Source: Saccharolobus islandicus REY15A | GTDB lineage: Archaea; Thermoproteota; Thermoprotei_A; Sulfolobales; Sulfolobaceae | NCBI RefSeq assembly: GCF_000189555.1 | Contig: NC_017276.1 | DNA: 64,000 nucleotides | Direction: 5' to 3' (one strand) | In this document: positions 1 to 64,000 of the stretch, in pieces | How the letters are laid out: every line of letters begins with the position of its first letter | Numbering within the stretch: the first letter of the stretch is position 1 | The notes under the pieces: generated by a model | Databases searched by the model: none | Told to the model about the DNA's origin: nothing | The model's input: only the letters and a program-made list of their open reading frames with translations | Position numbers and translations under genes: made by a program

Positions 1-279
1 TATGTATTGCGGTGAGTTAAATTCCTCTCCTTTTATTTCAATTCTCGCCTTCCATCTTTCCGTTAACACTGAAGGATATTCCCTTATAACGTCTGCTTTC
101 TTAATTGCGAGCTCCTTGGTCGGCTTTACGATCTTTACTCTAGAAAGTAATCTTATCATTTCCTTTTGATATTTTACTTCCTCATCAATTACCTTAATTG
201 TATATTCTCCCGGTGAAAGTGGGAAATCAAGAGTAATAGAAAAAAGGGGTGACGTATCTAGTGGTGGCTTTATTCGCAT
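1..279 (-). CDS. Hypothetical protein, 3' end runs off the window
   Basis: Manual translation: ATG at 279-277, open for 93 codons to the window edge (MRIKPPLDTSPLFSITLDF...). Not in the ORF track. Confidence 0.5.
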   Translation of the reverse strand, partial: MRIKPPLDTSPLFSITLDFPLSPGEYTIKVIDEEVKYQKEMIRLLSRVKIVKPTKELAIKKADVIREYPSVLTERWKARIEIKGEEFNSPQYI

Positions 280-450
280 TTAGTCTAACCTCGTCTCGAA
301 TACTTCCCTCATTTCTAGGTTAGTCTTTTTGTTCCTCAATTTCTCGTCTAGTCTTTGGAGGACTTGTGTTTCTTGCGTAAATGGTAATAGCAGTTGTAAA
401 TTATAAGCTTTAAAGCTATTTAGGGCATACTGGTAGATTCGTTGATTTTC
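280..450 (-). pseudogene. C-terminal gene fragment with no start codon
   Basis: Open frame ENQRIYQYAL...EVFETRLD* whose stop abuts the ATG at 279; blocked upstream by a stop. Confidence 0.3.
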
Positions 451-626
451 TTAGCACACCTCGTCTTCTAAATCGCAGTGAATTAGAAGAAGTAAGTAGT
501 ATCTTAGAGAAATTGAACATCATGCCAAAAGCAACTAGTAAAAAAAGCCTTTATAAAACAGTAGATCTTTGACGCTTATCTATCAGTTCATTATCAAATG
601 AATTCACTTCTACTACATTATATCTT

Positions 627-986
627 TTATAATGTCACTTCTGAGCTTTTCTTTGCTCCTTTGTTTATTAAATCTTTATCGTCACTGACCAGTGTGACGT
701 TGTATTTCCTACTTAAGAATAAATATGTAGCGTCGTAATATGTTAATTTTTCTTTTATCGCTATTGCGAGCACTTCTTCATTTAGGTTTACGCTCTCTAC
801 ATGAATGAACTTTAGAACGTTTAGGAAGTCTTTAATTAGATCTTCCCTCCCCATCTTCCAAAGGAAATTTCCTATTTTATAATACGCAAGGTTTGAAGTT
901 AAGCTTTCCTTAAATAAATCAATCGACTTATTTCCTAGTATAGAGATTAAATTAATGATTGCCGACGAGTCGAGTACGTATTTCAT
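627..986 (-). CDS. vapC: PIN-domain toxin (VapC family)
   Basis: N-terminal YVLDSSA, later YYDATYL and LVSDDKDL, typical PIN acidic motifs; 4-bp overlap with the upstream antitoxin. Confidence 0.9.
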   Translation of the reverse strand: MKYVLDSSAIINLISILGNKSIDLFKESLTSNLAYYKIGNFLWKMGREDLIKDFLNVLKFIHVESVNLNEEVLAIAIKEKLTYYDATYLFLSRKYNVTLVSDDKDLINKGAKKSSEVTL

Positions 987-1222
987 CTCTTCCTATCCTC
1001 TTCGATTAGCCTTGCTACTTCCTCTTCCGAGAATTTTAATTCCTTAGCTATTTTTTCAGCTGATTTTCTTGCCTCTTCTTCTTCCCTTTTTCTAACTTCT
1101 TCCTCTAACGCTTTTCTCAGTACCTCGGAGACGTTAATATTGTATTCCTTTGCTTTTTCTAAGAGTTCTCTCCTAACTTTGGTGGATATTGTAACCCATT
1201 CCATAACTTTACTACTATTCAT
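983..1222 (-). CDS. vapB: Antitoxin, RHH/CcdA-like (VapB)
   Basis: VTISTKV strand followed by AKEYNINVSEVLRKAL helices and an acidic tail; translationally coupled to the PIN gene. Confidence 0.85.
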   Translation of the reverse strand: MNSSKVMEWVTISTKVRRELLEKAKEYNINVSEVLRKALEEEVRKREEEEARKSAEKIAKELKFSEEEVARLIEEDRKR

Positions 1223-1438
1223 GTAGTAATAAATTTTACTACTTATACCTTCTTTTGATGAGGTAATACTTATTGAATTCCTTGTCGAAAATTATTGAAT
1301 GTTCTTTAGAGAGGAAATCCTACGCTACATGGGAGTTGCTTACTGTAAGATAAAGGCTTTTCCGCAATAGGCGGAAAGAAATTCGTTGACCTTCTACCGT
1401 AACTTTGTAGTAAAAACGTTAGCTTTTGCCAATTCGTA

Positions 1439-1594
1439 ATGTACCCTCATCAAGAAGAAGGAGTTGAAAAGCTAATGCAGGGGAAGAATTTGATAATCAA
1501 CTCTGAAACAGGTAGCGGAAAGACGGAAATTTGGGTTTCCTATGCTTTGCAAATGATGCTCAAGGACGAGAATTTTAGTACTTTAGCAATTTAG
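1439..1594 (+). pseudogene. DEAD/DEAH-box helicase N-terminal remnant
   Basis: Manual translation MYPHQEEGVEKLMQGKNLIINSETGSGKTEIW...LAI*: Q-motif plus Walker A, then a stop and no motif II. Confidence 0.75.
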
Positions 1595-1970
1595 TATTGC
1601 TTGAATCACTGTGAGGAGAAGCACCTATTATGCTCGTTCCTATTAACGCGCTCCTATAGGATGAAAGGGAGTAGTCATTCCAAATTACGTATTCTCCTTG
1701 TTGTAGTTGCTCCATGATTTAAAATAATGAAGGAAAATATTTACTCTCTTTATTTTCATTCATTGTAAAAGGTCTTTTTTCTATACCACACAATTTGTTT
1801 TCTTAAGATAAGGAGGGTCTTTATGCTATTACTAAGAAAATGTAACAGTTAATGATTTTCAGTCATTACGAAACACGCTAATTATATATAATGGAGACTA
1901 ATAGAAAAAAATTTATTAGTTAGAATTAATAAAAAAATTTATAATAATTATAAAATATTTCTTTTCTACT

Positions 1971-3452
1971 CTACATGTCCCTCTTTTTTACTATAACGTA
2001 GCTTATTATTGATGGTATAATTATCCAAAGTATTGTAGATATTATTTCCAATTCCACGTTCACTTTTACATTATCGCCAGTTACCCAACCTTGAATATAA
2101 TATTGTAATGACCCTGGAACTAGATAATTTGTTATTTCATTATAAGTATTGGTTATTATTCCTATAACAGGTATTACAATTTGTGTGATTATGTAAGTGA
2201 AAAACCCTAGGCCTAAAACTATTGCGCCAGATTTTATGATGGTAGAGTACATGTAAGTTATTGCTAGATAAGATAAGAGTGAAGATAAAGGAATTAGTGA
2301 AATGAGTAGAATTACGTGTATAGGTAAGTATAATCCTATTTTAATGGAGAATATCATTGCGGTAGTTGTAATTAATAGAAAAGATGAGATTGTAGCAATT
2401 AATACATTCGCAAAGAATCTAGAGATAAAGATTTTGCACTTTGTTATTGGTCTGGCTAAGATAAATTCTAGCTCCCCAGTACTTCTTAACCTAGCAAAAC
2501 TTGTGTAAGCTAAATAAATTATTACAAATGGTAAAAATAGCATAAAGATACTGAGGAAGGTTATAAAATTAGGCATAATTTTGGAATAAATTATCGTATA
2601 ATTTGAGTATTGAATGGTGAAATTAAACTCTCTTGGCAAAGCGTTAGGACTGGGAAGTATTGTAAGGTTGACGTTAGAATGTATAGGACTGGGAAGTATT
2701 GTAGGGCTAAGGTTATAATATATGTGAACGGGAACTATTATACAGTTAGTCATTGGAGGTATATTTACTGTTATATAAATTGGGGTCAACGCTCTTAGTG
2801 AGAGGTTTAGGCTTTTTAGAGGGGTTACTATTCTATAGTTTAATATATAGCTAGAATGAACAAATTCCAATGTTATGTTAGAATTATCGTGCGGAAATAT
2901 TACTAGATTATTGTTACTCATTATTACCATTTCAACATTATATAAATAGCTAGGATCAAAATCGTTACGGAAAAGCGATATATCATAAAATACTAATGTC
3001 TGGTTAACTATTGGTCCACCCTCTTCTTGATTATATCGAAATATTATTCCAATTGGAGATATTATAGAGGAAATATTAATGCTCCTCTCTAAACCGTTAT
3101 ATTTTACCAAGAGATAAAGATCATGTGCATATTTAACTGTAATGTTAAAAAATCCGTTAGTTAAAGTCTCTGTTGAAGCTATAACCTTGCCTGAAGACAA
3201 GATATAAATGGTGGCTGAAGGAATAGGTTTACCTTGATTGTTAAATACAATACCGCAAATACTTACTTTATAATTAGGAGAAACATAAACGTAGCCCATA
3301 ACGTTAAGGTTCTCATAATCTGAAGGAACCAATTGAGATACTTGAATTGTTTGATAAGCCATTCCAACCCCGCTTAGTATAAAGATAATTAAAATTAAAA
3401 TTGAAAAAACTCTAAGTGAGGTCTTTTTAAAATCGTAAAAGGAAGGTCTCAT
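1971..3452 (-). CDS. ABC-2 type exporter permease with a large extracellular domain
   Basis: N-terminal TM helix, carboxypeptidase-regulatory-like segment (GIVFNNQGKPIPSATI...TNGFF), GELEFILARPITK motif and several C-terminal TM helices. Confidence 0.8.
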   Translation of the reverse strand: MRPSFYDFKKTSLRVFSILILIIFILSGVGMAYQTIQVSQLVPSDYENLNVMGYVYVSPNYKVSICGIVFNNQGKPIPSATIYILSSGKVIASTETLTNGFFNITVKYAHDLYLLVKYNGLERSINISSIISPIGIIFRYNQEEGGPIVNQTLVFYDISLFRNDFDPSYLYNVEMVIMSNNNLVIFPHDNSNITLEFVHSSYILNYRIVTPLKSLNLSLRALTPIYITVNIPPMTNCIIVPVHIYYNLSPTILPSPIHSNVNLTILPSPNALPREFNFTIQYSNYTIIYSKIMPNFITFLSIFMLFLPFVIIYLAYTSFARLRSTGELEFILARPITKCKIFISRFFANVLIATISSFLLITTTAMIFSIKIGLYLPIHVILLISLIPLSSLLSYLAITYMYSTIIKSGAIVLGLGFFTYIITQIVIPVIGIITNTYNEITNYLVPGSLQYYIQGWVTGDNVKVNVELEIISTILWIIIPSIISYVIVKKRDM

Positions 3453-4352
3453 CTACAACTCACCGTTTATTATTTTAAAGAATACGTCCTCCAAACTGTT
3501 CTTCAACCTACTTACCTCCAGTACCTCGTAAGGGGATAACTTTGAGGATAATTCGCTTAGCTCTCCGTTAAAATCGTGTATAATCAACGTGTTGCCGTCA
3601 AGCTCTGGCTTTCCGAAAGATTTAGCAATACTTAGTACATTGTCGTCAGCTTTGCCTAAAATTATCTTCAAATCGTTTGATTTAACAATCTTCCTTATTT
3701 CATTCATTTCCATTGTCCTCAAGATTTTCCCTTGGTGAATGAAGATCACCTTATCAGCTATTGACTCAACTTCACTTAAAATGTGCGAAGAAAAGAGCAC
3801 AGACTTTCCTTCCTTCTTAAGCTTTAGCGCCATATCCCTAAAGAACTGTATTCCTTCAGGGTCAAGACCGTTGAGTACTTCGTCAAAGAGAAAATTCTTT
3901 GTGTTAGAAATTAATGAAACTGCTAATAAAAACCTCCTCTTCATCCCTTGAGAATAATTACGCAGTTTATCCTTTTCCCTCCCTGCAAGGCCTACTTCCT
4001 CAAATAGCCTCTTTCCTAGGCTTAATGCATCACTTTTTGATATTCCATAATAACCTGCAATAAAAACGAAGTAATCTAAAGCTTTGGCGTTAGGGTCAAA
4101 AAGAGGCAATTCTGGAACCCAACCGACTTGTCTTGAAGCTTTTTCTTTCTCCTTTACTATGCTTATGCCGTCAATAAGTACGTCTCCTGAGTTTGGTGTC
4201 AGTACGCCGGCTAAGATTCTGATAGTTGTGGTCTTACCTGCTCCATTAAGCCCTACAAAGCCCGCAATTTCTCCATCTTTAACGTCGAAAGATACGTTAT
4301 CTAAAACTTTTCTCCTGCCGAATCTCTTGCTTATTCCCTCCACGACAATCAT
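3453..4352 (-). CDS. ABC transporter ATP-binding protein
   Basis: Walker A GLNGAGKTT, signature YSQGM, Walker B FLFDE, H-loop SSH. Confidence 0.95.
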   Translation of the reverse strand: MIVVEGISKRFGRRKVLDNVSFDVKDGEIAGFVGLNGAGKTTTIRILAGVLTPNSGDVLIDGISIVKEKEKASRQVGWVPELPLFDPNAKALDYFVFIAGYYGISKSDALSLGKRLFEEVGLAGREKDKLRNYSQGMKRRFLLAVSLISNTKNFLFDEVLNGLDPEGIQFFRDMALKLKKEGKSVLFSSHILSEVESIADKVIFIHQGKILRTMEMNEIRKIVKSNDLKIILGKADDNVLSIAKSFGKPELDGNTLIIHDFNGELSELSSKLSPYEVLEVSRLKNSLEDVFFKIINGEL

Positions 4353-4388
4353 AAGAGCCGTTAGGAAAATGAATTAAAATACTTTTTC

Positions 4389-4394
4389 GAAAGT
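4389..4394 (-). promoter_or_regulatory. Possible ANTTTC DNA-damage-responsive element upstream of the ABC operon
   Basis: Minus strand reads ACTTTC-GAAAAAG (BRE-like)-TATTTTAA, about 22 nt before the ATG. Short motif, may be chance. Confidence 0.25.
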
Positions 4395-4514
4395 TTAAAG
4401 GGATCTAAAAAGCTTAAGGACAAGGAAAAGCTAGTCAAATCTTAGATTAGAGTCTTTGAAGAGTGGTTGTAGTGATTAAAAATGGTTATATAGATTATCT
4501 AAATAATCTCACAG

Positions 4515-6074
4515 TTATATATTCTCTAACTTAGTCAAAATGTTTTTGTAGATATTATTTTCTTCTATGTTTAAGTTAGACAGGATCTTAATTAGCTGAG
4601 TTAATTCTAGACTCTTAGATGCTGGAAGGGTTTTTATTAAATCCGGATTCTTTTTGACTCTAGTTAATAAGCCTAACACATTATTACTACGCTCGGTGAA
4701 CTTAATTTTCTTCTTACCACTTATCATATAAAGCGTTCTGAAGAATAGCTTACTTCTTCCGTAAAACTTACCTATTATGTAATATTTAGCTATTTTATCA
4801 CTAATATTACAATTTATCGAATTACATAAAACGTTCACTACTTCTTTAAACACTTCTTTTGTTATATCGCCATTAACACCAATTATTCTTTCATATTTAG
4901 AGAACTCCTTCATTACTACTTCAAGAGCTTCAGTGATAGCCTCAATGTCCCTTAAATTTCCAATTCTCTTCTCTTTCAGAATACTGTGAAGCTCATTAAG
5001 CGTGATAGTCCCAGTTTTACCCTCATCTAAAGATATTCTAAACCCTTTCCCCTCATAACGTATCGCTAGCACTTTGTATTTTGACTTTAGCAGAGCTCTT
5101 ATATCTTCTTCTCTTATAATTTTCAATAGGAATGTTTTCTTATTGCTTGTTATATCTTCAAAGCTTAACCTCTCCATACTTTTCTCTATAAATGAATTAC
5201 ACGCATTATCTAAGCAATTGAAGAAATGTTCAGCGTAAAGGTAAGGGGTTAATAATCCGTTTACTAAATTGCTCAAAGTTCTCTTTAAGAAGCTTAAATA
5301 GAAGTTGTATATTTCAGTTTGTAAATCGTAGTCTAATGAAGCTACGTAAACCCCTTCTTTTGCGTTAAGTACTGCCATCGCCGATTTTACGAAATATTCA
5401 CTAGGCAAAATTGCCCACTTCCAACTTATTCTTGGTTGTACTTTATAGAACATACTTTTAATTCCTTTCTTATTTATAACAGTAAACATAGAATTATAGG
5501 AAATATAATCTAAAAGTGCTAAAGATAGTATAGGCCTAATACTTTTATCGGTTTCTCTAATTTTATAAATTAACTTATTTATTACGTAAAGTTGTAATGG
5601 AGAGAAAAATTTGTAGACGGTGTTAAAACCGTAAACACTTACTCTAAAATTTACAGTTTCCCTAGGTATATCCTCTTCTAGAATTAGCTCGAAACTTTCG
5701 TCTGTAGGGATAACTGAGGAATTAAGTAGTTCTTTTTTGCTTATCTCAAAGTTCAAGTATTGTTCTAGTAATGAATTCCACTCCTTGAAGTTAATTTTCT
5801 TTATTACTGTATTACAGTGGAGGCATCTAATTACCTTATTTTCGTTTACCTCAAAAACTGTATCGCAATTAGGGCATCTAATCTTCCATTTTCCCATTTT
5901 AATCTCATCTAACACCCTTACTTCTTTTGAAATATTTCTCACACACGCTATGACGTCTTTAGGATTATAATTAGAATTAAGTATTTCATGAATTATCTTA
6001 GGTGGAATTGAGGGTCCTCGCCAGTAAGGTAGTATAGCGTTTATTAATCTCACTTCTTTTGCTCTAGTTTGCAT
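4515..6074 (-). CDS. Catalytically inactive paralogue of the DUF1156 methyltransferase
   Basis: Collinear blocks shared with 13762..16563 (WKIRCPNC/WEVKCPHC, EWNSLLEQYLNFEIS/DWNEKYEKYLNGEIS, YKFFSPLQL/YKLFSARQL, FYLSFLKR/FYYVWLKR, FSKYERIIG/FTQYEKILG); no DPFAG or DPPY motif. Confidence 0.8.
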   Translation of the reverse strand: MQTRAKEVRLINAILPYWRGPSIPPKIIHEILNSNYNPKDVIACVRNISKEVRVLDEIKMGKWKIRCPNCDTVFEVNENKVIRCLHCNTVIKKINFKEWNSLLEQYLNFEISKKELLNSSVIPTDESFELILEEDIPRETVNFRVSVYGFNTVYKFFSPLQLYVINKLIYKIRETDKSIRPILSLALLDYISYNSMFTVINKKGIKSMFYKVQPRISWKWAILPSEYFVKSAMAVLNAKEGVYVASLDYDLQTEIYNFYLSFLKRTLSNLVNGLLTPYLYAEHFFNCLDNACNSFIEKSMERLSFEDITSNKKTFLLKIIREEDIRALLKSKYKVLAIRYEGKGFRISLDEGKTGTITLNELHSILKEKRIGNLRDIEAITEALEVVMKEFSKYERIIGVNGDITKEVFKEVVNVLCNSINCNISDKIAKYYIIGKFYGRSKLFFRTLYMISGKKKIKFTERSNNVLGLLTRVKKNPDLIKTLPASKSLELTQLIKILSNLNIEENNIYKNILTKLENI

Positions 6075-6134
6075 AGAATAAAAGAGAAGTATTAGACACT
6101 CTCGGTATGACGATACTATTTTAAGTGTTAAATA

Positions 6135-7406
6135 TTACTGGAGATTCTGTATACAATTATAACCTAATTTGTTTATATATGCGCACATGGTTAGAGGTGT
6201 TTCTGTATGTATTGGGATTACCTTCTTAGGTTTAATGTAATCTAATATAGTCCTTAACTCATAGGGATAATAATGACCTGAAATCCTCAGTCTATAGGTT
6301 ATAAAGCCTAGAGCCTTATACCAATTATCCTCCACATTTTCGTCCTCACCGCTTTCAGCCTTACTCTCTGTAGATAATGAGATGACTACAGAGCCCTTAG
6401 TTATTTCGCTTAATCTCCTTCCAAAGTCTATTAGATTCCCCTTAACTGTAAATATAACGTAATCCTGCGGGGATCTAATTATCTCTTCTTCATCTACTGT
6501 CTCAAATTCCATGTTTTTATCATCAAATTGATAAGCTTTATCTATCAAATTGAACTTTGTTATCCAGAAGCTAGCCATTTTTATTAATCTGCGTCCGGAA
6601 AACACCGGAATTCTGCCCTTCTCTTTAGTAACTAGAAGAAGGTACGCGAGCTCTTCTAAGTCTATGGGATCTATAGAGACCGTGATGAGTGAGTTACTGT
6701 GAATTTCGAAGATATTATTAACTTGCTCATTAAAATAATGGGGCTGAAAAGGGGAGACGGCAGACGAGAAGTTTGTTCCCTCTATTATTAAAACGTCAGT
6801 ATCTAATCCCCTCTCCTCATATTCCTCCAGAAGAGTTTTTTCATGAATTCTATTGTGTAGCTCTTGATCTGCTACTTTTAGAGGAGATGAAAGTCTTAAG
6901 TCGCCAGTATATAATATTTTAACGTCCCCGTTGTTATAATAAAATGAATAAGCCGGGTAAGCGCTATGTTCAACTTGCAATGGTAACACACCATCTTGGT
7001 TATCTCTTATATCAATTACGTTAACACCTAGAGGCGGAGATATATATGTAGTCCAGTTATCAGATTCTTTGTATGGTTCTATGAATTGATTAAACGTATC
7101 TTTATCTGGTACATATAACATCGTACCTACATTTAATAAATGGAGAACCCCGAGGTGGTCTAGGTGTAAGTGGGATATATAAATCTTGTTATATTCATCA
7201 GATGGTGGTATGATCCCTAGCCTCCTTAATTCTTTGGCACTTGATGGTTGAATGTTAGCGTTATAATATTTTTTAAATCTTGAAAATCTTATCCCTTGGT
7301 CAAAGACCAATGTATTGTCCTTATTCTCTATAATGATAAAATTACCCCCAATTTCATTAAATCCTTGTTTAATTCTGATTAGAGTATTCCCGTATTTATA
7401 TTCCAT
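6135..7406 (-). CDS. Metallo-beta-lactamase fold nuclease, beta-CASP / RNase J-like
   Basis: VFDQG, HLHLDH (HxHxDH), EHSA, TGDLR, IEGT, SGH and PIH motifs all present. Confidence 0.85.
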   Translation of the reverse strand: MEYKYGNTLIRIKQGFNEIGGNFIIIENKDNTLVFDQGIRFSRFKKYYNANIQPSSAKELRRLGIIPPSDEYNKIYISHLHLDHLGVLHLLNVGTMLYVPDKDTFNQFIEPYKESDNWTTYISPPLGVNVIDIRDNQDGVLPLQVEHSAYPAYSFYYNNGDVKILYTGDLRLSSPLKVADQELHNRIHEKTLLEEYEERGLDTDVLIIEGTNFSSAVSPFQPHYFNEQVNNIFEIHSNSLITVSIDPIDLEELAYLLLVTKEKGRIPVFSGRRLIKMASFWITKFNLIDKAYQFDDKNMEFETVDEEEIIRSPQDYVIFTVKGNLIDFGRRLSEITKGSVVISLSTESKAESGEDENVEDNWYKALGFITYRLRISGHYYPYELRTILDYIKPKKVIPIHTETPLTMCAYINKLGYNCIQNLQ

Positions 7407-10092
7407 GTTTAATACCCACTAGTGCTCCATTTACGTAAGTGTAAATCCATTCGCCACCTTGTGCTTTCAGTAAATCTAGCGGGCTTACAATTTTTATGTA
7501 TCTAACCTCACCTTTTCCCTCAGCTCTTACTTTATCTCCTAAACTTATCTTCCATCCTTGCTCGCTAAGGGCTTTTATCACAATATCTTTAACGTCTTCA
7601 TTATGTCCTTTAATCCCTATTATCGCCCCTACTATTATTGGGTTAACCCTAAAGTCCTCCATACTATTTGGTACCCAATTATCCTTTCCTCTACCTTGTC
7701 TGTAAGATATAAACTGCTGTTCAACATGGTAAAGTTTTTGTTTTACGTAGTTTATCACATTACACATCCATAATTTATCTTTTACTAATACCTCCTCTGG
7801 GTAAATTGCATTACAGTGTAACAATTGAGGGAGGATAGTCTTAATGAAATCACTTTGACGGATTATATCACCTTTAGAGTTTATTATTATAGGGAGGTGT
7901 AGTAAGTTCTTATTAGACTTAGTCTCTATATTTATATCTACAAGATAAATGTTGTAGTCTAAACTATCACAAACTATGTAATTCTTACGTAATTTAACTA
8001 ATTTAGAAACTAAAGAGTAAAGTAATTGTGTGTCCTTGCCTATCCTATTATCGTCGTATGTTTCGAATAAAGAAAATTTCAGTATGACTATTTTTCCGTT
8101 AGAAAAAGTTCCACCTTGATATTTGACATATTGTTCTAAGTATGATTTAATTGCATCATTAAGCTCTTTCCTATTTTCAAATCCTAAGATCTGTCTAATA
8201 GATTCAATCTCGTTTATGATCGAACCTTGCATCTTCTCGAATAACGCGAATTTTTTCATAGAGTCTTTTAGTATTTTTATCCTCTTTAACATAGCGTCTA
8301 TTAAATTATCTAAATTTCCTTGTAACGCAGCTTCCCATACTTTAATTGGGGTAACCTTTTCTTTTTCATTATTAGGCTCATTATATAGTGTGTATATTGG
8401 TATAGTCTCCTTGTCCTCACTAAGATCAAATATCTTGCTCACACTAACTCCTTGGTATATTAAAGCGTCAACTACTTTCTCACTAGACCCGGTACCCTTA
8501 GTTATTGATAAAAGCTTATTATAATAATTTTCGAGTAAGGCTTGTTCTAGAGGGATCTTCAATGAAATGTAATATATGTATACGGGCTTGGTTTGTTTAA
8601 GTCTCCACACTCTTCCGTTTCTCTGTTCAAATCTAACGATGCTTAACGGAATTTCATAATGTATTATAACGTTAGCGCTCTGTAAATTTAACCCCTCCGA
8701 CGCAACGTCTGTTGCAACTAAAACTTTACTTTCTTTACTTTCCAACCATTTCTTAATCTGGTCTATCCCCTCTTGATTTACCGTTTCACTAGTTACTTTC
8801 TTAATTTCCTTGTCTGATAAATTAAGCTCACGTTTGAGCTTATCTAAAATATAGTTCGCAGTATCCTTATATTCCGTAAATACTATTACCTTATCTCCCC
8901 TATTCAAATGAGCTTTCACTAAATTTGTAAGTGCCTTTATTCTGCTATCGTTATTAATAACCCTTTTAGCGAATTCTATTAACTGAGGTATGTAATCTTT
9001 AAACCTTTCAAGATATGGAGCATTTATTTCAGCCAATTCTTTTGCTATGTCATCGGGTTCTATACTTTCCTCTGTCTCCTCCTCCTCAGCATATTCCTCA
9101 GCTTCATCTATAACCTCATTTTCGTTTACTACCGTACTCCTATTCTCTATTATGTGTTTAAAAGTTAATAAACCAGCAGAGGGGCTGGACAATGAACGTC
9201 TACCTATCATAAACGCTAAGAGCTGAAGAGCTTTAGGCTTCTCGCCTACACTATTATAATAATCTTTAAGTATACTTAGAGAAAGTTCCCTTATGATAGT
9301 GTAATATTTTTCCTCATCTTCCGTAGGTTCTACTACATACTGAATGAAGTATGCTTTGGGGAATATCTCTTCTTTTTCGTAAACCTTATTAACGTTATCT
9401 TTGTTCCTCTTTAATACTATAGCCCTAACAGTATTCCTTAATATCGTATCGCTATTGTCCCTTAAATAGGGGTCTATAAGGACCAATCTCTTTATATAAT
9501 CATTGTCATTACCCCTATGGGGTGTGGCTGATAGGCCGATAAAGTGAGAGTTTGGGTTTCTAGTTACTAATGAGGCTATAATTGTGTACCTCTGGTTTTC
9601 CTTATTACCTATTACTCCTACTTTATGTATTTCGTCAACTACAATCAAGTCCCAGTTAATAGATAAGAACTTAGACTTATGCTCATTCCTCTTAATAGTA
9701 TCCACACTGACTACATAAATCCCGTTCTCATCCAGCATATCCTTGTAATTTCTGTAGTCAATTATTGGTAATTGCCACTCTTTAGCAAATTTCCTCAATT
9801 CAGATATCCACTGGCTAATCAAGACTTTAGGCACTATTAAAAGAACCTTTTTAACCCCCCTATTCTTAATTAATTGATCCATTATCATTATACCCTCTAT
9901 AGTCTTTCCTAACCCTACATCATCAGCTATAAGAAACCTTACTGGATCCCTTGAGAGAAGTCTATAAAATATTTCAGCCTGGTGGATGTAAGGTTCGTAA
10001 TCCCCTCCAGTTAAAATAGGATATCTAAATATGGGATGAGATTCCTTTAGTCTATCTAGGTAGTAGCTGATAAACTCACTCATAGAGGTCAC
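7396..10092 (-). CDS. SNF2-family helicase with a degenerate C-terminal DUF3883-like domain
   Basis: ADDVGLGKT, VVDEIH, SATP, VATDVASEGLNLQ, EQRNGRVWR; C-terminus EQGWKI...GDKVRAEGKGEVRYIKIV. Confidence 0.9.
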   Translation of the reverse strand: MTSMSEFISYYLDRLKESHPIFRYPILTGGDYEPYIHQAEIFYRLLSRDPVRFLIADDVGLGKTIEGIMIMDQLIKNRGVKKVLLIVPKVLISQWISELRKFAKEWQLPIIDYRNYKDMLDENGIYVVSVDTIKRNEHKSKFLSINWDLIVVDEIHKVGVIGNKENQRYTIIASLVTRNPNSHFIGLSATPHRGNDNDYIKRLVLIDPYLRDNSDTILRNTVRAIVLKRNKDNVNKVYEKEEIFPKAYFIQYVVEPTEDEEKYYTIIRELSLSILKDYYNSVGEKPKALQLLAFMIGRRSLSSPSAGLLTFKHIIENRSTVVNENEVIDEAEEYAEEEETEESIEPDDIAKELAEINAPYLERFKDYIPQLIEFAKRVINNDSRIKALTNLVKAHLNRGDKVIVFTEYKDTANYILDKLKRELNLSDKEIKKVTSETVNQEGIDQIKKWLESKESKVLVATDVASEGLNLQSANVIIHYEIPLSIVRFEQRNGRVWRLKQTKPVYIYYISLKIPLEQALLENYYNKLLSITKGTGSSEKVVDALIYQGVSVSKIFDLSEDKETIPIYTLYNEPNNEKEKVTPIKVWEAALQGNLDNLIDAMLKRIKILKDSMKKFALFEKMQGSIINEIESIRQILGFENRKELNDAIKSYLEQYVKYQGGTFSNGKIVILKFSLFETYDDNRIGKDTQLLYSLVSKLVKLRKNYIVCDSLDYNIYLVDINIETKSNKNLLHLPIIINSKGDIIRQSDFIKTILPQLLHCNAIYPEEVLVKDKLWMCNVINYVKQKLYHVEQQFISYRQGRGKDNWVPNSMEDFRVNPIIVGAIIGIKGHNEDVKDIVIKALSEQGWKISLGDKVRAEGKGEVRYIKIVSPLDLLKAQGGEWIYTYVNGALVGIKHGI

Positions 10093-10471
10093 GAAAAGAT
10101 CTACTGACTCTGTAAGTATCTACTATATTATTTTTCCTTGAATATCTACTTAAAAATTCAGTATACCAAAACTGTAAGCTAAACTCGTCCATTCCTATTA
10201 TTGTCTTCCCTAGCTCATTAATCCTCTTTGCATAAACTTTCCTAATGGCTTGTCTCACACCACCATAAACTATCATAATTTTAAACAGTCTTTCGTTCTC
10301 AGTCCTTATAGTTTTTTTAGTCCTCTTATATTCCAAATTAACGTTCTTGAGAATAATATCATAAATTTCACTTAAGCTCACATTAGCCTTAAACACTCGT
10401 GAGCTATTACTGTCTCTTACGATGTAATAATAAATCCTATTAGAGACAGTTTCTCTTATGAGATACTCCAC
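10076..10471 (-). CDS. Small protein of the DUF499 operon (positional and possibly structural counterpart of DUF3780)
   Basis: Coupled between the DUF499 and helicase genes; C-terminal MDEFSLQFWY...RSFRDLY. Confidence 0.55.
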   Translation of the reverse strand: MEYLIRETVSNRIYYYIVRDSNSSRVFKANVSLSEIYDIILKNVNLEYKRTKKTIRTENERLFKIMIVYGGVRQAIRKVYAKRINELGKTIIGMDEFSLQFWYTEFLSRYSRKNNIVDTYRVSRSFRDLYE

Positions 10472-10472
10472 C

Positions 10473-13400
10473 TTAACACACCTTAACTCTTACTTTTATA
10501 ATCCCCTTATTAATCAACTCGTTAATTTCCTCGACTTTATTTATACCCTTAATTTCCTCGACTTTTATCCTAAGCGAGCCAGAAATTTTAGGCTTTAAAC
10601 CTAACAAGCTTAATATGGGATTTATGAAATTAATGAAATCGAGAATATTAGACCCTGAAGGTCTAACACTTACTGAGATCTTCTTATTAGGGTCTTCTAC
10701 GTTGATTTCACCTGCCAAGCCTTTTTTACCGATTACTGATGAGTTTAACTTCATAATCACAGTCTTTATATCACTCATATCTATTATATCGATTTCGGAA
10801 ATCCTTGAATCTCTATTAACTTGATCTACAACCTTCTCACACTCACTCTGCCTTAACCTAGTGACTATCTCAACCCTCTTCTCCTTATTATCATATCTTG
10901 CACTTACAATAGTTATACCGTCTTGATTTAACGTAATCTTCAGAGTAGTCTGGAAATCTGGGATTCCTTCTTTTACGTCTAATTCTCCATAGCTACTATT
11001 TAAGTATACCTTAGAGTTGAAATTACCTACTTTCTTCACCATTATTTTAACTTCCTTTATTTCACCCGGTAATCCTTCTATCTCTTTAGGTTCAGCATAT
11101 AACTCTATACCGGTCTCTAGAGTTTCCTCAACGAGTTTAATCTCTCCTGCATTAAATTTAACAAACCAATTTTCATCTTCTTTAAGTTCTCTTAAAGGTA
11201 CTCTTGTACCATCGGGTAATTCTAATACATAATACCTCTTGATTACTTTATCATCTTCCTCTATGGTTTTCTCTTGCGAGACTAATTCGTTAATCTCTTT
11301 ATCTGCAGCTTCATTAGCCGGTAAGATTATTGAAGATTCATCAACTACTATTTCTCCCATACTTTCATATTTCTTATAATAAACTTTCCCCTTAGTCATA
11401 ACGCCTATTTCTAACTTCTCCACACCGTTGCGTATAGCGTTATAAATTGCAGAATCAGTAACAAAAGGTAAAGAAGGATTAGTGTAAAATATCTCCCTTA
11501 AGTCCTTAACAGAAAATGACTTCTTAGTTATATCAATTCCTAAGTTACTTAATAACGTTACTAATACATCGAAATCGAAATTTTCTTCACGATATATTTT
11601 ACCCTCATCAATTAACGTGCTTTCGACTTGCTGGAGCAACGTCTTTTCTCCACTTTTTAATTCTACTATTCTAACCTCGTTATTCCCAATGGGGTAGGCT
11701 ACTTTATCAAAATATTGAAATATTTGATTATATATGGCATTCTCTAAGCTATTTAAATATTCACGTAATATTTTCCCCGCATATTCTCTTGAGATTTTAT
11801 CATTATAATAAGGTGTTACATCGATATTGGAGCAGGAAATATGCTTCCTCATATAATCTTCTATTTTATCCCTATTAGACCCTGTGGATGAAAATAGTAA
11901 CGTTATAGTATTAGAATATCTTCTCAAGCCTTCTGTCTTCCCAGAAGGTACATAATATAATATTCTCCTCGCAACTTCTTCAGAAGCTTTAAATATCTCG
12001 TTGACATCCTTACAATCTTGGCACAGCGGCTTACTTAATATTACAACGTAATACGACGGTTCATCGACGTTAACTAATTCATTTTTATTTCTGAGTATAG
12101 TTCTGTATAATTTTAGTAAAAGCCCGCTGATAGTTTTTTTACCCTTCTTTTGCACATTGTCTATCGGAGTTTCGGCTAATTCGAGCATAATATTATCTAA
12201 CCTATCCTCTACCTCAGCTTGCGGTACCTTACTAGCGTCTTTTTCACATATGGTTTTAGGGTCTAAGAAATAAGTAACCCAATATCTTCCCTTATCATTC
12301 ATAATATATGGAATAATCATGTCAACGTTCTTCGAATTACTACTAATGCTCCCTAAAATCTCCTTTACATCGGATGGGAGCCTACCTATTAAGTTGAGGT
12401 ATTCTGGATCAAGCACTGAAGTAATTATTTCCTTATCATCAGGTAATGCAGAAGCGAGTTGACCCGCGTCTAACCCTAACTGGTGATAGTATGTTGTGAT
12501 AAATATGTAATTAGCTAATAAGAATACTATTTCCAATCCCTTAGACCTCTGAATAATTGTATCTGCAACTGTACCGTAATTCTTGAAATCCTTCAGTAGT
12601 AAATCGTGTATCTGAGGATTTTTTATACTTAAGTCCGATGGTAAAATTAAACTCCTTGTAGGTTTAGAGTTCCATAAGTCCCTTATTACATACCTAGTTA
12701 TCTTTATACCTTCACGAGTACCTTGAAGGTGAGTGTTCCCTTCTAATAACTTCTTTAATGTCTCAATATAAAGTGGATGAAAAGGATAAGTCCTCACAAC
12801 ATCTTGGGCTATAGCAACGTTAACGTAGTCTTTATACTGATCAGTTAACTTCTGATATTTACCTACTACATTACTCTTAACAGTCTCATTTACTTCCTTG
12901 AATATTCTCTTTATTAATACATTAGCTAAATCTGTAGAGGTCTCTATAGGTGCCCTAAATGCTTTACCGCTCCTTTCTAACCTTTTAGCTAATGCCTTTA
13001 TAACCTCAGGCTCATACTCCGACTCAATATACTCTATAATATCTTGTTTATTAGAAGAAGTAGTAATTTTAGCTGGAATTGTAGCTACTAACACTACTGG
13101 CAAATTAACGCCCATTGATGCTAAAGCTTCGAGAAATAGTAAACATTGCTCATAATACTCTTTATATCTGTACTTTAATCTTAAAAGGTAATAAGCTATC
13201 TCATCTAACAAGATAAGAACTTTTTCCCCTTTAAACAAATTCTCAAGATCATCTTTCTGCGGAGCTATCATATCCTCGTCTAATTTCCTAACTATTTCAT
13301 ATTTTCCAAGTTTTTTGGCAATATAACCCCATAAGGTCTTTATTTCAACGTTATCCTCCTTTAAAGGATTTACCGGTGATGGTGCAGTTCTACTATCCTT

Positions 13401-13769
13401 ACCCCCTATACCTATTACTTTAACACCTTCTAAAACGTTAAGCCCGTATTCCTTCACTAGTTTTGGATTATTGAAAGTGTGATACAGTAAGAGTAAAGTA
13501 TGTGTTTTACCGCCTCCGAATAAGGAATATATCGTTATAGTAATCCCTTTACCTTGGCTCAAGGCATTTGTTATCTCGTTGACTAAAATCCTCATGGAGT
13601 CAGTTATATACGTAACAGAGAAGAATTCTTTAGGGTCTAAATAAATTTGTGGTGCATTCCCAACTATAACATCACTGAGTTCAGGAGCCATTTGATCATC
13701 CAGGCTTGGATTAAATACGTCATCTCTAACCTTGTTCTCATAAATTAAGTTAGAAATTGGGTTAGCCAT
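10473..13769 (-). CDS. DUF499-family AAA+ ATPase
   Basis: FGGGKTHTL Walker A, ILLDEI Walker B, YPFHP and TREGIKI motifs; typical neighbour of DUF1156 genes. Confidence 0.85.
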   Translation of the reverse strand: MANPISNLIYENKVRDDVFNPSLDDQMAPELSDVIVGNAPQIYLDPKEFFSVTYITDSMRILVNEITNALSQGKGITITIYSLFGGGKTHTLLLLYHTFNNPKLVKEYGLNVLEGVKVIGIGGKDSRTAPSPVNPLKEDNVEIKTLWGYIAKKLGKYEIVRKLDEDMIAPQKDDLENLFKGEKVLILLDEIAYYLLRLKYRYKEYYEQCLLFLEALASMGVNLPVVLVATIPAKITTSSNKQDIIEYIESEYEPEVIKALAKRLERSGKAFRAPIETSTDLANVLIKRIFKEVNETVKSNVVGKYQKLTDQYKDYVNVAIAQDVVRTYPFHPLYIETLKKLLEGNTHLQGTREGIKITRYVIRDLWNSKPTRSLILPSDLSIKNPQIHDLLLKDFKNYGTVADTIIQRSKGLEIVFLLANYIFITTYYHQLGLDAGQLASALPDDKEIITSVLDPEYLNLIGRLPSDVKEILGSISSNSKNVDMIIPYIMNDKGRYWVTYFLDPKTICEKDASKVPQAEVEDRLDNIMLELAETPIDNVQKKGKKTISGLLLKLYRTILRNKNELVNVDEPSYYVVILSKPLCQDCKDVNEIFKASEEVARRILYYVPSGKTEGLRRYSNTITLLFSSTGSNRDKIEDYMRKHISCSNIDVTPYYNDKISREYAGKILREYLNSLENAIYNQIFQYFDKVAYPIGNNEVRIVELKSGEKTLLQQVESTLIDEGKIYREENFDFDVLVTLLSNLGIDITKKSFSVKDLREIFYTNPSLPFVTDSAIYNAIRNGVEKLEIGVMTKGKVYYKKYESMGEIVVDESSIILPANEAADKEINELVSQEKTIEEDDKVIKRYYVLELPDGTRVPLRELKEDENWFVKFNAGEIKLVEETLETGIELYAEPKEIEGLPGEIKEVKIMVKKVGNFNSKVYLNSSYGELDVKEGIPDFQTTLKITLNQDGITIVSARYDNKEKRVEIVTRLRQSECEKVVDQVNRDSRISEIDIIDMSDIKTVIMKLNSSVIGKKGLAGEINVEDPNKKISVSVRPSGSNILDFINFINPILSLLGLKPKISGSLRIKVEEIKGINKVEEINELINKGIIKVRVKVC

Positions 13770-16563
13770 TTAACCACCTCTCTATGCCTAATTTATCTCC
13801 AGACAAACGTTTAGAGGGTTCCTTCTCTATATCTTTATCTGGTAACACCCTCGCAAAAATCTTTGCCATAGCTAAAGCCTCGTCTACGAAACGAGTCCTT
13901 TCTCTGAGCTTCTCAATTTCGTCCTTAAGCTTATCGGAATGCTTCAAGGAGACATATTCAAGGTAGTGGAACACTTGAACGGGATTAGAGAAGTTGTAAT
14001 TCCCTTGAAGGGCCATTTTTACATCTGGAAGCTGTTCTAATGCACTAATTGCGTCATCGCCTTGATTAGGTTCTACTAATGCTATTGCGCCTTTTGCGTC
14101 CGTAACTCTAATAATTCCTTTGTACTGTAGATCTTGAATATCTAAACTTCCAGATGAGATATTTAGAAACACCATGCTATTATTATCTAACATCCTCACT
14201 CCCTTATTAGGCGGTGGAATTAGAAGCTTTACTAAAACATAGTAAACTGCGTAAGGATCTGAAATCCTCACTCCCATTCCCTTAGATAACCCTTCGATTA
14301 ATGCTTGTGCAGTTGTTGGAAACACATAGTTCTTGATTAAGTCTTCAACTGCATTTAACCCTTCCCCTCTTAAGCCTAAAATTTTTTCATACTGGGTAAA
14401 CACACTAAGGACTTTCCCTAAAACCTCTATGTAAGTATCAATGGAGAGTTTAAGTTTCTGATTGCTTAGCATGTTTGATACCCATTCCGACACTTTAGAA
14501 ATAGCTTCTTTTCTAACCTCTTGAATTAACTTAGTACCTTCTGCCCTCTTTCTCCATACTATGACTATAGATTTATCTAAGGAAATAACAGTAGACATTG
14601 CTGTTAATCTTGTCTCATCTTCTGTCGTTATTGCATGGGTGGCAGTTATTCTGAACTTTGAAACATACCAGCCCGCATAGATTAGAGATATCCACGCGTC
14701 TGGTGATGTATGGTTATAGAAAGTCACCAGTATTCCGTTTTCTTTTAAAAAGTCAGCGAGCTTTTCGAATGCTTGTGCGAGCTTATCTCGGAAATATTCA
14801 TAAGTACCGACATTATCTCCAAATACCTTTTCTCTTCCTTCACTGACTCCTATATCTTTAGGCACTAGTTCCTCCCATTGGGTACTATAAGGAAATGGGA
14901 TTATTCTTTTTAACCATACATAATAGAAATCACTTAATTCTGGATAAGCAACATCATCTGCATATGGCGGATCAGTAATGATAACGTCTACTTTTTCGTT
15001 TAAAGTCAATTCATTGACATCACTATTCATTATCTCGATCTTAGAGCCACTGTTAGTCTGTATTAAATATTCTAGTCCTTCTATTACATGATCTAAACTC
15101 CTAGATAAGGAACCTATTATATCAGCCAAAGGAGATATTTCTACCCTGTTCCATGCAAATGCGATACCTCTAAAGGCTAGAGCGGAAGCAACAAATTTTC
15201 TGGTAGACTCAACTGACGTTAAGAAGCAATTATGTCTTATATGATTTAGAAGGGCTATAGTTAGATATGTTATTATTGCCTCTTTATATTCCTCATCTCC
15301 TTTTATCTTTTCCCTAAGCTCGTTCAGTTTAGTAATAATTTTAGAGAATATTATCAACTGCCTTGCACTAAATAATTTATAGAACTTGTCCCCGCCCCAC
15401 GTAAAAGTTGTAATATCTCTTGTTATATTAGGCACTCTTTCTGTAGGTATATTTGTAATATCGATATCCCTTAATTTTTCAAAACTATTCCAGAACTTCT
15501 CCGTGTCTTCTTTATTAATTTCTTCAAACTCCAGATCCTTTCCTCCTCCCTTGAATTTAACTAAGAGTGCTGGTCTCGCTTTGGCGTTTTGCAGTTCTTC
15601 TATACTAATTTCTCCATTTAGGTATTTCTCGTATTTCTCGTTCCAATCCCTTATCGCCTCCTTAACATACCACTTGTCTCCCTTACCGGGCAAAACGCTA
15701 TTGCAGAATAAGCATTTAGCATAACTATTTCTCGCTCTAACATTCCCCTCTGGGACGCGGTATTCCTTGCCGTCAACTATTAATTTGTCCTTAGTCTTTT
15801 TCGCAGATATACTCTTCCTATTAAGTTCTTTATTTAGGTCAATAACCTTTATTCTTAATTGCTTACCATTAACTTCTGGATTCATGAAAACCAGTCTTTT
15901 AAAACTACCAGATTTGACTTCCCCTTCACTCTCTTCCTCCTCTTCCTCATCACTACTTCCTTTTAATTCTAATAGCCACCACTTGTAGACTAAAGGAGTA
16001 TAATTTCCGCAGTGTGGACACTTTACCTCCCATGTACCTACAAAACCAGTATAATCGCCATATAATTCTTTAACATCATCTTCCAGACTTTTTATTAGCT
16101 CTTCACCGTATTTCTTAACGTCTTCAATTAACTTTACTCCATATTTAGGATACTCAAGAACAGCCTTTAAAAACGCATATGCTGTAGGCAATAACTCAGA
16201 GGCAATAACTTTACCAACTTTTAACCTTTTCGCCTCGAGCGGAATTGAACCAAACCCAGCAAAAGGGTCTAAAAGTGTAAAGTTTTTAAATTCGTCATTT
16301 ACTATGGGTTGAGATTTATGTGGGAGATGTTCTGATAGTCTAATGATCATCTTGAACTTATCAAGTGGGTAATTTTCTGGGAGTAATGCTGCAGCAGTAA
16401 ATGCCCTTGCTGAAATTAAAGGTTTTCTAGTCCACCAGAATATCATTTCCCAATAGACCGGTCTACCTGGGCCCTTTTCCTTTTCAGCTTTTTTATCTAT
16501 TTCCGGTACTATATCTCCAAAAGCATCACTTTCGATTAACCGCCTTTCTATATTTTGAGACAT
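13762..16563 (-). CDS. DUF1156 adenine-specific DNA methyltransferase with Zn ribbon
   Basis: FWWTRKPLISAR N-terminus, motif I DPFAGFGSIP, motif IV TDPPY, CPHC and CLFC knuckles. Confidence 0.9.
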   Translation of the reverse strand: MSQNIERRLIESDAFGDIVPEIDKKAEKEKGPGRPVYWEMIFWWTRKPLISARAFTAAALLPENYPLDKFKMIIRLSEHLPHKSQPIVNDEFKNFTLLDPFAGFGSIPLEAKRLKVGKVIASELLPTAYAFLKAVLEYPKYGVKLIEDVKKYGEELIKSLEDDVKELYGDYTGFVGTWEVKCPHCGNYTPLVYKWWLLELKGSSDEEEEEESEGEVKSGSFKRLVFMNPEVNGKQLRIKVIDLNKELNRKSISAKKTKDKLIVDGKEYRVPEGNVRARNSYAKCLFCNSVLPGKGDKWYVKEAIRDWNEKYEKYLNGEISIEELQNAKARPALLVKFKGGGKDLEFEEINKEDTEKFWNSFEKLRDIDITNIPTERVPNITRDITTFTWGGDKFYKLFSARQLIIFSKIITKLNELREKIKGDEEYKEAIITYLTIALLNHIRHNCFLTSVESTRKFVASALAFRGIAFAWNRVEISPLADIIGSLSRSLDHVIEGLEYLIQTNSGSKIEIMNSDVNELTLNEKVDVIITDPPYADDVAYPELSDFYYVWLKRIIPFPYSTQWEELVPKDIGVSEGREKVFGDNVGTYEYFRDKLAQAFEKLADFLKENGILVTFYNHTSPDAWISLIYAGWYVSKFRITATHAITTEDETRLTAMSTVISLDKSIVIVWRKRAEGTKLIQEVRKEAISKVSEWVSNMLSNQKLKLSIDTYIEVLGKVLSVFTQYEKILGLRGEGLNAVEDLIKNYVFPTTAQALIEGLSKGMGVRISDPYAVYYVLVKLLIPPPNKGVRMLDNNSMVFLNISSGSLDIQDLQYKGIIRVTDAKGAIALVEPNQGDDAISALEQLPDVKMALQGNYNFSNPVQVFHYLEYVSLKHSDKLKDEIEKLRERTRFVDEALAMAKIFARVLPDKDIEKEPSKRLSGDKLGIERWLNG

Positions 16564-16659
16564 CTTATGTCATAAACATCTATACACTTTTTTAAGCTTT
16601 ATCATATTGTTCCCATAAATTGTTTCATTTAATTAGGGAAAAACGCTTTGCCAAAAGAT

Positions 16660-16955
16660 AGTCTGACCTCCTTTTAGTCAAGTCTATGCAATACAGATCT
16701 TAATAGGGTGTAGGCTTTTGACCTCACTGAGTGTAAAACCGGTCAAGGAGCTTAGCCTCATCTAGCCGGAAGTTGGGCTTAAAGCCTGAATAAGTAAATT
16801 TGGAGGCCCCGGTTGCTGGAATAGATGTATCAAGAGCAAGCTAGTAGTGTATTTTCAAGCCAAATTTTATGAGTTTACTAATAATAGGCAAGAGTTTGAG
16901 GGGATAAGAAAGATTTTACCTAAGGGTTGTAAAAGTGTATCGAGAGTGTCGCCAT
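16660..16955 (+). mobile_element. Degraded 5' fragment of an IS110-family element (ISC1190-like)
   Basis: From 16800: LEAPVAGIDVSR, frameshift, KLVVYFQAKFYEFTNNRQEFEGIRKILPKGCK, the IS110 GIDVS RuvC-like start. Left boundary approximate. Confidence 0.7.
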
Positions 16956-17025
16956 TAACCTAATTTATATTCGTATAACGAGTATTACTACCTAGGCGTT
17001 CTAGATATATTTGAAAACAAGTTTT

Positions 17026-17226
17026 TTAACTCTTTTTCATTTTTTCTAGTTTACTTCTTATTTCACTTATTAGAATCTGAATATTCTCTTTTGCTATTTC
17101 ATCACTCCTAAAAGGACTTAGCACTGTTTCCTTATCTGGTCCATTATATTGGTAATCATGGATAGCTAAAGCTAATTTTGTTACTAGGTTTACGTCTTTT
17201 CCTAAAATTAACGATAATTCCTCCAT
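17026..17226 (-). pseudogene. PaREP1-family C-terminal fragment
   Basis: LAIHDYQYNGPD motif; only 66 aa. Confidence 0.5.
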
Positions 17227-17303
17227 GTAGGATGTTGGAGCTAACTAATATGTTTTATATACGTCAGGTAGATAATAATATTAGGAAGGATTCAAAATAT
17301 ATC

Positions 17304-17774
17304 ATGATGGAGGAGCTAATAAAGAAGGCTGAGGAGAAAGGGATAAACGTTGAGGATTTAATAATTTCAGCTTTATCTAGAGAAGACCCTCAAGAAGGAA
17401 TAAAACTTAGATTGACTTTAGCTGAAAAGTACATGAAAGAGGCTGAAGAATACCTAACTAAAGGTGACGTAGTTCAATCTTCAGAAAAAGCTTATAAGGT
17501 AGCTGAGGAGATAGTCAAGGCCTTTGCTGAGAAGTTTAATTTAGCTGAATATCAGCAGGCAGTAAAGGAAGATAGGTGGCATACTTACACTTTAGCAAAT
17601 GCTGCAGCAAAACTTTCCTCAAGATTAGGTGATTGGATTAAAACTGGGTGGAATTCGGCTTATACACTTCACGTATGGGGATTTCATGAAGCTAAGTTAG
17701 ATATGGATAGTGTAAAAAACTTATTACAAGACATTAAAAGAATGCTAGAAGAAAGTAAAAAGATATTATCTTAG
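17304..17774 (+). CDS. PaREP1-family protein
   Basis: GDVVQSSEKAYKVAEE and LHVWGFHE motifs. Start moved to ATG 17304 by comparison with the paralogue at 33694. Confidence 0.85.
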   Translation: MMEELIKKAEEKGINVEDLIISALSREDPQEGIKLRLTLAEKYMKEAEEYLTKGDVVQSSEKAYKVAEEIVKAFAEKFNLAEYQQAVKEDRWHTYTLANAAAKLSSRLGDWIKTGWNSAYTLHVWGFHEAKLDMDSVKNLLQDIKRMLEESKKILS

Positions 17775-18000
17775 TTTATAATATATTTTTACGATTAATA
17801 CGAAAGACTCTAAATAATTTATATAGTTGAATAAATTTATATTATAATAGTTGTGAAGATTAATAAATCTTTTAAAGTCTAGTAGAAATAATTTGGCTCC
17901 CTAACTGAGATGTGATGTAGCTAGCGGAAGTTTGGCTTTCCAAGGATAGGAGTGAGATGAAAGTGTAAGGACAAACGTAGGAATGTAATAATAACATTAA

Positions 18001-18945
18001 TTAGCTTAATATCTTTCTTAACGCTAACTTGCAAAGACTCATAAGGGTGTTATATCCTATTTTTTCATACTTAGAAAACCTATATCGCAAATCGTTTTTA
18101 ATCTCATTTTTAATAAAATCAATAATACTTCTCTTGACTATACTACCCTCTAAAATAGCCGTTAGCATCTCTTTTCTTTTAGTATTAGCAATATCGAATC
18201 CTAAGCTTATCTTATCCACCTTACCCATTGCAACATAATCGCTTATGTTATCAAGGAAATTATCTAAAGCTTCATCTGGAATTAAGATAGGAGATAATGC
18301 TAAGTAATATTCTTCTTCAATACTTGTATCCACTTTATAATCATCAACTTCAAGCTTAGCTATTCTATTTTCTCCTCCAAAATTCACTATTTTACCGTTT
18401 ATTTTATCACTTATCGCATCATTATCTATGAATATCACGTAATTAACCTCCTTCTTAAATGCTAAATATCTAGCTGAGTAAAGGTAATGTTCTTTAACAG
18501 TTCTGGTACTTTTATCTATACTTATTCCTATCCTATCTTGATGATTTATGATCTGGAATAGTTTATTTTTATCATAAAAAAGTTCATAAATCCCCTTCTC
18601 CCGTCGTTCGTACTCTTTTTCTAGCAAAGTGGGTAGATTTATAAGGTGTTGTTGGTCTACTAAAGCTAAATGATTGCCCATTCTGAGAGGAAATAAATAC
18701 TCTCCATTAGTCTCTATGAAAGTTCCATAAATAGTAGCTAGTAAATTCGTTAAGTCCGATAACCAGTCCCCAGTCCCAGAACTCTTGTTAAATAATATAT
18801 AACCTAACATTCCGGCAATTGTAGAAGGCCTTGGTATTATTAAAGACTGTGCTGCAGTATGGGAACCGGTAATTAAGGGCTCAAATTCCCCCTGGCTTCT
18901 AAACATTAACGGTTCTAACGGTTTTATTAACACTCTCTTCATCAC
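18001..18945 (-). CDS. cmr3: Type III-B CRISPR subunit Cmr3
   Basis: IKPLEPLMFR, PRPSTIAG, RIGISID...KEHYLYS, FGGENR; directly after cas10. Confidence 0.92.
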   Translation of the reverse strand: MMKRVLIKPLEPLMFRSQGEFEPLITGSHTAAQSLIIPRPSTIAGMLGYILFNKSSGTGDWLSDLTNLLATIYGTFIETNGEYLFPLRMGNHLALVDQQHLINLPTLLEKEYERREKGIYELFYDKNKLFQIINHQDRIGISIDKSTRTVKEHYLYSARYLAFKKEVNYVIFIDNDAISDKINGKIVNFGGENRIAKLEVDDYKVDTSIEEEYYLALSPILIPDEALDNFLDNISDYVAMGKVDKISLGFDIANTKRKEMLTAILEGSIVKRSIIDFIKNEIKNDLRYRFSKYEKIGYNTLMSLCKLALRKILS

Positions 18946-28555: not shown

Positions 28556-28931
28556 TACGAACATATTGGTTTATTCAACTTTTGAAGATTCCGAGAACCA
28601 TTTTGAAGCTCTAGAAATTATAGAAAAAGAGGACGTTAAAATTCTGCAGATAGTCGTTTATGAGTTTTTATGGGTTTTAGCCAAACTTACATCAGATGTT
28701 TCCTTAATAAAAACTAAGATTGAAGAGTTAAGAGAGTTTGAAATTATATGCGAAAGCCCGGAAACCATACTCAATGGCGTAAAAATGTTAAAGGAAGACG
28801 GTAAACCTTTAAAGATGTTAAATGATTACGTTGTTCTAGCCTTAGCTAAGGAATTAAAAGGAGATTTAGCAACCTATGATGAAAAATTAAGGAAAATTGC
28901 TGAAAAACATGGTGTAAGAACAATTCCTTAA
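28542..28931 (+). CDS. vapC: PIN-domain toxin (VapC)
   Basis: IVVDTNILV, LNDYVVLA, LATYDEKL. Confidence 0.92.
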   Translation: MIVVDTNILVYSTFEDSENHFEALEIIEKEDVKILQIVVYEFLWVLAKLTSDVSLIKTKIEELREFEIICESPETILNGVKMLKEDGKPLKMLNDYVVLALAKELKGDLATYDEKLRKIAEKHGVRTIP

Positions 28932-29150
28932 AGGGTCGGACTTTCAAAGACTTTAAGGGATATAACTACTGATGACGACATTAAAGATCAACAGTTGAAG
29001 GATAAGGTATTAACTTTGTTACCCCTTTGGGCTGAAGATTTGGAAAAAGCTTTACATTCATGTTTTAACGGTAAGGATGGTTCTAAGTGGATTAAGGAAT
29101 TTGCTTCTCTTTCAATTTCACCAGAGAATGTCCGGAATGTAATTATCTGA
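28932..29150 (+). pseudogene. Start-less C-terminal gene remnant
   Basis: Frame open for 73 codons (RVGLSKTLRDITT...NVRNVII*), beginning immediately after the vapC stop. Confidence 0.3.
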
Positions 29151-29298
29151 ATGAATATATAAATGGAATGATAAATATTAATATTATCAGAAGTATAAAA
29201 CCTGGTTAATCTGGAAAAACTTAAGTTACCTTACTGCCTATTTCATTTCCTTATTAAGCTTTATAACGTATAGTATCATACAAGGTAAGATTAAGTCT

Positions 29299-29697
29299 AT
29301 GAGCAATTACACTGCAATAGTAATTGGGGTTTTATCCTTAATTCCATTCATATTCATGGAGAACGTAATAAGTAGTAATAGATATATGGAGATACTTATG
29401 AATATGATATTGCCCGCAACTCTTGGAATAAACTTGTATAATCCTTATCGTATAACTTTATTAATACTAGCCTTAGGCTTGACAGTCATGGGTATTTTAA
29501 TCTCTATAATAAAGGGGAATTTGAGTGCAGGAATAGGTTACTTTATTGTAATAAGTGCGGTATTTTTGGGAATTGACGGATATACTTTATTGCTATATAT
29601 GATCTCTCCAATTATAGGATTTTATCTGATGAATTTTGAAGACACTAAAAGGAAAAAGTATATAATTGAGATTATTAGTCTAACGAGAAAAGGTTAA
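29299..29697 (+). CDS. Hypothetical membrane protein
   Basis: 132 aa, about four hydrophobic segments. Confidence 0.6.
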
Positions 29698-30447
29698 AAG
29701 TAATCCCTACTTTTTTGATTATAAAAATATACTGAAGTTAAAGAATAGAATTTACTAGAAAATAGTTACATTATGCAATTCTCATAATTGTTCTCACTTG
29801 GTCATCCTATTTGTTAGATAAATGTATAATTATTCGACGAGTGTTAACAATACAATTTTTTACTTATATGAGAGTGACGAGACGTTATCCAAATTGATCA
29901 AAAGTGAAACATTATTATAAATATAACATTCTTATCTTATATAATTACACACTAAATTTGTCAATATCTTATCGTGTCGAAATCATGAAACTGCATGTTA
30001 GTCCAGGAAGTTCTTATTTTCATTTTCATATTGGCGATTTCAAGTCTTATATCAAATACTTATGAAAGCGTTTTATTGATCGCTTCAAATTTTCATCTAA
30101 GTTTGAGGGTTAAACTTTTAATCTAACGTTTGATTCTGAATTTAAGAAAATGGTGAGTTTAACATTTAAAAGACGAATTCTATAAAATACCTAGAAAAGA
30201 ACAAACTTTCCCCTTAGTTTAAACGTCAGTGAAGTCCGACTCCAGATTTAACACTGAGTAGATAAATACAAAGTAAAAGTGATTTTTGTTAAAGCGTTCC
30301 ACAATTCATTAATGACTTTCCATAGATATTTTTATTATGGAAAATCTAAGCATTGCCCTACTAGTAGAAGTTGCTACTCATTTTCCTTGAAACTACTTTT
30401 CTAGCTTTTAATGAATACATATAAGTGTTTAGTTAGTATGTTAATTT

Positions 30448-31023
30448 ATGAAAGTCGTCGTATTTGCCTCAAGTAGAGAAGCGGAAATGGAGGAACCAGT
30501 ATTTTGCGATAGGGATACCGTAAGGGTTGACGCCAGTAGGTGTACTGGGAAGGGAATTAACGTCGCTCCATATATAGCAAGATATTTAAAGGATTTGGGT
30601 TTTCACGTTTTAGTGGTTGACCCATTTGCTGAGGAAAGTTATTATGAGGCTGATGAGGTGATAAAAGGTACTACTTTCCAAATTCCAGATGATGTTGTAA
30701 AGGACAATTACGTAATAGTTGCAACTAGGCACGTTTACGATACTTGGGCTATTATGAAGTCAATTTATGGTGGAGCTAAGGAGATTGCTGTAATTATGAG
30801 CTTAAAGAGAGCTGAGGTAATATTGAAGAGGCTTGTCCAAGCCGGAATTGATAAAGAGAAATTAAAGAAATTGAGAATTCCAGCCGGTTTAGATATTGGT
30901 GCTAAGAGCGAGAAAGAGATCGCTCTATCGATTGTCGCTGAAGTCTTAGCTGTGACAAGAGGTAGTATGGGATTACCTCTTAGAGAAGTTAAGGGGTTTG
31001 AAAAGCTTTTGGAGAAATTATGA
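30448..31023 (+). CDS. XdhC/CoxI-family molybdoenzyme maturation factor (Rossmann domain)
   Basis: VVDPF, IVATRH, RIPAGLDIGAKSEKEIALSIVAEV. Confidence 0.85.
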   Translation: MKVVVFASSREAEMEEPVFCDRDTVRVDASRCTGKGINVAPYIARYLKDLGFHVLVVDPFAEESYYEADEVIKGTTFQIPDDVVKDNYVIVATRHVYDTWAIMKSIYGGAKEIAVIMSLKRAEVILKRLVQAGIDKEKLKKLRIPAGLDIGAKSEKEIALSIVAEVLAVTRGSMGLPLREVKGFEKLLEKL

Positions 31024-31129
31024 GACATTAAAATTGTATTTGAAGAAGATTAACTTTAATTCTAGATAATTCTTCCTCTACGACAGTATAAGGAAATGTT
31101 TATTTGAATGTATCACTATCTTTTAGTGT

Positions 31130-32461
31130 ATGAAGGAAGAGATCAACAAAGAAGAGGAGCTGAATAAGGGGAGTAAAAAGTTATCATTTAAGGACATATT
31201 CTTCATCTCCTTTGGTGGACAAGCACCCTTTATCTCCTTAATAACCTTCGGTACTGTCATGATAGGAAAAGTAGGAACACAAGCGCCATTTGCCATGTTG
31301 GTCGCAACTCTCGTAGTCCTATTTAACGGTCTAGTCATTTACTCTTTATCAAGTAGATTTAAGAGGGGTGGGGGATATTATACATACGCATTTTACTCCT
31401 TAACCTCTAGGTTAGGGTTGAATACGGGTTGGAACTATTTACTTTACGGGTTGGCTTATGGTGGGACATTACTCACAGGTGGAGCTTACGTACTGTACAC
31501 TATTATTTCAACGTACGTACCCTCTACAATACTGCCTTCAATATTTTACGATCAGTGGTTTTACGCATTAATTGTAGGAATAATTGCAACGTCAATAGTA
31601 CTTGCTGGAGTACAAGTGTCAGCTAAGTACGCTATTGGAGCGTCAATAGCAGAAATCTTAATAATTTCCCTACTTTCCCTACTATTTCTTTACGATTCTA
31701 GATGGAATTTTTACAATCCAATACCGAGTTCAATAACACCCACCTTAATATCAGCTGTAGTATTTGGATTGGGAATACCAACAGGTTACGGCTCAATAGC
31801 TCCCTTAGGTGGAGAAACCAATCCTAAAACCATAGGTAGAGCTGCAATTTCAGTGTTATTATTTGGTGGAGGTTTAGCAACGTTTTTCTTTTACTCCTTG
31901 GCAGCCATGAACTTCACTGGAAACTTAATATACTACTTACTATTTAGATTTGGCTTAATAGGTACATTCATAATAGCTCTCATCGCGTTAAGCGATGGAA
32001 CGTTAGGAGGAATGACGTATATTTTAGCTGATTCCCGAACATTGAAGGCAATGGCTGAGGATAGGATAATGCCAAGTGGTCTCTCTAAGGTGAAATACTC
32101 TGAGCTACTTGTGGGATTAGTCTTCATAACTGCGTTAACTGCAATGAGCTACACCTTTGGATTATACAACACTTTCACAATACTTGGAGCGTTAGCTGGT
32201 TTAAACAACTTGTTTGTTCACATCTCGGCCAATTCCTCACTAATTAGGATTGCATCAAAGAGAGCATTGAAGCATCTTCATGAAATATTTATAGGGATTT
32301 TTGCATCACTGGTCAGTATATCAGTCTTTCTATACTCTTTGCCAACGTTTAACAAGTACATTGTGTATCTGTTCTTTGGTTGGATAATTTTAGGTTTCAT
32401 TTACGCTGAGGCGTTGGAAATAAGTAGACAATCAAGCGAGGAAGAGGGTTCTAAGGGTTAA
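31130..32461 (+). CDS. APC-family amino acid permease
   Basis: About 12 TM helices; FGGQAP, GGYYTYA, GWNYLL motifs. Confidence 0.85.
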   Translation: MKEEINKEEELNKGSKKLSFKDIFFISFGGQAPFISLITFGTVMIGKVGTQAPFAMLVATLVVLFNGLVIYSLSSRFKRGGGYYTYAFYSLTSRLGLNTGWNYLLYGLAYGGTLLTGGAYVLYTIISTYVPSTILPSIFYDQWFYALIVGIIATSIVLAGVQVSAKYAIGASIAEILIISLLSLLFLYDSRWNFYNPIPSSITPTLISAVVFGLGIPTGYGSIAPLGGETNPKTIGRAAISVLLFGGGLATFFFYSLAAMNFTGNLIYYLLFRFGLIGTFIIALIALSDGTLGGMTYILADSRTLKAMAEDRIMPSGLSKVKYSELLVGLVFITALTAMSYTFGLYNTFTILGALAGLNNLFVHISANSSLIRIASKRALKHLHEIFIGIFASLVSISVFLYSLPTFNKYIVYLFFGWIILGFIYAEALEISRQSSEEEGSKG

Positions 32462-33425
32462 ATTCATTACATTCAAGCTTATCCTTTAAAGAAGATGCTA
32501 GCTTAATTATGTCGAATTCCTCTAAGGTCTTTACATATCGCAATCCGTTATCATTACATATGAACTTTCTCACTCTCCCTACTTTAGTTGGTAGTTTTTC
32601 GTCAATAATCTTATCCAAATTATATGCACTGAAGAAACCCCAATAACCACCGAATAAGAAGTACTTATCGTTAACTCCTATCTCCTTAAGATCGATTATC
32701 TTATCAAGTGCTGACAATATTGTACCAACTCCGTTATTATATTCCCTATAGTTTCTATAAATCCCCATAAGTTTGGCGAGTATATAAGAAGGAGCATTGA
32801 TAAAAATCTTATATGGTGTTGAGTGTTTAGAATACACTATGTTCATATCACTCCAGTTATATCCCAAACCCCTAATAACGTCCAATTTGTTTTTAAACCT
32901 CCTAGCGTAATATTTTAAACCTTTAGCATATCTCCTCTCCCTAGCTAACTCATTATGTAACTCAGCGTGAGTAAGTGCAGGGATAAAATAATCGAAGCCA
33001 ACTCTAGAAACAATCTCCCAATCCTCAGCCCTGTTTAAATTCCTCCAACTCCCTTTCTCCAATATGGTCTCTCTCTTAACAACGAACCCGTTAACTAAAT
33101 TTACTAAAGTTCTCTTATCCCTCGGAGCCCATTCTAGGATTTTATGAAAACTCTCATTGTACCTCATATCCAAGTCAAAGTAAGTTGTAATACTGTTCTC
33201 TGGGCAATGTTTTAAAGAATAGTCTCTACCCTTACCCCTAGTTGATTTCAGCCTATATAGTATTAAATTATAATCCTTTTTCAACCCTTGTAACCTCTCC
33301 CATGTACCATCTGTGGAATAATTATCAGTAATCACTATGATGGAATCACTTCTCCAAACGCTCTTTACACTCTCCTCCAATGTTGAGACATTGTTGAAAA
33401 CCGTTGAGTAAATGCAATAATTCAC
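32451..33425 (-). CDS. Glycosyltransferase family 2
   Basis: STVFNN, DNYSTDGT, RGKGR, FDLD (DxD). Confidence 0.85.
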   Translation of the reverse strand: MNYCIYSTVFNNVSTLEESVKSVWRSDSIIVITDNYSTDGTWERLQGLKKDYNLILYRLKSTRGKGRDYSLKHCPENSITTYFDLDMRYNESFHKILEWAPRDKRTLVNLVNGFVVKRETILEKGSWRNLNRAEDWEIVSRVGFDYFIPALTHAELHNELARERRYAKGLKYYARRFKNKLDVIRGLGYNWSDMNIVYSKHSTPYKIFINAPSYILAKLMGIYRNYREYNNGVGTILSALDKIIDLKEIGVNDKYFLFGGYWGFFSAYNLDKIIDEKLPTKVGRVRKFICNDNGLRYVKTLEEFDIIKLASSLKDKLECNEFNP

Positions 33426-33693
33426 ACTCTACATCTTTCTTGATGTTATAATAAGATTTTCCATTATCGAACCGTGGAATAATCATTAAGTATTGTGTAA
33501 AGACAATTAAAGAATTTCACAATCTAAAGTCTCACCATTAGGGACAAGGAGAGTAAGCTAATAGACATCTAGATTACCATGAGGTCGTTATATTTAAAGT
33601 AAGGTTGAATTAGAGAGATAGATGTAAAGACCAAAGGAGAATTGAAGTATTTCACGATAACGCTTAAAACTTCACTATTATAGTATTCTATAT

Positions 33694-34164
33694 ATGGAGG
33701 ATCTGATTAAGAAGGCTGAAGAGTACGATATTGACATTAACGACCTCATAATTGACGCCATTTCAAGGAAAGATCCTAAGGAGGCGATTAACTTAAGAAT
33801 AGAATTAGCGAAGAAGTACATTGCGGAAGCGGAGGACTATTTGAAGAAAGGTGACGCTGTACAAGCTTCAGAGAAAGCTTATAAAACTGCTGAAGAGATC
33901 GTTAAGGCCTTAGCGGAGAAGTTCAATATTCCAGAATATCAGCAAGCATCGAAAGAAGGAAGGTGGTATACTTATTGGTTAGCTTCCGCAGTTAATAGAT
34001 TAGCTAAGGATTTAGGGGATTGGATTTTAAATGGTTGGAATTCTGCTTATATTCTTCACGTATGGGGTTTTCATGAAGTAAAACTTTCAACTTCAGATAT
34101 TACTGAGTACTTAAGAAAAGTTAAGGAAATGTTAGATAACGTGATAAAGGTATTGGAGAAATAG
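33694..34164 (+). CDS. PaREP1-family protein
   Basis: GDAVQASEKAYKTAEE and LHVWGFHE; paralogue of 17304..17774. Confidence 0.88.
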   Translation: MEDLIKKAEEYDIDINDLIIDAISRKDPKEAINLRIELAKKYIAEAEDYLKKGDAVQASEKAYKTAEEIVKALAEKFNIPEYQQASKEGRWYTYWLASAVNRLAKDLGDWILNGWNSAYILHVWGFHEVKLSTSDITEYLRKVKEMLDNVIKVLEK

Positions 34165-34748
34165 CATTCTATTAAAAATTCAAAATATCAATGAGATATA
34201 ATTAATTTAAAATATTAAGCATTATAAGAAAATTTAACTTATAAATAAGATTACTTTCTAGGAAGAACATCTTGGTTAAGGGTGTTAGTTCTGCTAGACT
34301 TCCCGTTGAGGGATCAAGATTAGGGAAGGTAAGGCTTCAGCAACGACTTTGAGGGGTGCTGTGATAGAGGTATTCTTCCTCAACATCTATCGTGATCTTG
34401 AAGTACTCTTAACGAGGATTAGGACAAGGGTACTAGTTAATTAACAAGGCTTGTTTACTAGTTTTAGTTGTGAATATACCAAATTTTATTGTAAAACTGT
34501 ACAATTATTTGTATAATACTTGTTAATACATATTATATAATCTTTTATAGTTGAATATAATGAATAATTTTATTGTAAGAAATATTATAGTTAAGATAAT
34601 TTTTCAATTTTGCTCAAGTTGGATAGCGTCATGTGAAATGTCATTAACGCTAATAGGCATCTTGTTAGCATTGGAAAGCTCTGAATTATTATCAGCTGTA
34701 TATAATTATCTTCTCGACGTTTTAAGATTTTACCTTTAATCTCTAGCA

Positions 34749-34960
34749 TCTCAGTCTTTTCCGGAAAAGTGAACTACCACGCCCTAACGGACGTGGCTTC
34801 CTGCTTCACAGCCGAGGCTTGCCAAAGGTAGAGGTCTCAGCTCCACAGGCACTAAGGGTCGTTCCGACCCCGATCTACTCAGAATATTAAGAGAAGCATT
34901 ATAATCACGGTCTACAGTCCAACCGCAGGAAGGACAGACAAACACACGATCAGCCAAAGC
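34749..34960 (-). ncRNA. Predicted TnpB omega/reRNA (scaffold plus flank-derived guide)
   Basis: Known TnpB architecture: right-end scaffold ending TTCAC, guide from the flank (TTTTCCGGAAAAGACTGAGA). The 5' boundary is an estimate. Confidence 0.55.
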
Positions 34961-36087
34961 CAAGTCCTTCTTAACGTAACCGCACCTAGCACAAATCATT
35001 GAAGTAAAAGCAGGATTAACAAAACGAATCTCCTTACCATACTTCCCAACTTGATACTCCATAATACTCCTAAACTCATGAAAAGCAACATCGTGCAACC
35101 TCATCCTCAGCCTTCTGAGAGACTTACCAACAATTTGCTTAACATGAATATCCTCCATTACGAGAACATCATAATGCTCAGCAAAATACTTCCCCAGTTT
35201 CATGTACATATCCATCCTCAAGTTCTTCAAGTGCTCATAAGCCCTTGCAAGCTTAACCTTTGCCTTAAACCAGTTGTGTGACAAGAACTTCTTCCTTGAA
35301 AGAGCTTTATGAAGTCTCTTCATCTTGTTGAGCGCCTTCTCGTAAGGCCTCATGTTTGGCACGTATTCCCCATCAGAGGTAGTGAGAAGTTTCTCTACAC
35401 CAACGTCCACAGCAACAACTTTGTTTGTCTTGGGGAGTTGAGGATACTCTTGATCCACAACGAAAGTGATGTACAATCTGCTTGAAGGTGCCAGCTTGAC
35501 TACTACCCTCTCCACTTTTTCCAGTTGGAAATCCCTATGAACAACGACGTTGAAGATACCTAGGTTTGAAAGCTGAAGCGTCATTACCTTCTTCTTGTTC
35601 TTCTTGCTTTTCGTCCTTATTTCTCTCACCTTCATGACTTTCCAACCTGACTGAGGGTAGACTAGTGAGTACCACTTGTGTGCTTTCTTTTCCTTGGGGA
35701 AGTGTGCTAACCCTTCGAAGAACCTCTGTCTAGCGTCGTAGAATCTGTCTGCGATCTGTTGTAGTGTTTGGGAATATAGATGTTGATATTGTTTATCCTG
35801 TTTTCTTAGATCGAGAGCTAGTTGTCTCAACTCCGTCTTAGTGAGTCCTTTTCCGTCTCTCTCATGAAAATAGATGTCTGCCCAACGTAGGGTGTTGTAC
35901 ACTTCACACGCTAACCTCAATTGGGCTTTTAACGCCCTCAATGTTTGTTCGTCAGCGTAAGCTCTAAAGCGTAACCCTACGTCAGACATTAATAGAATAT
36001 TTGAAAAAGAATTATTTAAATATAAGGGGGCTATCCATCCACTCCCTCACGGAAGGGGTCTTTCGCCCCTTTGAACCCCTTGTTAAG
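34769..36087 (-). mobile_element. IS200/IS605-family tnpB-only element (ISC1316-like, 1319 bp)
   Basis: Right end TTCAC at 34769-34773; left-end hairpin AAGGGG-CGAAAG-ACCCCTT; preceded by TTTAT (36092-36088); no tnpA. Confidence 0.85.
34784..35989 (-). CDS. tnpB: TnpB RNA-guided endonuclease
   Basis: RuvC-I VAVDVG, RuvC-II VMEDI, CARC/CPSC Zn finger, Ruv[13 protein letters not shown]; all catalytic residues intact. Confidence 0.95.
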
Positions 36088-36320
36088 ATAAAAAGTAATA
36101 TCCATAAGTACTTTCATTTCAACAAATTAAGTTGGTCAATGATGAGCTTTATGATTGCGAACTCATTCATCATAATTATATACTAGAAGAAGGGTGGTTA
36201 CTCATTTCGAAAGGACAGACTGTCACACCTTATCGAAACTTTTTCCTTCTGTAATCAAAGGATAATACTCTCTTTAAGATATTATCTTCCTAATATCTAG
36301 CTACAAAAGCTAAAACCTAC

Positions 36321-36352
36321 ACTTTCGGTGTTCTCTCTAAAGACTTAATTTA
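36321..36352 (+). promoter_or_regulatory. dpo2-operon promoter with ANTTTC damage-responsive element
   Basis: ACTTTC at 36321-36326, BRE-like CTAAAGA, TTAATTTA at 36345-36352, about 20 nt before the ATG. Sulfolobus dpo2 operons are known to be damage inducible. Confidence 0.55.
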
Positions 36353-36372
36353 CCAAGGGAGAGATATATCAC

Positions 36373-36639
36373 ATGGGAAGAACACAGCCATCATACACCA
36401 TGGCAGTTAATAGAGAGTTAGAAAAGCTTGAAAGAATTATAGAGCGCTTACATTCTCCCACATTATCTCTTTTACTAGAAAGAGTTAAGGAAAAAGTAAG
36501 GTATACTCAAAGTGCATCCTATGACGAACTCATTGATCCCTATAACCTTGTTTACTTTACGCTAATTTGGGCTTTGGCGGAGGAATGCGAGAAATGGAGG
36601 AGTACGTACTTGACGCTTATCCGGTCAAAGGAGGAGTGA
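36373..36639 (+). CDS. Small PolB2-associated protein
   Basis: MGRTQPS N-terminus; first gene of the conserved PolB2 operon. Confidence 0.75.
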   Translation: MGRTQPSYTMAVNRELEKLERIIERLHSPTLSLLLERVKEKVRYTQSASYDELIDPYNLVYFTLIWALAEECEKWRSTYLTLIRSKEE

Positions 36640-38252
36640 AGCTATTCCTAAGCAATTTCAAGGAGAAAAGTATCAGAACAACGTTCCCAGTTTATGCCAT
36701 AACAGATAACCCCGATGTAGTACTACAACACCCAGAAGTGAAATATTACGAAGAGGAAAAATGGAAAACGTTGAATGGAAAAGAGGCTAAAGTTTACCGC
36801 TTTGAGGTTGAATCCTTTGACGCTTATTATTACATGAGGAAAAGGCTAAACGTCGTGAACGAAACACCAACAGTACTATCACAAACGCTATACCGCCTAG
36901 GGATAAAGCCCTTTAGGAGACTAAACTCTTCCGATGACGAATTCCCAAAGGTAACCATTGCGAAAGTTGTACCTTTAGATTGGTATGGCGAATCGTTAAA
37001 AGGGAAAGTGTTTGAAGTTAAAATAAATAACGAGGTTAGGAGATTTTACGAAAAACCCGAAGTTGAGGCTGATATCACTGAATGTTTAGGAGAAGCGTGT
37101 AATTACGTGAAGTCAAACGTTAAGATTAGGATTGAGAAGAAGAGATCTCCAGTTTCAGCTAAGGGTTTAATAGAGTGGTCCCTAATTTCACTTACCCCAC
37201 TTCACGAGATAGCCTACGCAACGATTGGTAAAGTTTTAACTACAAATGAGGCTTGGGTTGCGTTTAAGAGGAGAATAATCATACCTAAAATTGTTCCAAG
37301 AGTTGAGAAGTTGAGAAGGTTAGAGAATATAATGATGGCGGATAAGGGAGGATTAATACTCTTCCCACAGCCCGGATGTTACGATAACGTTTATCAAGTT
37401 GACTTCTCTTCAATGTACCCCTCCTTGATTGTAAAATACAACATTTCAGCTGAAACCGTTGACGCTTGTGATGATATAAAAACGGAACTGCATTCAATTT
37501 GCTTAAGGGAAAAGGGAATTATACCAGAAGCCTTAGAGTGGTTGATAAAGAGAAAATCAGAGCTGAAGAGAATTGATAAGGAGAGGGCTGAGGCAATAAA
37601 GTGGATTTTAGTTGCCTCTTTTGGCTATCTAGGTTATAGGAATTCCTTGTTTGGGAAGATTGAGGCTTACGAAATGGTCACATATTTAGCTAGGAAAACG
37701 TTAAGGAGGACAATGGAGATTGCCGAGGAGATGGGGTTGAAGGTTTTACACAGTATAATAGATTCACTAGTTGTTAAGGGGGATAACATTGATAAATTCA
37801 TTGAGAGGGTCGAGAAAGAAACGGGGCTAAGACTGGATCACAAACGTTACAATTGGATTATCTTTACTACTACCAGAAATGACACACCATATCCTACAAG
37901 ATATATTGCAAACATGAATGGTGAAATAATCGCTAAGGGTTTAATAAGGGAGAACATGCCAAACATTGTTAAGTCGTTTTTGAAAGACGTATTAAGGGGG
38001 CTTTCATTAACTAGGACTTGTTCTGATGTTAAAAAGGTTAGGATTAGGGATTTGTATGAGAAGTATAGAAAGAGGACCATAAACGGTGAGCCAATAGATT
38101 ACGTTATATGGATTAAGGGCGTTCCTTACGTGAGGGGAATTAAAGGTTTCTATGACGCTAGACTAGGTTATATGGGAAGAGATGTGAATTACTACATCAA
38201 TTACTTGAGGAGGGTTTATGACAACGTGGAAGAGGTGATCTCTAGATGTTAA
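36585..38252 (+). CDS. dpo2: B-family DNA polymerase PolB2 (Dpo2)
   Basis: DFSSMYPS, KWILVASFGYLG, variant motif C HSIIDSL, no recognisable exonuclease motifs. Start set at ATG 36585 after GGAGG. Confidence 0.92.
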   Translation: MREMEEYVLDAYPVKGGVKLFLSNFKEKSIRTTFPVYAITDNPDVVLQHPEVKYYEEEKWKTLNGKEAKVYRFEVESFDAYYYMRKRLNVVNETPTVLSQTLYRLGIKPFRRLNSSDDEFPKVTIAKVVPLDWYGESLKGKVFEVKINNEVRRFYEKPEVEADITECLGEACNYVKSNVKIRIEKKRSPVSAKGLIEWSLISLTPLHEIAYATIGKVLTTNEAWVAFKRRIIIPKIVPRVEKLRRLENIMMADKGGLILFPQPGCYDNVYQVDFSSMYPSLIVKYNISAETVDACDDIKTELHSICLREKGIIPEALEWLIKRKSELKRIDKERAEAIKWILVASFGYLGYRNSLFGKIEAYEMVTYLARKTLRRTMEIAEEMGLKVLHSIIDSLVVKGDNIDKFIERVEKETGLRLDHKRYNWIIFTTTRNDTPYPTRYIANMNGEIIAKGLIRENMPNIVKSFLKDVLRGLSLTRTCSDVKKVRIRDLYEKYRKRTINGEPIDYVIWIKGVPYVRGIKGFYDARLGYMGRDVNYYINYLRRVYDNVEEVISRC

Positions 38253-38821
38253 CTACTGGCTTTCCCTTTCTAGACGAGATAATAAAGAGGGATGATATTG
38301 TGGAGTTCTTCTCAACTGATTACGATTTGTTGAGAATTTTCTATCATAGGGTTATAGCCATTTCAGCCCCAGTTTACGTTGTAGTAGTTTCCGAAAGGGG
38401 TGGATTAGATCCTTACCTAATTGGGCGTTTTCAAAACGTTTTCGATAATCACGCTGAAGTATATATAAGGAGGGCTTTCAAGGCTGAAGATGTGCCAATT
38501 ACTATAGATTCAATGGGAGATAACGACTTAATAGTTATTGATCCTTATCATCATAGAAAGAATTACACTAAGATCGTCTCATCATTGAGGAAAGTTAGGA
38601 GTAGGAAGTTCTTGTTCAGTTTTATGGATAGGGAAAGAGAGGGTTCGATTTTCGGTTCACACACTTCTCACTCTATGATTAAGTTGGTGAAGAGTGCTAG
38701 AGGTTTTAAGTTCGTTATAGTAAAAAGCGTTACTAGTAGAGAGATTGAAATTCCTAGTTATTTGTTAGATTTATACAGTAAAGTAAGTGATGATGGAGGT
38801 TTGTTAAAATATATGGTTTAG
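38246..38821 (+). CDS. PolB2-associated degenerate RecA/RadA-like protein
   Basis: LTTGFPFLDE start typical of RecA/KaiC folds, no intact Walker A; overlaps the dpo2 stop. Confidence 0.65.
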   Translation: MLTTGFPFLDEIIKRDDIVEFFSTDYDLLRIFYHRVIAISAPVYVVVVSERGGLDPYLIGRFQNVFDNHAEVYIRRAFKAEDVPITIDSMGDNDLIVIDPYHHRKNYTKIVSSLRKVRSRKFLFSFMDREREGSIFGSHTSHSMIKLVKSARGFKFVIVKSVTSREIEIPSYLLDLYSKVSDDGGLLKYMV

Positions 38822-38859
38822 TAGCTGATTTTTTCCTATCTAGTGTAAATGGACATATA

Positions 38860-38921
38860 GTGTTTACCCGTGGCGTAACTTTTCCTTACTTTTAATCACT
38901 TCTAATTCCGCCATGGGCACC
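38860..38921 (-). repeat. Truncated copy of the 299-bp repeat, cut by an IS110 left end
   Basis: GTGTTTACCCGTGGCGTAAC...GGGCACC nearly identical to 42945-43006. Confidence 0.9.
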
Positions 38922-39066
38922 TATATAGGTTTTATTAGTCGGGGAGAGTAATACTCTCCTCGGCTGGGGTATGGCCGACCCCTTAACTGAAGCTAAGTCT
39001 TCGGGCAAGGGCGTGACGCTCCCCTACCGTTGGACTGAACATTGTGATAAAATTCACGGATATAGG
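38922..39066 (+). mobile_element. Isolated ISC1229-type left end (bridge-RNA region only)
   Basis: Starts TATATAGGTTTTATTAGTCGGGGAGAGTAATACTCTCC as at 26586; homology stops at GATATAGG (39066); no transposase follows. Confidence 0.88.
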
Positions 39067-39761
39067 CATTACATGCCATGCCTCTAACAAGCCTATGTTT
39101 GCAACCGTAGGAGGTGTGACATAATCATAGCCGTTGATTTCATAAAAATACATAATAGAAATCATAAGATGTGTAAACAGTTCAGCAAGACCTCCTAATT
39201 TCTCATTCAATTGTAGAAAATTCTTAAACTTTTTATATCCTCTATTCATCTTTTATGATCGGTTTAGTAGACAACTTTATATTATACCAGCCCAGATTTT
39301 CAATTTCATTCTTAATAAGGTCAAAATCCGCTCCTTCTTCTTCTACTGCGTCATGGAACTTCTTTAATCTCTTAATTAAATCTTTGGATTTATCTAAACC
39401 GCTAAGAAGGAATGGCAAATAACTAATAATTTCACTTAGGGACAACTTCGAAGTCCTTAAAACCCAATGTGAAAATCTTAACGATTTTATTATATATATT
39501 GTATTTTCAAATATGGAAGGGTCCTTAATCACTAACTATGTCTTTAGTTTTAAAGTAAGTTTTACGTACTATTTTTCTAAAATTGAAAGTATAAAGTTCT
39601 GTCTGTTCTCATTTAGCTGTGTTATCCTAGTCTCGTAAGGGTCTCTATTGAAATTTAGCTCATCTTTAATCCCAGTCTGGGTTTTTTATTGTGACGTATA
39701 CCTTTAGTCCAAAGTATTCAGCCTCATATTCTTTATCAATATTGGCTTCAAACCTTTTCAT
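39067..39761 (-). pseudogene. Multiply frameshifted gene of unknown function, truncated by the IS110 end
   Basis: Successive fragments MKRFEANIDK..., QTGIKDELNFNRD..., the 39242..39532 ORF and the N-terminal part of the 38983..39249 ORF, in shifted frames. Confidence 0.55.
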
Positions 39762-39854
39762 AGAGAATATTATAATTTGCAATGGAAACATGAATCGCCC
39801 AAACGTAAGGATAAACGGCTAACTTTATCAGTTTAATACACTACTATCTATATC

Positions 39855-41855
39855 GTGCCATTGGATGATTTAAATAAGCTAGTTAGGGAGAGACTTGGCA
39901 TCGACACTTACCCTTATCAAAAGTATATTAGTGAAGAAATAGAGAAAAATCTTGATAGAAAGGGGTTCATTATAATTTCAATGCCTACCGGTAGCGGGAA
40001 AACACTAATCGAACTATCCGTTGCCTATCATTTAATTAACAAGGTTAATAATATAATTGTATTAGAACCCACTCGGCTTCTTTGTGACCAAATGTATCAT
40101 AGATTCTGGAGGAAGGTCTTCGGTGATAATGTTGGCGTAGAGTATGAGGGAAATTGTGAGTCCTTTGAAAAAGGCAAGAAAATCATAGTATCAACTCCAT
40201 TTACAACAGCCAAATGTTTAGACAAGGCAGAAGCAATGATAATTGATGAGGTACATCATGCCTTTGGAGATGCTAGATACGAGGAGATATTAGTAAATTT
40301 AGAGCCTAGATTTTTAATAGGGTTTACTGCGTTACTACCCTCTTATAAAAAGTATCTTATAGACCCCCGTTTAATTAAGTTATTAGGTAAACCCGAGTAT
40401 TTAGTCTATGACTTCAAGAGCCTTACTAAAATAGATCCGTCCTTTAAACTCCCTAAGGCAATAGCTGATATTTTCGACTCAGAGTTTAACAACTTAGAGG
40501 ATTCAGTCTACGAGGCCTTCTTCAAGGGATTAATAAAAGGAAATAAGGAAACGATTAAGTTCTTAGAACTCACGTTCTATACTTATGGCAAAGAAGCTTT
40601 CTGTGAAAGCTATAGAAGATTAATTGGGAAAGTAGAGGAGAGTCCTTACATTGATTCAATTTGCGATTCAAAGGATTTAAGTCACAAAGCTAGAGCATTA
40701 AGAAGCGTCTTAAATATTTATAGAGTTGAGGAATTTAAACCAGTGCTAATATTTACCTCCAGGAAGTCAACAGCGTATGAATTCGAAAGGGCTATCTCTG
40801 ATCTAGGGAAGGTAAAAGTAATAACCGGAGACTCATCTAGATATGAGAGGTTAAAAGTCGTACAAAATCTTAGAAAAGGAGAAATTGACGTTCTAATATC
40901 GACAATTGTAGGAGAAGAGGGAATTGATATACCGGAAGCTAAATTATTAATAATGACAGACGTGCCTCAGAGTGCATTAAGGTTCTATCAAAGATTGGGA
41001 AGATTAATAAGAGGAAAGGAAAAAGAGGAAGGAGAGTCAGCTATAAAATATTTAGTTGTAACGTTGACCCCAAAGACTTCAGAATATGATAATCTAGATG
41101 AGGCATTAAGAAATCTTTACTTAGAAGGAGTAGATGTGAGTTACCTTATTGAGAAGAGGGAAGATAAGGGACCAGTTGCTAGGGTAGTAGAAATTATTAA
41201 CAAAAGCGGTGGACAAGTCTTAATCAATCAGATAGACGATACAAAAAAGAAGAGTAACCTCTCATTACTCTCATTACTTGAATCAAATGAAAGTAAGTCA
41301 CATGTTGACGAATATATTGATAGGACATTGAGAGATGGGAAAGCGCTGTACTATTACGATGAAGAGATGATGGGAAAGCTAGCTAGTCAAGTGTTATTAG
41401 GTAGTTATTGTAATATAGGTTTTGGAGAGACTTACATGAGGTTATGTAATAGTGAGTATAAGAAAATTGGAGAGATTTTATTGAGGAAAAAAGGAAATAT
41501 TAAACTAGACAGAAAAAGTTCTCTTAGGCCTTTCATGAAGCTATTCCTCTCAAGTAATTTAAACGAGGTAATGAAAGAGTTAAGCGAAAAGAAAAGTAAG
41601 TATGAGAAAGAATTGGAGGGAAAAGATTATAATGTTGAGGTTCATATGAGCCAGATTGGAAATGGCCTTTTAGCTCAAATCTTAATCTCAGCTAGTGTTG
41701 ATTCAGTTACTGTGAATCCTAAAATCCAAATAAATTATTATGACCTCAAAGATGAGAAGTTAGTCAAATTAAATTCTCTTCTTATAGCCTATAGCAGTCT
41801 AATCAATTTCTATAAACTAACTTCTACTGGTAATGGTAAGGTAAACTCCAAATAG
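39855..41855 (+). CDS. SF2 DEAD/DEAH-box helicase with an uncharacterised C-terminal domain
   Basis: YPYQ, MPTGSGKT, DEVHH, TAL, EGIDIP, QRLGRLIR. Confidence 0.9.
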   Translation: MPLDDLNKLVRERLGIDTYPYQKYISEEIEKNLDRKGFIIISMPTGSGKTLIELSVAYHLINKVNNIIVLEPTRLLCDQMYHRFWRKVFGDNVGVEYEGNCESFEKGKKIIVSTPFTTAKCLDKAEAMIIDEVHHAFGDARYEEILVNLEPRFLIGFTALLPSYKKYLIDPRLIKLLGKPEYLVYDFKSLTKIDPSFKLPKAIADIFDSEFNNLEDSVYEAFFKGLIKGNKETIKFLELTFYTYGKEAFCESYRRLIGKVEESPYIDSICDSKDLSHKARALRSVLNIYRVEEFKPVLIFTSRKSTAYEFERAISDLGKVKVITGDSSRYERLKVVQNLRKGEIDVLISTIVGEEGIDIPEAKLLIMTDVPQSALRFYQRLGRLIRGKEKEEGESAIKYLVVTLTPKTSEYDNLDEALRNLYLEGVDVSYLIEKREDKGPVARVVEIINKSGGQVLINQIDDTKKKSNLSLLSLLESNESKSHVDEYIDRTLRDGKALYYYDEEMMGKLASQVLLGSYCNIGFGETYMRLCNSEYKKIGEILLRKKGNIKLDRKSSLRPFMKLFLSSNLNEVMKELSEKKSKYEKELEGKDYNVEVHMSQIGNGLLAQILISASVDSVTVNPKIQINYYDLKDEKLVKLNSLLIAYSSLINFYKLTSTGNGKVNSK

Positions 41856-42641
41856 GGTTATCACGGAACCAATTATCTGGAATAACGTTGGGATTACGCC
41901 CAACACGGCGAAACTGGTAACGTAAGCCATTACTGGTACTAATAAAGACCCAGTACTTGCGTAAACGGTTCCCAATTCCCTAACTCCATTAAACCAGAAG
42001 TAAAATCCTAGAATTTGGGCTATGATAGCTAAAAGTAAAATTAGGGATAATGTAACTAGGCTAAATTTGAAATAGTAGTCAATTGGAGTAAAAGCTAAGA
42101 CTATGGGAACTGAGGTTAGGGTCATAAATGCGTTAAGCTTAGCGATGTTTTCCTTAGCTAAATTTCTGGAGTAATAAATAGTACCTACAGCCCATAATAT
42201 CCCAGCCAACAATCCGAAAACTAACCCAATATCAAATGATAGAGTTGCTGACGATATTACTCCAATTACTCCTAAAACTACTCCAATAATCCCTTTAGGT
42301 GTGATCTTATAACCCAGTAACCTTTCAATTATCAGAACAAAAATCGGTTGTGTATATATCATTACCGCTACCAAACCTGGATTTGGAGATAACCCAATTC
42401 CAAGATTTATGAGAATTAAGAAGAACGCGAAGTTAAGCAAGCCATTTACGAATTGTTTCTTACCCACTGATAATCCCTTCCCTAAAGCGAGAAAGAAAAT
42501 TGCAGCTATCCCAACTCTAAATGCACTAATGATCATGGGCGATGCTGAGTAGGCAATTATTTTAGTTAAGGGGAAGGCAAAACCCCAGAATAATGACAAC
42601 GGAACTATCCACCTAAGGAATGAGATTGTAGTTCTCTGCAT
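41817..42641 (-). CDS. EamA/DMT-family transporter
   Basis: Two repeats of about 5 TM; LFWGFAF and YTQPIFV motifs. Confidence 0.85.
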   Translation of the reverse strand: MQRTTISFLRWIVPLSLFWGFAFPLTKIIAYSASPMIISAFRVGIAAIFFLALGKGLSVGKKQFVNGLLNFAFFLILINLGIGLSPNPGLVAVMIYTQPIFVLIIERLLGYKITPKGIIGVVLGVIGVISSATLSFDIGLVFGLLAGILWAVGTIYYSRNLAKENIAKLNAFMTLTSVPIVLAFTPIDYYFKFSLVTLSLILLLAIIAQILGFYFWFNGVRELGTVYASTGSLLVPVMAYVTSFAVLGVIPTLFQIIGSVITLFGVYLTITSRS

Positions 42642-42660
42642 GCAGTTAAACAGAAAATAG

Positions 42661-42882
42661 TTAAAGATTAAAAATCTTAAGCTCGGTTTTATTTATAACT
42701 TTTAATGAGAGTTCATTATTTTCGTGAATTATCGATAAGGTTTTGGAAATTAGATAATATTCATCGAAATTAAGGCATTTCATGGCTAGGTATGTCTTCC
42801 CTACTTTTCTCCTACCGTAAATTAACCTCCAATCCTTCAAGTTTCTTATCTCGTTGCATTCTTTTCTTCTTATATCAAACAT
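42661..42882 (-). pseudogene. Truncated archaeal ATPase (Walker A only)
   Basis: LIYGRRKVGKT then a stop after 73 aa. Confidence 0.7.
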
Positions 42883-42944
42883 ATATTCATGAATATATAT
42901 ATTCGTTAATATAAAAATTAAAGTAAGTAATTCCCTTCTAGTTA

Positions 42945-43243
42945 GTGTTTACCCGTGGCGTAACTTTTCCTTACTTTTAATTACTTCTAATTCCACCACG
43001 GGCACCCCTCCTAAGGGATCATACACAGTCACCCTTAAATCATTGGGGCTGGTCGAGGGAAACACCACTATCCTCCCATCCACACTTTTATCACTCCCCA
43101 AACCTCGTGAGCAGTGCCCGTCATCAGTTGGGAGATCATCAATAGAAAATACATTGTAATACTATATAAACATTATTTAATCAAAACGGTATTTAGAAGT
43201 AATTAAAAATAACGAGTAGTTACATGAAAGAATTACAGTCTAG
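42945..43243 (-). repeat. 299-bp non-autonomous mobile element, copy B
   Basis: Reverse complement of 58421..58719 with about 4 differences; 16-bp subterminal inverted repeats TTTTAATTACTTCTAA. Confidence 0.88.
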
Positions 43244-43839
43244 TGTTTTAGATTAACCTCTGCAATACCCTTTTTGGCTGCTCCCATTACTTTCTCGTGA
43301 TCTTCTGGTGAAGGGCTTGGTACAACTATGTGTAAAGCCTCCATATAAGTGTCAGCCTTAACTCCTCTCTTAACTCCTTTAGGTACTATTACGATTGACC
43401 CATCACGTACTTCATATTCCTTATTGCCAACGGTAACTTTTCCTTGTCCTTGTAGTACATAAAATATTAAATCTGAATTTGGCGCATGTATTGGAATGTA
43501 TTGCCCTGGTTTGAAAAAGACCAAAATAACCCCATACTCTTCTTTTCTAAGTACTGGAATTGGAGTGAAAACTTCTCCAGTTTTTCTAAACTCGGAAATG
43601 TGTGAAATTATCGCCTTATTACTTTCTCCCTTCTTTTTTGTCAACCTTAATACGAAATCACCATTTTCCGTTTGCTCAACCTTATACTTCTCAACATGAC
43701 CAGATAATAGTTGTATTAAGTGAGATGGATAGTGATCAGCTATTACTGTCAACTCCTCTCCTTCTTTTAGCTTATCGAAGCTTTCTAACACTAGTCTGTG
43801 CCTATATTCTGGTTCCACACTTCTTAGATCTAGTTCCAT
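43240..43839 (-). CDS. DUF2249 plus cupin-domain protein
   Basis: LDLRSVEP...RHRLV...ADHYP (DUF2249); PGQYIPIHAP...VPKGVKRG (cupin). The stop codon coincides with the repeat boundary. Confidence 0.8.
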   Translation of the reverse strand: MELDLRSVEPEYRHRLVLESFDKLKEGEELTVIADHYPSHLIQLLSGHVEKYKVEQTENGDFVLRLTKKKGESNKAIISHISEFRKTGEVFTPIPVLRKEEYGVILVFFKPGQYIPIHAPNSDLIFYVLQGQGKVTVGNKEYEVRDGSIVIVPKGVKRGVKADTYMEALHIVVPSPSPEDHEKVMGAAKKGIAEVNLKH

Positions 43840-43876
43840 GGGATAGTGTTTTACCTTATATTATAAAAAATGGTAC

Positions 43877-43891
43877 GCTAAAACATTAGGG
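43877..43891 (-). promoter_or_regulatory. Candidate operator CCTA-N5-TWRG
   Basis: CCCTAATGTTTTAGC, 6 nt upstream of TATA TTTTTTATAA of the 43839 gene. Confidence 0.5.
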
Positions 43892-44033
43892 TTACTACGT
43901 TTTTTGAAAATGCCAGCTAGAAGTACAGAGTTGAGGACGCCTAGAGCTCTTTAGCGACCATATGAGATACACGTTAAATATACAAAAATCTCGGCACAAT
44001 TTTCTTAGACTTTCCGATTCACTTTATTTAACC

Positions 44034-44048
44034 ACCTATATTTTAGGT
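44034..44048 (+). promoter_or_regulatory. Candidate operator, perfect palindrome ACCTA-N5-TAGGT
   Basis: ACCTATATTTTAGGT, 5 nt upstream of TATA TTTTATAT of the 44087 gene. Confidence 0.6.
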
Positions 44049-44086
44049 CCTCCTTTTATATCTAAAGAGGTCATATAATCCATGAG

Positions 44087-44314
44087 ATGACAAGGTATAT
44101 AATTGATACTAGAGTTTTAGAGTTCTTCTCTCATAAGATAATTGAAAGAAGGATTAATGAGATAAGAGAGGGTGAAATAATAGTGGTAATTTCCAAAGTT
44201 GATCCGGCTAGGATACTTGCAAGACTGAAACTTAAGAAGGGTATTGACATTATAGTAAGTAAAAATAAAAAAGAGAATTGGATATTATATCTGATTAAGT
44301 CTTCTTACCACTAG
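44087..44314 (+). CDS. Small DUF2249/TusA-like protein
   Basis: IDTRVL...EGEIIVVISKVDP...WILYL pattern similar to the DUF2249 domain at 43839. Confidence 0.5.
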   Translation: MTRYIIDTRVLEFFSHKIIERRINEIREGEIIVVISKVDPARILARLKLKKGIDIIVSKNKKENWILYLIKSSYH

Positions 44315-44618
44315 TGAAAGCTAGAATTCCAGCAATCAGTAATAGGATAAATGATATTATTCCGATAAACCCCATGGCAGGTATTGAAAGTACTGCAGCT
44401 AAAACTAATAACACACTTGCTATTGTCTTATCTGAAATTAACGAACCGATTATACCCAAAACAAATGCAGGTATAACTAGAAATCCCATGAAGCTGTAAA
44501 ACATCATTCCTACATATCCCATCATTCCATATCTAGGGTAGAAAAATGCGAAAGGAACAGCTATTCTAATAATTAAAAGTAGTGAGCCAACCAATCCTAA
44601 AATTTGATAGTTCTCCAT
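44295..44618 (-). CDS. Hypothetical membrane protein
   Basis: 107 aa, about four TM helices; directly downstream of the copper-protein gene. Confidence 0.7.
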   Translation of the reverse strand: MENYQILGLVGSLLLIIRIAVPFAFFYPRYGMMGYVGMMFYSFMGFLVIPAFVLGIIGSLISDKTIASVLLVLAAVLSIPAMGFIGIISFILLLIAGILAFTSGKKT

Positions 44619-44621
44619 CTT

Positions 44622-45386
44622 TTACGTCACCACTATCTCTCCATACATTCCCATTTCTGCATGACCGGGATATTCACAAACGTAATAATATACACTTGGC
44701 TGACTGAAGGTGGTTGTAAAGTCGAACTCATAAGCTTGTCCAGAATTATAGTTCGCATAAGGTAACATTGGCGTCATTCCTATTGTATTCATTCTAATGT
44801 ACATCATAGGGTAATAGGGGTAAGGTGGTGGGACTGGTGTAATTGCAATATTATGTAACATATCATCATCTAGATTAATGAATACAACTTGAACTGTAGC
44901 TCCCCTAGGGATAATAAGTGTTGGGTTAATCAAACCGTAAATTACGAAGACGTCGTGCTGGGCATAGGCTGGCGGTTGTTGTCCAGTTAAGTTTATTGCC
45001 CTCTCATGACCCATTCCCAAAACTACTAATACTATATTTGAAGAGGTGAAAAGTAAAGTGTTGTTATTGGGAAACACTTTAACGTAAGATGGTATATTTC
45101 TCATCATGGATATTGCCTCGCTTATTGGAATAGTATTCTCATACAAGGTAGCATAACCTCCATAATTTCCCATCATGTGGTACATTCCTCCACCTCCCAT
45201 CATCCCTCCACCCATCATTCCGTAATTTCCTTGTGAATAATATCCCATGTACTGTAATTGTTGGTTATAGTATGCTAAAGAATTTTGGACAGGTAGGTAG
45301 TAATTATAATAGTAAGCATATCCTACTAAACTCGCAACCACAACTGCAACTATTATGCCTATTAATAGTAACTTTTTGCTTTCCAT
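44622..45386 (-). CDS. Membrane-anchored blue copper protein (sulfocyanin/rusticyanin-like)
   Basis: N-terminal TM anchor; LHNIAI His ligand and YYYVCEYPGHAEMGM Cys/His/Met type-1 Cu site. Confidence 0.88.
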   Translation of the reverse strand: MESKKLLLIGIIVAVVVASLVGYAYYYNYYLPVQNSLAYYNQQLQYMGYYSQGNYGMMGGGMMGGGGMYHMMGNYGGYATLYENTIPISEAISMMRNIPSYVKVFPNNNTLLFTSSNIVLVVLGMGHERAINLTGQQPPAYAQHDVFVIYGLINPTLIIPRGATVQVVFINLDDDMLHNIAITPVPPPYPYYPMMYIRMNTIGMTPMLPYANYNSGQAYEFDFTTTFSQPSVYYYVCEYPGHAEMGMYGEIVVT

Positions 45387-45393
45387 ACGTATT

Positions 45394-45408
45394 ACTTAGT
45401 ACATAGGT
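45394..45408 (-). promoter_or_regulatory. Candidate operator CCTA-N5-TWRG
   Basis: ACCTATGTACTAAGT between the TATA box and the ATG of the copper-protein gene. Confidence 0.5.
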
Positions 45409-45539
45409 TAAAAAATTTTGTGATTAATGGAACCTAGAAATTAAAAAGTTAATCTAAAAAATAGAAAAATTAGTTAGGTAATTTATTCTTTTATCTTTTA
45501 TTTGATTTTTTATTGGCATATCTATTGTAAAGCGTGTTA

Positions 45540-46239
45540 ATTAGCTCTATATATTTCTTGTGTATTTCTTTACCAAAACCTTTTCTTCTATCCTCTCATT
45601 TATCATGAATTATTTTGTCTTCATCATCAGATAGCAAATTTTCAGCAGTTGGAAATAGAACGTTATTTTCCTTATCGATATGGCTAGATAACAGGAGTGT
45701 GATCAACAATTTCATTTATTTGAAATTTATTAAAAATTACCTTAAAGCCTCCTCCTTTGGACACTTTAATTTTACAATAAAAATTTTATTTGAAATTTAA
45801 ATTATTAGTACTTACTTTATTAACTGACAAATCTTGTGATGAATTGAAATTAAATTCACACTTTATATAATTTATACTGAATTAACAAAATTGTTGTCTA
45901 CACTCGATAACAGCATGATAAGGTTATTCAAATCCTCTCGCAAGCCTTCGGGCTCATTGTATTTAACCTCATCCTATTATTATATCACTTAACTTGTTAT
46001 GCTCATATGCCATAACGTAAATTGGACCTCCTACCATCCCTTTATGTTCTAAAAAAGTCAAACAGTACTTTCTCTTCCTTAACGTGGTGGCAATTATCCA
46101 CGAAATTCTTCATGAAATCTATAATTATTTTAATATCTTGTATATTATCTGTGTTCACATCTATAACGTTCAATATCTCTAACGCTTTTAGAATAACAGA
46201 GTGTTCATCCGTTAAGGCCTTTATGGAGTTTAACATCAA
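45540..46239 (-). pseudogene. Hemerythrin (HHE) domain pseudogene
   Basis: Fragments LTDEHSVI...NCHHVKEEKVLF* and SHIDKENNVLFPTAENLL separated by stops and frameshifts. Confidence 0.8.
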
Positions 46240-46272
46240 TGTGTTTTTTCTTCTTTGAATATTATACTGGAC

Positions 46273-46287
46273 ACCTAATAATTAAGT
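46273..46287. promoter_or_regulatory. Candidate operator CCTA-N5-TWRG
   Basis: ACCTAATAATTAAGT, 6 nt upstream of the hemerythrin TATA (TATAATAT, minus strand). Confidence 0.55.
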
Positions 46288-46360
46288 CGTGAGAAGGAAT
46301 GTTAAACAATATGAAAATTAACAATAAAATATAAATACTAGTTTTTCCAAATAAAATTAT

Positions 46361-46636
46361 ATGAAAGTAGTTGTAGTACATCAATGGGAAGATAGTCAAA
46401 AAGATGCTGTAAATAACTTCTTTAACCAATTGGTTAGTATGGCTAAAGGTAAGAAACTTCCTAAAGGGATGAAGCTGGAAAGCGTGAGAATCTCTCAAGA
46501 CGCGAAGACTGCTATCTGCGAATGGGATATAGATAACATGGATTTGTTAATGCAAGCAGCAAAGCAATTTAACATAACGTGGAAAATCACGCCAGTGATT
46601 CCACAAACCTTATATGAACATAAGTCCTTCTTCTAG
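46361..46636 (+). CDS. Hypothetical protein, probable ferredoxin-like alpha/beta fold
   Basis: 91-aa ORF with its own TATA (TATAAATA); VVVHQW...AICEWD. Confidence 0.65.
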   Translation: MKVVVVHQWEDSQKDAVNNFFNQLVSMAKGKKLPKGMKLESVRISQDAKTAICEWDIDNMDLLMQAAKQFNITWKITPVIPQTLYEHKSFF

Positions 46637-46679
46637 GAATTTCGCTTTCTTTTTCCCTTCTCTTTATATTTTTGAGATA

Positions 46680-47294
<615 letters not shown>

Positions 47295-47311
47295 CTAGTA
47301 ATCAATATCAA

Positions 47312-47659
<348 letters not shown>

Positions 47660-47695
47660 AATTTAAACTTCATTAGTGGCTTAAAAAACAAAAAC

Positions 47696-47710
47696 GCTAA
47701 CAGATTAGGT
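47696..47710 (-). promoter_or_regulatory. Candidate operator CCTA-N5-TWRG
   Basis: ACCTAATCTGTTAGC, 7 nt upstream of TATA TTTTTTAA of the DUF488-regulator operon. Confidence 0.5.
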
Positions 47711-47727
47711 TTACAATAGTGAAACCT

Positions 47728-47958
47728 TTATTGTAGTTCAACCCTTATTGGCTTATTAGTTATATGTTGTAATCCAATATGTGTGAGCATGCTAGCAGCT
47801 CTTCTCCTTTTTTCATGGCAAACTGGGCATTCATATCCATCTTCCTTTACTATTGGCTTATACTCAGAGTGCTGAAGTACCTTGTGCTGATAGTAAAGGG
47901 AATTGGAATTGAATGTTTCTCCGCATACTTCACATTTTAAAACTATACGGTTAACCAT
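47728..47958 (-). CDS. Small C2H2 zinc-finger protein
   Basis: CEVC...HKVLQH and CPVC...HIGLQH. Confidence 0.85.
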   Translation of the reverse strand: MVNRIVLKCEVCGETFNSNSLYYQHKVLQHSEYKPIVKEDGYECPVCHEKRRRAASMLTHIGLQHITNKPIRVELQ

Positions 47959-47994
47959 AACTATAATTCCTCTCTGATATATAAATAACCAGTA

Positions 47995-48009
47995 CCTTAT
48001 TACTTAGGG
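47995..48009. promoter_or_regulatory. Candidate operator between divergent promoters
   Basis: CCCTAAGTAATAAGG (minus strand) between TATA boxes at about 47978-47985 (minus) and 48014-48021 (plus). Confidence 0.55.
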
Positions 48010-48048
48010 GTGCTATATAAATTTTCTAAATGCATAAAAGAAAAATAT

Positions 48049-48380
48049 ATGAATGAGAAGGAAAAAGGCGAATGGAAGGAAAAGATAATTCAAGGTTTAC
48101 ACGAGGTTTATGATCCTGAAATACCAATAGATATAGTTAACTTGGGATTAATCTATCAAATAAATATAAGTGATGATGGGGACGTATACGTTAGAATAGG
48201 AGCTATAACACCAGCTTGCTCAGTTACTGAAGATTTGCAGTGCACTGTTGAGCAAGTGATTAAGGAAAGCATACCTGCTAAAAGTATAAGGGTACAGTTG
48301 GATTTAGATACGAATGTACACCATTAATGATGACTGAAGAGAGCAGAAAAGAGTTCATAAGAAAATTCGGTTATGATATA
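48049..48380 (+). pseudogene. DUF59 / SufT-like Fe-S assembly protein, frameshifted and IS-interrupted
   Basis: VYDPEIPIDIVNLGLIY and TPAC motifs; expected W-T-P-L-M-M is out of frame at about 48313; the 3' end continues after 50108. Confidence 0.8.
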
Positions 48381-48570
48381 GTGAACAACCCCGCCCTTAC
48401 GGACGTGGCATCTCCACCTCACGATGGAGATTTCCTGCTTCTTCCAAGAAACTTACTATACACACCCTCAGAGAAGGGAATGTATAGCAGAGGTCCCCTG
48501 TCCACAGGCTCTAAGGGCAGTCCCGACCCCGCACGAAGAATATTTAGAGAAGCATTATAGTCACGATCTA
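48361..48570 (-). ncRNA. Predicted TnpB omega/reRNA
   Basis: Right-end scaffold ending TTCAC followed by flank guide TATATCATAACCGAATTTTC. The 5' boundary is an estimate. Confidence 0.55.
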
Positions 48571-49624
48571 CAGTCCAACCGCACTCAGGGCATACAAACA
48601 CACGGTCAGCCAAAGCCAAGTCCTTCTTAACGTAACCGCACCTAGCACACGTCTTAGAAGTATTCCTCGGATCTACTTTCACTACCCTCCTACCAGCTCT
48701 TTCAGCCTTGTAGGAGAGATAGCTCACAAACTTAGAAAAGTCAGAATGAAGAATATGCTTTCTCAAAACTTTACTTTCACTATCCTCAACTATATCCTTT
48801 ACATCAAGATCTTCCACGTATATCTCATCATACTCTTCTACTAACCACGAAGTCACCTTGTGAATATAATCACTCATCAAGTTCTTCACATGCTCGTGAA
48901 GCTTAGCTAGTTTTTTCCTAACCTTCTCGTAGTTTCTAGATCCCTTCTTCTTTCTAGATAATGATTTTTGTAAGATCTTTATCCTCCTCTCGACCTTATC
49001 AAAAACCTTGGGGTTCTCTATTACTACACCATCAGAAGTAGTTACTAGTTTATCCACTCCTAGGTCTATTCCAACCACTTTCCCAGCCTTTTCAAGAGGC
49101 TTCTTTTCCACCTCGACTTGAAAGATAGCATACCAACCAGTTGAACTCTTCTTTATTATAACTCCTTTTATCTCGCCTTCCAACGGTCTGTGAAAGAGTA
49201 CTTTTATCTCTCCTATCTTTGAGAGGATCAGCTTGTCTCCCTCAACCTTGAAACCAGATTGATTATAATTGATGATCTTCAAGATCTTCTTGTACCTCAG
49301 TTTCCCCACTTTCTTCCCTTTCTTCTTCAGTTCATGAAGAGCATTGATGTTGCTCCATAATTGGTTGTTAACCATTTGAAGGGCTTTAGAGTAAACTAGT
49401 TCCTTCCCTTCTATTTTCAACTCTTTCAGCATGTTTTGAGTGTCTTTAGGTGTTATCTTTTTCCCTTCTTTCCTCGCGTTGTTTATCACGTCTAGCAAGG
49501 CATTGTATACTTTAGCCTCAATTTGCATCACTTTGATTAGTTTCTCCTCTACTTCTCTCGTTGGGTAAATCTTGTACTTGAATGAGAGTTGGGTCTTGTC
49601 ATTCTTCTCCTTGGCTCTCCACAT
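48419..49624 (-). CDS. tnpB: TnpB RNA-guided endonuclease
   Basis: FKYKIYP HTH start, [28 protein letters not shown]. Confidence 0.95.
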   Translation of the reverse strand: MWRAKEKNDKTQLSFKYKIYPTREVEEKLIKVMQIEAKVYNALLDVINNARKEGKKITPKDTQNMLKELKIEGKELVYSKALQMVNNQLWSNINALHELKKKGKKVGKLRYKKILKIINYNQSGFKVEGDKLILSKIGEIKVLFHRPLEGEIKGVIIKKSSTGWYAIFQVEVEKKPLEKAGKVVGIDLGVDKLVTTSDGVVIENPKVFDKVERRIKILQKSLSRKKKGSRNYEKVRKKLAKLHEHVKNLMSDYIHKVTSWLVEEYDEIYVEDLDVKDIVEDSESKVLRKHILHSDFSKFVSYLSYKAERAGRRVVKVDPRNTSKTCARCGYVKKDLALADRVFVCPECGWTVDRDYNASLNILRAGSGLPLEPVDRGPLLYIPFSEGVYSKFLGRSRKSPS

Positions 49625-50006
49625 ATTTTTTCAGTACCTCCAGTGTTACTTGTCCGCTCGTTGCTAGGAAGTAGGAAGGTGACCAGAAGTGTCCTTTCCA
49701 CAGTTTTTCCTTTACTTGTGGGAACCTTCTCTGTATTTCTCTAGACGTGATGGTCTTGATTGCGTTCACGTACCTGGGTATATTTAGGGTTGGTTTTGCC
49801 TTGAATAACATGTGGAAGTGATCCTTATCTACTCCTATGTCTATGACTTCAACTTCGAATGTTTTGCTTATTTCCTGAATTTGTTCCTTTAGGAAGTTTA
49901 TAATCTCTTCATTATCGAACACCTTTCTGCGGTACTTCACCACCTGGACATAGTGGTAATAAAGAGCGTAAACCGAATGGGATCCTCTGTCCAATCTGTA
50001 CCGCAT
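49599..50006 (-). CDS. tnpA: IS200-type Y1 HUH transposase
   Basis: YHYVQVVKYRR, DHFHML (HUH), WSPSYF (catalytic Tyr). Confidence 0.95.
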   Translation of the reverse strand: MRYRLDRGSHSVYALYYHYVQVVKYRRKVFDNEEIINFLKEQIQEISKTFEVEVIDIGVDKDHFHMLFKAKPTLNIPRYVNAIKTITSREIQRRFPQVKEKLWKGHFWSPSYFLATSGQVTLEVLKKYVESQGEE

Positions 50007-50152
50007 AGTTATATGTATTTTTTAATAACTATAAAAAGGTTTCTATAAGGGGGCTATTCATCCCCTCCCTCACGGAAGGGGACTTTCGCCCCCTTAACCC
50101 CCGTAAAGTTAAAGAGATGGGCTGAAAGGATGGGTATAGAGGAAGAAAAAAG

Positions 50153-50584
50153 TCACTTAACCACTAGTACTGGTATTTTAGCCTCATGAACAATTCTAGA
50201 TGAGACGCTACCTAGGAATATTCTCTTAACAGTTGATAATCCCCTACTTCCAGTAACTATCAAATCAGCTCCCGCTTTTCCGGCATAGTCCATTATTGCA
50301 GTGGCAGGGTCTCCCTCAATATTTACTGCTTCGACATTTTTAACTCCACTATTTATAGCTTTTTCCTTAGCCTCCTCTACGTCTTTTTTAGCCTTATTAT
50401 ACATTTCATTTATCACCTCACTTGGTATTGGACCTAAGCCCATTCCGACCAACACTGAAGTATCTATTACCTCGATTATTGTAAGCCTGGCCTCATATCT
50501 TTTTGCCAAATCAATCGCTACATCTAATGCCCTTTTGGCATTTTCTGAACCATCATATGCTATGACTATATTTTTAAACACCAT
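50153..50584 (-). CDS. Universal stress protein
   Basis: IVIAYDGSEN, DLIVTGSRG, FLGSVSSRIVH. Confidence 0.95.
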   Translation of the reverse strand: MVFKNIVIAYDGSENAKRALDVAIDLAKRYEARLTIIEVIDTSVLVGMGLGPIPSEVINEMYNKAKKDVEEAKEKAINSGVKNVEAVNIEGDPATAIMDYAGKAGADLIVTGSRGLSTVKRIFLGSVSSRIVHEAKIPVLVVK

Positions 50585-50900
50585 ATTTTAAGTCCCGTAA
50601 TAATATAGACATACAAATATAAAAAACTTTAGCTACGTGGGCATGAGCTTGGCGATAAGAAGGAATCAATATCGTATTTAAAAGATTAAAGTCACGGAAT
50701 ATTGCCTCGTTCATTTTCTCAGTCCGTTCTATAGAATTAAAATCGTTCTCCTAAAAATAAATCTATAATATTAAAAAGTGTTTCGTTAAGTCTGACTTAA
50801 TAATCCTTTATATTTAGATATCATCAATAAATGAGAATATAAATAAAAATCTGAAATCTCCTCATCACATTACCCTTGAACAACGTAAATTGAAATTCCG

Positions 50901-51851
50901 TTAGCCAGAAGATAAGTTCTCTTTTATTACCCTATAGGCGTTTTTCCATAAAACCTCTTCCTCATGTCCCTCTATTGCCCTAGCCAACTCCTTAACTCTC
51001 AAGATATTTTCAAACCCTTTTGGTGTTTCACCTATTCCTAGAAAATCAGTACCTATGGCAACGTATTCCCAACCAAACGATTCCCCTAGATATTTTATAC
51101 TCTCAACAATACCATTAATTGTTTGCTCTTTAAGAGTTGATACTATAGCAGTAATGCCCATGACACCCTTAGTCTTAACGATAGCCTCTATCTCCTCATC
51201 GTCTAAATTTCTCTTGTGCTGTTTTAATCTGGTAAAGTTAGTATGGGAATCGATTACTGGTTTCTTAGAGATTGACGTAGCATCTAAAACAGTTCTCTTA
51301 CCAGCATGGGCTAGATCTATTATTATTCCCAGTTTATTAGCCAATTTGACCAATTCCTCACCCTCTGAAGTCAATCCATAATCCTTCTTAGCCATGCATG
51401 ACGATGCGAACTTATTATCGTAATTCCAAGTTAAACCTAAATTTAGAACGTGAAGTTCTTTTAAAAGATATAGATCACTGTAATCTCTTAAAACGTCAAC
51501 ACCTTCTAATGACAATAGTAGTTTAACGCCTTTTGGCTCAATATCATTAGCATTTCTCACAATTTTCACTATACCCTTCCTCTCCAAATAATAGTAAAAC
51601 TTAACTTGATCTAAAAATAGTTCAAGAGAAAAATTCGTTGACCTAGTCGGATTTCCATAAAGGGAAGTTAATTCCTCACTTCTCTCGTCTAAAGTATCAA
51701 CATGGGGGAAAATTGAGGCAAAAATTAACGAGTCGAACTCTTTAAGCATTTTTATACTGGACTGTCTATTACCTTCAATTACATCAATCCCTACTTGGTT
51801 TGAGTAGGCTAGATCCTCGTGAAGGTCTATTAACTTCATTTTTTCCTCCAA
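50901..51851 (-). CDS. Membrane dipeptidase family (peptidase M19)
   Basis: IDLHED, LSLEG, LTWN, IDLAH, DSH, IGTDF. Confidence 0.88.
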   Translation of the reverse strand: MEEKMKLIDLHEDLAYSNQVGIDVIEGNRQSSIKMLKEFDSLIFASIFPHVDTLDERSEELTSLYGNPTRSTNFSLELFLDQVKFYYYLERKGIVKIVRNANDIEPKGVKLLLSLEGVDVLRDYSDLYLLKELHVLNLGLTWNYDNKFASSCMAKKDYGLTSEGEELVKLANKLGIIIDLAHAGKRTVLDATSISKKPVIDSHTNFTRLKQHKRNLDDEEIEAIVKTKGVMGITAIVSTLKEQTINGIVESIKYLGESFGWEYVAIGTDFLGIGETPKGFENILRVKELARAIEGHEEEVLWKNAYRVIKENLSSG

Positions 51852-52980
51852 AGAACTTATAGTACATGTAAATATTTAAAGCCATTATGATACCAGAGGC
51901 CAAGAATGGTAAGTCAATCTGTGATTCTGAGAATAAATAACCGGTTAAGCTTGTCGAACCAGAGGAAGCTGCTAATCTAGTAACTTGATTAATCCCCATT
52001 GCTCTACCTAACTCGTCTTGACTTACCATTTCCGTCATAGCCCTTTGTTGTATAGGTAGTGCTAATATTCTGATGGCAGGAAGTATAAGGTAGATTCCTA
52101 AAGATATTGGAAAGATCCTTATAAGGGGCATTATAATTGAAAGAAGCGCTCCTACACCTCTTGTAATAGCTATGCTCATCACAAATCCCATTTTCTTATC
52201 TAAAAATGGTGCTATGAGGATTAGTGTGGAAGCGATAAGGCTACTAAGGAAAGTGTATATTGACATCTCAGATTTTGGTGTGTGGTATATGATTATGAAG
52301 AACGGAATTAGGAATGGAGTTATTAGACCTACAGATATACCATTTAATAATCCTGTAATTGAGAATTTCCCTATGACGACTTTGCTTTTCAAGGAAGCAG
52401 ACTTAGCCCTTATGTTTTTAGTCCTTATGGGAAGTAGTGCAAAAACTGATAGAAATCCCATTATTATGGCAATCAAAAACTCTTGCTCTGAACTAAATAA
52501 TCCAGCTATAAGTGAGCCAACTGAAGCGGATATTCCAGATAGAAATGTGAAAAGAGAGAAGTAAAACGTTCTATTCTCATTCTCGATTATCTCAGTAATT
52601 AAGGCGTTTTGTATTGGCGCAACAATTCCCCCAATTCCACCTCCAGCAACTGCTCCAGTTGCTGAATACCCTCCTAATGCTGATGCGACAAGAAGTGCTA
52701 TTAGGGAGTGATTTAGGAATAAGAGTAATGCGCTTAATGGTAGCAGAAGCGAAGCTAGGATTAAAGTATTTTTCCTTCCATATAAGTCCGCGAGATAACC
52801 TACAGCTAAGCCAAATATGGCTGTAGCAAAGGTACCAACAGTATATGCAAAACCCAAGATTAATGAGGAATATTTCAACTCAACTAAAACCAAGTAAGGT
52901 AGGATTACAAATATTATACCAGCCGATGAACTTCTTAAAACCCTTGAGATTATTAGTGAAAAAATGCTAACCCTATCCAT
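51784..52980 (-). CDS. MFS transporter
   Basis: GYLADLYGRK motif A; about 12 TM helices. Confidence 0.9.
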   Translation of the reverse strand: MDRVSIFSLIISRVLRSSSAGIIFVILPYLVLVELKYSSLILGFAYTVGTFATAIFGLAVGYLADLYGRKNTLILASLLLPLSALLLFLNHSLIALLVASALGGYSATGAVAGGGIGGIVAPIQNALITEIIENENRTFYFSLFTFLSGISASVGSLIAGLFSSEQEFLIAIIMGFLSVFALLPIRTKNIRAKSASLKSKVVIGKFSITGLLNGISVGLITPFLIPFFIIIYHTPKSEMSIYTFLSSLIASTLILIAPFLDKKMGFVMSIAITRGVGALLSIIMPLIRIFPISLGIYLILPAIRILALPIQQRAMTEMVSQDELGRAMGINQVTRLAASSGSTSLTGYLFSESQIDLPFLASGIIMALNIYMYYKFFGGKNEVNRPSRGSSLLKPSRD

Positions 52981-53016
52981 AAGTTAAAAAATATACTGTT
53001 TGTTAAATAACTATCT

Positions 53017-53850
53017 CTATTCCTCTTCTTCTACCTTTACTTCCACTTCCTTTTCGGCTTCTTCAACAGCTTTCTTCATTTCGTCAACATCCTTTTGCGG
53101 TAATGGTTGTATTGAAACTGACCAATTAGTCATTTTCAAATACTTATCCCATTTTACAACAATTCCATTATCAGTTATATCCATTGGATGCCTAACCATC
53201 GATATCTTAGTATCCCTCATCTTCCACACGATTATTGACCTATACATTACACCCTCAACTTCATCAAGGTCTAACCTTATTATACCATCAACTGCGTGTT
53301 CCACACCTGGCCCACCAAATCCCCTTTCCCCAACTGAAACTTGACTTACGAAAATCGCAGTACATCCTAGACCGGAAATAACTCTCTTCAATTGCATTAC
53401 AATACTCCTAGCCATCGCTGGTTTCGTTAAGTAAAGCGTACTTACTGAGTCCACAACGATTCTAGTAGCATTTGTATCCTTTATTGCAGCTCTAATGTTT
53501 TCTGATAACTCCTTAACATCATCTATGTTTTTCACAACGTACCTCTCCCTTTGTGCGGCACTACCAATTCCACCTGTAAATGCGTCAATTATTGCGAATT
53601 TCCCTTCCCTTTCATATTTTCTCACATCCCATCCAAAGTGTTCAAAGCTTCTACGTACAGAGACGGGATGTTCCTCTAAGGCTACAAATACACCTCCTTC
53701 ACCCTTTGTTAACCCGTTATATAGGAATTGTTTTCCTAAAATTGATTTACCAGTTCCCGGTCCACCTGAAACTAACACTATGTGCCTTTCTGGAATTCCA
53801 CCGTAAAGGATTTCATCTAGCCCAGGTATATATGTCTTTACTCTTTTCAT
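53017..53850 (-). CDS. KaiC/RAD55-like single-domain ATPase
   Basis: [35 protein letters not shown]. Confidence 0.9.
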
Positions 53851-54006
53851 AAGATATTATAATTTGTAAGGCATATAAAAGTTGGTTGATGATTGCTTCT
53901 TTGTTCACAACAAGTTACATTCCTAAATTATAGCTTCTATATAACTTATTCGTCATATATATTCTATGTAGGCAAGGCTTATTTTCTAACATAAGACTTC
54001 TTATAC

Positions 54007-54843
54007 ATGGATTACATATTAATTGGCGTAATCCTAGGAATCGTACAAGGAATAAGTGAGTGGATACCAATAAGTAGTAAAACTCAAGTATTAATCGTCT
54101 CATCATCACTTTTAGGTCTCTCCTTCAGCGTAGCATACTCCTTTGGTCTATTCATGGAAATTGGGACAATCGCCGCTGCAATAATCTACTTCAGAAGGGA
54201 GATTTCAGGATTATTAAAGGCACTTGTTAGGATGTCCTCCAGAAGAGAAGATTACCTACTCTTGAAGTTCTTGGTAATCGTAACGATAATTACTGGGCTC
54301 ATGGGAGTGCCCCTTTACCTTTTCGTCATCTCTTTACCAATTTTAGGGTTACCAATGACAGTACTAGGAGTAGTCTTACTAATTGACGGAATTATAATCT
54401 ACTTATCAAGGAAGAATTATATCCCTAGAAAAGGGTTACACGACTTGAGGTTAAGGGATATAATAATCGTTGGAATCGCACAAGGGTTGGCAGCTCTTCC
54501 CGGCGTCAGTAGATCTGGAATAACCACATCTGCGTTAATATTGTTAGGCGTAAAGCCAGAGGAAGCGTTTAAACTATCCTTTATTTCATTAATACCAGCC
54601 GCACTAGGTGCAATAGGTGTGACTGTACTTTTCAGCAAGCATGAGGTTTCACAAGCAGTTCACTCGGTAAGCCTATCCGGTTTGTTAATTTCAATCGTAG
54701 TTGCTACATTTGTTAGTATCTTCTTCATTAATGCATTATTGAGATTTGCTAGGACGAATAAGGTAGTTGTACTCGTAATAATCTTGGGGATTATAGCAAT
54801 TATTAGCGGAATCTTAAGTGGTATTGCAAAAGGTTTTTATTAA
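54007..54843 (+). CDS. uppP: Undecaprenyl-diphosphate phosphatase (BacA/UppP family)
   Basis: QGISEWIPISS and LPGVSRSGIT motifs. Confidence 0.92.
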   Translation: MDYILIGVILGIVQGISEWIPISSKTQVLIVSSSLLGLSFSVAYSFGLFMEIGTIAAAIIYFRREISGLLKALVRMSSRREDYLLLKFLVIVTIITGLMGVPLYLFVISLPILGLPMTVLGVVLLIDGIIIYLSRKNYIPRKGLHDLRLRDIIIVGIAQGLAALPGVSRSGITTSALILLGVKPEEAFKLSFISLIPAALGAIGVTVLFSKHEVSQAVHSVSLSGLLISIVVATFVSIFFINALLRFARTNKVVVLVIILGIIAIISGILSGIAKGFY

Positions 54844-54863
54844 GAGATATACAAAGTTTTATC

Positions 54864-55799
54864 ATGGATGTAAAACAAAGGTTAATATCGAGTATGGTTA
54901 TCTCATTAGGTCTAACTATTATATCAGAGGGCATAGTATTAATGGGAATAGCCTCTCTACTTCATTTATCTTTATTTTTTATATTTCCAGCTCTCGTAAT
55001 TTTTTGGTTATTCCAATGGATTATATCTCCTTATGTAGTGGGAAGAGGTGGTTATGAGGTTTTTCCAAACGATCCACAGTACGGCTGGCTTTACAATTTA
55101 GTTAGGAAAATAGCGGAAGAGTCTAAAATTAAACCCCCTAGGGTTTTCGTGATTGACGCACCTTATCCTAATGCCTTTGCTTACGGCAATAGATTAAGCG
55201 GGATGAGAGTTGGAATAACTTTACCCCTATTAAATATCCTTAACATTGATGAATTAACTGCAGTTATAGCTCATGAAATAGGGCACATAAAGCATAGAGA
55301 TGTTGAGATAGGTATGACAATAGGTCTAATTCCTACAGTATTAGGATATATTAGTACGCTACTGATGAATTTCGGATATTTGGCAATATTCCTTGCAGCT
55401 GATGAAATTGAACTATTATTCGCTATAGCAGCGTTGGCTATAGGATTTGTTATCTTCATTGTAACTTTCATCTTACAAATATTCGTCTTATGGTTTAATA
55501 GGCTTAGAGAATCCTATGCGGATTATAACTCATTTCTAGTATTAGGAGAGGGATCGAAGGCTTTAGCTACCGCGTTAGCTAAAATTGAAATTTATATGCA
55601 AAATATCAGGATTGACCCGTTTACTGGAATTATAGTGACAGCACCACGAGTAAAGGTTGAAGAGAAAGATCCTTACTTGCTGGTTGAACAGTGGTTGAGA
55701 ACTAAGGTTAGTGTATTTAAGGACATTTTATCCACTCATCCTTATCCAGCTAGGAGAGCACAAATGATTTACAGGTTAATCTATGGTAGTGATATATAG
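54864..55799 (+). CDS. htpX: HtpX-family M48 zinc metalloprotease
   Basis: PNAFA, AHEIGHIKHRD, RLRESYAD, STHP. Confidence 0.9.
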   Translation: MDVKQRLISSMVISLGLTIISEGIVLMGIASLLHLSLFFIFPALVIFWLFQWIISPYVVGRGGYEVFPNDPQYGWLYNLVRKIAEESKIKPPRVFVIDAPYPNAFAYGNRLSGMRVGITLPLLNILNIDELTAVIAHEIGHIKHRDVEIGMTIGLIPTVLGYISTLLMNFGYLAIFLAADEIELLFAIAALAIGFVIFIVTFILQIFVLWFNRLRESYADYNSFLVLGEGSKALATALAKIEIYMQNIRIDPFTGIIVTAPRVKVEEKDPYLLVEQWLRTKVSVFKDILSTHPYPARRAQMIYRLIYGSDI

Positions 55800-56064
55800 T
55801 TTTATCATAATAAATATTATATACTCTCTATATAGAGAATCTTTACAATGATCCATAAAAACGTAGAGAATAATGAAATTCAATGAAATAAAATTCGATA
55901 TACGTATTCTAGCATAGTATTATCGCTAGAATACAGTTTGACCTATCAACGTCCATACTTGGAGACAGTTTGACGGGAATTTTAGGGAATTTGGTAAGGC
56001 AGGGAATCGTTAGAGCTGTTGGCCATTAATACTTATATTTCTACATTCCCTTATTTTTATACAT

Positions 56065-56694
56065 ATGAGCATACTAGCAATTTATAATCATTCAATGGAA
56101 ACACTAGGTACGTTAAAGAAATTCTTACCTCGCGTTAAGGAAATAATGGCTGAAGAACTTAAGGGAGACGAACAATTTGAAGCGTTAATAATAATGGGAG
56201 GACCGATGGGAGTTTATGAAAGGGATAAATATCACTTTTTAAACGTAGAGATGGAATTAGTAAAAAACGCGTATAAGCAAAACAAGAGAGTATTGGGAAT
56301 TTGCTTAGGTTCCCAGTTAATTGCCGAAGCCTTAGGCGGTAAAGTAATTAAGGGTGGTTTTGGACAAGAAATTGGTGTTCAAAAAGTTAGGTTGTTGGGA
56401 GAGTTAAAGGATTTTATGGGTAGCGAGGAGTTATTAGTATTCCAATGGCACGGTGATACATTCTCGTTGCCAGAAAATGGTGTATTGCTGGGCTATAGCA
56501 ACAAATATTTCCAAGTGTTTAGGCTAAAAAGAACTTTAGGCATACAATTTCACGTTGAGGTAGATTCGGAAATGATTAGTAAATGGGTAAAACTATATGG
56601 AGGAAATGAAAGTATGGTTGAAGATGTAAAGAAATTTGAGAATGAACTTAAGAACTCCGCGTCAAAATTGATAAAGTATTGGATGAAATTATAA
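56065..56694 (+). CDS. Class I glutamine amidotransferase
   Basis: MGGPMG, LGICLGSQ (Cys), WHGD, QFHVE. Confidence 0.9.
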   Translation: MSILAIYNHSMETLGTLKKFLPRVKEIMAEELKGDEQFEALIIMGGPMGVYERDKYHFLNVEMELVKNAYKQNKRVLGICLGSQLIAEALGGKVIKGGFGQEIGVQKVRLLGELKDFMGSEELLVFQWHGDTFSLPENGVLLGYSNKYFQVFRLKRTLGIQFHVEVDSEMISKWVKLYGGNESMVEDVKKFENELKNSASKLIKYWMKL

Positions 56695-56921
56695 CTTTTT
56701 TATCAATTCAGAGCTTGACATTACACCCCTTTTTCCAAATAAGCCATTATCATCACTTACAAAACATGATTAAGGTGTAAAGTCTCGCTGCGGAGATGGA
56801 TAGTCCTATCTCATTCATTAGCTTAAATAACGCATCTCCTACTTTCATTACCAAATAATATGGACTTAATTATTTAAAATTAATAGGAAAAAGAGGGAAA
56901 GAGAGAAAAATAATTAGTTTG

Positions 56922-57443
56922 CTAAGAATCTACCTTTACAATAATCTGGAACTTATTTCCATATGCCGCTGACTGTCCATCAGCATCCCACACTTTTATA
57001 ATATAAGTCCCTGGTGATATTGGGTGAGGCAATTGCAAGATTACCGTAGAATTTTGCCCTAATGGGACTTCTATACCAACACCATAATTCCCTATCTTAA
57101 TTGGCTTAGATGGATGTAGAGGGAATTCATTCTTTATGCTACTGCTTGGCAAAATACCTAGTTGTTGACCAGTCCATTGATATAATACTGTACCGTTTGG
57201 ATATAGTAGTTGGACCAGTACTATGAAACCACCATAGGTATCTGGACCAGCAGTCCTAGCTACTTGTAGGAACAATGTGCCATTTTCGTATAATCTAGTA
57301 CCCACAAGAGAGTAGGCTGGAGTTTTAGAATAGTTGGTTAAATTTCCAAGCCCTTGAAAGTTTATCTGGTATAATCCTAGTGTCACACCCGTACTAAATA
57401 GTATCATAATGATTGCAATTATTGTTATAACCTTGCCATTCAT
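56922..57443 (-). CDS. doxA: Thiosulfate:quinone oxidoreductase small subunit DoxA
   Basis: RTAGPDTYG motif; immediately downstream of doxD. Confidence 0.85.
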
Positions 57444-57449
57444 CCTTCA

Positions 57450-57971
57450 TCACCATAGGGGTATGTTATATTTACCAACCCTTATTCCCTTTGACTTTTT
57501 AGCTAAGAGGTAGTCAATTGAAAACCATCTACTCCCAGTGAAGACAAACATGAACGCAGCAGCGCCCTCAACTGCTGCTATTTGCCACTCATCAACGCAT
57601 GTTGAACCTAACCATCCAGCAGCCAAACCTATTCCCCAAGCTAATCCAGCTAGTACGAGTCCTGACAGTCTCGTTAGGAACCCTAATATCATGAACAACC
57701 CGAAAATAGCTTCCAATGCTGTAAATAATATTATAAACTCGTAGAGTAAGCTGGGGTTTAACAGAATGTTTTCTAACATTCCCTTAATTGGAGCCCATGC
57801 GTGAGGAAGGAACGTTATTAATTTTCCTCCTACATATGCGCTACTATTTGGGTCTAGTTTAGCTGGTACATTAATAGCTCTTCTAACGAAGGCTGAGAAG
57901 AACATAAATCCTAATGTTATTCTAAGTATGGGAAGGAACTTTTGGGTTTCCTCTACTGCAACTTGAGCCAT
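57450..57971 (-). CDS. doxD: Thiosulfate:quinone oxidoreductase subunit DoxD
   Basis: DoxX-like TM fold; KLDPNS and [12 protein letters not shown]. Confidence 0.88.
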
Positions 57972-58420
57972 AATCCATCATCATTAACTATATCTCATTA
58001 GAAGTTTATAAAGTTAGTTAGCAATAAATGTTAAATGTTTCTTTTTTTAAAGTAGTATCTACTATATAAAATGATATTATATGAGATAAAGAAAGGAGGT
58101 CTCATCATTAGAGTAACAGTGTGAAGCAAATTTACACATGCCTTAAAGACAAAAAGAGGATTTGTAGCCAATACGACACTTTCAAAAAACACAATTAGAT
58201 TATAAGGTTTCTGTCTTAAATCAGTAAAATCTTATTATTTACCTTTAAATAGAAAATAAACATTAACGGAAATATTCATGAAAATTATAAAATGTAGTGG
58301 TTTTCCGATAAATGGTATTCATACTTTTGTATCGTGACTTGTTTCTTCTCACTGGGGAACAGAATACTGCTTAACATAAAGGATGTTATCTCTCTCAGAA
58401 AATCGGTTAAGCTTCATCAT

Positions 58421-58719
58421 CTAGACTGTAATTCTTTCATGTAACTACTCGTTATTTTTAATTACTTCTAAATACCGTTTTGATTAAATAATGTTTATAT
58501 AGTATTACACTGTATTTTTTATTGATGATCTCCCAACTGATGACGGGCACTGCTCACGAGGTTTGGGGAGTGATAAAAGTGTGGATGGGAGGGTAGTGGT
58601 GTTTCCCTCGACCAGCCCCAATGATTTAAGGGTGACTGTGTATGATCCCTTAGGAGGGGTGCCCGTGGTGGAATTAGAAGTGATTAAAAGTAAGGAAAAG
58701 TTACGCCACGGGTAAACAC
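58421..58719 (+). repeat. 299-bp non-autonomous mobile element, copy A
   Basis: CTAGACTG...GGTAAACAC; internal TATA TTTATATA (58494-58501); near identical to 42945..43243. Confidence 0.88.
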
Positions 58720-58767
58720 AAACAACCTCTCTCTTTTATATACTTTAATTTCCTATTTTTTAATAAG

Positions 58768-59958
58768 ATGATAACTCTCGTTGGAAAGATATTCAATGGA
58801 GAAAGAATTATTGAACAAGGCACAGTAATTGTAGAAAATAATAAGATTGAAAGAATCGTAGAAGGAATCGAGATTCCTCAAGGAAGTAAGGTTATTCATG
58901 GCAATTTCATAATGCCAGGATTAGTCGATTCCCATTTGCATTTCTTCGGAGTTGAAGAGGATAACGTTCTCTCTTGGAATATAGTTAACGAAATTGACGC
59001 TGCAATAAGGAGTACTAGGGACATGGAAAGACTATTACGTTCAGGATTTACCCTAGTAAGGGATTTGGGAAGTAAGGTCGCAGTTAGGTTAGATTACCTT
59101 CAGAGAAGAGGGGAAATATTAGGACCAACTGTGATCGCCTCTGGATACTCTTTAGCGATCACTGGCGGTAACGATGATCCTAAGGATTTACCAATAGACA
59201 TTGCACAAAGACTTTCATACTCATTCTACTGTGATTCCCCTTATGAGTGCAGAAAGGTTGTAAGAATGGCAGTAAGGCAAGGTGCTAGGGTAATAAAAGT
59301 TTACGCCTCTGGAGCATTTTCTCAAGGTGGAAAAATCTTACCGGGGTTAGCATTGGATGAGCTTAAGGCCATAGTTGACGAATCACATAGGTTTAATTTG
59401 AAAGTGGCGTCTCACGCTTACGGAAAAGATGCAATCATGAACTCAATTTTAGCTGGTGTGGATACAATAGAACATGGCTTAGGATTGGATGATGAAACTG
59501 CGAGCATGATTAAGGAAAGGGGAATTTGTTACATTCCGACGTTAGCTACTTATGAAATTCCATTTGAGGTAAGAGATCCAGAAGCTAAGGTTTTCAGAGA
59601 AGAGTTAGTTAAGAGACATTTCAGAGAAGATATGAGTATCGCCGTTTCCCATAAATTGAAAATAGCTACTGGTACGGATTACGTGGGATCTAAGAGGAGA
59701 TCTCATGGACAGAACTATAGAGAAGCTGTGTTGCTATCTAAATATATGAGCAATTTAGAGGTATTAAGGGCATCAACTTCAATAGCTTCCGAATGCCTTG
59801 ACGTTAAGGCTGGTTATATAAGGGAAGGGTATAGTGCTGACTTAATAGTATTAAAGGATGATCCCACTAAGGATATTGAGAACTTGAAGCCCACTAACGT
59901 TTTATACGTTATTAAGGATGGCAGATTATATACTGGTTATGGATTGTATCAAGAATAA
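58768..59958 (+). CDS. Metal-dependent amidohydrolase (Xaa-Pro dipeptidase-like)
   Basis: MPGLVDSHLH, IKVY (Lys), SHAYG, IEHG, GTD. Confidence 0.9.
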   Translation: MITLVGKIFNGERIIEQGTVIVENNKIERIVEGIEIPQGSKVIHGNFIMPGLVDSHLHFFGVEEDNVLSWNIVNEIDAAIRSTRDMERLLRSGFTLVRDLGSKVAVRLDYLQRRGEILGPTVIASGYSLAITGGNDDPKDLPIDIAQRLSYSFYCDSPYECRKVVRMAVRQGARVIKVYASGAFSQGGKILPGLALDELKAIVDESHRFNLKVASHAYGKDAIMNSILAGVDTIEHGLGLDDETASMIKERGICYIPTLATYEIPFEVRDPEAKVFREELVKRHFREDMSIAVSHKLKIATGTDYVGSKRRSHGQNYREAVLLSKYMSNLEVLRASTSIASECLDVKAGYIREGYSADLIVLKDDPTKDIENLKPTNVLYVIKDGRLYTGYGLYQE

Positions 59959-61146
59959 CTAATCTTTTCTAACCGCTTCTATAACGGTTAATTTGGAGGC
60001 CTTCCATTCAGGATATATACCAGCTATAATACTCGTCACTAAGGCTATTGCAATTGAGATTCCAACGTCAGACATTGAGAGAAGCGGACGTATGAGTATA
60101 AGTAAATTTGAACCATTACTTGAACCTGAGTTAAACGGTATACCATTTATGTCTAACAAATATGTCCCCACAAAAGTTAATGGTAATCCTACAATTCCTC
60201 CAATTACCCCTACAATAAGTGCTTCTAATAAGAAGGTTAATAAGATTTGTCTAGTTGTTAGCCCTTAGGGTTTTCATTATTCCAATTTCCCTAGTTCTCT
60301 GATAAACTCTAGCTAAGGTTATCCCCATTATTCCAACGGCACCAACGAATAGTGATATAGATCCTATTAATATTACTAGAAACGAGAAGCTCGTTATTAT
60401 AACTTGAACAGATGATACTGCTTGCTGTATTGTAGTTACCGTTAAGGAGTTTCCGTAAATGTAGCTTAATAGAGTGGTGATCGTGTTAATTTCACTTATA
60501 CTACCAGCTTGCAATACTACTAGAAAATAGCCCAGAGGATTTATCAGCGCCCTGGCCTCACTTAATGGAATGAAAATTGCATCTGAGGTATCACCTATGA
60601 CAACGGATTGGGTTGATTGTAATACACCATATACTGTTAAGGGAACCATGTTTCCATTAGATAGTTTTAGAATTATCGTTGAACTAGGTTGAATGGTTAT
60701 ATTTGGAATGGGATGTGCTATATCATGGCCTATTACTGCGTATGGCACCGTCACTGGGGGATACACTGTGCCATTCTCAAGTTCCACCTTTCCTACCAAT
60801 GACGATATGTTATCCACACCTATTACTAGAACATTAATAACCCTCCCCCTATTTGAACTATGCCATGGGCTTCAATTACCGGATATACTGCATATATGCC
60901 AGGTAAGGAGCTCATAAAGGAGACGTCCGTTGGTGATACGTAACCTATCTCATTAAAAACGTAAATGTTGGTAGGATTAAGTTGAAAAAGCGTGAAAATT
61001 ACTGAATGCTCCACTCCTTGACTAAAAGCTTCTATGAATGAAACGCTGGTTATTCCGATCATGATGGCTATAATTGATATTATGGCTAAAGTTCTCCTAG
61101 CCATTAAGCCCTTATAAGCAAGCCATAAGATATCTATAGCATTCAT
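59959..61146 (-). pseudogene. MacB/FtsX-type ABC permease with two frameshifts
   Basis: Three consecutive ORF pieces: a -1 shift in a G5 run at about 60845 and a +1 shift at about 60267; RTREIGIMKTL and AGIYPEWKASKL motifs. Confidence 0.85.
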
Positions 61147-61181
61147 AATGCACTTTAACCAATCTAGCATTAAAAAATCTA

Positions 61182-64000: not shown

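Follow-up and report, generated by a model that had tools for sequence, protein, structure and literature searches.

A probable Sulfolobales derivative of the DUF499-centred defence systems, with a β-CASP nuclease and a methylase paralogue

Genes at the locus and their neighbours

On the minus strand of the window (the whole 64,000-nt stretch of Saccharolobus islandicus REY15A contig NC_017276.1 that was analysed) lie six open reading frames, just where a preliminary description of this DNA had placed them. They and the features that accompany them are as follows:

13762-16563, minus strand: g1 (933 aa), DUF1156-type N6-adenine DNA methyltransferase
10473-13769, minus strand: g2 (1098 aa), DUF499 STAND/ORC-like AAA+ ATPase
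10076-10471, minus strand: g3 (131 aa), small conserved α+β protein between the ATPase and the helicase
7396-10092, minus strand: g4 (898 aa), SNF2-family translocase with a C-terminal PD-(D/E)XK (NOV_C) remnant
6135-7406, minus strand: g5 (423 aa), RNase J-like MBL/β-CASP nuclease
6075-6134, minus strand: spacer of 60 nt between g5 and g6, possibly holding a separate g6 promoter
4515-6074, minus strand: g6 (519 aa), truncated DUF1156 methylase paralogue ("pseudo-methylase")
4486-4514, minus strand: downstream edge of the horizontally shared block, where nucleotide homology ends

The first five genes abut or overlap, as that description held, with junctions that range from a 17-nt overlap (g3/g4) to a 1-nt gap (g2/g3); g1 and g2 overlap by 8 nt, g4 and g5 by 11 nt (the g5 start lying over the g4 stop), and a 60-nt gap parts g5 from g6. 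The type III-B module said to stand beside them is there also (Cmr2, Cmr3, RAMP proteins, and Cmr7, at 18001-26194), and PaREP1 genes and IS elements are further neighbours. What could not be kept is the strict six-gene operon: the six genes are linked, but some genomes encode g6 convergently, and for that reason we speak of five genes and one linked gene.

At the nucleotide level the locus is homologous to Sulfurisphaera ohwakuensis, with 85.6% identity over 11.6 kb; the homology can be followed from 16083, where the fetched locus has its edge, down to 4486, and ends 29 nt beyond the g6 stop codon. All six genes passed between genera as a single block. The distribution of the cassette is patchy, and decayed variants exist (loci L086 and L076).

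What sort of system is this? Defence profiles of Hma, Gao_RL, and BREX-related (BR) systems match the three core proteins (in PADLOC, HmaA/B/C, DUF1156_MTase, and DUF499), as do NCBIfam anti-phage-associated models (DUF1156, DUF499, and PLD-helicase), which bears out the restriction-like DUF1156/DUF499/SNF2 defence core first proposed. The methylase g1 (Pfam DUF1156, UPF0020, and MethyltransfD12; PADLOC MTase_II 2.3e-132, HmaB 2.3e-41, and DUF1156_MTase 1.5e-25) carries motif I, DPFAG, at 99-103, a Zn-ribbon/TRD insert at ~175-500, motif IV, DPPY, at 531-534, and a C-terminal helical region. The two motifs, on which the proposal of an active enzyme had been based, are invariant in six orthologues from four lineages, and judged by them, g1 should be catalytically intact. 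The TATA-like CTTAAAAAAG, read from the sequence 24-33 nt 5' of the g1 ATG, is its candidate promoter element. Next to g1, the ATPase g2 matches Pfam DUF499 over residues 113-1094 (E = 1e-125), PADLOC HmaC (6.2e-39) and DUF499 (7e-16), and NCBIfam DUF499_antiphage at 5.7e-24, which is under the curated cut-off; its translation has both a Walker A (GGGKTH) and a Walker B (LLDE) motif.

Could the small protein g3 be the counterpart of DUF3780? It has no match in Pfam, PADLOC, or NCBIfam, so that the identity could not be shown from sequence, and its fold has no match in the PDB; position and predicted topology do agree with the idea, and g3 may be called DUF3780-like in those two respects only. 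The AF2 model (pLDDT 89, pTM 0.86) has four β-strands and five helices, and an HMM of the Sulfolobales g3 family picks up the corresponding small ORF in cassettes of Desulfurococcales (6e-15) and of Methanomethylicota (7e-13).

Might such a cassette serve DNA repair, chromatin remodelling, or RNA processing, and not immunity? SNF2 motors and β-CASP nucleases are partners in repair and RNA decay elsewhere (CSB-SNM1A and Ski2-aRNase J, for example), and g4 matches RapA at 1.3e-42. A Ski2-like helicase is mentioned as a partner of aRNase J in PMC10470531. We nevertheless consider a module of this kind very improbable, given that motor and nuclease are tightly linked to two genes with matches to anti-phage models (DNA methylase and DUF499 ATPase), and given the patchy distribution and block transfer between genera, the decayed variants, and the adjoining Cmr genes and IS elements.

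The helicase and the β-CASP nuclease

The helicase g4 matches SNF2-rel_dom, ResIII, and Helicase_C in Pfam, and DrmD, BrxHI/II, and HmaA (5.5e-50, a match that leaves out positions 1-102 of the profile) in PADLOC. Its helicase core begins near residue 30, and neither an N-terminal Tudor nor an HKD domain is present. At the other end lies what had been described as a dead nuclease, and the C-terminal alignment upholds this: the six Sulfolobales sequences all lack the EHYDI...D segment and have IKIVS in place of IEVKG, whereas both elements are intact in four non-Sulfolobales relatives. Likewise, Pfam finds no NOV_C match in g4, as against 1e-20 in the relatives. The PD-(D/E)XK domain is thus, by its residues, a vestigial and catalytically dead stump, in Sulfolobales only.

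Directly behind g4, the nuclease g5 (Pfam Lactamase_B and, weakly, RMMBL; TIGR00649, the RNase J family, at 9e-10) keeps everything that its superfamily needs. HxHxDH at 79-84, H147, D169, E209, H378, and H400, the full catalytic set of MBL and β-CASP, do not vary among 35 homologues, in agreement with the intact active site claimed earlier, and g5 is by this measure the sole intact nuclease of the cassette. Among solved structures, g5 comes closest to EF2904 (2az4, 6e-26) and to archaeal RNase J (5ws2, 1.6e-22). None of the PADLOC defence models covers it.

Is this second nuclease an insertion that fits together with the dead one, as the preliminary description would have it? The genomic context, a modest sample of ~17 independent loci, says otherwise. 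Wherever sequence is available behind the SNF2 gene of a Sulfolobales cassette, g5 comes directly after it (the window, L001, the L003 lineage, L007, L075, L076, L080, L081, the L083 lineage, and L088/89), and g5 is placed likewise in seven loci outside the order (L008, L009, L010, L014, L077, L078, and L079); one further locus, L011, has a close homologue without an adjacent helicase. Relatives of g5 sit directly 3' of the SNF2 helicase in DUF1156-DUF499 cassettes of Korarchaeota, Methanomethylicia, Bathyarchaeia, Desulfurococcales, and Baldrarchaeia. The β-CASP gene is thus no local insertion; its partnership with the helicase is conserved in at least five other archaeal lineages. Because those lineages pair the gene with a helicase whose NOV_C/PD-(D/E)XK domain is intact, it is not tied to the dead nuclease, and the history is one of two nucleases, of which one was later lost, rather than of one nuclease replaced by another.

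DNA may not be the g5 target. The enzyme is of RNase J type, an archaeal RNase J favours RNA over ssDNA (PMC10470531), and the motif C residue, the invariant His400, is the signature of RNA-acting β-CASP members (PMC2211804). One can therefore imagine the same system with g5 as a ribonuclease that attacks transcripts of the invader, of the host, or of both, as a backup or for abortive infection, and fills the place of the HEPN RNase that many DUF499 ATPases carry as a fusion. The RNase J matches in sequence and structure and the weak RMMBL "RNA specificity" domain would fit, and the occurrence of β-CASP beside an intact DNA nuclease outside Sulfolobales parallels the REase and HEPN pairs of type-1 BR (PMC12839542). 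Were this so, the DNA nickase being dead, the Sulfolobales version would be purely RNA-targeting and methylation-gated. We hold it possible, but well short of an even chance: the Val/His rule is no strict determinant of substrate (PMC2211804), archaeal RNase J cuts ssDNA too, and where an active DNA methylase is kept under selection, one would expect the system to threaten DNA.

The methylase paralogue

The sixth gene had been called a non-catalytic copy of the methylase. Pfam sees in g6 a Zn ribbon alone, but its descent can be read from comparison with g1, both by BLASTP (79-200 against 279-451, E = 7e-12; 377-437 against 708-780, E = 2e-4) and by profile-profile alignment in hhalign (g6 80-433 against g1 282-780, probability 99.8%, E = 6.6e-30). 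It retains the CxxC...CxxC Zn ribbon (C67, C70, C84, and C87), the TRD-insert scaffold, which is its best-conserved part (the C-terminus is not), and part of the C-terminal helical region; the DUF1156 domain and motifs I and IV are gone, and the hhalign alignment to g1 offers no counterpart of DPPY. An exhaustive HMMER search with the g6 family (1.84 billion representatives) returned 3-4 clusters of the family itself and then full-length DUF1156 methylases. The earlier characterization thus survives: by sequence comparison, g6 is a truncated, presumably non-catalytic paralogue of the system's own methylase.

Is it, perhaps, a duplicate on its way to decay, or an unrelated neighbour without a role? 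The loss of catalytic motifs, the solitary Pfam match, and a poor AF2 model (pLDDT 50) would suit such a view, which we have come to regard as extremely improbable. Intact g6 ORFs occur in several genera at identities as low as 31-36%, the gene occurs only in Sulfolobales, in at least eight species or strains and each time adjacent to the cassette, and the horizontally shared block includes it. One cluster of the g6 family, which UniRef assigns to S. islandicus, has 100% identity to g6 of the window. The g6 dN/dS values of 0.15 (against 0.13-0.17 for g2-g4) and 0.07 show it to be under purifying selection like the other cassette genes. Both distal genes, g5 and g6, are thus seen beside the DUF499 core in other genomes, in keeping with the linkage first put forward.

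Members of one clade (S. shibatae, Sulfolobus sp. E11-6, and two metagenome contigs) encode g6 convergently, so that it is not an obligate member of a single transcript and its stoichiometric co-expression is not guaranteed. A TATA-like ACTTAAAATAG, ~43-50 nt 5' of the g6 ATG in the 60-nt spacer, may be a promoter of its own, as would be consistent with the convergent genes elsewhere. Spacer and convergence together suggest separate control, and one may ask whether g6 is itself a regulator, either one that, like an antitoxin, inhibits or competes with the methylase or restriction complex, or a Zn-ribbon/HTH transcription factor of the cassette. One source does label a family member "Zn-ribbon and HTH transcriptional regulator," and g6 has homology to the methylase C-terminal helical region. 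Yet the TRD-insert scaffold is better conserved than the C-terminus, 450-520 aa is large for a regulator, and g6 accompanies only dead helicase nucleases, a pattern suggestive of a part in the restriction arm. A regulator seems to us rather unlikely.

A proposed working, and the systems it resembles

We think it somewhat probable, mechanism included, that the DUF499-centred defence systems of restriction-modification-like type (Hma/Gao_RL/BR) have an archaeal subtype and that this locus derives from it, in a form specific to Sulfolobales. Its likely function is methylation-gated defence, in which we infer the β-CASP enzyme to be the sole effector and the pseudo-methylase a non-catalytic DNA reader. 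Going by its motifs, g1 would methylate adenine in a host motif. By analogy with BrxC and Hma, the DUF499 ATPase and g3 may assemble on DNA and sense unmodified sites. The paralogue g6, a Zn-ribbon/TRD scaffold without methylation, could read DNA for the restriction complex while leaving the target unprotected. The SNF2 motor would translocate and deliver or activate the β-CASP nuclease, which would cut the invader's nucleic acid, presumably where it is single-stranded or nicked. For g5, an intact active site and tight coupling of its gene are what the sequence shows.

How might such an arrangement have arisen? The ancestral archaeal cassette would have had five genes (DUF1156 methylase, DUF499 ATPase, small α+β protein, SNF2-PD-(D/E)XK, and β-CASP), with the RNase J-like β-CASP gene translationally coupled to that of the SNF2-nuclease. 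On the Sulfolobales branch, decay probably reduced the fused nuclease to a dead stump, and a methylase paralogue, truncated and dead, was probably gained beside the cassette. The three departures that the preliminary description saw as fitting together are all present, but not with the history it implied, for the β-CASP gene predates the loss of the fused nuclease. In the literature searched, we found no description of a variant with β-CASP as its only intact nuclease and a dead methylase copy.

Gao_RL or type-2 BR had been taken as the reference system; the profile scores and the helicase architecture of the relatives are nearer to Hma or type-1 BR (HmaA SNF2 helicase-nuclease, HmaB methylase, and HmaC DUF499 ATPase). 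Hma protects against T4 via the HmaA nuclease, reported to be essential (PMC11232893). Its profiles are the best for the three core proteins, and the helicases of the cassette's non-Sulfolobales relatives have the same C-terminal PD-(D/E)XK. Beyond what Hma has, the cassette encodes a pseudo-methylase, an RNase J-like β-CASP nuclease under translational coupling, and, between ATPase and helicase, a further small protein; its helicase lacks the N-terminal Tudor region, and the HmaA-type nuclease is dead.

With Gao_RL or type-2 BR (DUF499, DUF3780, DUF1156 methylase, and HKD/PLD-helicase), the cassette has in common its DUF499 ATPase and DUF1156 methylase, the absence of Tudor from the helicase, and a small standalone protein encoded between ATPase and helicase, and the predicted g3 topology (a four-stranded sheet and five helices) agrees with what has been published on DUF3780. 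It differs in that its helicase has no HKD/PLD (the PLD_Helicase profile matches the helicase core only), g3 does not match DUF3780 models, and its nuclease is a β-CASP enzyme, a superfamily absent from the BR effectors in PMC12839542, where BR systems are classified. Type-3 BR and type-3 BREX (BrxC, BrxXI methylase, BrxHII helicase, and PglZ) have the same ATPase-methylase-SNF2 triad, g4 matching BrxHI/BrxHII, and in type-3 BR, the helicase is likewise without an active nuclease; unlike either, the cassette has no PglZ or inactive-STAND gene in a Pfam search.

RNase J and EF2904-type nucleases align end to end with g5 (2az4 and 5ws2) and share all of its catalytic motifs, but g5 belongs to a separate family embedded in defence cassettes. 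In concept, finally, the system recalls Type I and III restriction-modification, with self-marking by methylation, an ATP-driven translocase, and a nuclease that needs a methylase-type DNA reader. There, one recognition subunit is common to methylation and restriction; here, the reader for restriction would be a separate, dead methylase paralogue and not the methylase or HsdS.

DUF499/Hma/BR systems are widespread, and the step at which they act as effectors is poorly understood. What, then, does the cutting in the cassette found here? The preliminary description had announced six minus-strand ORFs within 4515-16563, and six are indeed there, at exactly the coordinates that it gave:

13762-16563 (-): g1, DUF1156 methylase, 933 aa; DUF1156 N-terminus (Pfam DUF1156, 1.5e-7), motif I DPFAG at 99-103, motif IV DPPY at 531-534
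10473-13769 (-): g2, full-length DUF499 ATPase, 1098 aa (Pfam, 1e-125)
10076-10471 (-): g3, small protein, 131 aa; no family match in Pfam, PADLOC or NCBIfam
7396-10092 (-): g4, SNF2 helicase, 898 aa (Pfam SNF2-rel_dom and Helicase_C)
6135-7406 (-): g5, RNase J-like MBL/β-CASP nuclease, 423 aa
4515-6074 (-): g6, pseudo-methylase, 519 aa; a Zn ribbon is the sole match in Pfam, PADLOC and NCBIfam

The first five genes are packed: g1 and g2 share 8 nt, g2 and g3 lie 1 nt apart, g3 and g4 share 17 nt, and g4 and g5 share 11 nt. A spacer of 60 nt precedes g6. The six-gene operon that had been proposed becomes five coupled genes and a tightly linked sixth, rather than a strict operon of six. A scan for sigma-70 promoters and terminators (a model not applicable to archaea) gave counts equal to shuffled expectation, and an Rfam scan of the whole window gave 0 matches.

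PADLOC, the check that had been recommended, assigns the core without difficulty: g4 matches HmaA (5.5e-50), g1 matches HmaB (2.3e-41) and g2 matches HmaC (6.2e-39), with the DUF1156_MTase, DUF499 and PLD_Helicase models of the same resource scoring more weakly on these genes. Further matches, under the equivalog cut-offs, came from the NCBIfam "anti-phage-associated" models for DUF1156, DUF499 and the phospholipase-D-helicase. Motifs I and IV of g1 are unchanged in six of six orthologues from four archaeal lineages, and we think that g1 would mark host DNA; the literature searched gave no methylome assignment for this methylase. The small protein g3 is conserved as part of the cassette core: an HMM built from its Sulfolobales members detects equally placed 147-aa ORFs in Desulfurococcales (6e-15) and Methanomethylicota (7e-13). 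Its AF2 model (pLDDT 89, pTM 0.86) has four β-strands and five helices, and a fold search of the PDB with that model returned nothing at E ≤ 0.001. Together, g2 and g3 could form an ATP-dependent platform for sensing or scaffolding, as proposed for BrxC and HmaC, and g4 would translocate on DNA.

Nucleases of the cassette

Outside the Sulfolobales, the cassette helicases end in a NOV_C/PD-(D/E)XK domain (Pfam ~1e-20) that keeps the canonical E...EHYDI...D...IEVKG. The preliminary description was right to call the fused nuclease of g4 dead, because in all six aligned Sulfolobales helicases the EHYDI...D segment is deleted and IEVKG is replaced by IKIVS, VEIVR, VKIVS or VEVVA. The strands flanking the dead site are still recognizable there. 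In g4 itself, KIV stands in place of ExK, and Pfam finds no NOV_C.

The β-CASP enzyme is a different matter. The g5 family, of which at least 289 members can be detected (each of about 405-450 aa), extends through Sulfolobales, Thermofilaceae, Desulfurococcales, Korarchaeota, Bathyarchaeia, Methanomethylicia and Baldrarchaeia. MBL motifs 1-4 and β-CASP motifs A, B and C are all present in g5, and D36, HxHxDH 79-84, H147, D169, E209, H378 and H400 are unchanged across 35 diverse aligned members. The nearest solved structures are the uncharacterized EF2904 (2az4, 6e-26) and an archaeal RNase J (5ws2, 1.6e-22). RNase J structures align over the full length of g5, Artemis and Apollo over the MBL part only.

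Is this second nuclease a newcomer, inserted beside the dead one, as had been supposed? The neighborhoods say otherwise. In every Sulfolobales cassette with sequence at that point, a g5 homologue lies directly 3' of the SNF2 gene, often overlapping it, and the same order recurs in seven loci from elsewhere; the nuclease does co-occur with the DUF499 core in other genomes, as a neighborhood check was meant to establish, and it is a conserved partner of the helicase rather than a local insertion. The loci with SNF2 followed by g5 are as follows:

Sulfolobales genomes: the window, S. ohwakuensis (L001), S. shibatae (L075), Sulfolobus sp. E11-6 (L076)
Sulfolobales metagenome lineages: L003-6/L082, L007, L080, L081, L083/85/87, L088/89
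Other archaea: Methanomethylicota (L008), Bathyarchaeia (L009), Desulfurococcales (L010), Thermoprotei (L014), Korarchaeum (L077), Methanomethylicaceae (L078), Baldrarchaeia (L079)

A DUF499 gene and a DUF1156 gene lie upstream in every g5 locus whose contig extends far enough in that direction, and the sole exception to helicase linkage is a possibly disrupted homologue beside an unrelated ATPase. That homologue (L011 3074-4826, a Desulfurococcales MAG) is 45% identical to the protein of L010, has no SNF2 gene upstream and appears disrupted at its N-terminus; it adjoins a 204-aa ORF and a PF01637 archaeal ATPase. Peptide patterns taken from the g5 alignment proved generic for RNase J when run over GTDB genomes: among the matches listed, about six loci were useful and the rest were bacterial RNase J. 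Viral contigs scanned with g5 gave no pattern match.

The order of events is not the one first suggested: the alignments and gene orders indicate that both nucleases were present in the cassette of the archaeal ancestor and that the Sulfolobales lost the helicase-fused one. In the ancestral form, the helicase nickase may have provided the site at which a 5'-3' β-CASP exonuclease enters; another possibility is a dual-effector pair, DNA plus RNA, like the REase plus HEPN of type-1 BR systems. In the Sulfolobales cassette, g5 is the only enzyme able to cut nucleic acid.

Which nucleic acid would that be? Motif C of g5 has the His that marks β-CASP enzymes acting on RNA, a rule that is not absolute (PMC2211804), and a ribonuclease activity (5'-3' exo and/or endo) is predicted from this signature. 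An archaeal RNase J cleaves both RNA and ssDNA, with RNA preferred (PMC10470531). A system otherwise the same, in which the β-CASP enzyme works as a ribonuclease and the output is directed at RNA, strikes us as somewhat unlikely.

A methylase paralogue lacking catalytic motifs

That g6 is a non-catalytic copy of the methylase was already suspected, and the comparison with g1 bears this out. BLASTP aligns g6 79-200 with g1 279-451 (E = 7e-12) and 377-437 with 708-780, and a profile-profile comparison of the two families joins g6 80-433 to g1 282-780 with a probability of 99.8% (E = 6.6e-30). The DUF1156 domain and motif I are missing from g6, as is any equivalent of DPPY; in the convergent clade (clade B), motif I survives only as a degenerate DPFAF or DPFSF. 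The methylase segment ELSDFYYVWLKR is retained in g6 as EIYNFYLSFLKR, and the best-conserved parts of the protein are the four Zn-ribbon cysteines and the scaffold of the TRD insert. The AF2 model, built on a six-sequence alignment, is poor (pLDDT 50, pTM 0.36).

When 1.84 billion representative proteins were searched exhaustively with HMMER, the g6 family amounted to only 3-4 clusters; the next-best matches were mostly of 930-1050 aa, and among those that we checked, five were DUF1156 methylases. The family is represented in S. islandicus, Sulfurisphaera ohwakuensis, Acidianus infernus, A. hospitalis, Stygiolobus spp., Sulfolobus sp. S-194, Sulfolobus sp. E11-6 and S. shibatae. Outside the Sulfolobales, tblastn with three divergent g6 sequences as queries matched only the methylase genes themselves, and the non-Sulfolobales cassettes with downstream sequence (L010, L077, L078) have no g6-type gene. 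Within the Sulfolobales, a g6-family gene is the next gene after g5 in all contexts with sequence downstream, so its co-occurrence with the core holds in other genomes as well. Clade A is co-oriented with the cassette (53-100% identity to the g6 of the window); clade B is convergent (31-42%; L075, L076, L088 and L089). That the gene flips between its two orientations by inversion was considered and rejected, since a search for inverted repeats at its flanks turned up only chance-level pairs of 14-16 nt that lie inside the gene.

By these comparisons, g6 is a pseudo-methylase specific to the Sulfolobales. Purifying selection acts on it, with a dN/dS of 0.15 relative to S. ohwakuensis and 0.07 relative to a metagenome lineage, beside 0.13-0.17 for g2-g4 and 0.08 for g5. 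The presence of g6 and the death of the fused nuclease coincide perfectly in our sample, which is small. We favor a reading in which g6, derived from the methylase, would read DNA on behalf of the restriction arm and be unable to protect its target. The cassette would then split "write" (methylate) and a putative "read" (restrict) between paralogous proteins. A regulatory role for g6 instead of one as recognition subunit strikes us as improbable.

A bolder combination would be immunity that reads DNA and cuts RNA. Here, the dead methylase paralogue would read unmethylated invader sites, and the SNF2 motor, which also resembles the RNA-polymerase-associated RapA, would carry the RNase J-like enzyme along the DNA; nascent transcripts or R-loops would be destroyed, or RNA polymerase would be dislodged torpedo-style. 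Were this so, methylation-gated discrimination of self from non-self would be coupled to interference at the level of RNA or transcription with zero DNA cleavage. We regard it as a long shot.

Mobility and neighborhood

Sulfurisphaera ohwakuensis, of a different genus, carries a cassette 85.6% identical in nucleotides to that of the window across 11.6 kb, with a dS of only 0.4-0.55; homology ends 29 nt past the stop codon of g6, and the flanking sequences are different. By these alignments, the cassette is mobile as a unit. It also decays: L086 5826-8909, 98.6% identical to the metagenome locus L083, is a deletion derivative in which the DUF499 end is joined to g6 at codon ~35, so that g3, g4, g5 and most of g2 are gone and a g6-like ORF of 512 aa is left. 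Defense genes typically show a patchy distribution, transfer and decay; a nonimmune function for the cassette seems to us very improbable.

Core genes are split in three further loci, which could reflect frameshifts, pseudogenes or assembly errors: the methylase in Sulfolobus sp. E11-6 (L076 918-3664, 299+607 aa) and in Korarchaeum (L077 615-3657, 613+424 aa), and the DUF499 gene in a Desulfurococcales MAG (L010 3084-6505, 469+688 aa). In Saccharolobus shibatae (L075 1-617), a second DUF1156 methylase gene (914 aa), divergent, stands directly upstream of the cassette methylase and may be part of a second system or a duplicate. Convergent to the Korarchaeum cassette (L077 11504-18509) are a gene for a 1609-aa DEAD/YjiV_N/MZB helicase and then a 731-aa gene; the pair looks like another defense-type module, and therefore the cassette would sit in a defense island in Korarchaeum too.

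In the window, the type III-B module described next to the cassette is present, with Cmr2, Cmr3, RAMP and Cmr7 genes at 18001-26194; Cmr7 (Pfam Cmr7A, 1.6e-33) is known as a Sulfolobales-specific subunit. Tandem-repeat and Rfam scans found no CRISPR array in the 64 kb. Right of the Cmr module, the region is variable and IS-rich:

26638-27711: IS110-family transposase
34784-35989: TnpB/OrfB_IS605 gene
36567-38252: family-B DNA-polymerase-like gene, 561 aa
39855-41855: ResIII/Helicase_C helicase, 666 aa

There are two PaREP1/PaREP8 (HEPN-like) genes, one within 17026-17774, between cassette and Cmr module, and one at 33694-34164; a 66-aa ORF overlapping the start of the first (17026-17226, minus strand) could be a small partner gene. 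A noncoding segment of ~270 nt upstream of g1 (16674-16947) is 72.6% identical to L001 17128-17423, which lies ~5.5 kb downstream of the S. ohwakuensis cassette, and may be a repeat of MITE or IS origin close to the cassette borders. A 39-nt tandem repeat (2645-2739; 2.4 copies, 80% match) inside an ABC-2 membrane protein gene is probably trivial.

Comparison with known systems

Genetic work is feasible in Saccharolobus islandicus and its relatives, for which there are well-studied viruses and shuttle plasmids, and therefore the mechanism of the cassette is directly testable. The Sulfolobales also offer a natural experiment, with the canonical fused nuclease dead, the β-CASP enzyme kept and isolated as the only possible nuclease, and a pseudo-methylase gained. 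Of the overall interpretation first offered, the core family, the dead nuclease and the noncatalytic g6 survive; the β-CASP insertion and the strict operon do not.

How does all this compare with what has been classified? Rakesh and Krishnan unified the DUF499-centred systems as "BREX-related" (PMC12839542). Their type 1 has three genes, with a helicase bearing an N-terminal Tudor domain and an active C-terminal REase; type 2 adds DUF3780 and has an N-terminal HKD nuclease in place of Tudor; and in type 3 a helicase without nuclease is joined by PglZ and an inactive STAND protein (PMC12839542). In Hma, the PD-(D/E)XK nickase of HmaA is essential for defense against T4, according to Liu et al. 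(PMC11232893).

The resemblance to Hma and type 1 is closest: the DUF499-type AAA+ ATPase (HmaC) is g2, the N6-adenine methylase with N-terminal DUF1156 and a TRD insert (HmaB) is g1, and the core of the SNF2 helicase (HmaA) is g4. However, g4 lacks the Tudor domain (its helicase core begins at about residue 30, and positions 1-102 of the HmaA profile have no match) and also the active C-terminal PD-(D/E)XK, which its non-Sulfolobales relatives possess. Gao_RL and type 2 fit less well, since g4 has only ~30 residues before helicase motif I and the PLD_Helicase and phospholipD_antiphage profiles cover its helicase core only. The position and predicted α+β topology of g3 fit the published description of DUF3780, but the models do not match: Pfam, PADLOC and NCBIfam gave no DUF3780 hit in four g3 orthologues even at E ≤ 1. 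Neither PglZ nor a BrxB-like inactive STAND protein, as in type 3 and BREX, is among the six proteins (Pfam PglZ; PADLOC PglZ and BrxB). Unlike DUF1156 DNA methyltransferases, g6 is missing AdoMet-binding motif I and catalytic motif IV (D/N-P-P-Y). The nuclease g5 has the complete motif set and full-length structural alignment of the RNase J branch of β-CASP enzymes.

The main and supplementary text of PMC12839542 mentions neither an MBL/β-CASP nuclease nor an inactive methylase paralogue, and no paper in the literature searched links DUF499 to β-CASP/MBL nucleases or to the Sulfolobales. The homology to Hma and Gao_RL and the genomic surroundings lead us to infer that the cassette protects against viruses or plasmids. 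Its proteins and gene order mark the locus as a probable Hma/BR-type system. It would belong to an archaeal subtype of which the literature searched has no description and which couples the familiar core to a small conserved protein and an RNase J-like β-CASP nuclease; in the Sulfolobales form, the fused nuclease is dead and a pseudo-methylase is added. The nuclease would then be an added effector class, a conserved and translationally coupled partner across several archaeal phyla, for which the current BR classification and PADLOC have no place.

Follow-up and report, generated by a model that had tools for sequence, protein, structure and literature searches.

Gene content of the cassette

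Six genes in the window (the whole 64-kb stretch of DNA analyzed here) form a cassette that we predict to be a DUF499-centered, BREX-related (Hma-type) defense system. All of the genes and features described below lie on the minus strand. The DUF1156 N6-adenine DNA methyltransferase (13762..16563; 933 aa; Pfam DUF1156 and MethyltransfD12; PADLOC MTase_II and HmaB) appears to be active, with intact DPFAGFG and DPPY motifs. It is followed by a DUF499 AAA+ ATPase (10473..13769; 1098 aa; Pfam DUF499, E = 1e-125; PADLOC HmaC), a small basic protein (10076..10471; 131 aa; pI 9.8) that was present in every related cassette and had no family match in Pfam or PADLOC, and an SNF2-type helicase (7396..10092; 898 aa; Pfam SNF2-rel_dom, ResIII and Helicase_C; PADLOC DrmD, BrxHII and HmaA). 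Next is an MBL/beta-CASP nuclease (6135..7406; 423 aa; Pfam Lactamase_B and RMMBL; RNase J family match; invariant HLHLDH), the likely restriction effector of the predicted system. The final gene (4515..6074) has an intact 519-aa frame, as reported in the first-pass annotation, and was recognized from this frame, its homology, dN/dS, and an AlphaFold2 model as a dead paralog of the methyltransferase.

A DUF499 ATPase, a DUF1156 methyltransferase, and an SNF2-type helicase are thus encoded in a single locus, the combination that marks Hma and other DUF499-centered systems. In Hma and BR Type-1 systems the helicase carries a PD-(D/E)XK nuclease domain; no such domain was detected in the 898-aa helicase, and the separate MBL/beta-CASP gene is present instead. 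Neither the HKD nuclease that BR Type-2 has on its helicase (PLD/HKD) nor its standalone DUF3780 gene was matched by Pfam in any cassette protein, and the standalone PglZ and inactive STAND protein of BR Type-3 were both absent from the six genes. The 519-aa protein was also compared with HsdS-type specificity subunits of Type I restriction-modification, which have two variable recognition domains with conserved helical spacers between them; it gave no Methylase_S-like match in Pfam, NCBIfam, or PADLOC, and no PDB sequence or fold match of this type.

The intergenic stretch that separates the dead paralog from the MBL gene (6075..6134) contains TATCGTCATAC at 6105-6115 and TAATAC at 6089-6094. 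These columns were invariant in seven loci in which the proteins themselves were just 53-89% identical, and the element is a candidate promoter of the dead gene. In five other lineages the dead gene lies on the opposite strand, so that it must have a separate promoter in these.

The dead protein is strongly basic (pI 9.35, net charge +22), a property shared by every full-length member of its family (pI 8.8-9.4); relative to the methyltransferase of the operon it has half the length and a net charge of opposite sign. The family carries no annotation. Scans of the 519-aa protein against Pfam, NCBIfam, and PADLOC gave only a weak zinc-ribbon match, and PDB sequence searches, queried with the profile of the family and with the methyltransferase, returned nothing useful. 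Scans of a species-representative genome collection recovered no loci, and a further word-indexed protein search with a wider family alignment added two fragments only. Literature searches on inactive methyltransferase paralogs in defense systems, and on this operon in Sulfolobales, located nothing relevant.

Homology to the active methyltransferase and loss of catalytic parts

The first-pass annotation had listed seven blocks shared with the 933-aa methyltransferase, and all were present and collinear: both Zn knuckles, EWN..EQYLN.EIS, YK.FS..QL, L.LALL, FY...LKR, F..YE.I.G, and ISD..A.YY. The knuckles pair C67/C70 of the dead protein with C182/C185 of the enzyme, and C84/C87 with C284/C287. 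Pairwise alignment by BLASTP gave E = 8e-12, with a second collinear segment (residues 377-437 against 708-780 of the enzyme) at 2e-4. Comparison of the two family profiles returned a probability of 99.95% (E = 1.8e-37) over 353 collinear columns, reaching residue 442 of the dead protein. Moreover, when every six-frame ORF of the window (50 aa or longer) was searched, the HMM of each family matched just its own member and the other (4e-19 and 1.6e-18). The 519-aa ORF is therefore a true homolog of the operon's DUF1156 methyltransferase, with a match far beyond chance.

This similarity does not extend to the N-terminus. Residues 1-55 had no significant similarity to the methyltransferase, and the DUF1156 N-terminal helical domain had no Pfam match in the dead protein, in which 4 of its 25 conserved columns were kept and 17 were gapped. 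A single trace, 'YW-RG-P', aligned with 'WWTRKP' in this part. Since the first Zn knuckle was the sole part of the N-terminal 93 residues to align with the methyltransferase profile, we do not claim a DUF1156 trace or motif I remnant for this protein.

The two catalytic motifs have had different fates, although both had been described as deleted. The SAM-binding motif I segment (DPFAGFG, helix A and strand 2) is truly absent, whereas at motif IV the columns of strand 4 persist and DPPY has been replaced in place by YVAS (Y243-V-A-S246, residues 243-246; 5337..5348), as seen in a gap-free profile alignment, in multiple alignments, and in a motif table. Relatives in the dead family have HPFT, HPYT, YPLT, or YPFT at this position, and three of the four dead subfamilies (P0007, P0008, and L021) retain 'DPF' as a trace of motif I but have no glycine loop. 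Of the columns conserved among methyltransferases, the dead protein keeps 2 of 31 in the SAM half and none of 17 around strand 3 and motif IV (the adenine-pocket residues). Motif I, helix A, and strands 2 and 3, which make up the cofactor-binding half of the fold, are gone. With this half lost, DPPY exchanged for YVAS, and no conserved adenine-pocket residues, the protein is predicted to be incapable of binding SAM or of methylation. Should it read DNA, it could not sense methylation through the old active site, which fits the earlier description of a 'modification-blind' protein.

Retained parts and predicted structure

The AlphaFold2 model of the dead protein is a confident, compact fold (pLDDT 88.9, pTM 0.85). 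Foldseek searches with this model against the PDB and viral structures recovered zinc-ribbon fragments only, with no methyltransferase in 108 PDB matches. For the model of the active enzyme, the best PDB matches were N6-adenine methyltransferases (CamA, M.TaqI, and M.BseCI), at weak E-values (3.7e-3 and above, none reaching 0.001). Because homology to a solved methyltransferase structure could not be demonstrated, we compared the order of secondary structure between the two models, and found agreement at 66.5% of aligned residues, versus 33-51% when the alignment was shifted.

Several parts of the enzyme were kept. A zinc ribbon with four family-invariant cysteines (C67, C70, C84, and C87; residues 59-95; 5790..5900) scored as an MJ0042-type zinc finger (TIGR02098, 21.8 bits vs a cut-off of 20.9) and corresponds to both Zn knuckles of the methyltransferase target-recognition insert, the beta-rich domain of about 95 residues that separates them in the enzyme having been deleted (a span of 79 columns). 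It is followed by the helical scaffold of the insert (residues 96-236; 5367..5789), with WN..LE.YLN.EIS, YGF..VYKFFSP.QL, and LSLALLDYISYNS, which is the region best conserved with active enzymes and in which the helices of the two AlphaFold models line up. Among methyltransferases, 54 columns of the insert are at least 90% conserved, and the dead protein has the identical residue at 22 of them. The zinc-finger-bearing insert, which is nested in the core, was retained in knuckles and helical scaffold, and its beta-rich subdomains were removed.

Downstream of YVAS lie the helix after motif IV (FYLSFLKR) and the segment TLSNLVNGLLTPYLYAEHFFNCLDNACNSF (residues 249-297; 5184..5330), compared in a table of 40 sequences. 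C287 and C292 of this segment are invariant in the dead family, and it is predicted to form two beta hairpins. Residues 305-358 (5001..5162) are a remnant of the substrate-side Rossmann half, made up of strand 5, then helix E, and then strands 6 and 7. The corresponding elements of the dead model (E314-317, H322-330, E333-341, and E344-351) match the order of those in the enzyme model (E606-616, H621-634, E637-646, and E664-672), in a region where the sequence alignment is weak. Finally, residues 359-519 (4518..5000; net charge +10) are a basic C-terminal helical region. Its first part, with FSKYERIIG and ISDKIAKYY, matches by BLASTP and profile alignment the helical domain that comes directly behind the methyltransferase core. 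Of the helix-turn-helix-like triad found C-terminally, this first domain aligns, and the tail (residues 443-519) is helical and aligns weakly to the enzyme. The protein comprises a zinc ribbon and insert scaffold, a substrate-side half sheet, a segment no longer present in the active enzyme beside it, and a helical tail of basic charge.

Distribution, ancestry, and selection

The dead family was found in Sulfolobales only, beside one clade of active methyltransferases, and occurred in every sufficiently flanked cassette of that clade apart from one recent deletion. Related five-gene cassettes outside the Sulfolobales clade had no dead gene. In the approximately 12 lineages with the gene, it was encoded on the same strand as the cassette in seven and convergently in five, and in either orientation it lay at the MBL-nuclease end of the gene order methyltransferase, DUF499, small protein, SNF2, MBL. 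Identity to related cassettes stops about 40 bases past its stop codon. In the lineage without it, all five neighboring genes were intact, and the dead gene may therefore be dispensable. Two candidate hidden family members were examined and rejected: a 502-aa convergent gene in L011 was unrelated, and a 448-aa gene in L010 was an MBL homolog.

The description of the gene as a dead, compacted DUF1156 paralog stands, but it did not arise by recent duplication of the operon's own enzyme. In our phylogenetic reconstruction the dead family grouped apart from the cognate enzymes, in a clade of its own (100/100), and its profile fit non-cognate DUF1156 enzymes better (6e-13 vs 6e-9 for cognate enzymes). 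Branching within the dead clade mirrored that of the cognate methyltransferase clade, and the tree, being unrooted and having three groups only, cannot distinguish a sister of the cognate clade from an older dead clade. In addition, the dead protein retains a segment lost by every cognate enzyme. This segment of about 28 residues, after FYYVWLKR, was missing from 12 of 12 methyltransferases that adjoin a dead gene, whereas those without a dead gene all kept it, as did the dead family (table of 40 sequences); its C.D..C part was kept in only some of the methyltransferases without a dead partner. We also considered that cognate enzymes might have handed positive charge to the dead partner, an idea that was dropped because two dead-partnered enzymes of the cognate clade are basic.

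The first-pass annotation took the intact frame as a sign of selection rather than decay, and the rates bear this out. In seven unsaturated pairs, dN/dS was 0.12-0.25, equal to that of the five neighboring genes, and just one lineage was without the gene. Orthologs from the approximately 12 lineages contained no frameshift or stop down to 32% identity, with length maintained over the same range, and 172 residues were invariant among the close clade. The dead gene is an ancient paralog that has been selectively maintained. The notion that it is a slowly decaying, functionless remnant of a duplicated methyltransferase, which might draw on the large deletions relative to the enzyme and on the loss in one lineage, is contradicted by these dN/dS values, undamaged frames, and invariant residues, and by the confident compact fold, and is scarcely tenable.

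At depth, the dead protein was the fastest-evolving in the cassette (32-33% identity vs 38-63% in the others). Its pairwise distances tracked those of the MBL nuclease (r 0.96) and DUF499 (0.95) more closely than those of the methyltransferase (0.80), these pairs not being independent. Furthermore, synonymous divergence of the methyltransferase in the window was about twice that of the rest of the cassette, an excess not seen in the dead gene, and the methyltransferase showed signs of recombination. The two genes have not always been co-inherited.

Possible roles of the dead paralog

The dead paralog is most likely a non-enzymatic DNA-binding or scaffold subunit. Of the functions suggested in the first-pass annotation, the heterodimer partner and the restriction-side sensor or scaffold each draw a degree of indirect support, and the decoy draws none. 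We tentatively prefer, with less than even confidence, a non-catalytic DNA-binding pseudo-enzyme that is paired with the active methyltransferase. The ancestor of such a pair would have been a homomer, and the dead member, probably transcribed from its own promoter, would supply the lost segment and an additional DNA-binding surface in trans, and would join in site recognition or dock its active partner to the machinery of DUF499, SNF2, and MBL. Indirect signs of this putative heteromer are that the two genes strictly co-occur and that the segment has been lost reciprocally. Against it, the dead gene is located at the cassette end opposite the methyltransferase, adjoining the MBL nuclease; the deleted beta-rich parts of the insert are possible sequence readers; and the gene's distances track MBL and DUF499 better, with one lineage having lost it alone.

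Nearly as likely, and itself no more than a fair guess, is a role as a DNA adaptor on the restriction side. Here, the dead paralog would replace the methyltransferase in an additional complex with DUF499, SNF2, and MBL that serves restriction only, where the retained recognition scaffold and basic tail would hold DNA without methylating it. Because this complex would be unable to methylate, restriction complexes would never protect incoming DNA by mistake. The constant adjacency of the MBL gene in both orientations and the distance correlation, which is best with MBL and DUF499, point in this direction, as do the basic charge and the recognition scaffold, which has been preserved better than any other part. 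The conserved promoter-like element would permit separate dosage, and the helicase has no nuclease-domain match, such that nuclease and DNA-targeting functions may sit in separate proteins. However, the beta-rich recognition domains are missing, and without adenine-pocket residues the dead protein alone could not distinguish methylated from unmethylated sites. Five-gene MBL cassettes without the dead gene also exist outside Sulfolobales, and the reciprocal segment loss in the active enzyme is left unexplained.

A somewhat less probable combination is that a homomeric defense methyltransferase was duplicated and the copies split the ancestral parts, with the active copy keeping the chemistry and the dead copy keeping the cysteine-bearing segment and recognition scaffold. 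The latter would now be a methylation-incompetent, DNA-engaging subunit that separates a restriction complex (DUF499, SNF2, and MBL) from a modification complex. If true, this would give a BREX-related system an inherent safeguard against accidentally protecting invading DNA.

We consider it improbable that the dead copy is a decoy or guard that mimics the methyltransferase surface and binds viral inhibitors, either soaking them up or triggering the nuclease arm. Rapid evolution at depth would suit such a protein, and a Sulfolobus virus carries its own copy of the methyltransferase family and so interacts with the family at least in that way. It has also been proposed that inactive enzyme domains sense invaders in BREX-related systems (PMC12839542). 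Yet no viral inhibitors of this methyltransferase family are known, a surface so heavily remodeled (half the length, opposite net charge) would be a poor mimic, and whole-gene dN/dS gave no sign of positive selection. Still more improbable is a transcriptional or timing regulator, which would bind DNA and repress or delay the restriction genes like the controller proteins of classical restriction-modification. The zinc ribbon, basic helical tail, separate promoter-like element, and free orientation would be compatible with this, but a 519-aa protein that conserves 22 residues of the recognition scaffold goes far beyond a regulator's needs, and nothing ties the protein to promoter DNA.

Relation to known systems

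When homomeric enzymes give rise to paralogs, these often remain associated in heteromers of which one member is dead (METTL3-METTL14, Trm61-Trm6, and DNMT3A-DNMT3L are examples). The Sulfolobales protein is likewise a paralog of an active enzyme with its cofactor and catalytic residues lost, and it resembles METTL14, Trm6, DNMT3L, and MTA9 (partner MTA1) in being under selection and always beside an active copy. Those four proteins, however, keep the whole Rossmann fold, half of which has been lost here, and their complexes have been demonstrated, whereas the one proposed for the dead protein is predicted. To our knowledge, none of them belongs to a prokaryotic defense system. Division of labor between reading and methylating also occurs within a helicase and nuclease restriction complex in the Type III Mod dimer of EcoP15I, in which one Mod subunit reads the site and the other methylates. 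Mod subunits are, though, identical products of one gene, with a sequence tie to the dead protein that amounts to the general methyltransferase fold.

The DUF1156 methyltransferases (HmaB; 'BR-MTase', PMC12839542, PMC8565338) have a recognition insert, a helix after motif IV, a second half of the core sheet, plus a first C-terminal helical domain, homologous to those of the dead protein, which moreover shares its operon with such an enzyme. The dead protein differs in having no DUF1156 N-domain, motif I, or glycine loop, in its replaced motif IV and deleted beta-rich insert domains, and in that most later C-terminal domains are missing or unrecognizable. Inactive BREX modules, such as the STAND domains of BrxB and others and the restriction-endonuclease domain of BrxHII-type helicases, are similarly dead, conserved, and fast-evolving enzyme derivatives, but they derive from ATPases and nucleases (PMC12839542) rather than from a methyltransferase. 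A term search of that paper found neither a methyltransferase-derived module nor an MBL nuclease. The methyltransferase-derived pseudo-enzyme and the six-gene variant with an MBL nuclease would be additions to the defense inventory, neither having been found in the 2026 survey of such systems.

The dead paralog bears on how DNA recognition occurs and how methylation is coupled to restriction in BREX and BREX-related (Hma, DUF499) systems. In Halomonas Hma, the helicase-nuclease alone provided defense and no effect of methylation was seen (PMC11232893). The paralog is a natural variant in which the recognition scaffold of a methyltransferase has been separated from its chemistry, in a gene of its own that is under selection. 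Several Sulfolobales species have genetic toolboxes (PMC13324097), so that what the non-catalytic parts contribute to such large methyltransferases is directly testable by deletion of a single gene.

Gene content of the cassette

The 519-aa ORF at 4515-6074, a methyltransferase paralogue termed the dead gene here, belongs to a set of six closely spaced genes on the minus strand (4515-16563). The set comprises a 933-aa DUF1156 N6-adenine DNA methyltransferase (13762-16563; PADLOC HmaB), in which the SAM-binding loop DPFAGFG (motif I) and the catalytic DPPY (motif IV) are intact, a 1098-aa DUF499 ATPase (10473-13769; Pfam E = 1e-125; PADLOC HmaC), a 131-aa basic protein of pI 9.8 without a family match (10076-10471), an 898-aa SNF2-type helicase (7396-10092; PADLOC HmaA-like), a 423-aa metallo-beta-lactamase/beta-CASP protein (MBL; 6135-7406) with an invariant HLHLDH motif, and the dead gene itself. 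All related cassettes, even the distant five-gene versions, conserve the 131-aa protein, with its gene placed between those for DUF499 and the helicase. On the basis of the PADLOC matches, we assign the cassette to the DUF499-centered systems that were named Hma (PMC8565338) and lately redescribed as 'BREX-related' (BR; PMC12839542). Type III-B CRISPR effector genes (Cmr3 and Cas10/Cmr2; 18001-22055) lie just upstream, and the region is therefore a defense island.

The operon contains the three genes by which Hma/BR systems are defined, yet it fits none of the three published BR subtypes (PMC12839542), having a helicase without a fused nuclease and lacking DUF3780, PglZ, and an inactive STAND protein. 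Term searches of that survey found neither an MBL nuclease nor a methyltransferase paralogue, and broader literature searches returned nothing on an inactive methyltransferase paralogue in defense or on this Sulfolobales operon. In the only experimental Hma work, the helicase-nuclease alone defended and a methyltransferase effect was undetectable (PMC11232893).

Homology and structure of the dead protein

The first-pass annotation had described the ORF as a compacted relative of the operon's own methyltransferase, and this feature is real and was correctly spotted: all of the sequence blocks it listed were recovered. BLASTP aligned residues 79-200 of the dead protein with 279-451 of the enzyme (E = 8e-12) and, collinearly, 377-437 with 708-780 (E = 2e-4), and the first Zn knuckle aligned as well. 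Profile-profile comparison of nine dead-family members with eleven methyltransferases gave a probability of 99.95% (E = 1.8e-37) over 353 collinear columns. When every six-frame ORF of 50 aa or more in the window was scanned, the HMM of each family matched only itself and the other ORF. The closest database protein came from Saccharolobus islandicus.

An AlphaFold2 model of the dead protein built from a 21-sequence alignment was confident (pLDDT 88.9, pTM 0.85), and that of the methyltransferase was usable (pLDDT 82.7). The two models shared the secondary-structure state at 66.5% of 478 aligned residues, as compared to 33-51% for shifted alignments. Past motif IV, the elements follow one another in an identical order in both (helix, strand 5, helix, strand 6, strand 7, short strand, helix), so that of the Rossmann sheet the dead protein retains the substrate-side half and lacks the cofactor side. 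The best PDB matches of the active-enzyme model in Foldseek were the N6-adenine methyltransferases CamA, M.TaqI, and M.BseCI (probability 0.98-1.0; E about 4e-3, none below 0.001), while the dead-protein model retrieved no methyltransferase from PDB or viral structures, only zinc-ribbon fragments, an outcome that fits a half sheet.

Motif I is deleted, as the first-pass annotation had proposed. Its statement that DPPY was also deleted needs amending, because the strand-4 columns are present and now read Y243-V-A-S246 (HPFT, HPYT, YPLT, or YPFT in distant relatives). In three of the four dead subfamilies 'DPF' is joined directly to the 'SE' that belongs to the following strand; the glycine loop, together with helix A and strand 2, is therefore gone from all of them. 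Large deletions removed the beta-rich domain that separates the two Zn knuckles, a beta hairpin together with a helix farther along the insert, and strand 3. At positions at least 90% conserved among methyltransferases, the dead protein had the same residue in 22 of 54 columns of the target-recognition insert (20 gapped), 8 of 30 in the rest of the core (8 gapped), 4 of 25 in the DUF1156 N-domain (17 gapped), 3 of 14 in the C-terminal helical region (5 gapped), 2 of 31 in the SAM-binding half (27 gapped), and none of 17 in strand 3 plus motif IV (8 gapped). The recognition scaffold is thus the best-kept part, no trace of the adenine pocket is left, and we predict with confidence that SAM binding and transfer catalysis are impossible. 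The dead protein has a pI of 9.35 and a net charge of +22 (family pI range 8.8-9.4), whereas the neighboring methyltransferases from five lineages, some represented by partial sequences, are acidic to neutral (four with a pI of 5.6-6.0, one of 7.2).

Although homologous to DUF1156 methyltransferases, the dead protein lacks three of their defining features and so should not be filed among them. It resembles in kind the inactive partner proteins known for tRNA and eukaryotic methyltransferases, which, unlike it, did not lose half the fold.

Linkage, distribution, and selection

Collected relative loci are numbered L001 onward. The six-gene order was shared by Sulfurisphaera ohwakuensis (L005) and hot-spring metagenome contigs (L001-L004, L007, L012, L015, L018-L020), and the flanking genes varied. 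Compared with two related cassettes, the window shows a drop in nucleotide identity shortly before the methyltransferase start and, at the other end, about 40 bases past the dead gene's stop, which places the dead gene inside the shared stretch. Five lineages at greater distance (L008, L009, L021/L022, L092, L093) have it beside MBL on the opposite strand, in convergent orientation; that the adjacency outlasts an inversion speaks for a functional tie and an independent promoter. Where the two genes are co-oriented, the 60-base spacer 5′ of the dead gene contains TATCGTyATAC (6105-6115 in the window) and TAATAy (6089-6094), both invariant even though protein identity among the loci is only 53-89%, and we consider them a putative promoter.

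Scanning metagenomes with the MBL protein as seed exposed five-gene cassettes (methyltransferase, DUF499, small protein, SNF2, and an MBL only 31-43% identical), which are widespread (L010, L025, L026, L028-L031, L034). The dead gene was absent from those with enough flanking sequence (L010, L025, L028/L031) which marks it as an addition made only in the Sulfolobales clade. Searched exhaustively with HMMER, 1.84 billion representatives yielded no more than four dead-family clusters, followed by DUF1156 methyltransferases of about 700-1050 aa. The dead proteins constitute an unannotated pseudo-enzyme family restricted to Sulfolobales.

Intact dead genes of 449-523 aa, with identities down to 32%, were present in about twelve lineages among the collected loci. 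In seven pairs with unsaturated dS, dN/dS (Nei-Gojobori) was 0.12-0.25 for the dead gene, compared with 0.15-0.29 for DUF499, 0.10-0.33 for SNF2, 0.07-0.24 for MBL, and 0.12-0.31 for the methyltransferase. With neither frequent frameshifts nor dN/dS near 1, the earlier reading of selection rather than decay holds up, and the dead gene is, by these estimates, under selection. We consider it firmly established that the protein is folded, selected, and strongly basic; that it is a remnant is scarcely credible. Two metagenome contigs of one lineage (L013 11330-11545 and L014 9627-9851) have a dead gene cut after codon 63, the result of a single recent deletion common to both. The first 190 bases are 99% identical to an intact relative. 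L013 has the other five genes intact, whereas in L014 DUF499 is likewise disrupted, being split into two ORFs. Separately, the methyltransferase in the complete genome CP045706.1 (L008 19126-21512) consists of two overlapping ORFs in different frames, of about 299 and 607 aa, alongside an intact dead gene and four other intact genes; the cause may lie in a frameshift or a sequencing error, or the active enzyme may really have been lost.

Origin of the dead gene

In an unrooted maximum-likelihood tree of 29 sequences, the dead family formed one clade (100/100) on a long branch, methyltransferases adjoining a dead gene (cognate enzymes) a separate clade (100/97), and the other methyltransferases the third group. 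Inside the dead clade, the branching pattern was broadly that of the cognate enzymes, which indicates that this cassette type spread after the duplication and that the two genes have, for the most part, traveled together since.

Every methyltransferase without a dead neighbor has ALSDxxxGxLxPRFxxEAFF directly after the FYYVWLKR helix, continued in a subset by xCxDxxCxxFxE. About 28 residues are missing at this position in 12 of 12 methyltransferases with a dead neighbor, and the dead family retains the segment in its cysteine-bearing form, C287 and C292 being invariant. Because the cognate enzymes lost what the dead family kept, the dead-family profile favors non-cognate enzymes (6e-13 and 2e-12 versus 6e-9 and 7e-8 for the cognate clade). 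The pairs C287/C292 (5214-5216, 5199-5201) and C417/C422 (4824-4826, 4809-4811) both have a four-residue spacing, the former invariant throughout the dead family and the latter only in the close dead clade; taken together, they may represent a metal site additional to the zinc ribbon.

At synonymous sites, the divergence of the window methyltransferase gene from related cassettes is roughly double that of the other five genes (dS 0.78-1.31 versus 0.40-0.56), and its nucleotide identity to them is lower (76-85% versus 86-93%), which suggests that this end of the cassette was exchanged by recombination.

Possible roles of the dead protein

That each copy lost what the other keeps, together with their strict co-occurrence, suggests that the two proteins act together. 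Such a pattern is known from duplicated homomeric enzymes of which one copy turned into a non-catalytic partner, and we tentatively favor, from sequence comparisons, this scenario for the dead protein and the active methyltransferase. The main rival, which we consider less likely, is that the dead protein stands in for the methyltransferase in a complex with DUF499, SNF2, and MBL that would serve restriction only. The constant position of the dead gene at the MBL end is in line with this, as are its pairwise distances, which track those of MBL (r 0.96) and DUF499 (0.95) over the methyltransferase (0.80), and the excess synonymous divergence of the window methyltransferase, which the dead gene does not share; however, these signals are weak, as the pairs are non-independent and the methyltransferase is affected by recombination. 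A restriction-only complex and a partnership with the methyltransferase are compatible with each other. A decoy is improbable, and a regulator more so. Genetic tools exist for Sulfolobales, making the role of the dead gene amenable to direct test.

Finally, we noted that ORF12 of Sulfolobus virus STSV1 (NC_006268.1 12958-15060; virus locus L094 3236-5338) encodes a 700-aa DUF1156-family methyltransferase (E = 4e-195 versus the methyltransferase profile) with intact DPFAGFC and DPPY, which ends right after the catalytic core, without any of the C-terminal helical domains. From its sequence, it looks like a viral self-protection enzyme against this class of host system.
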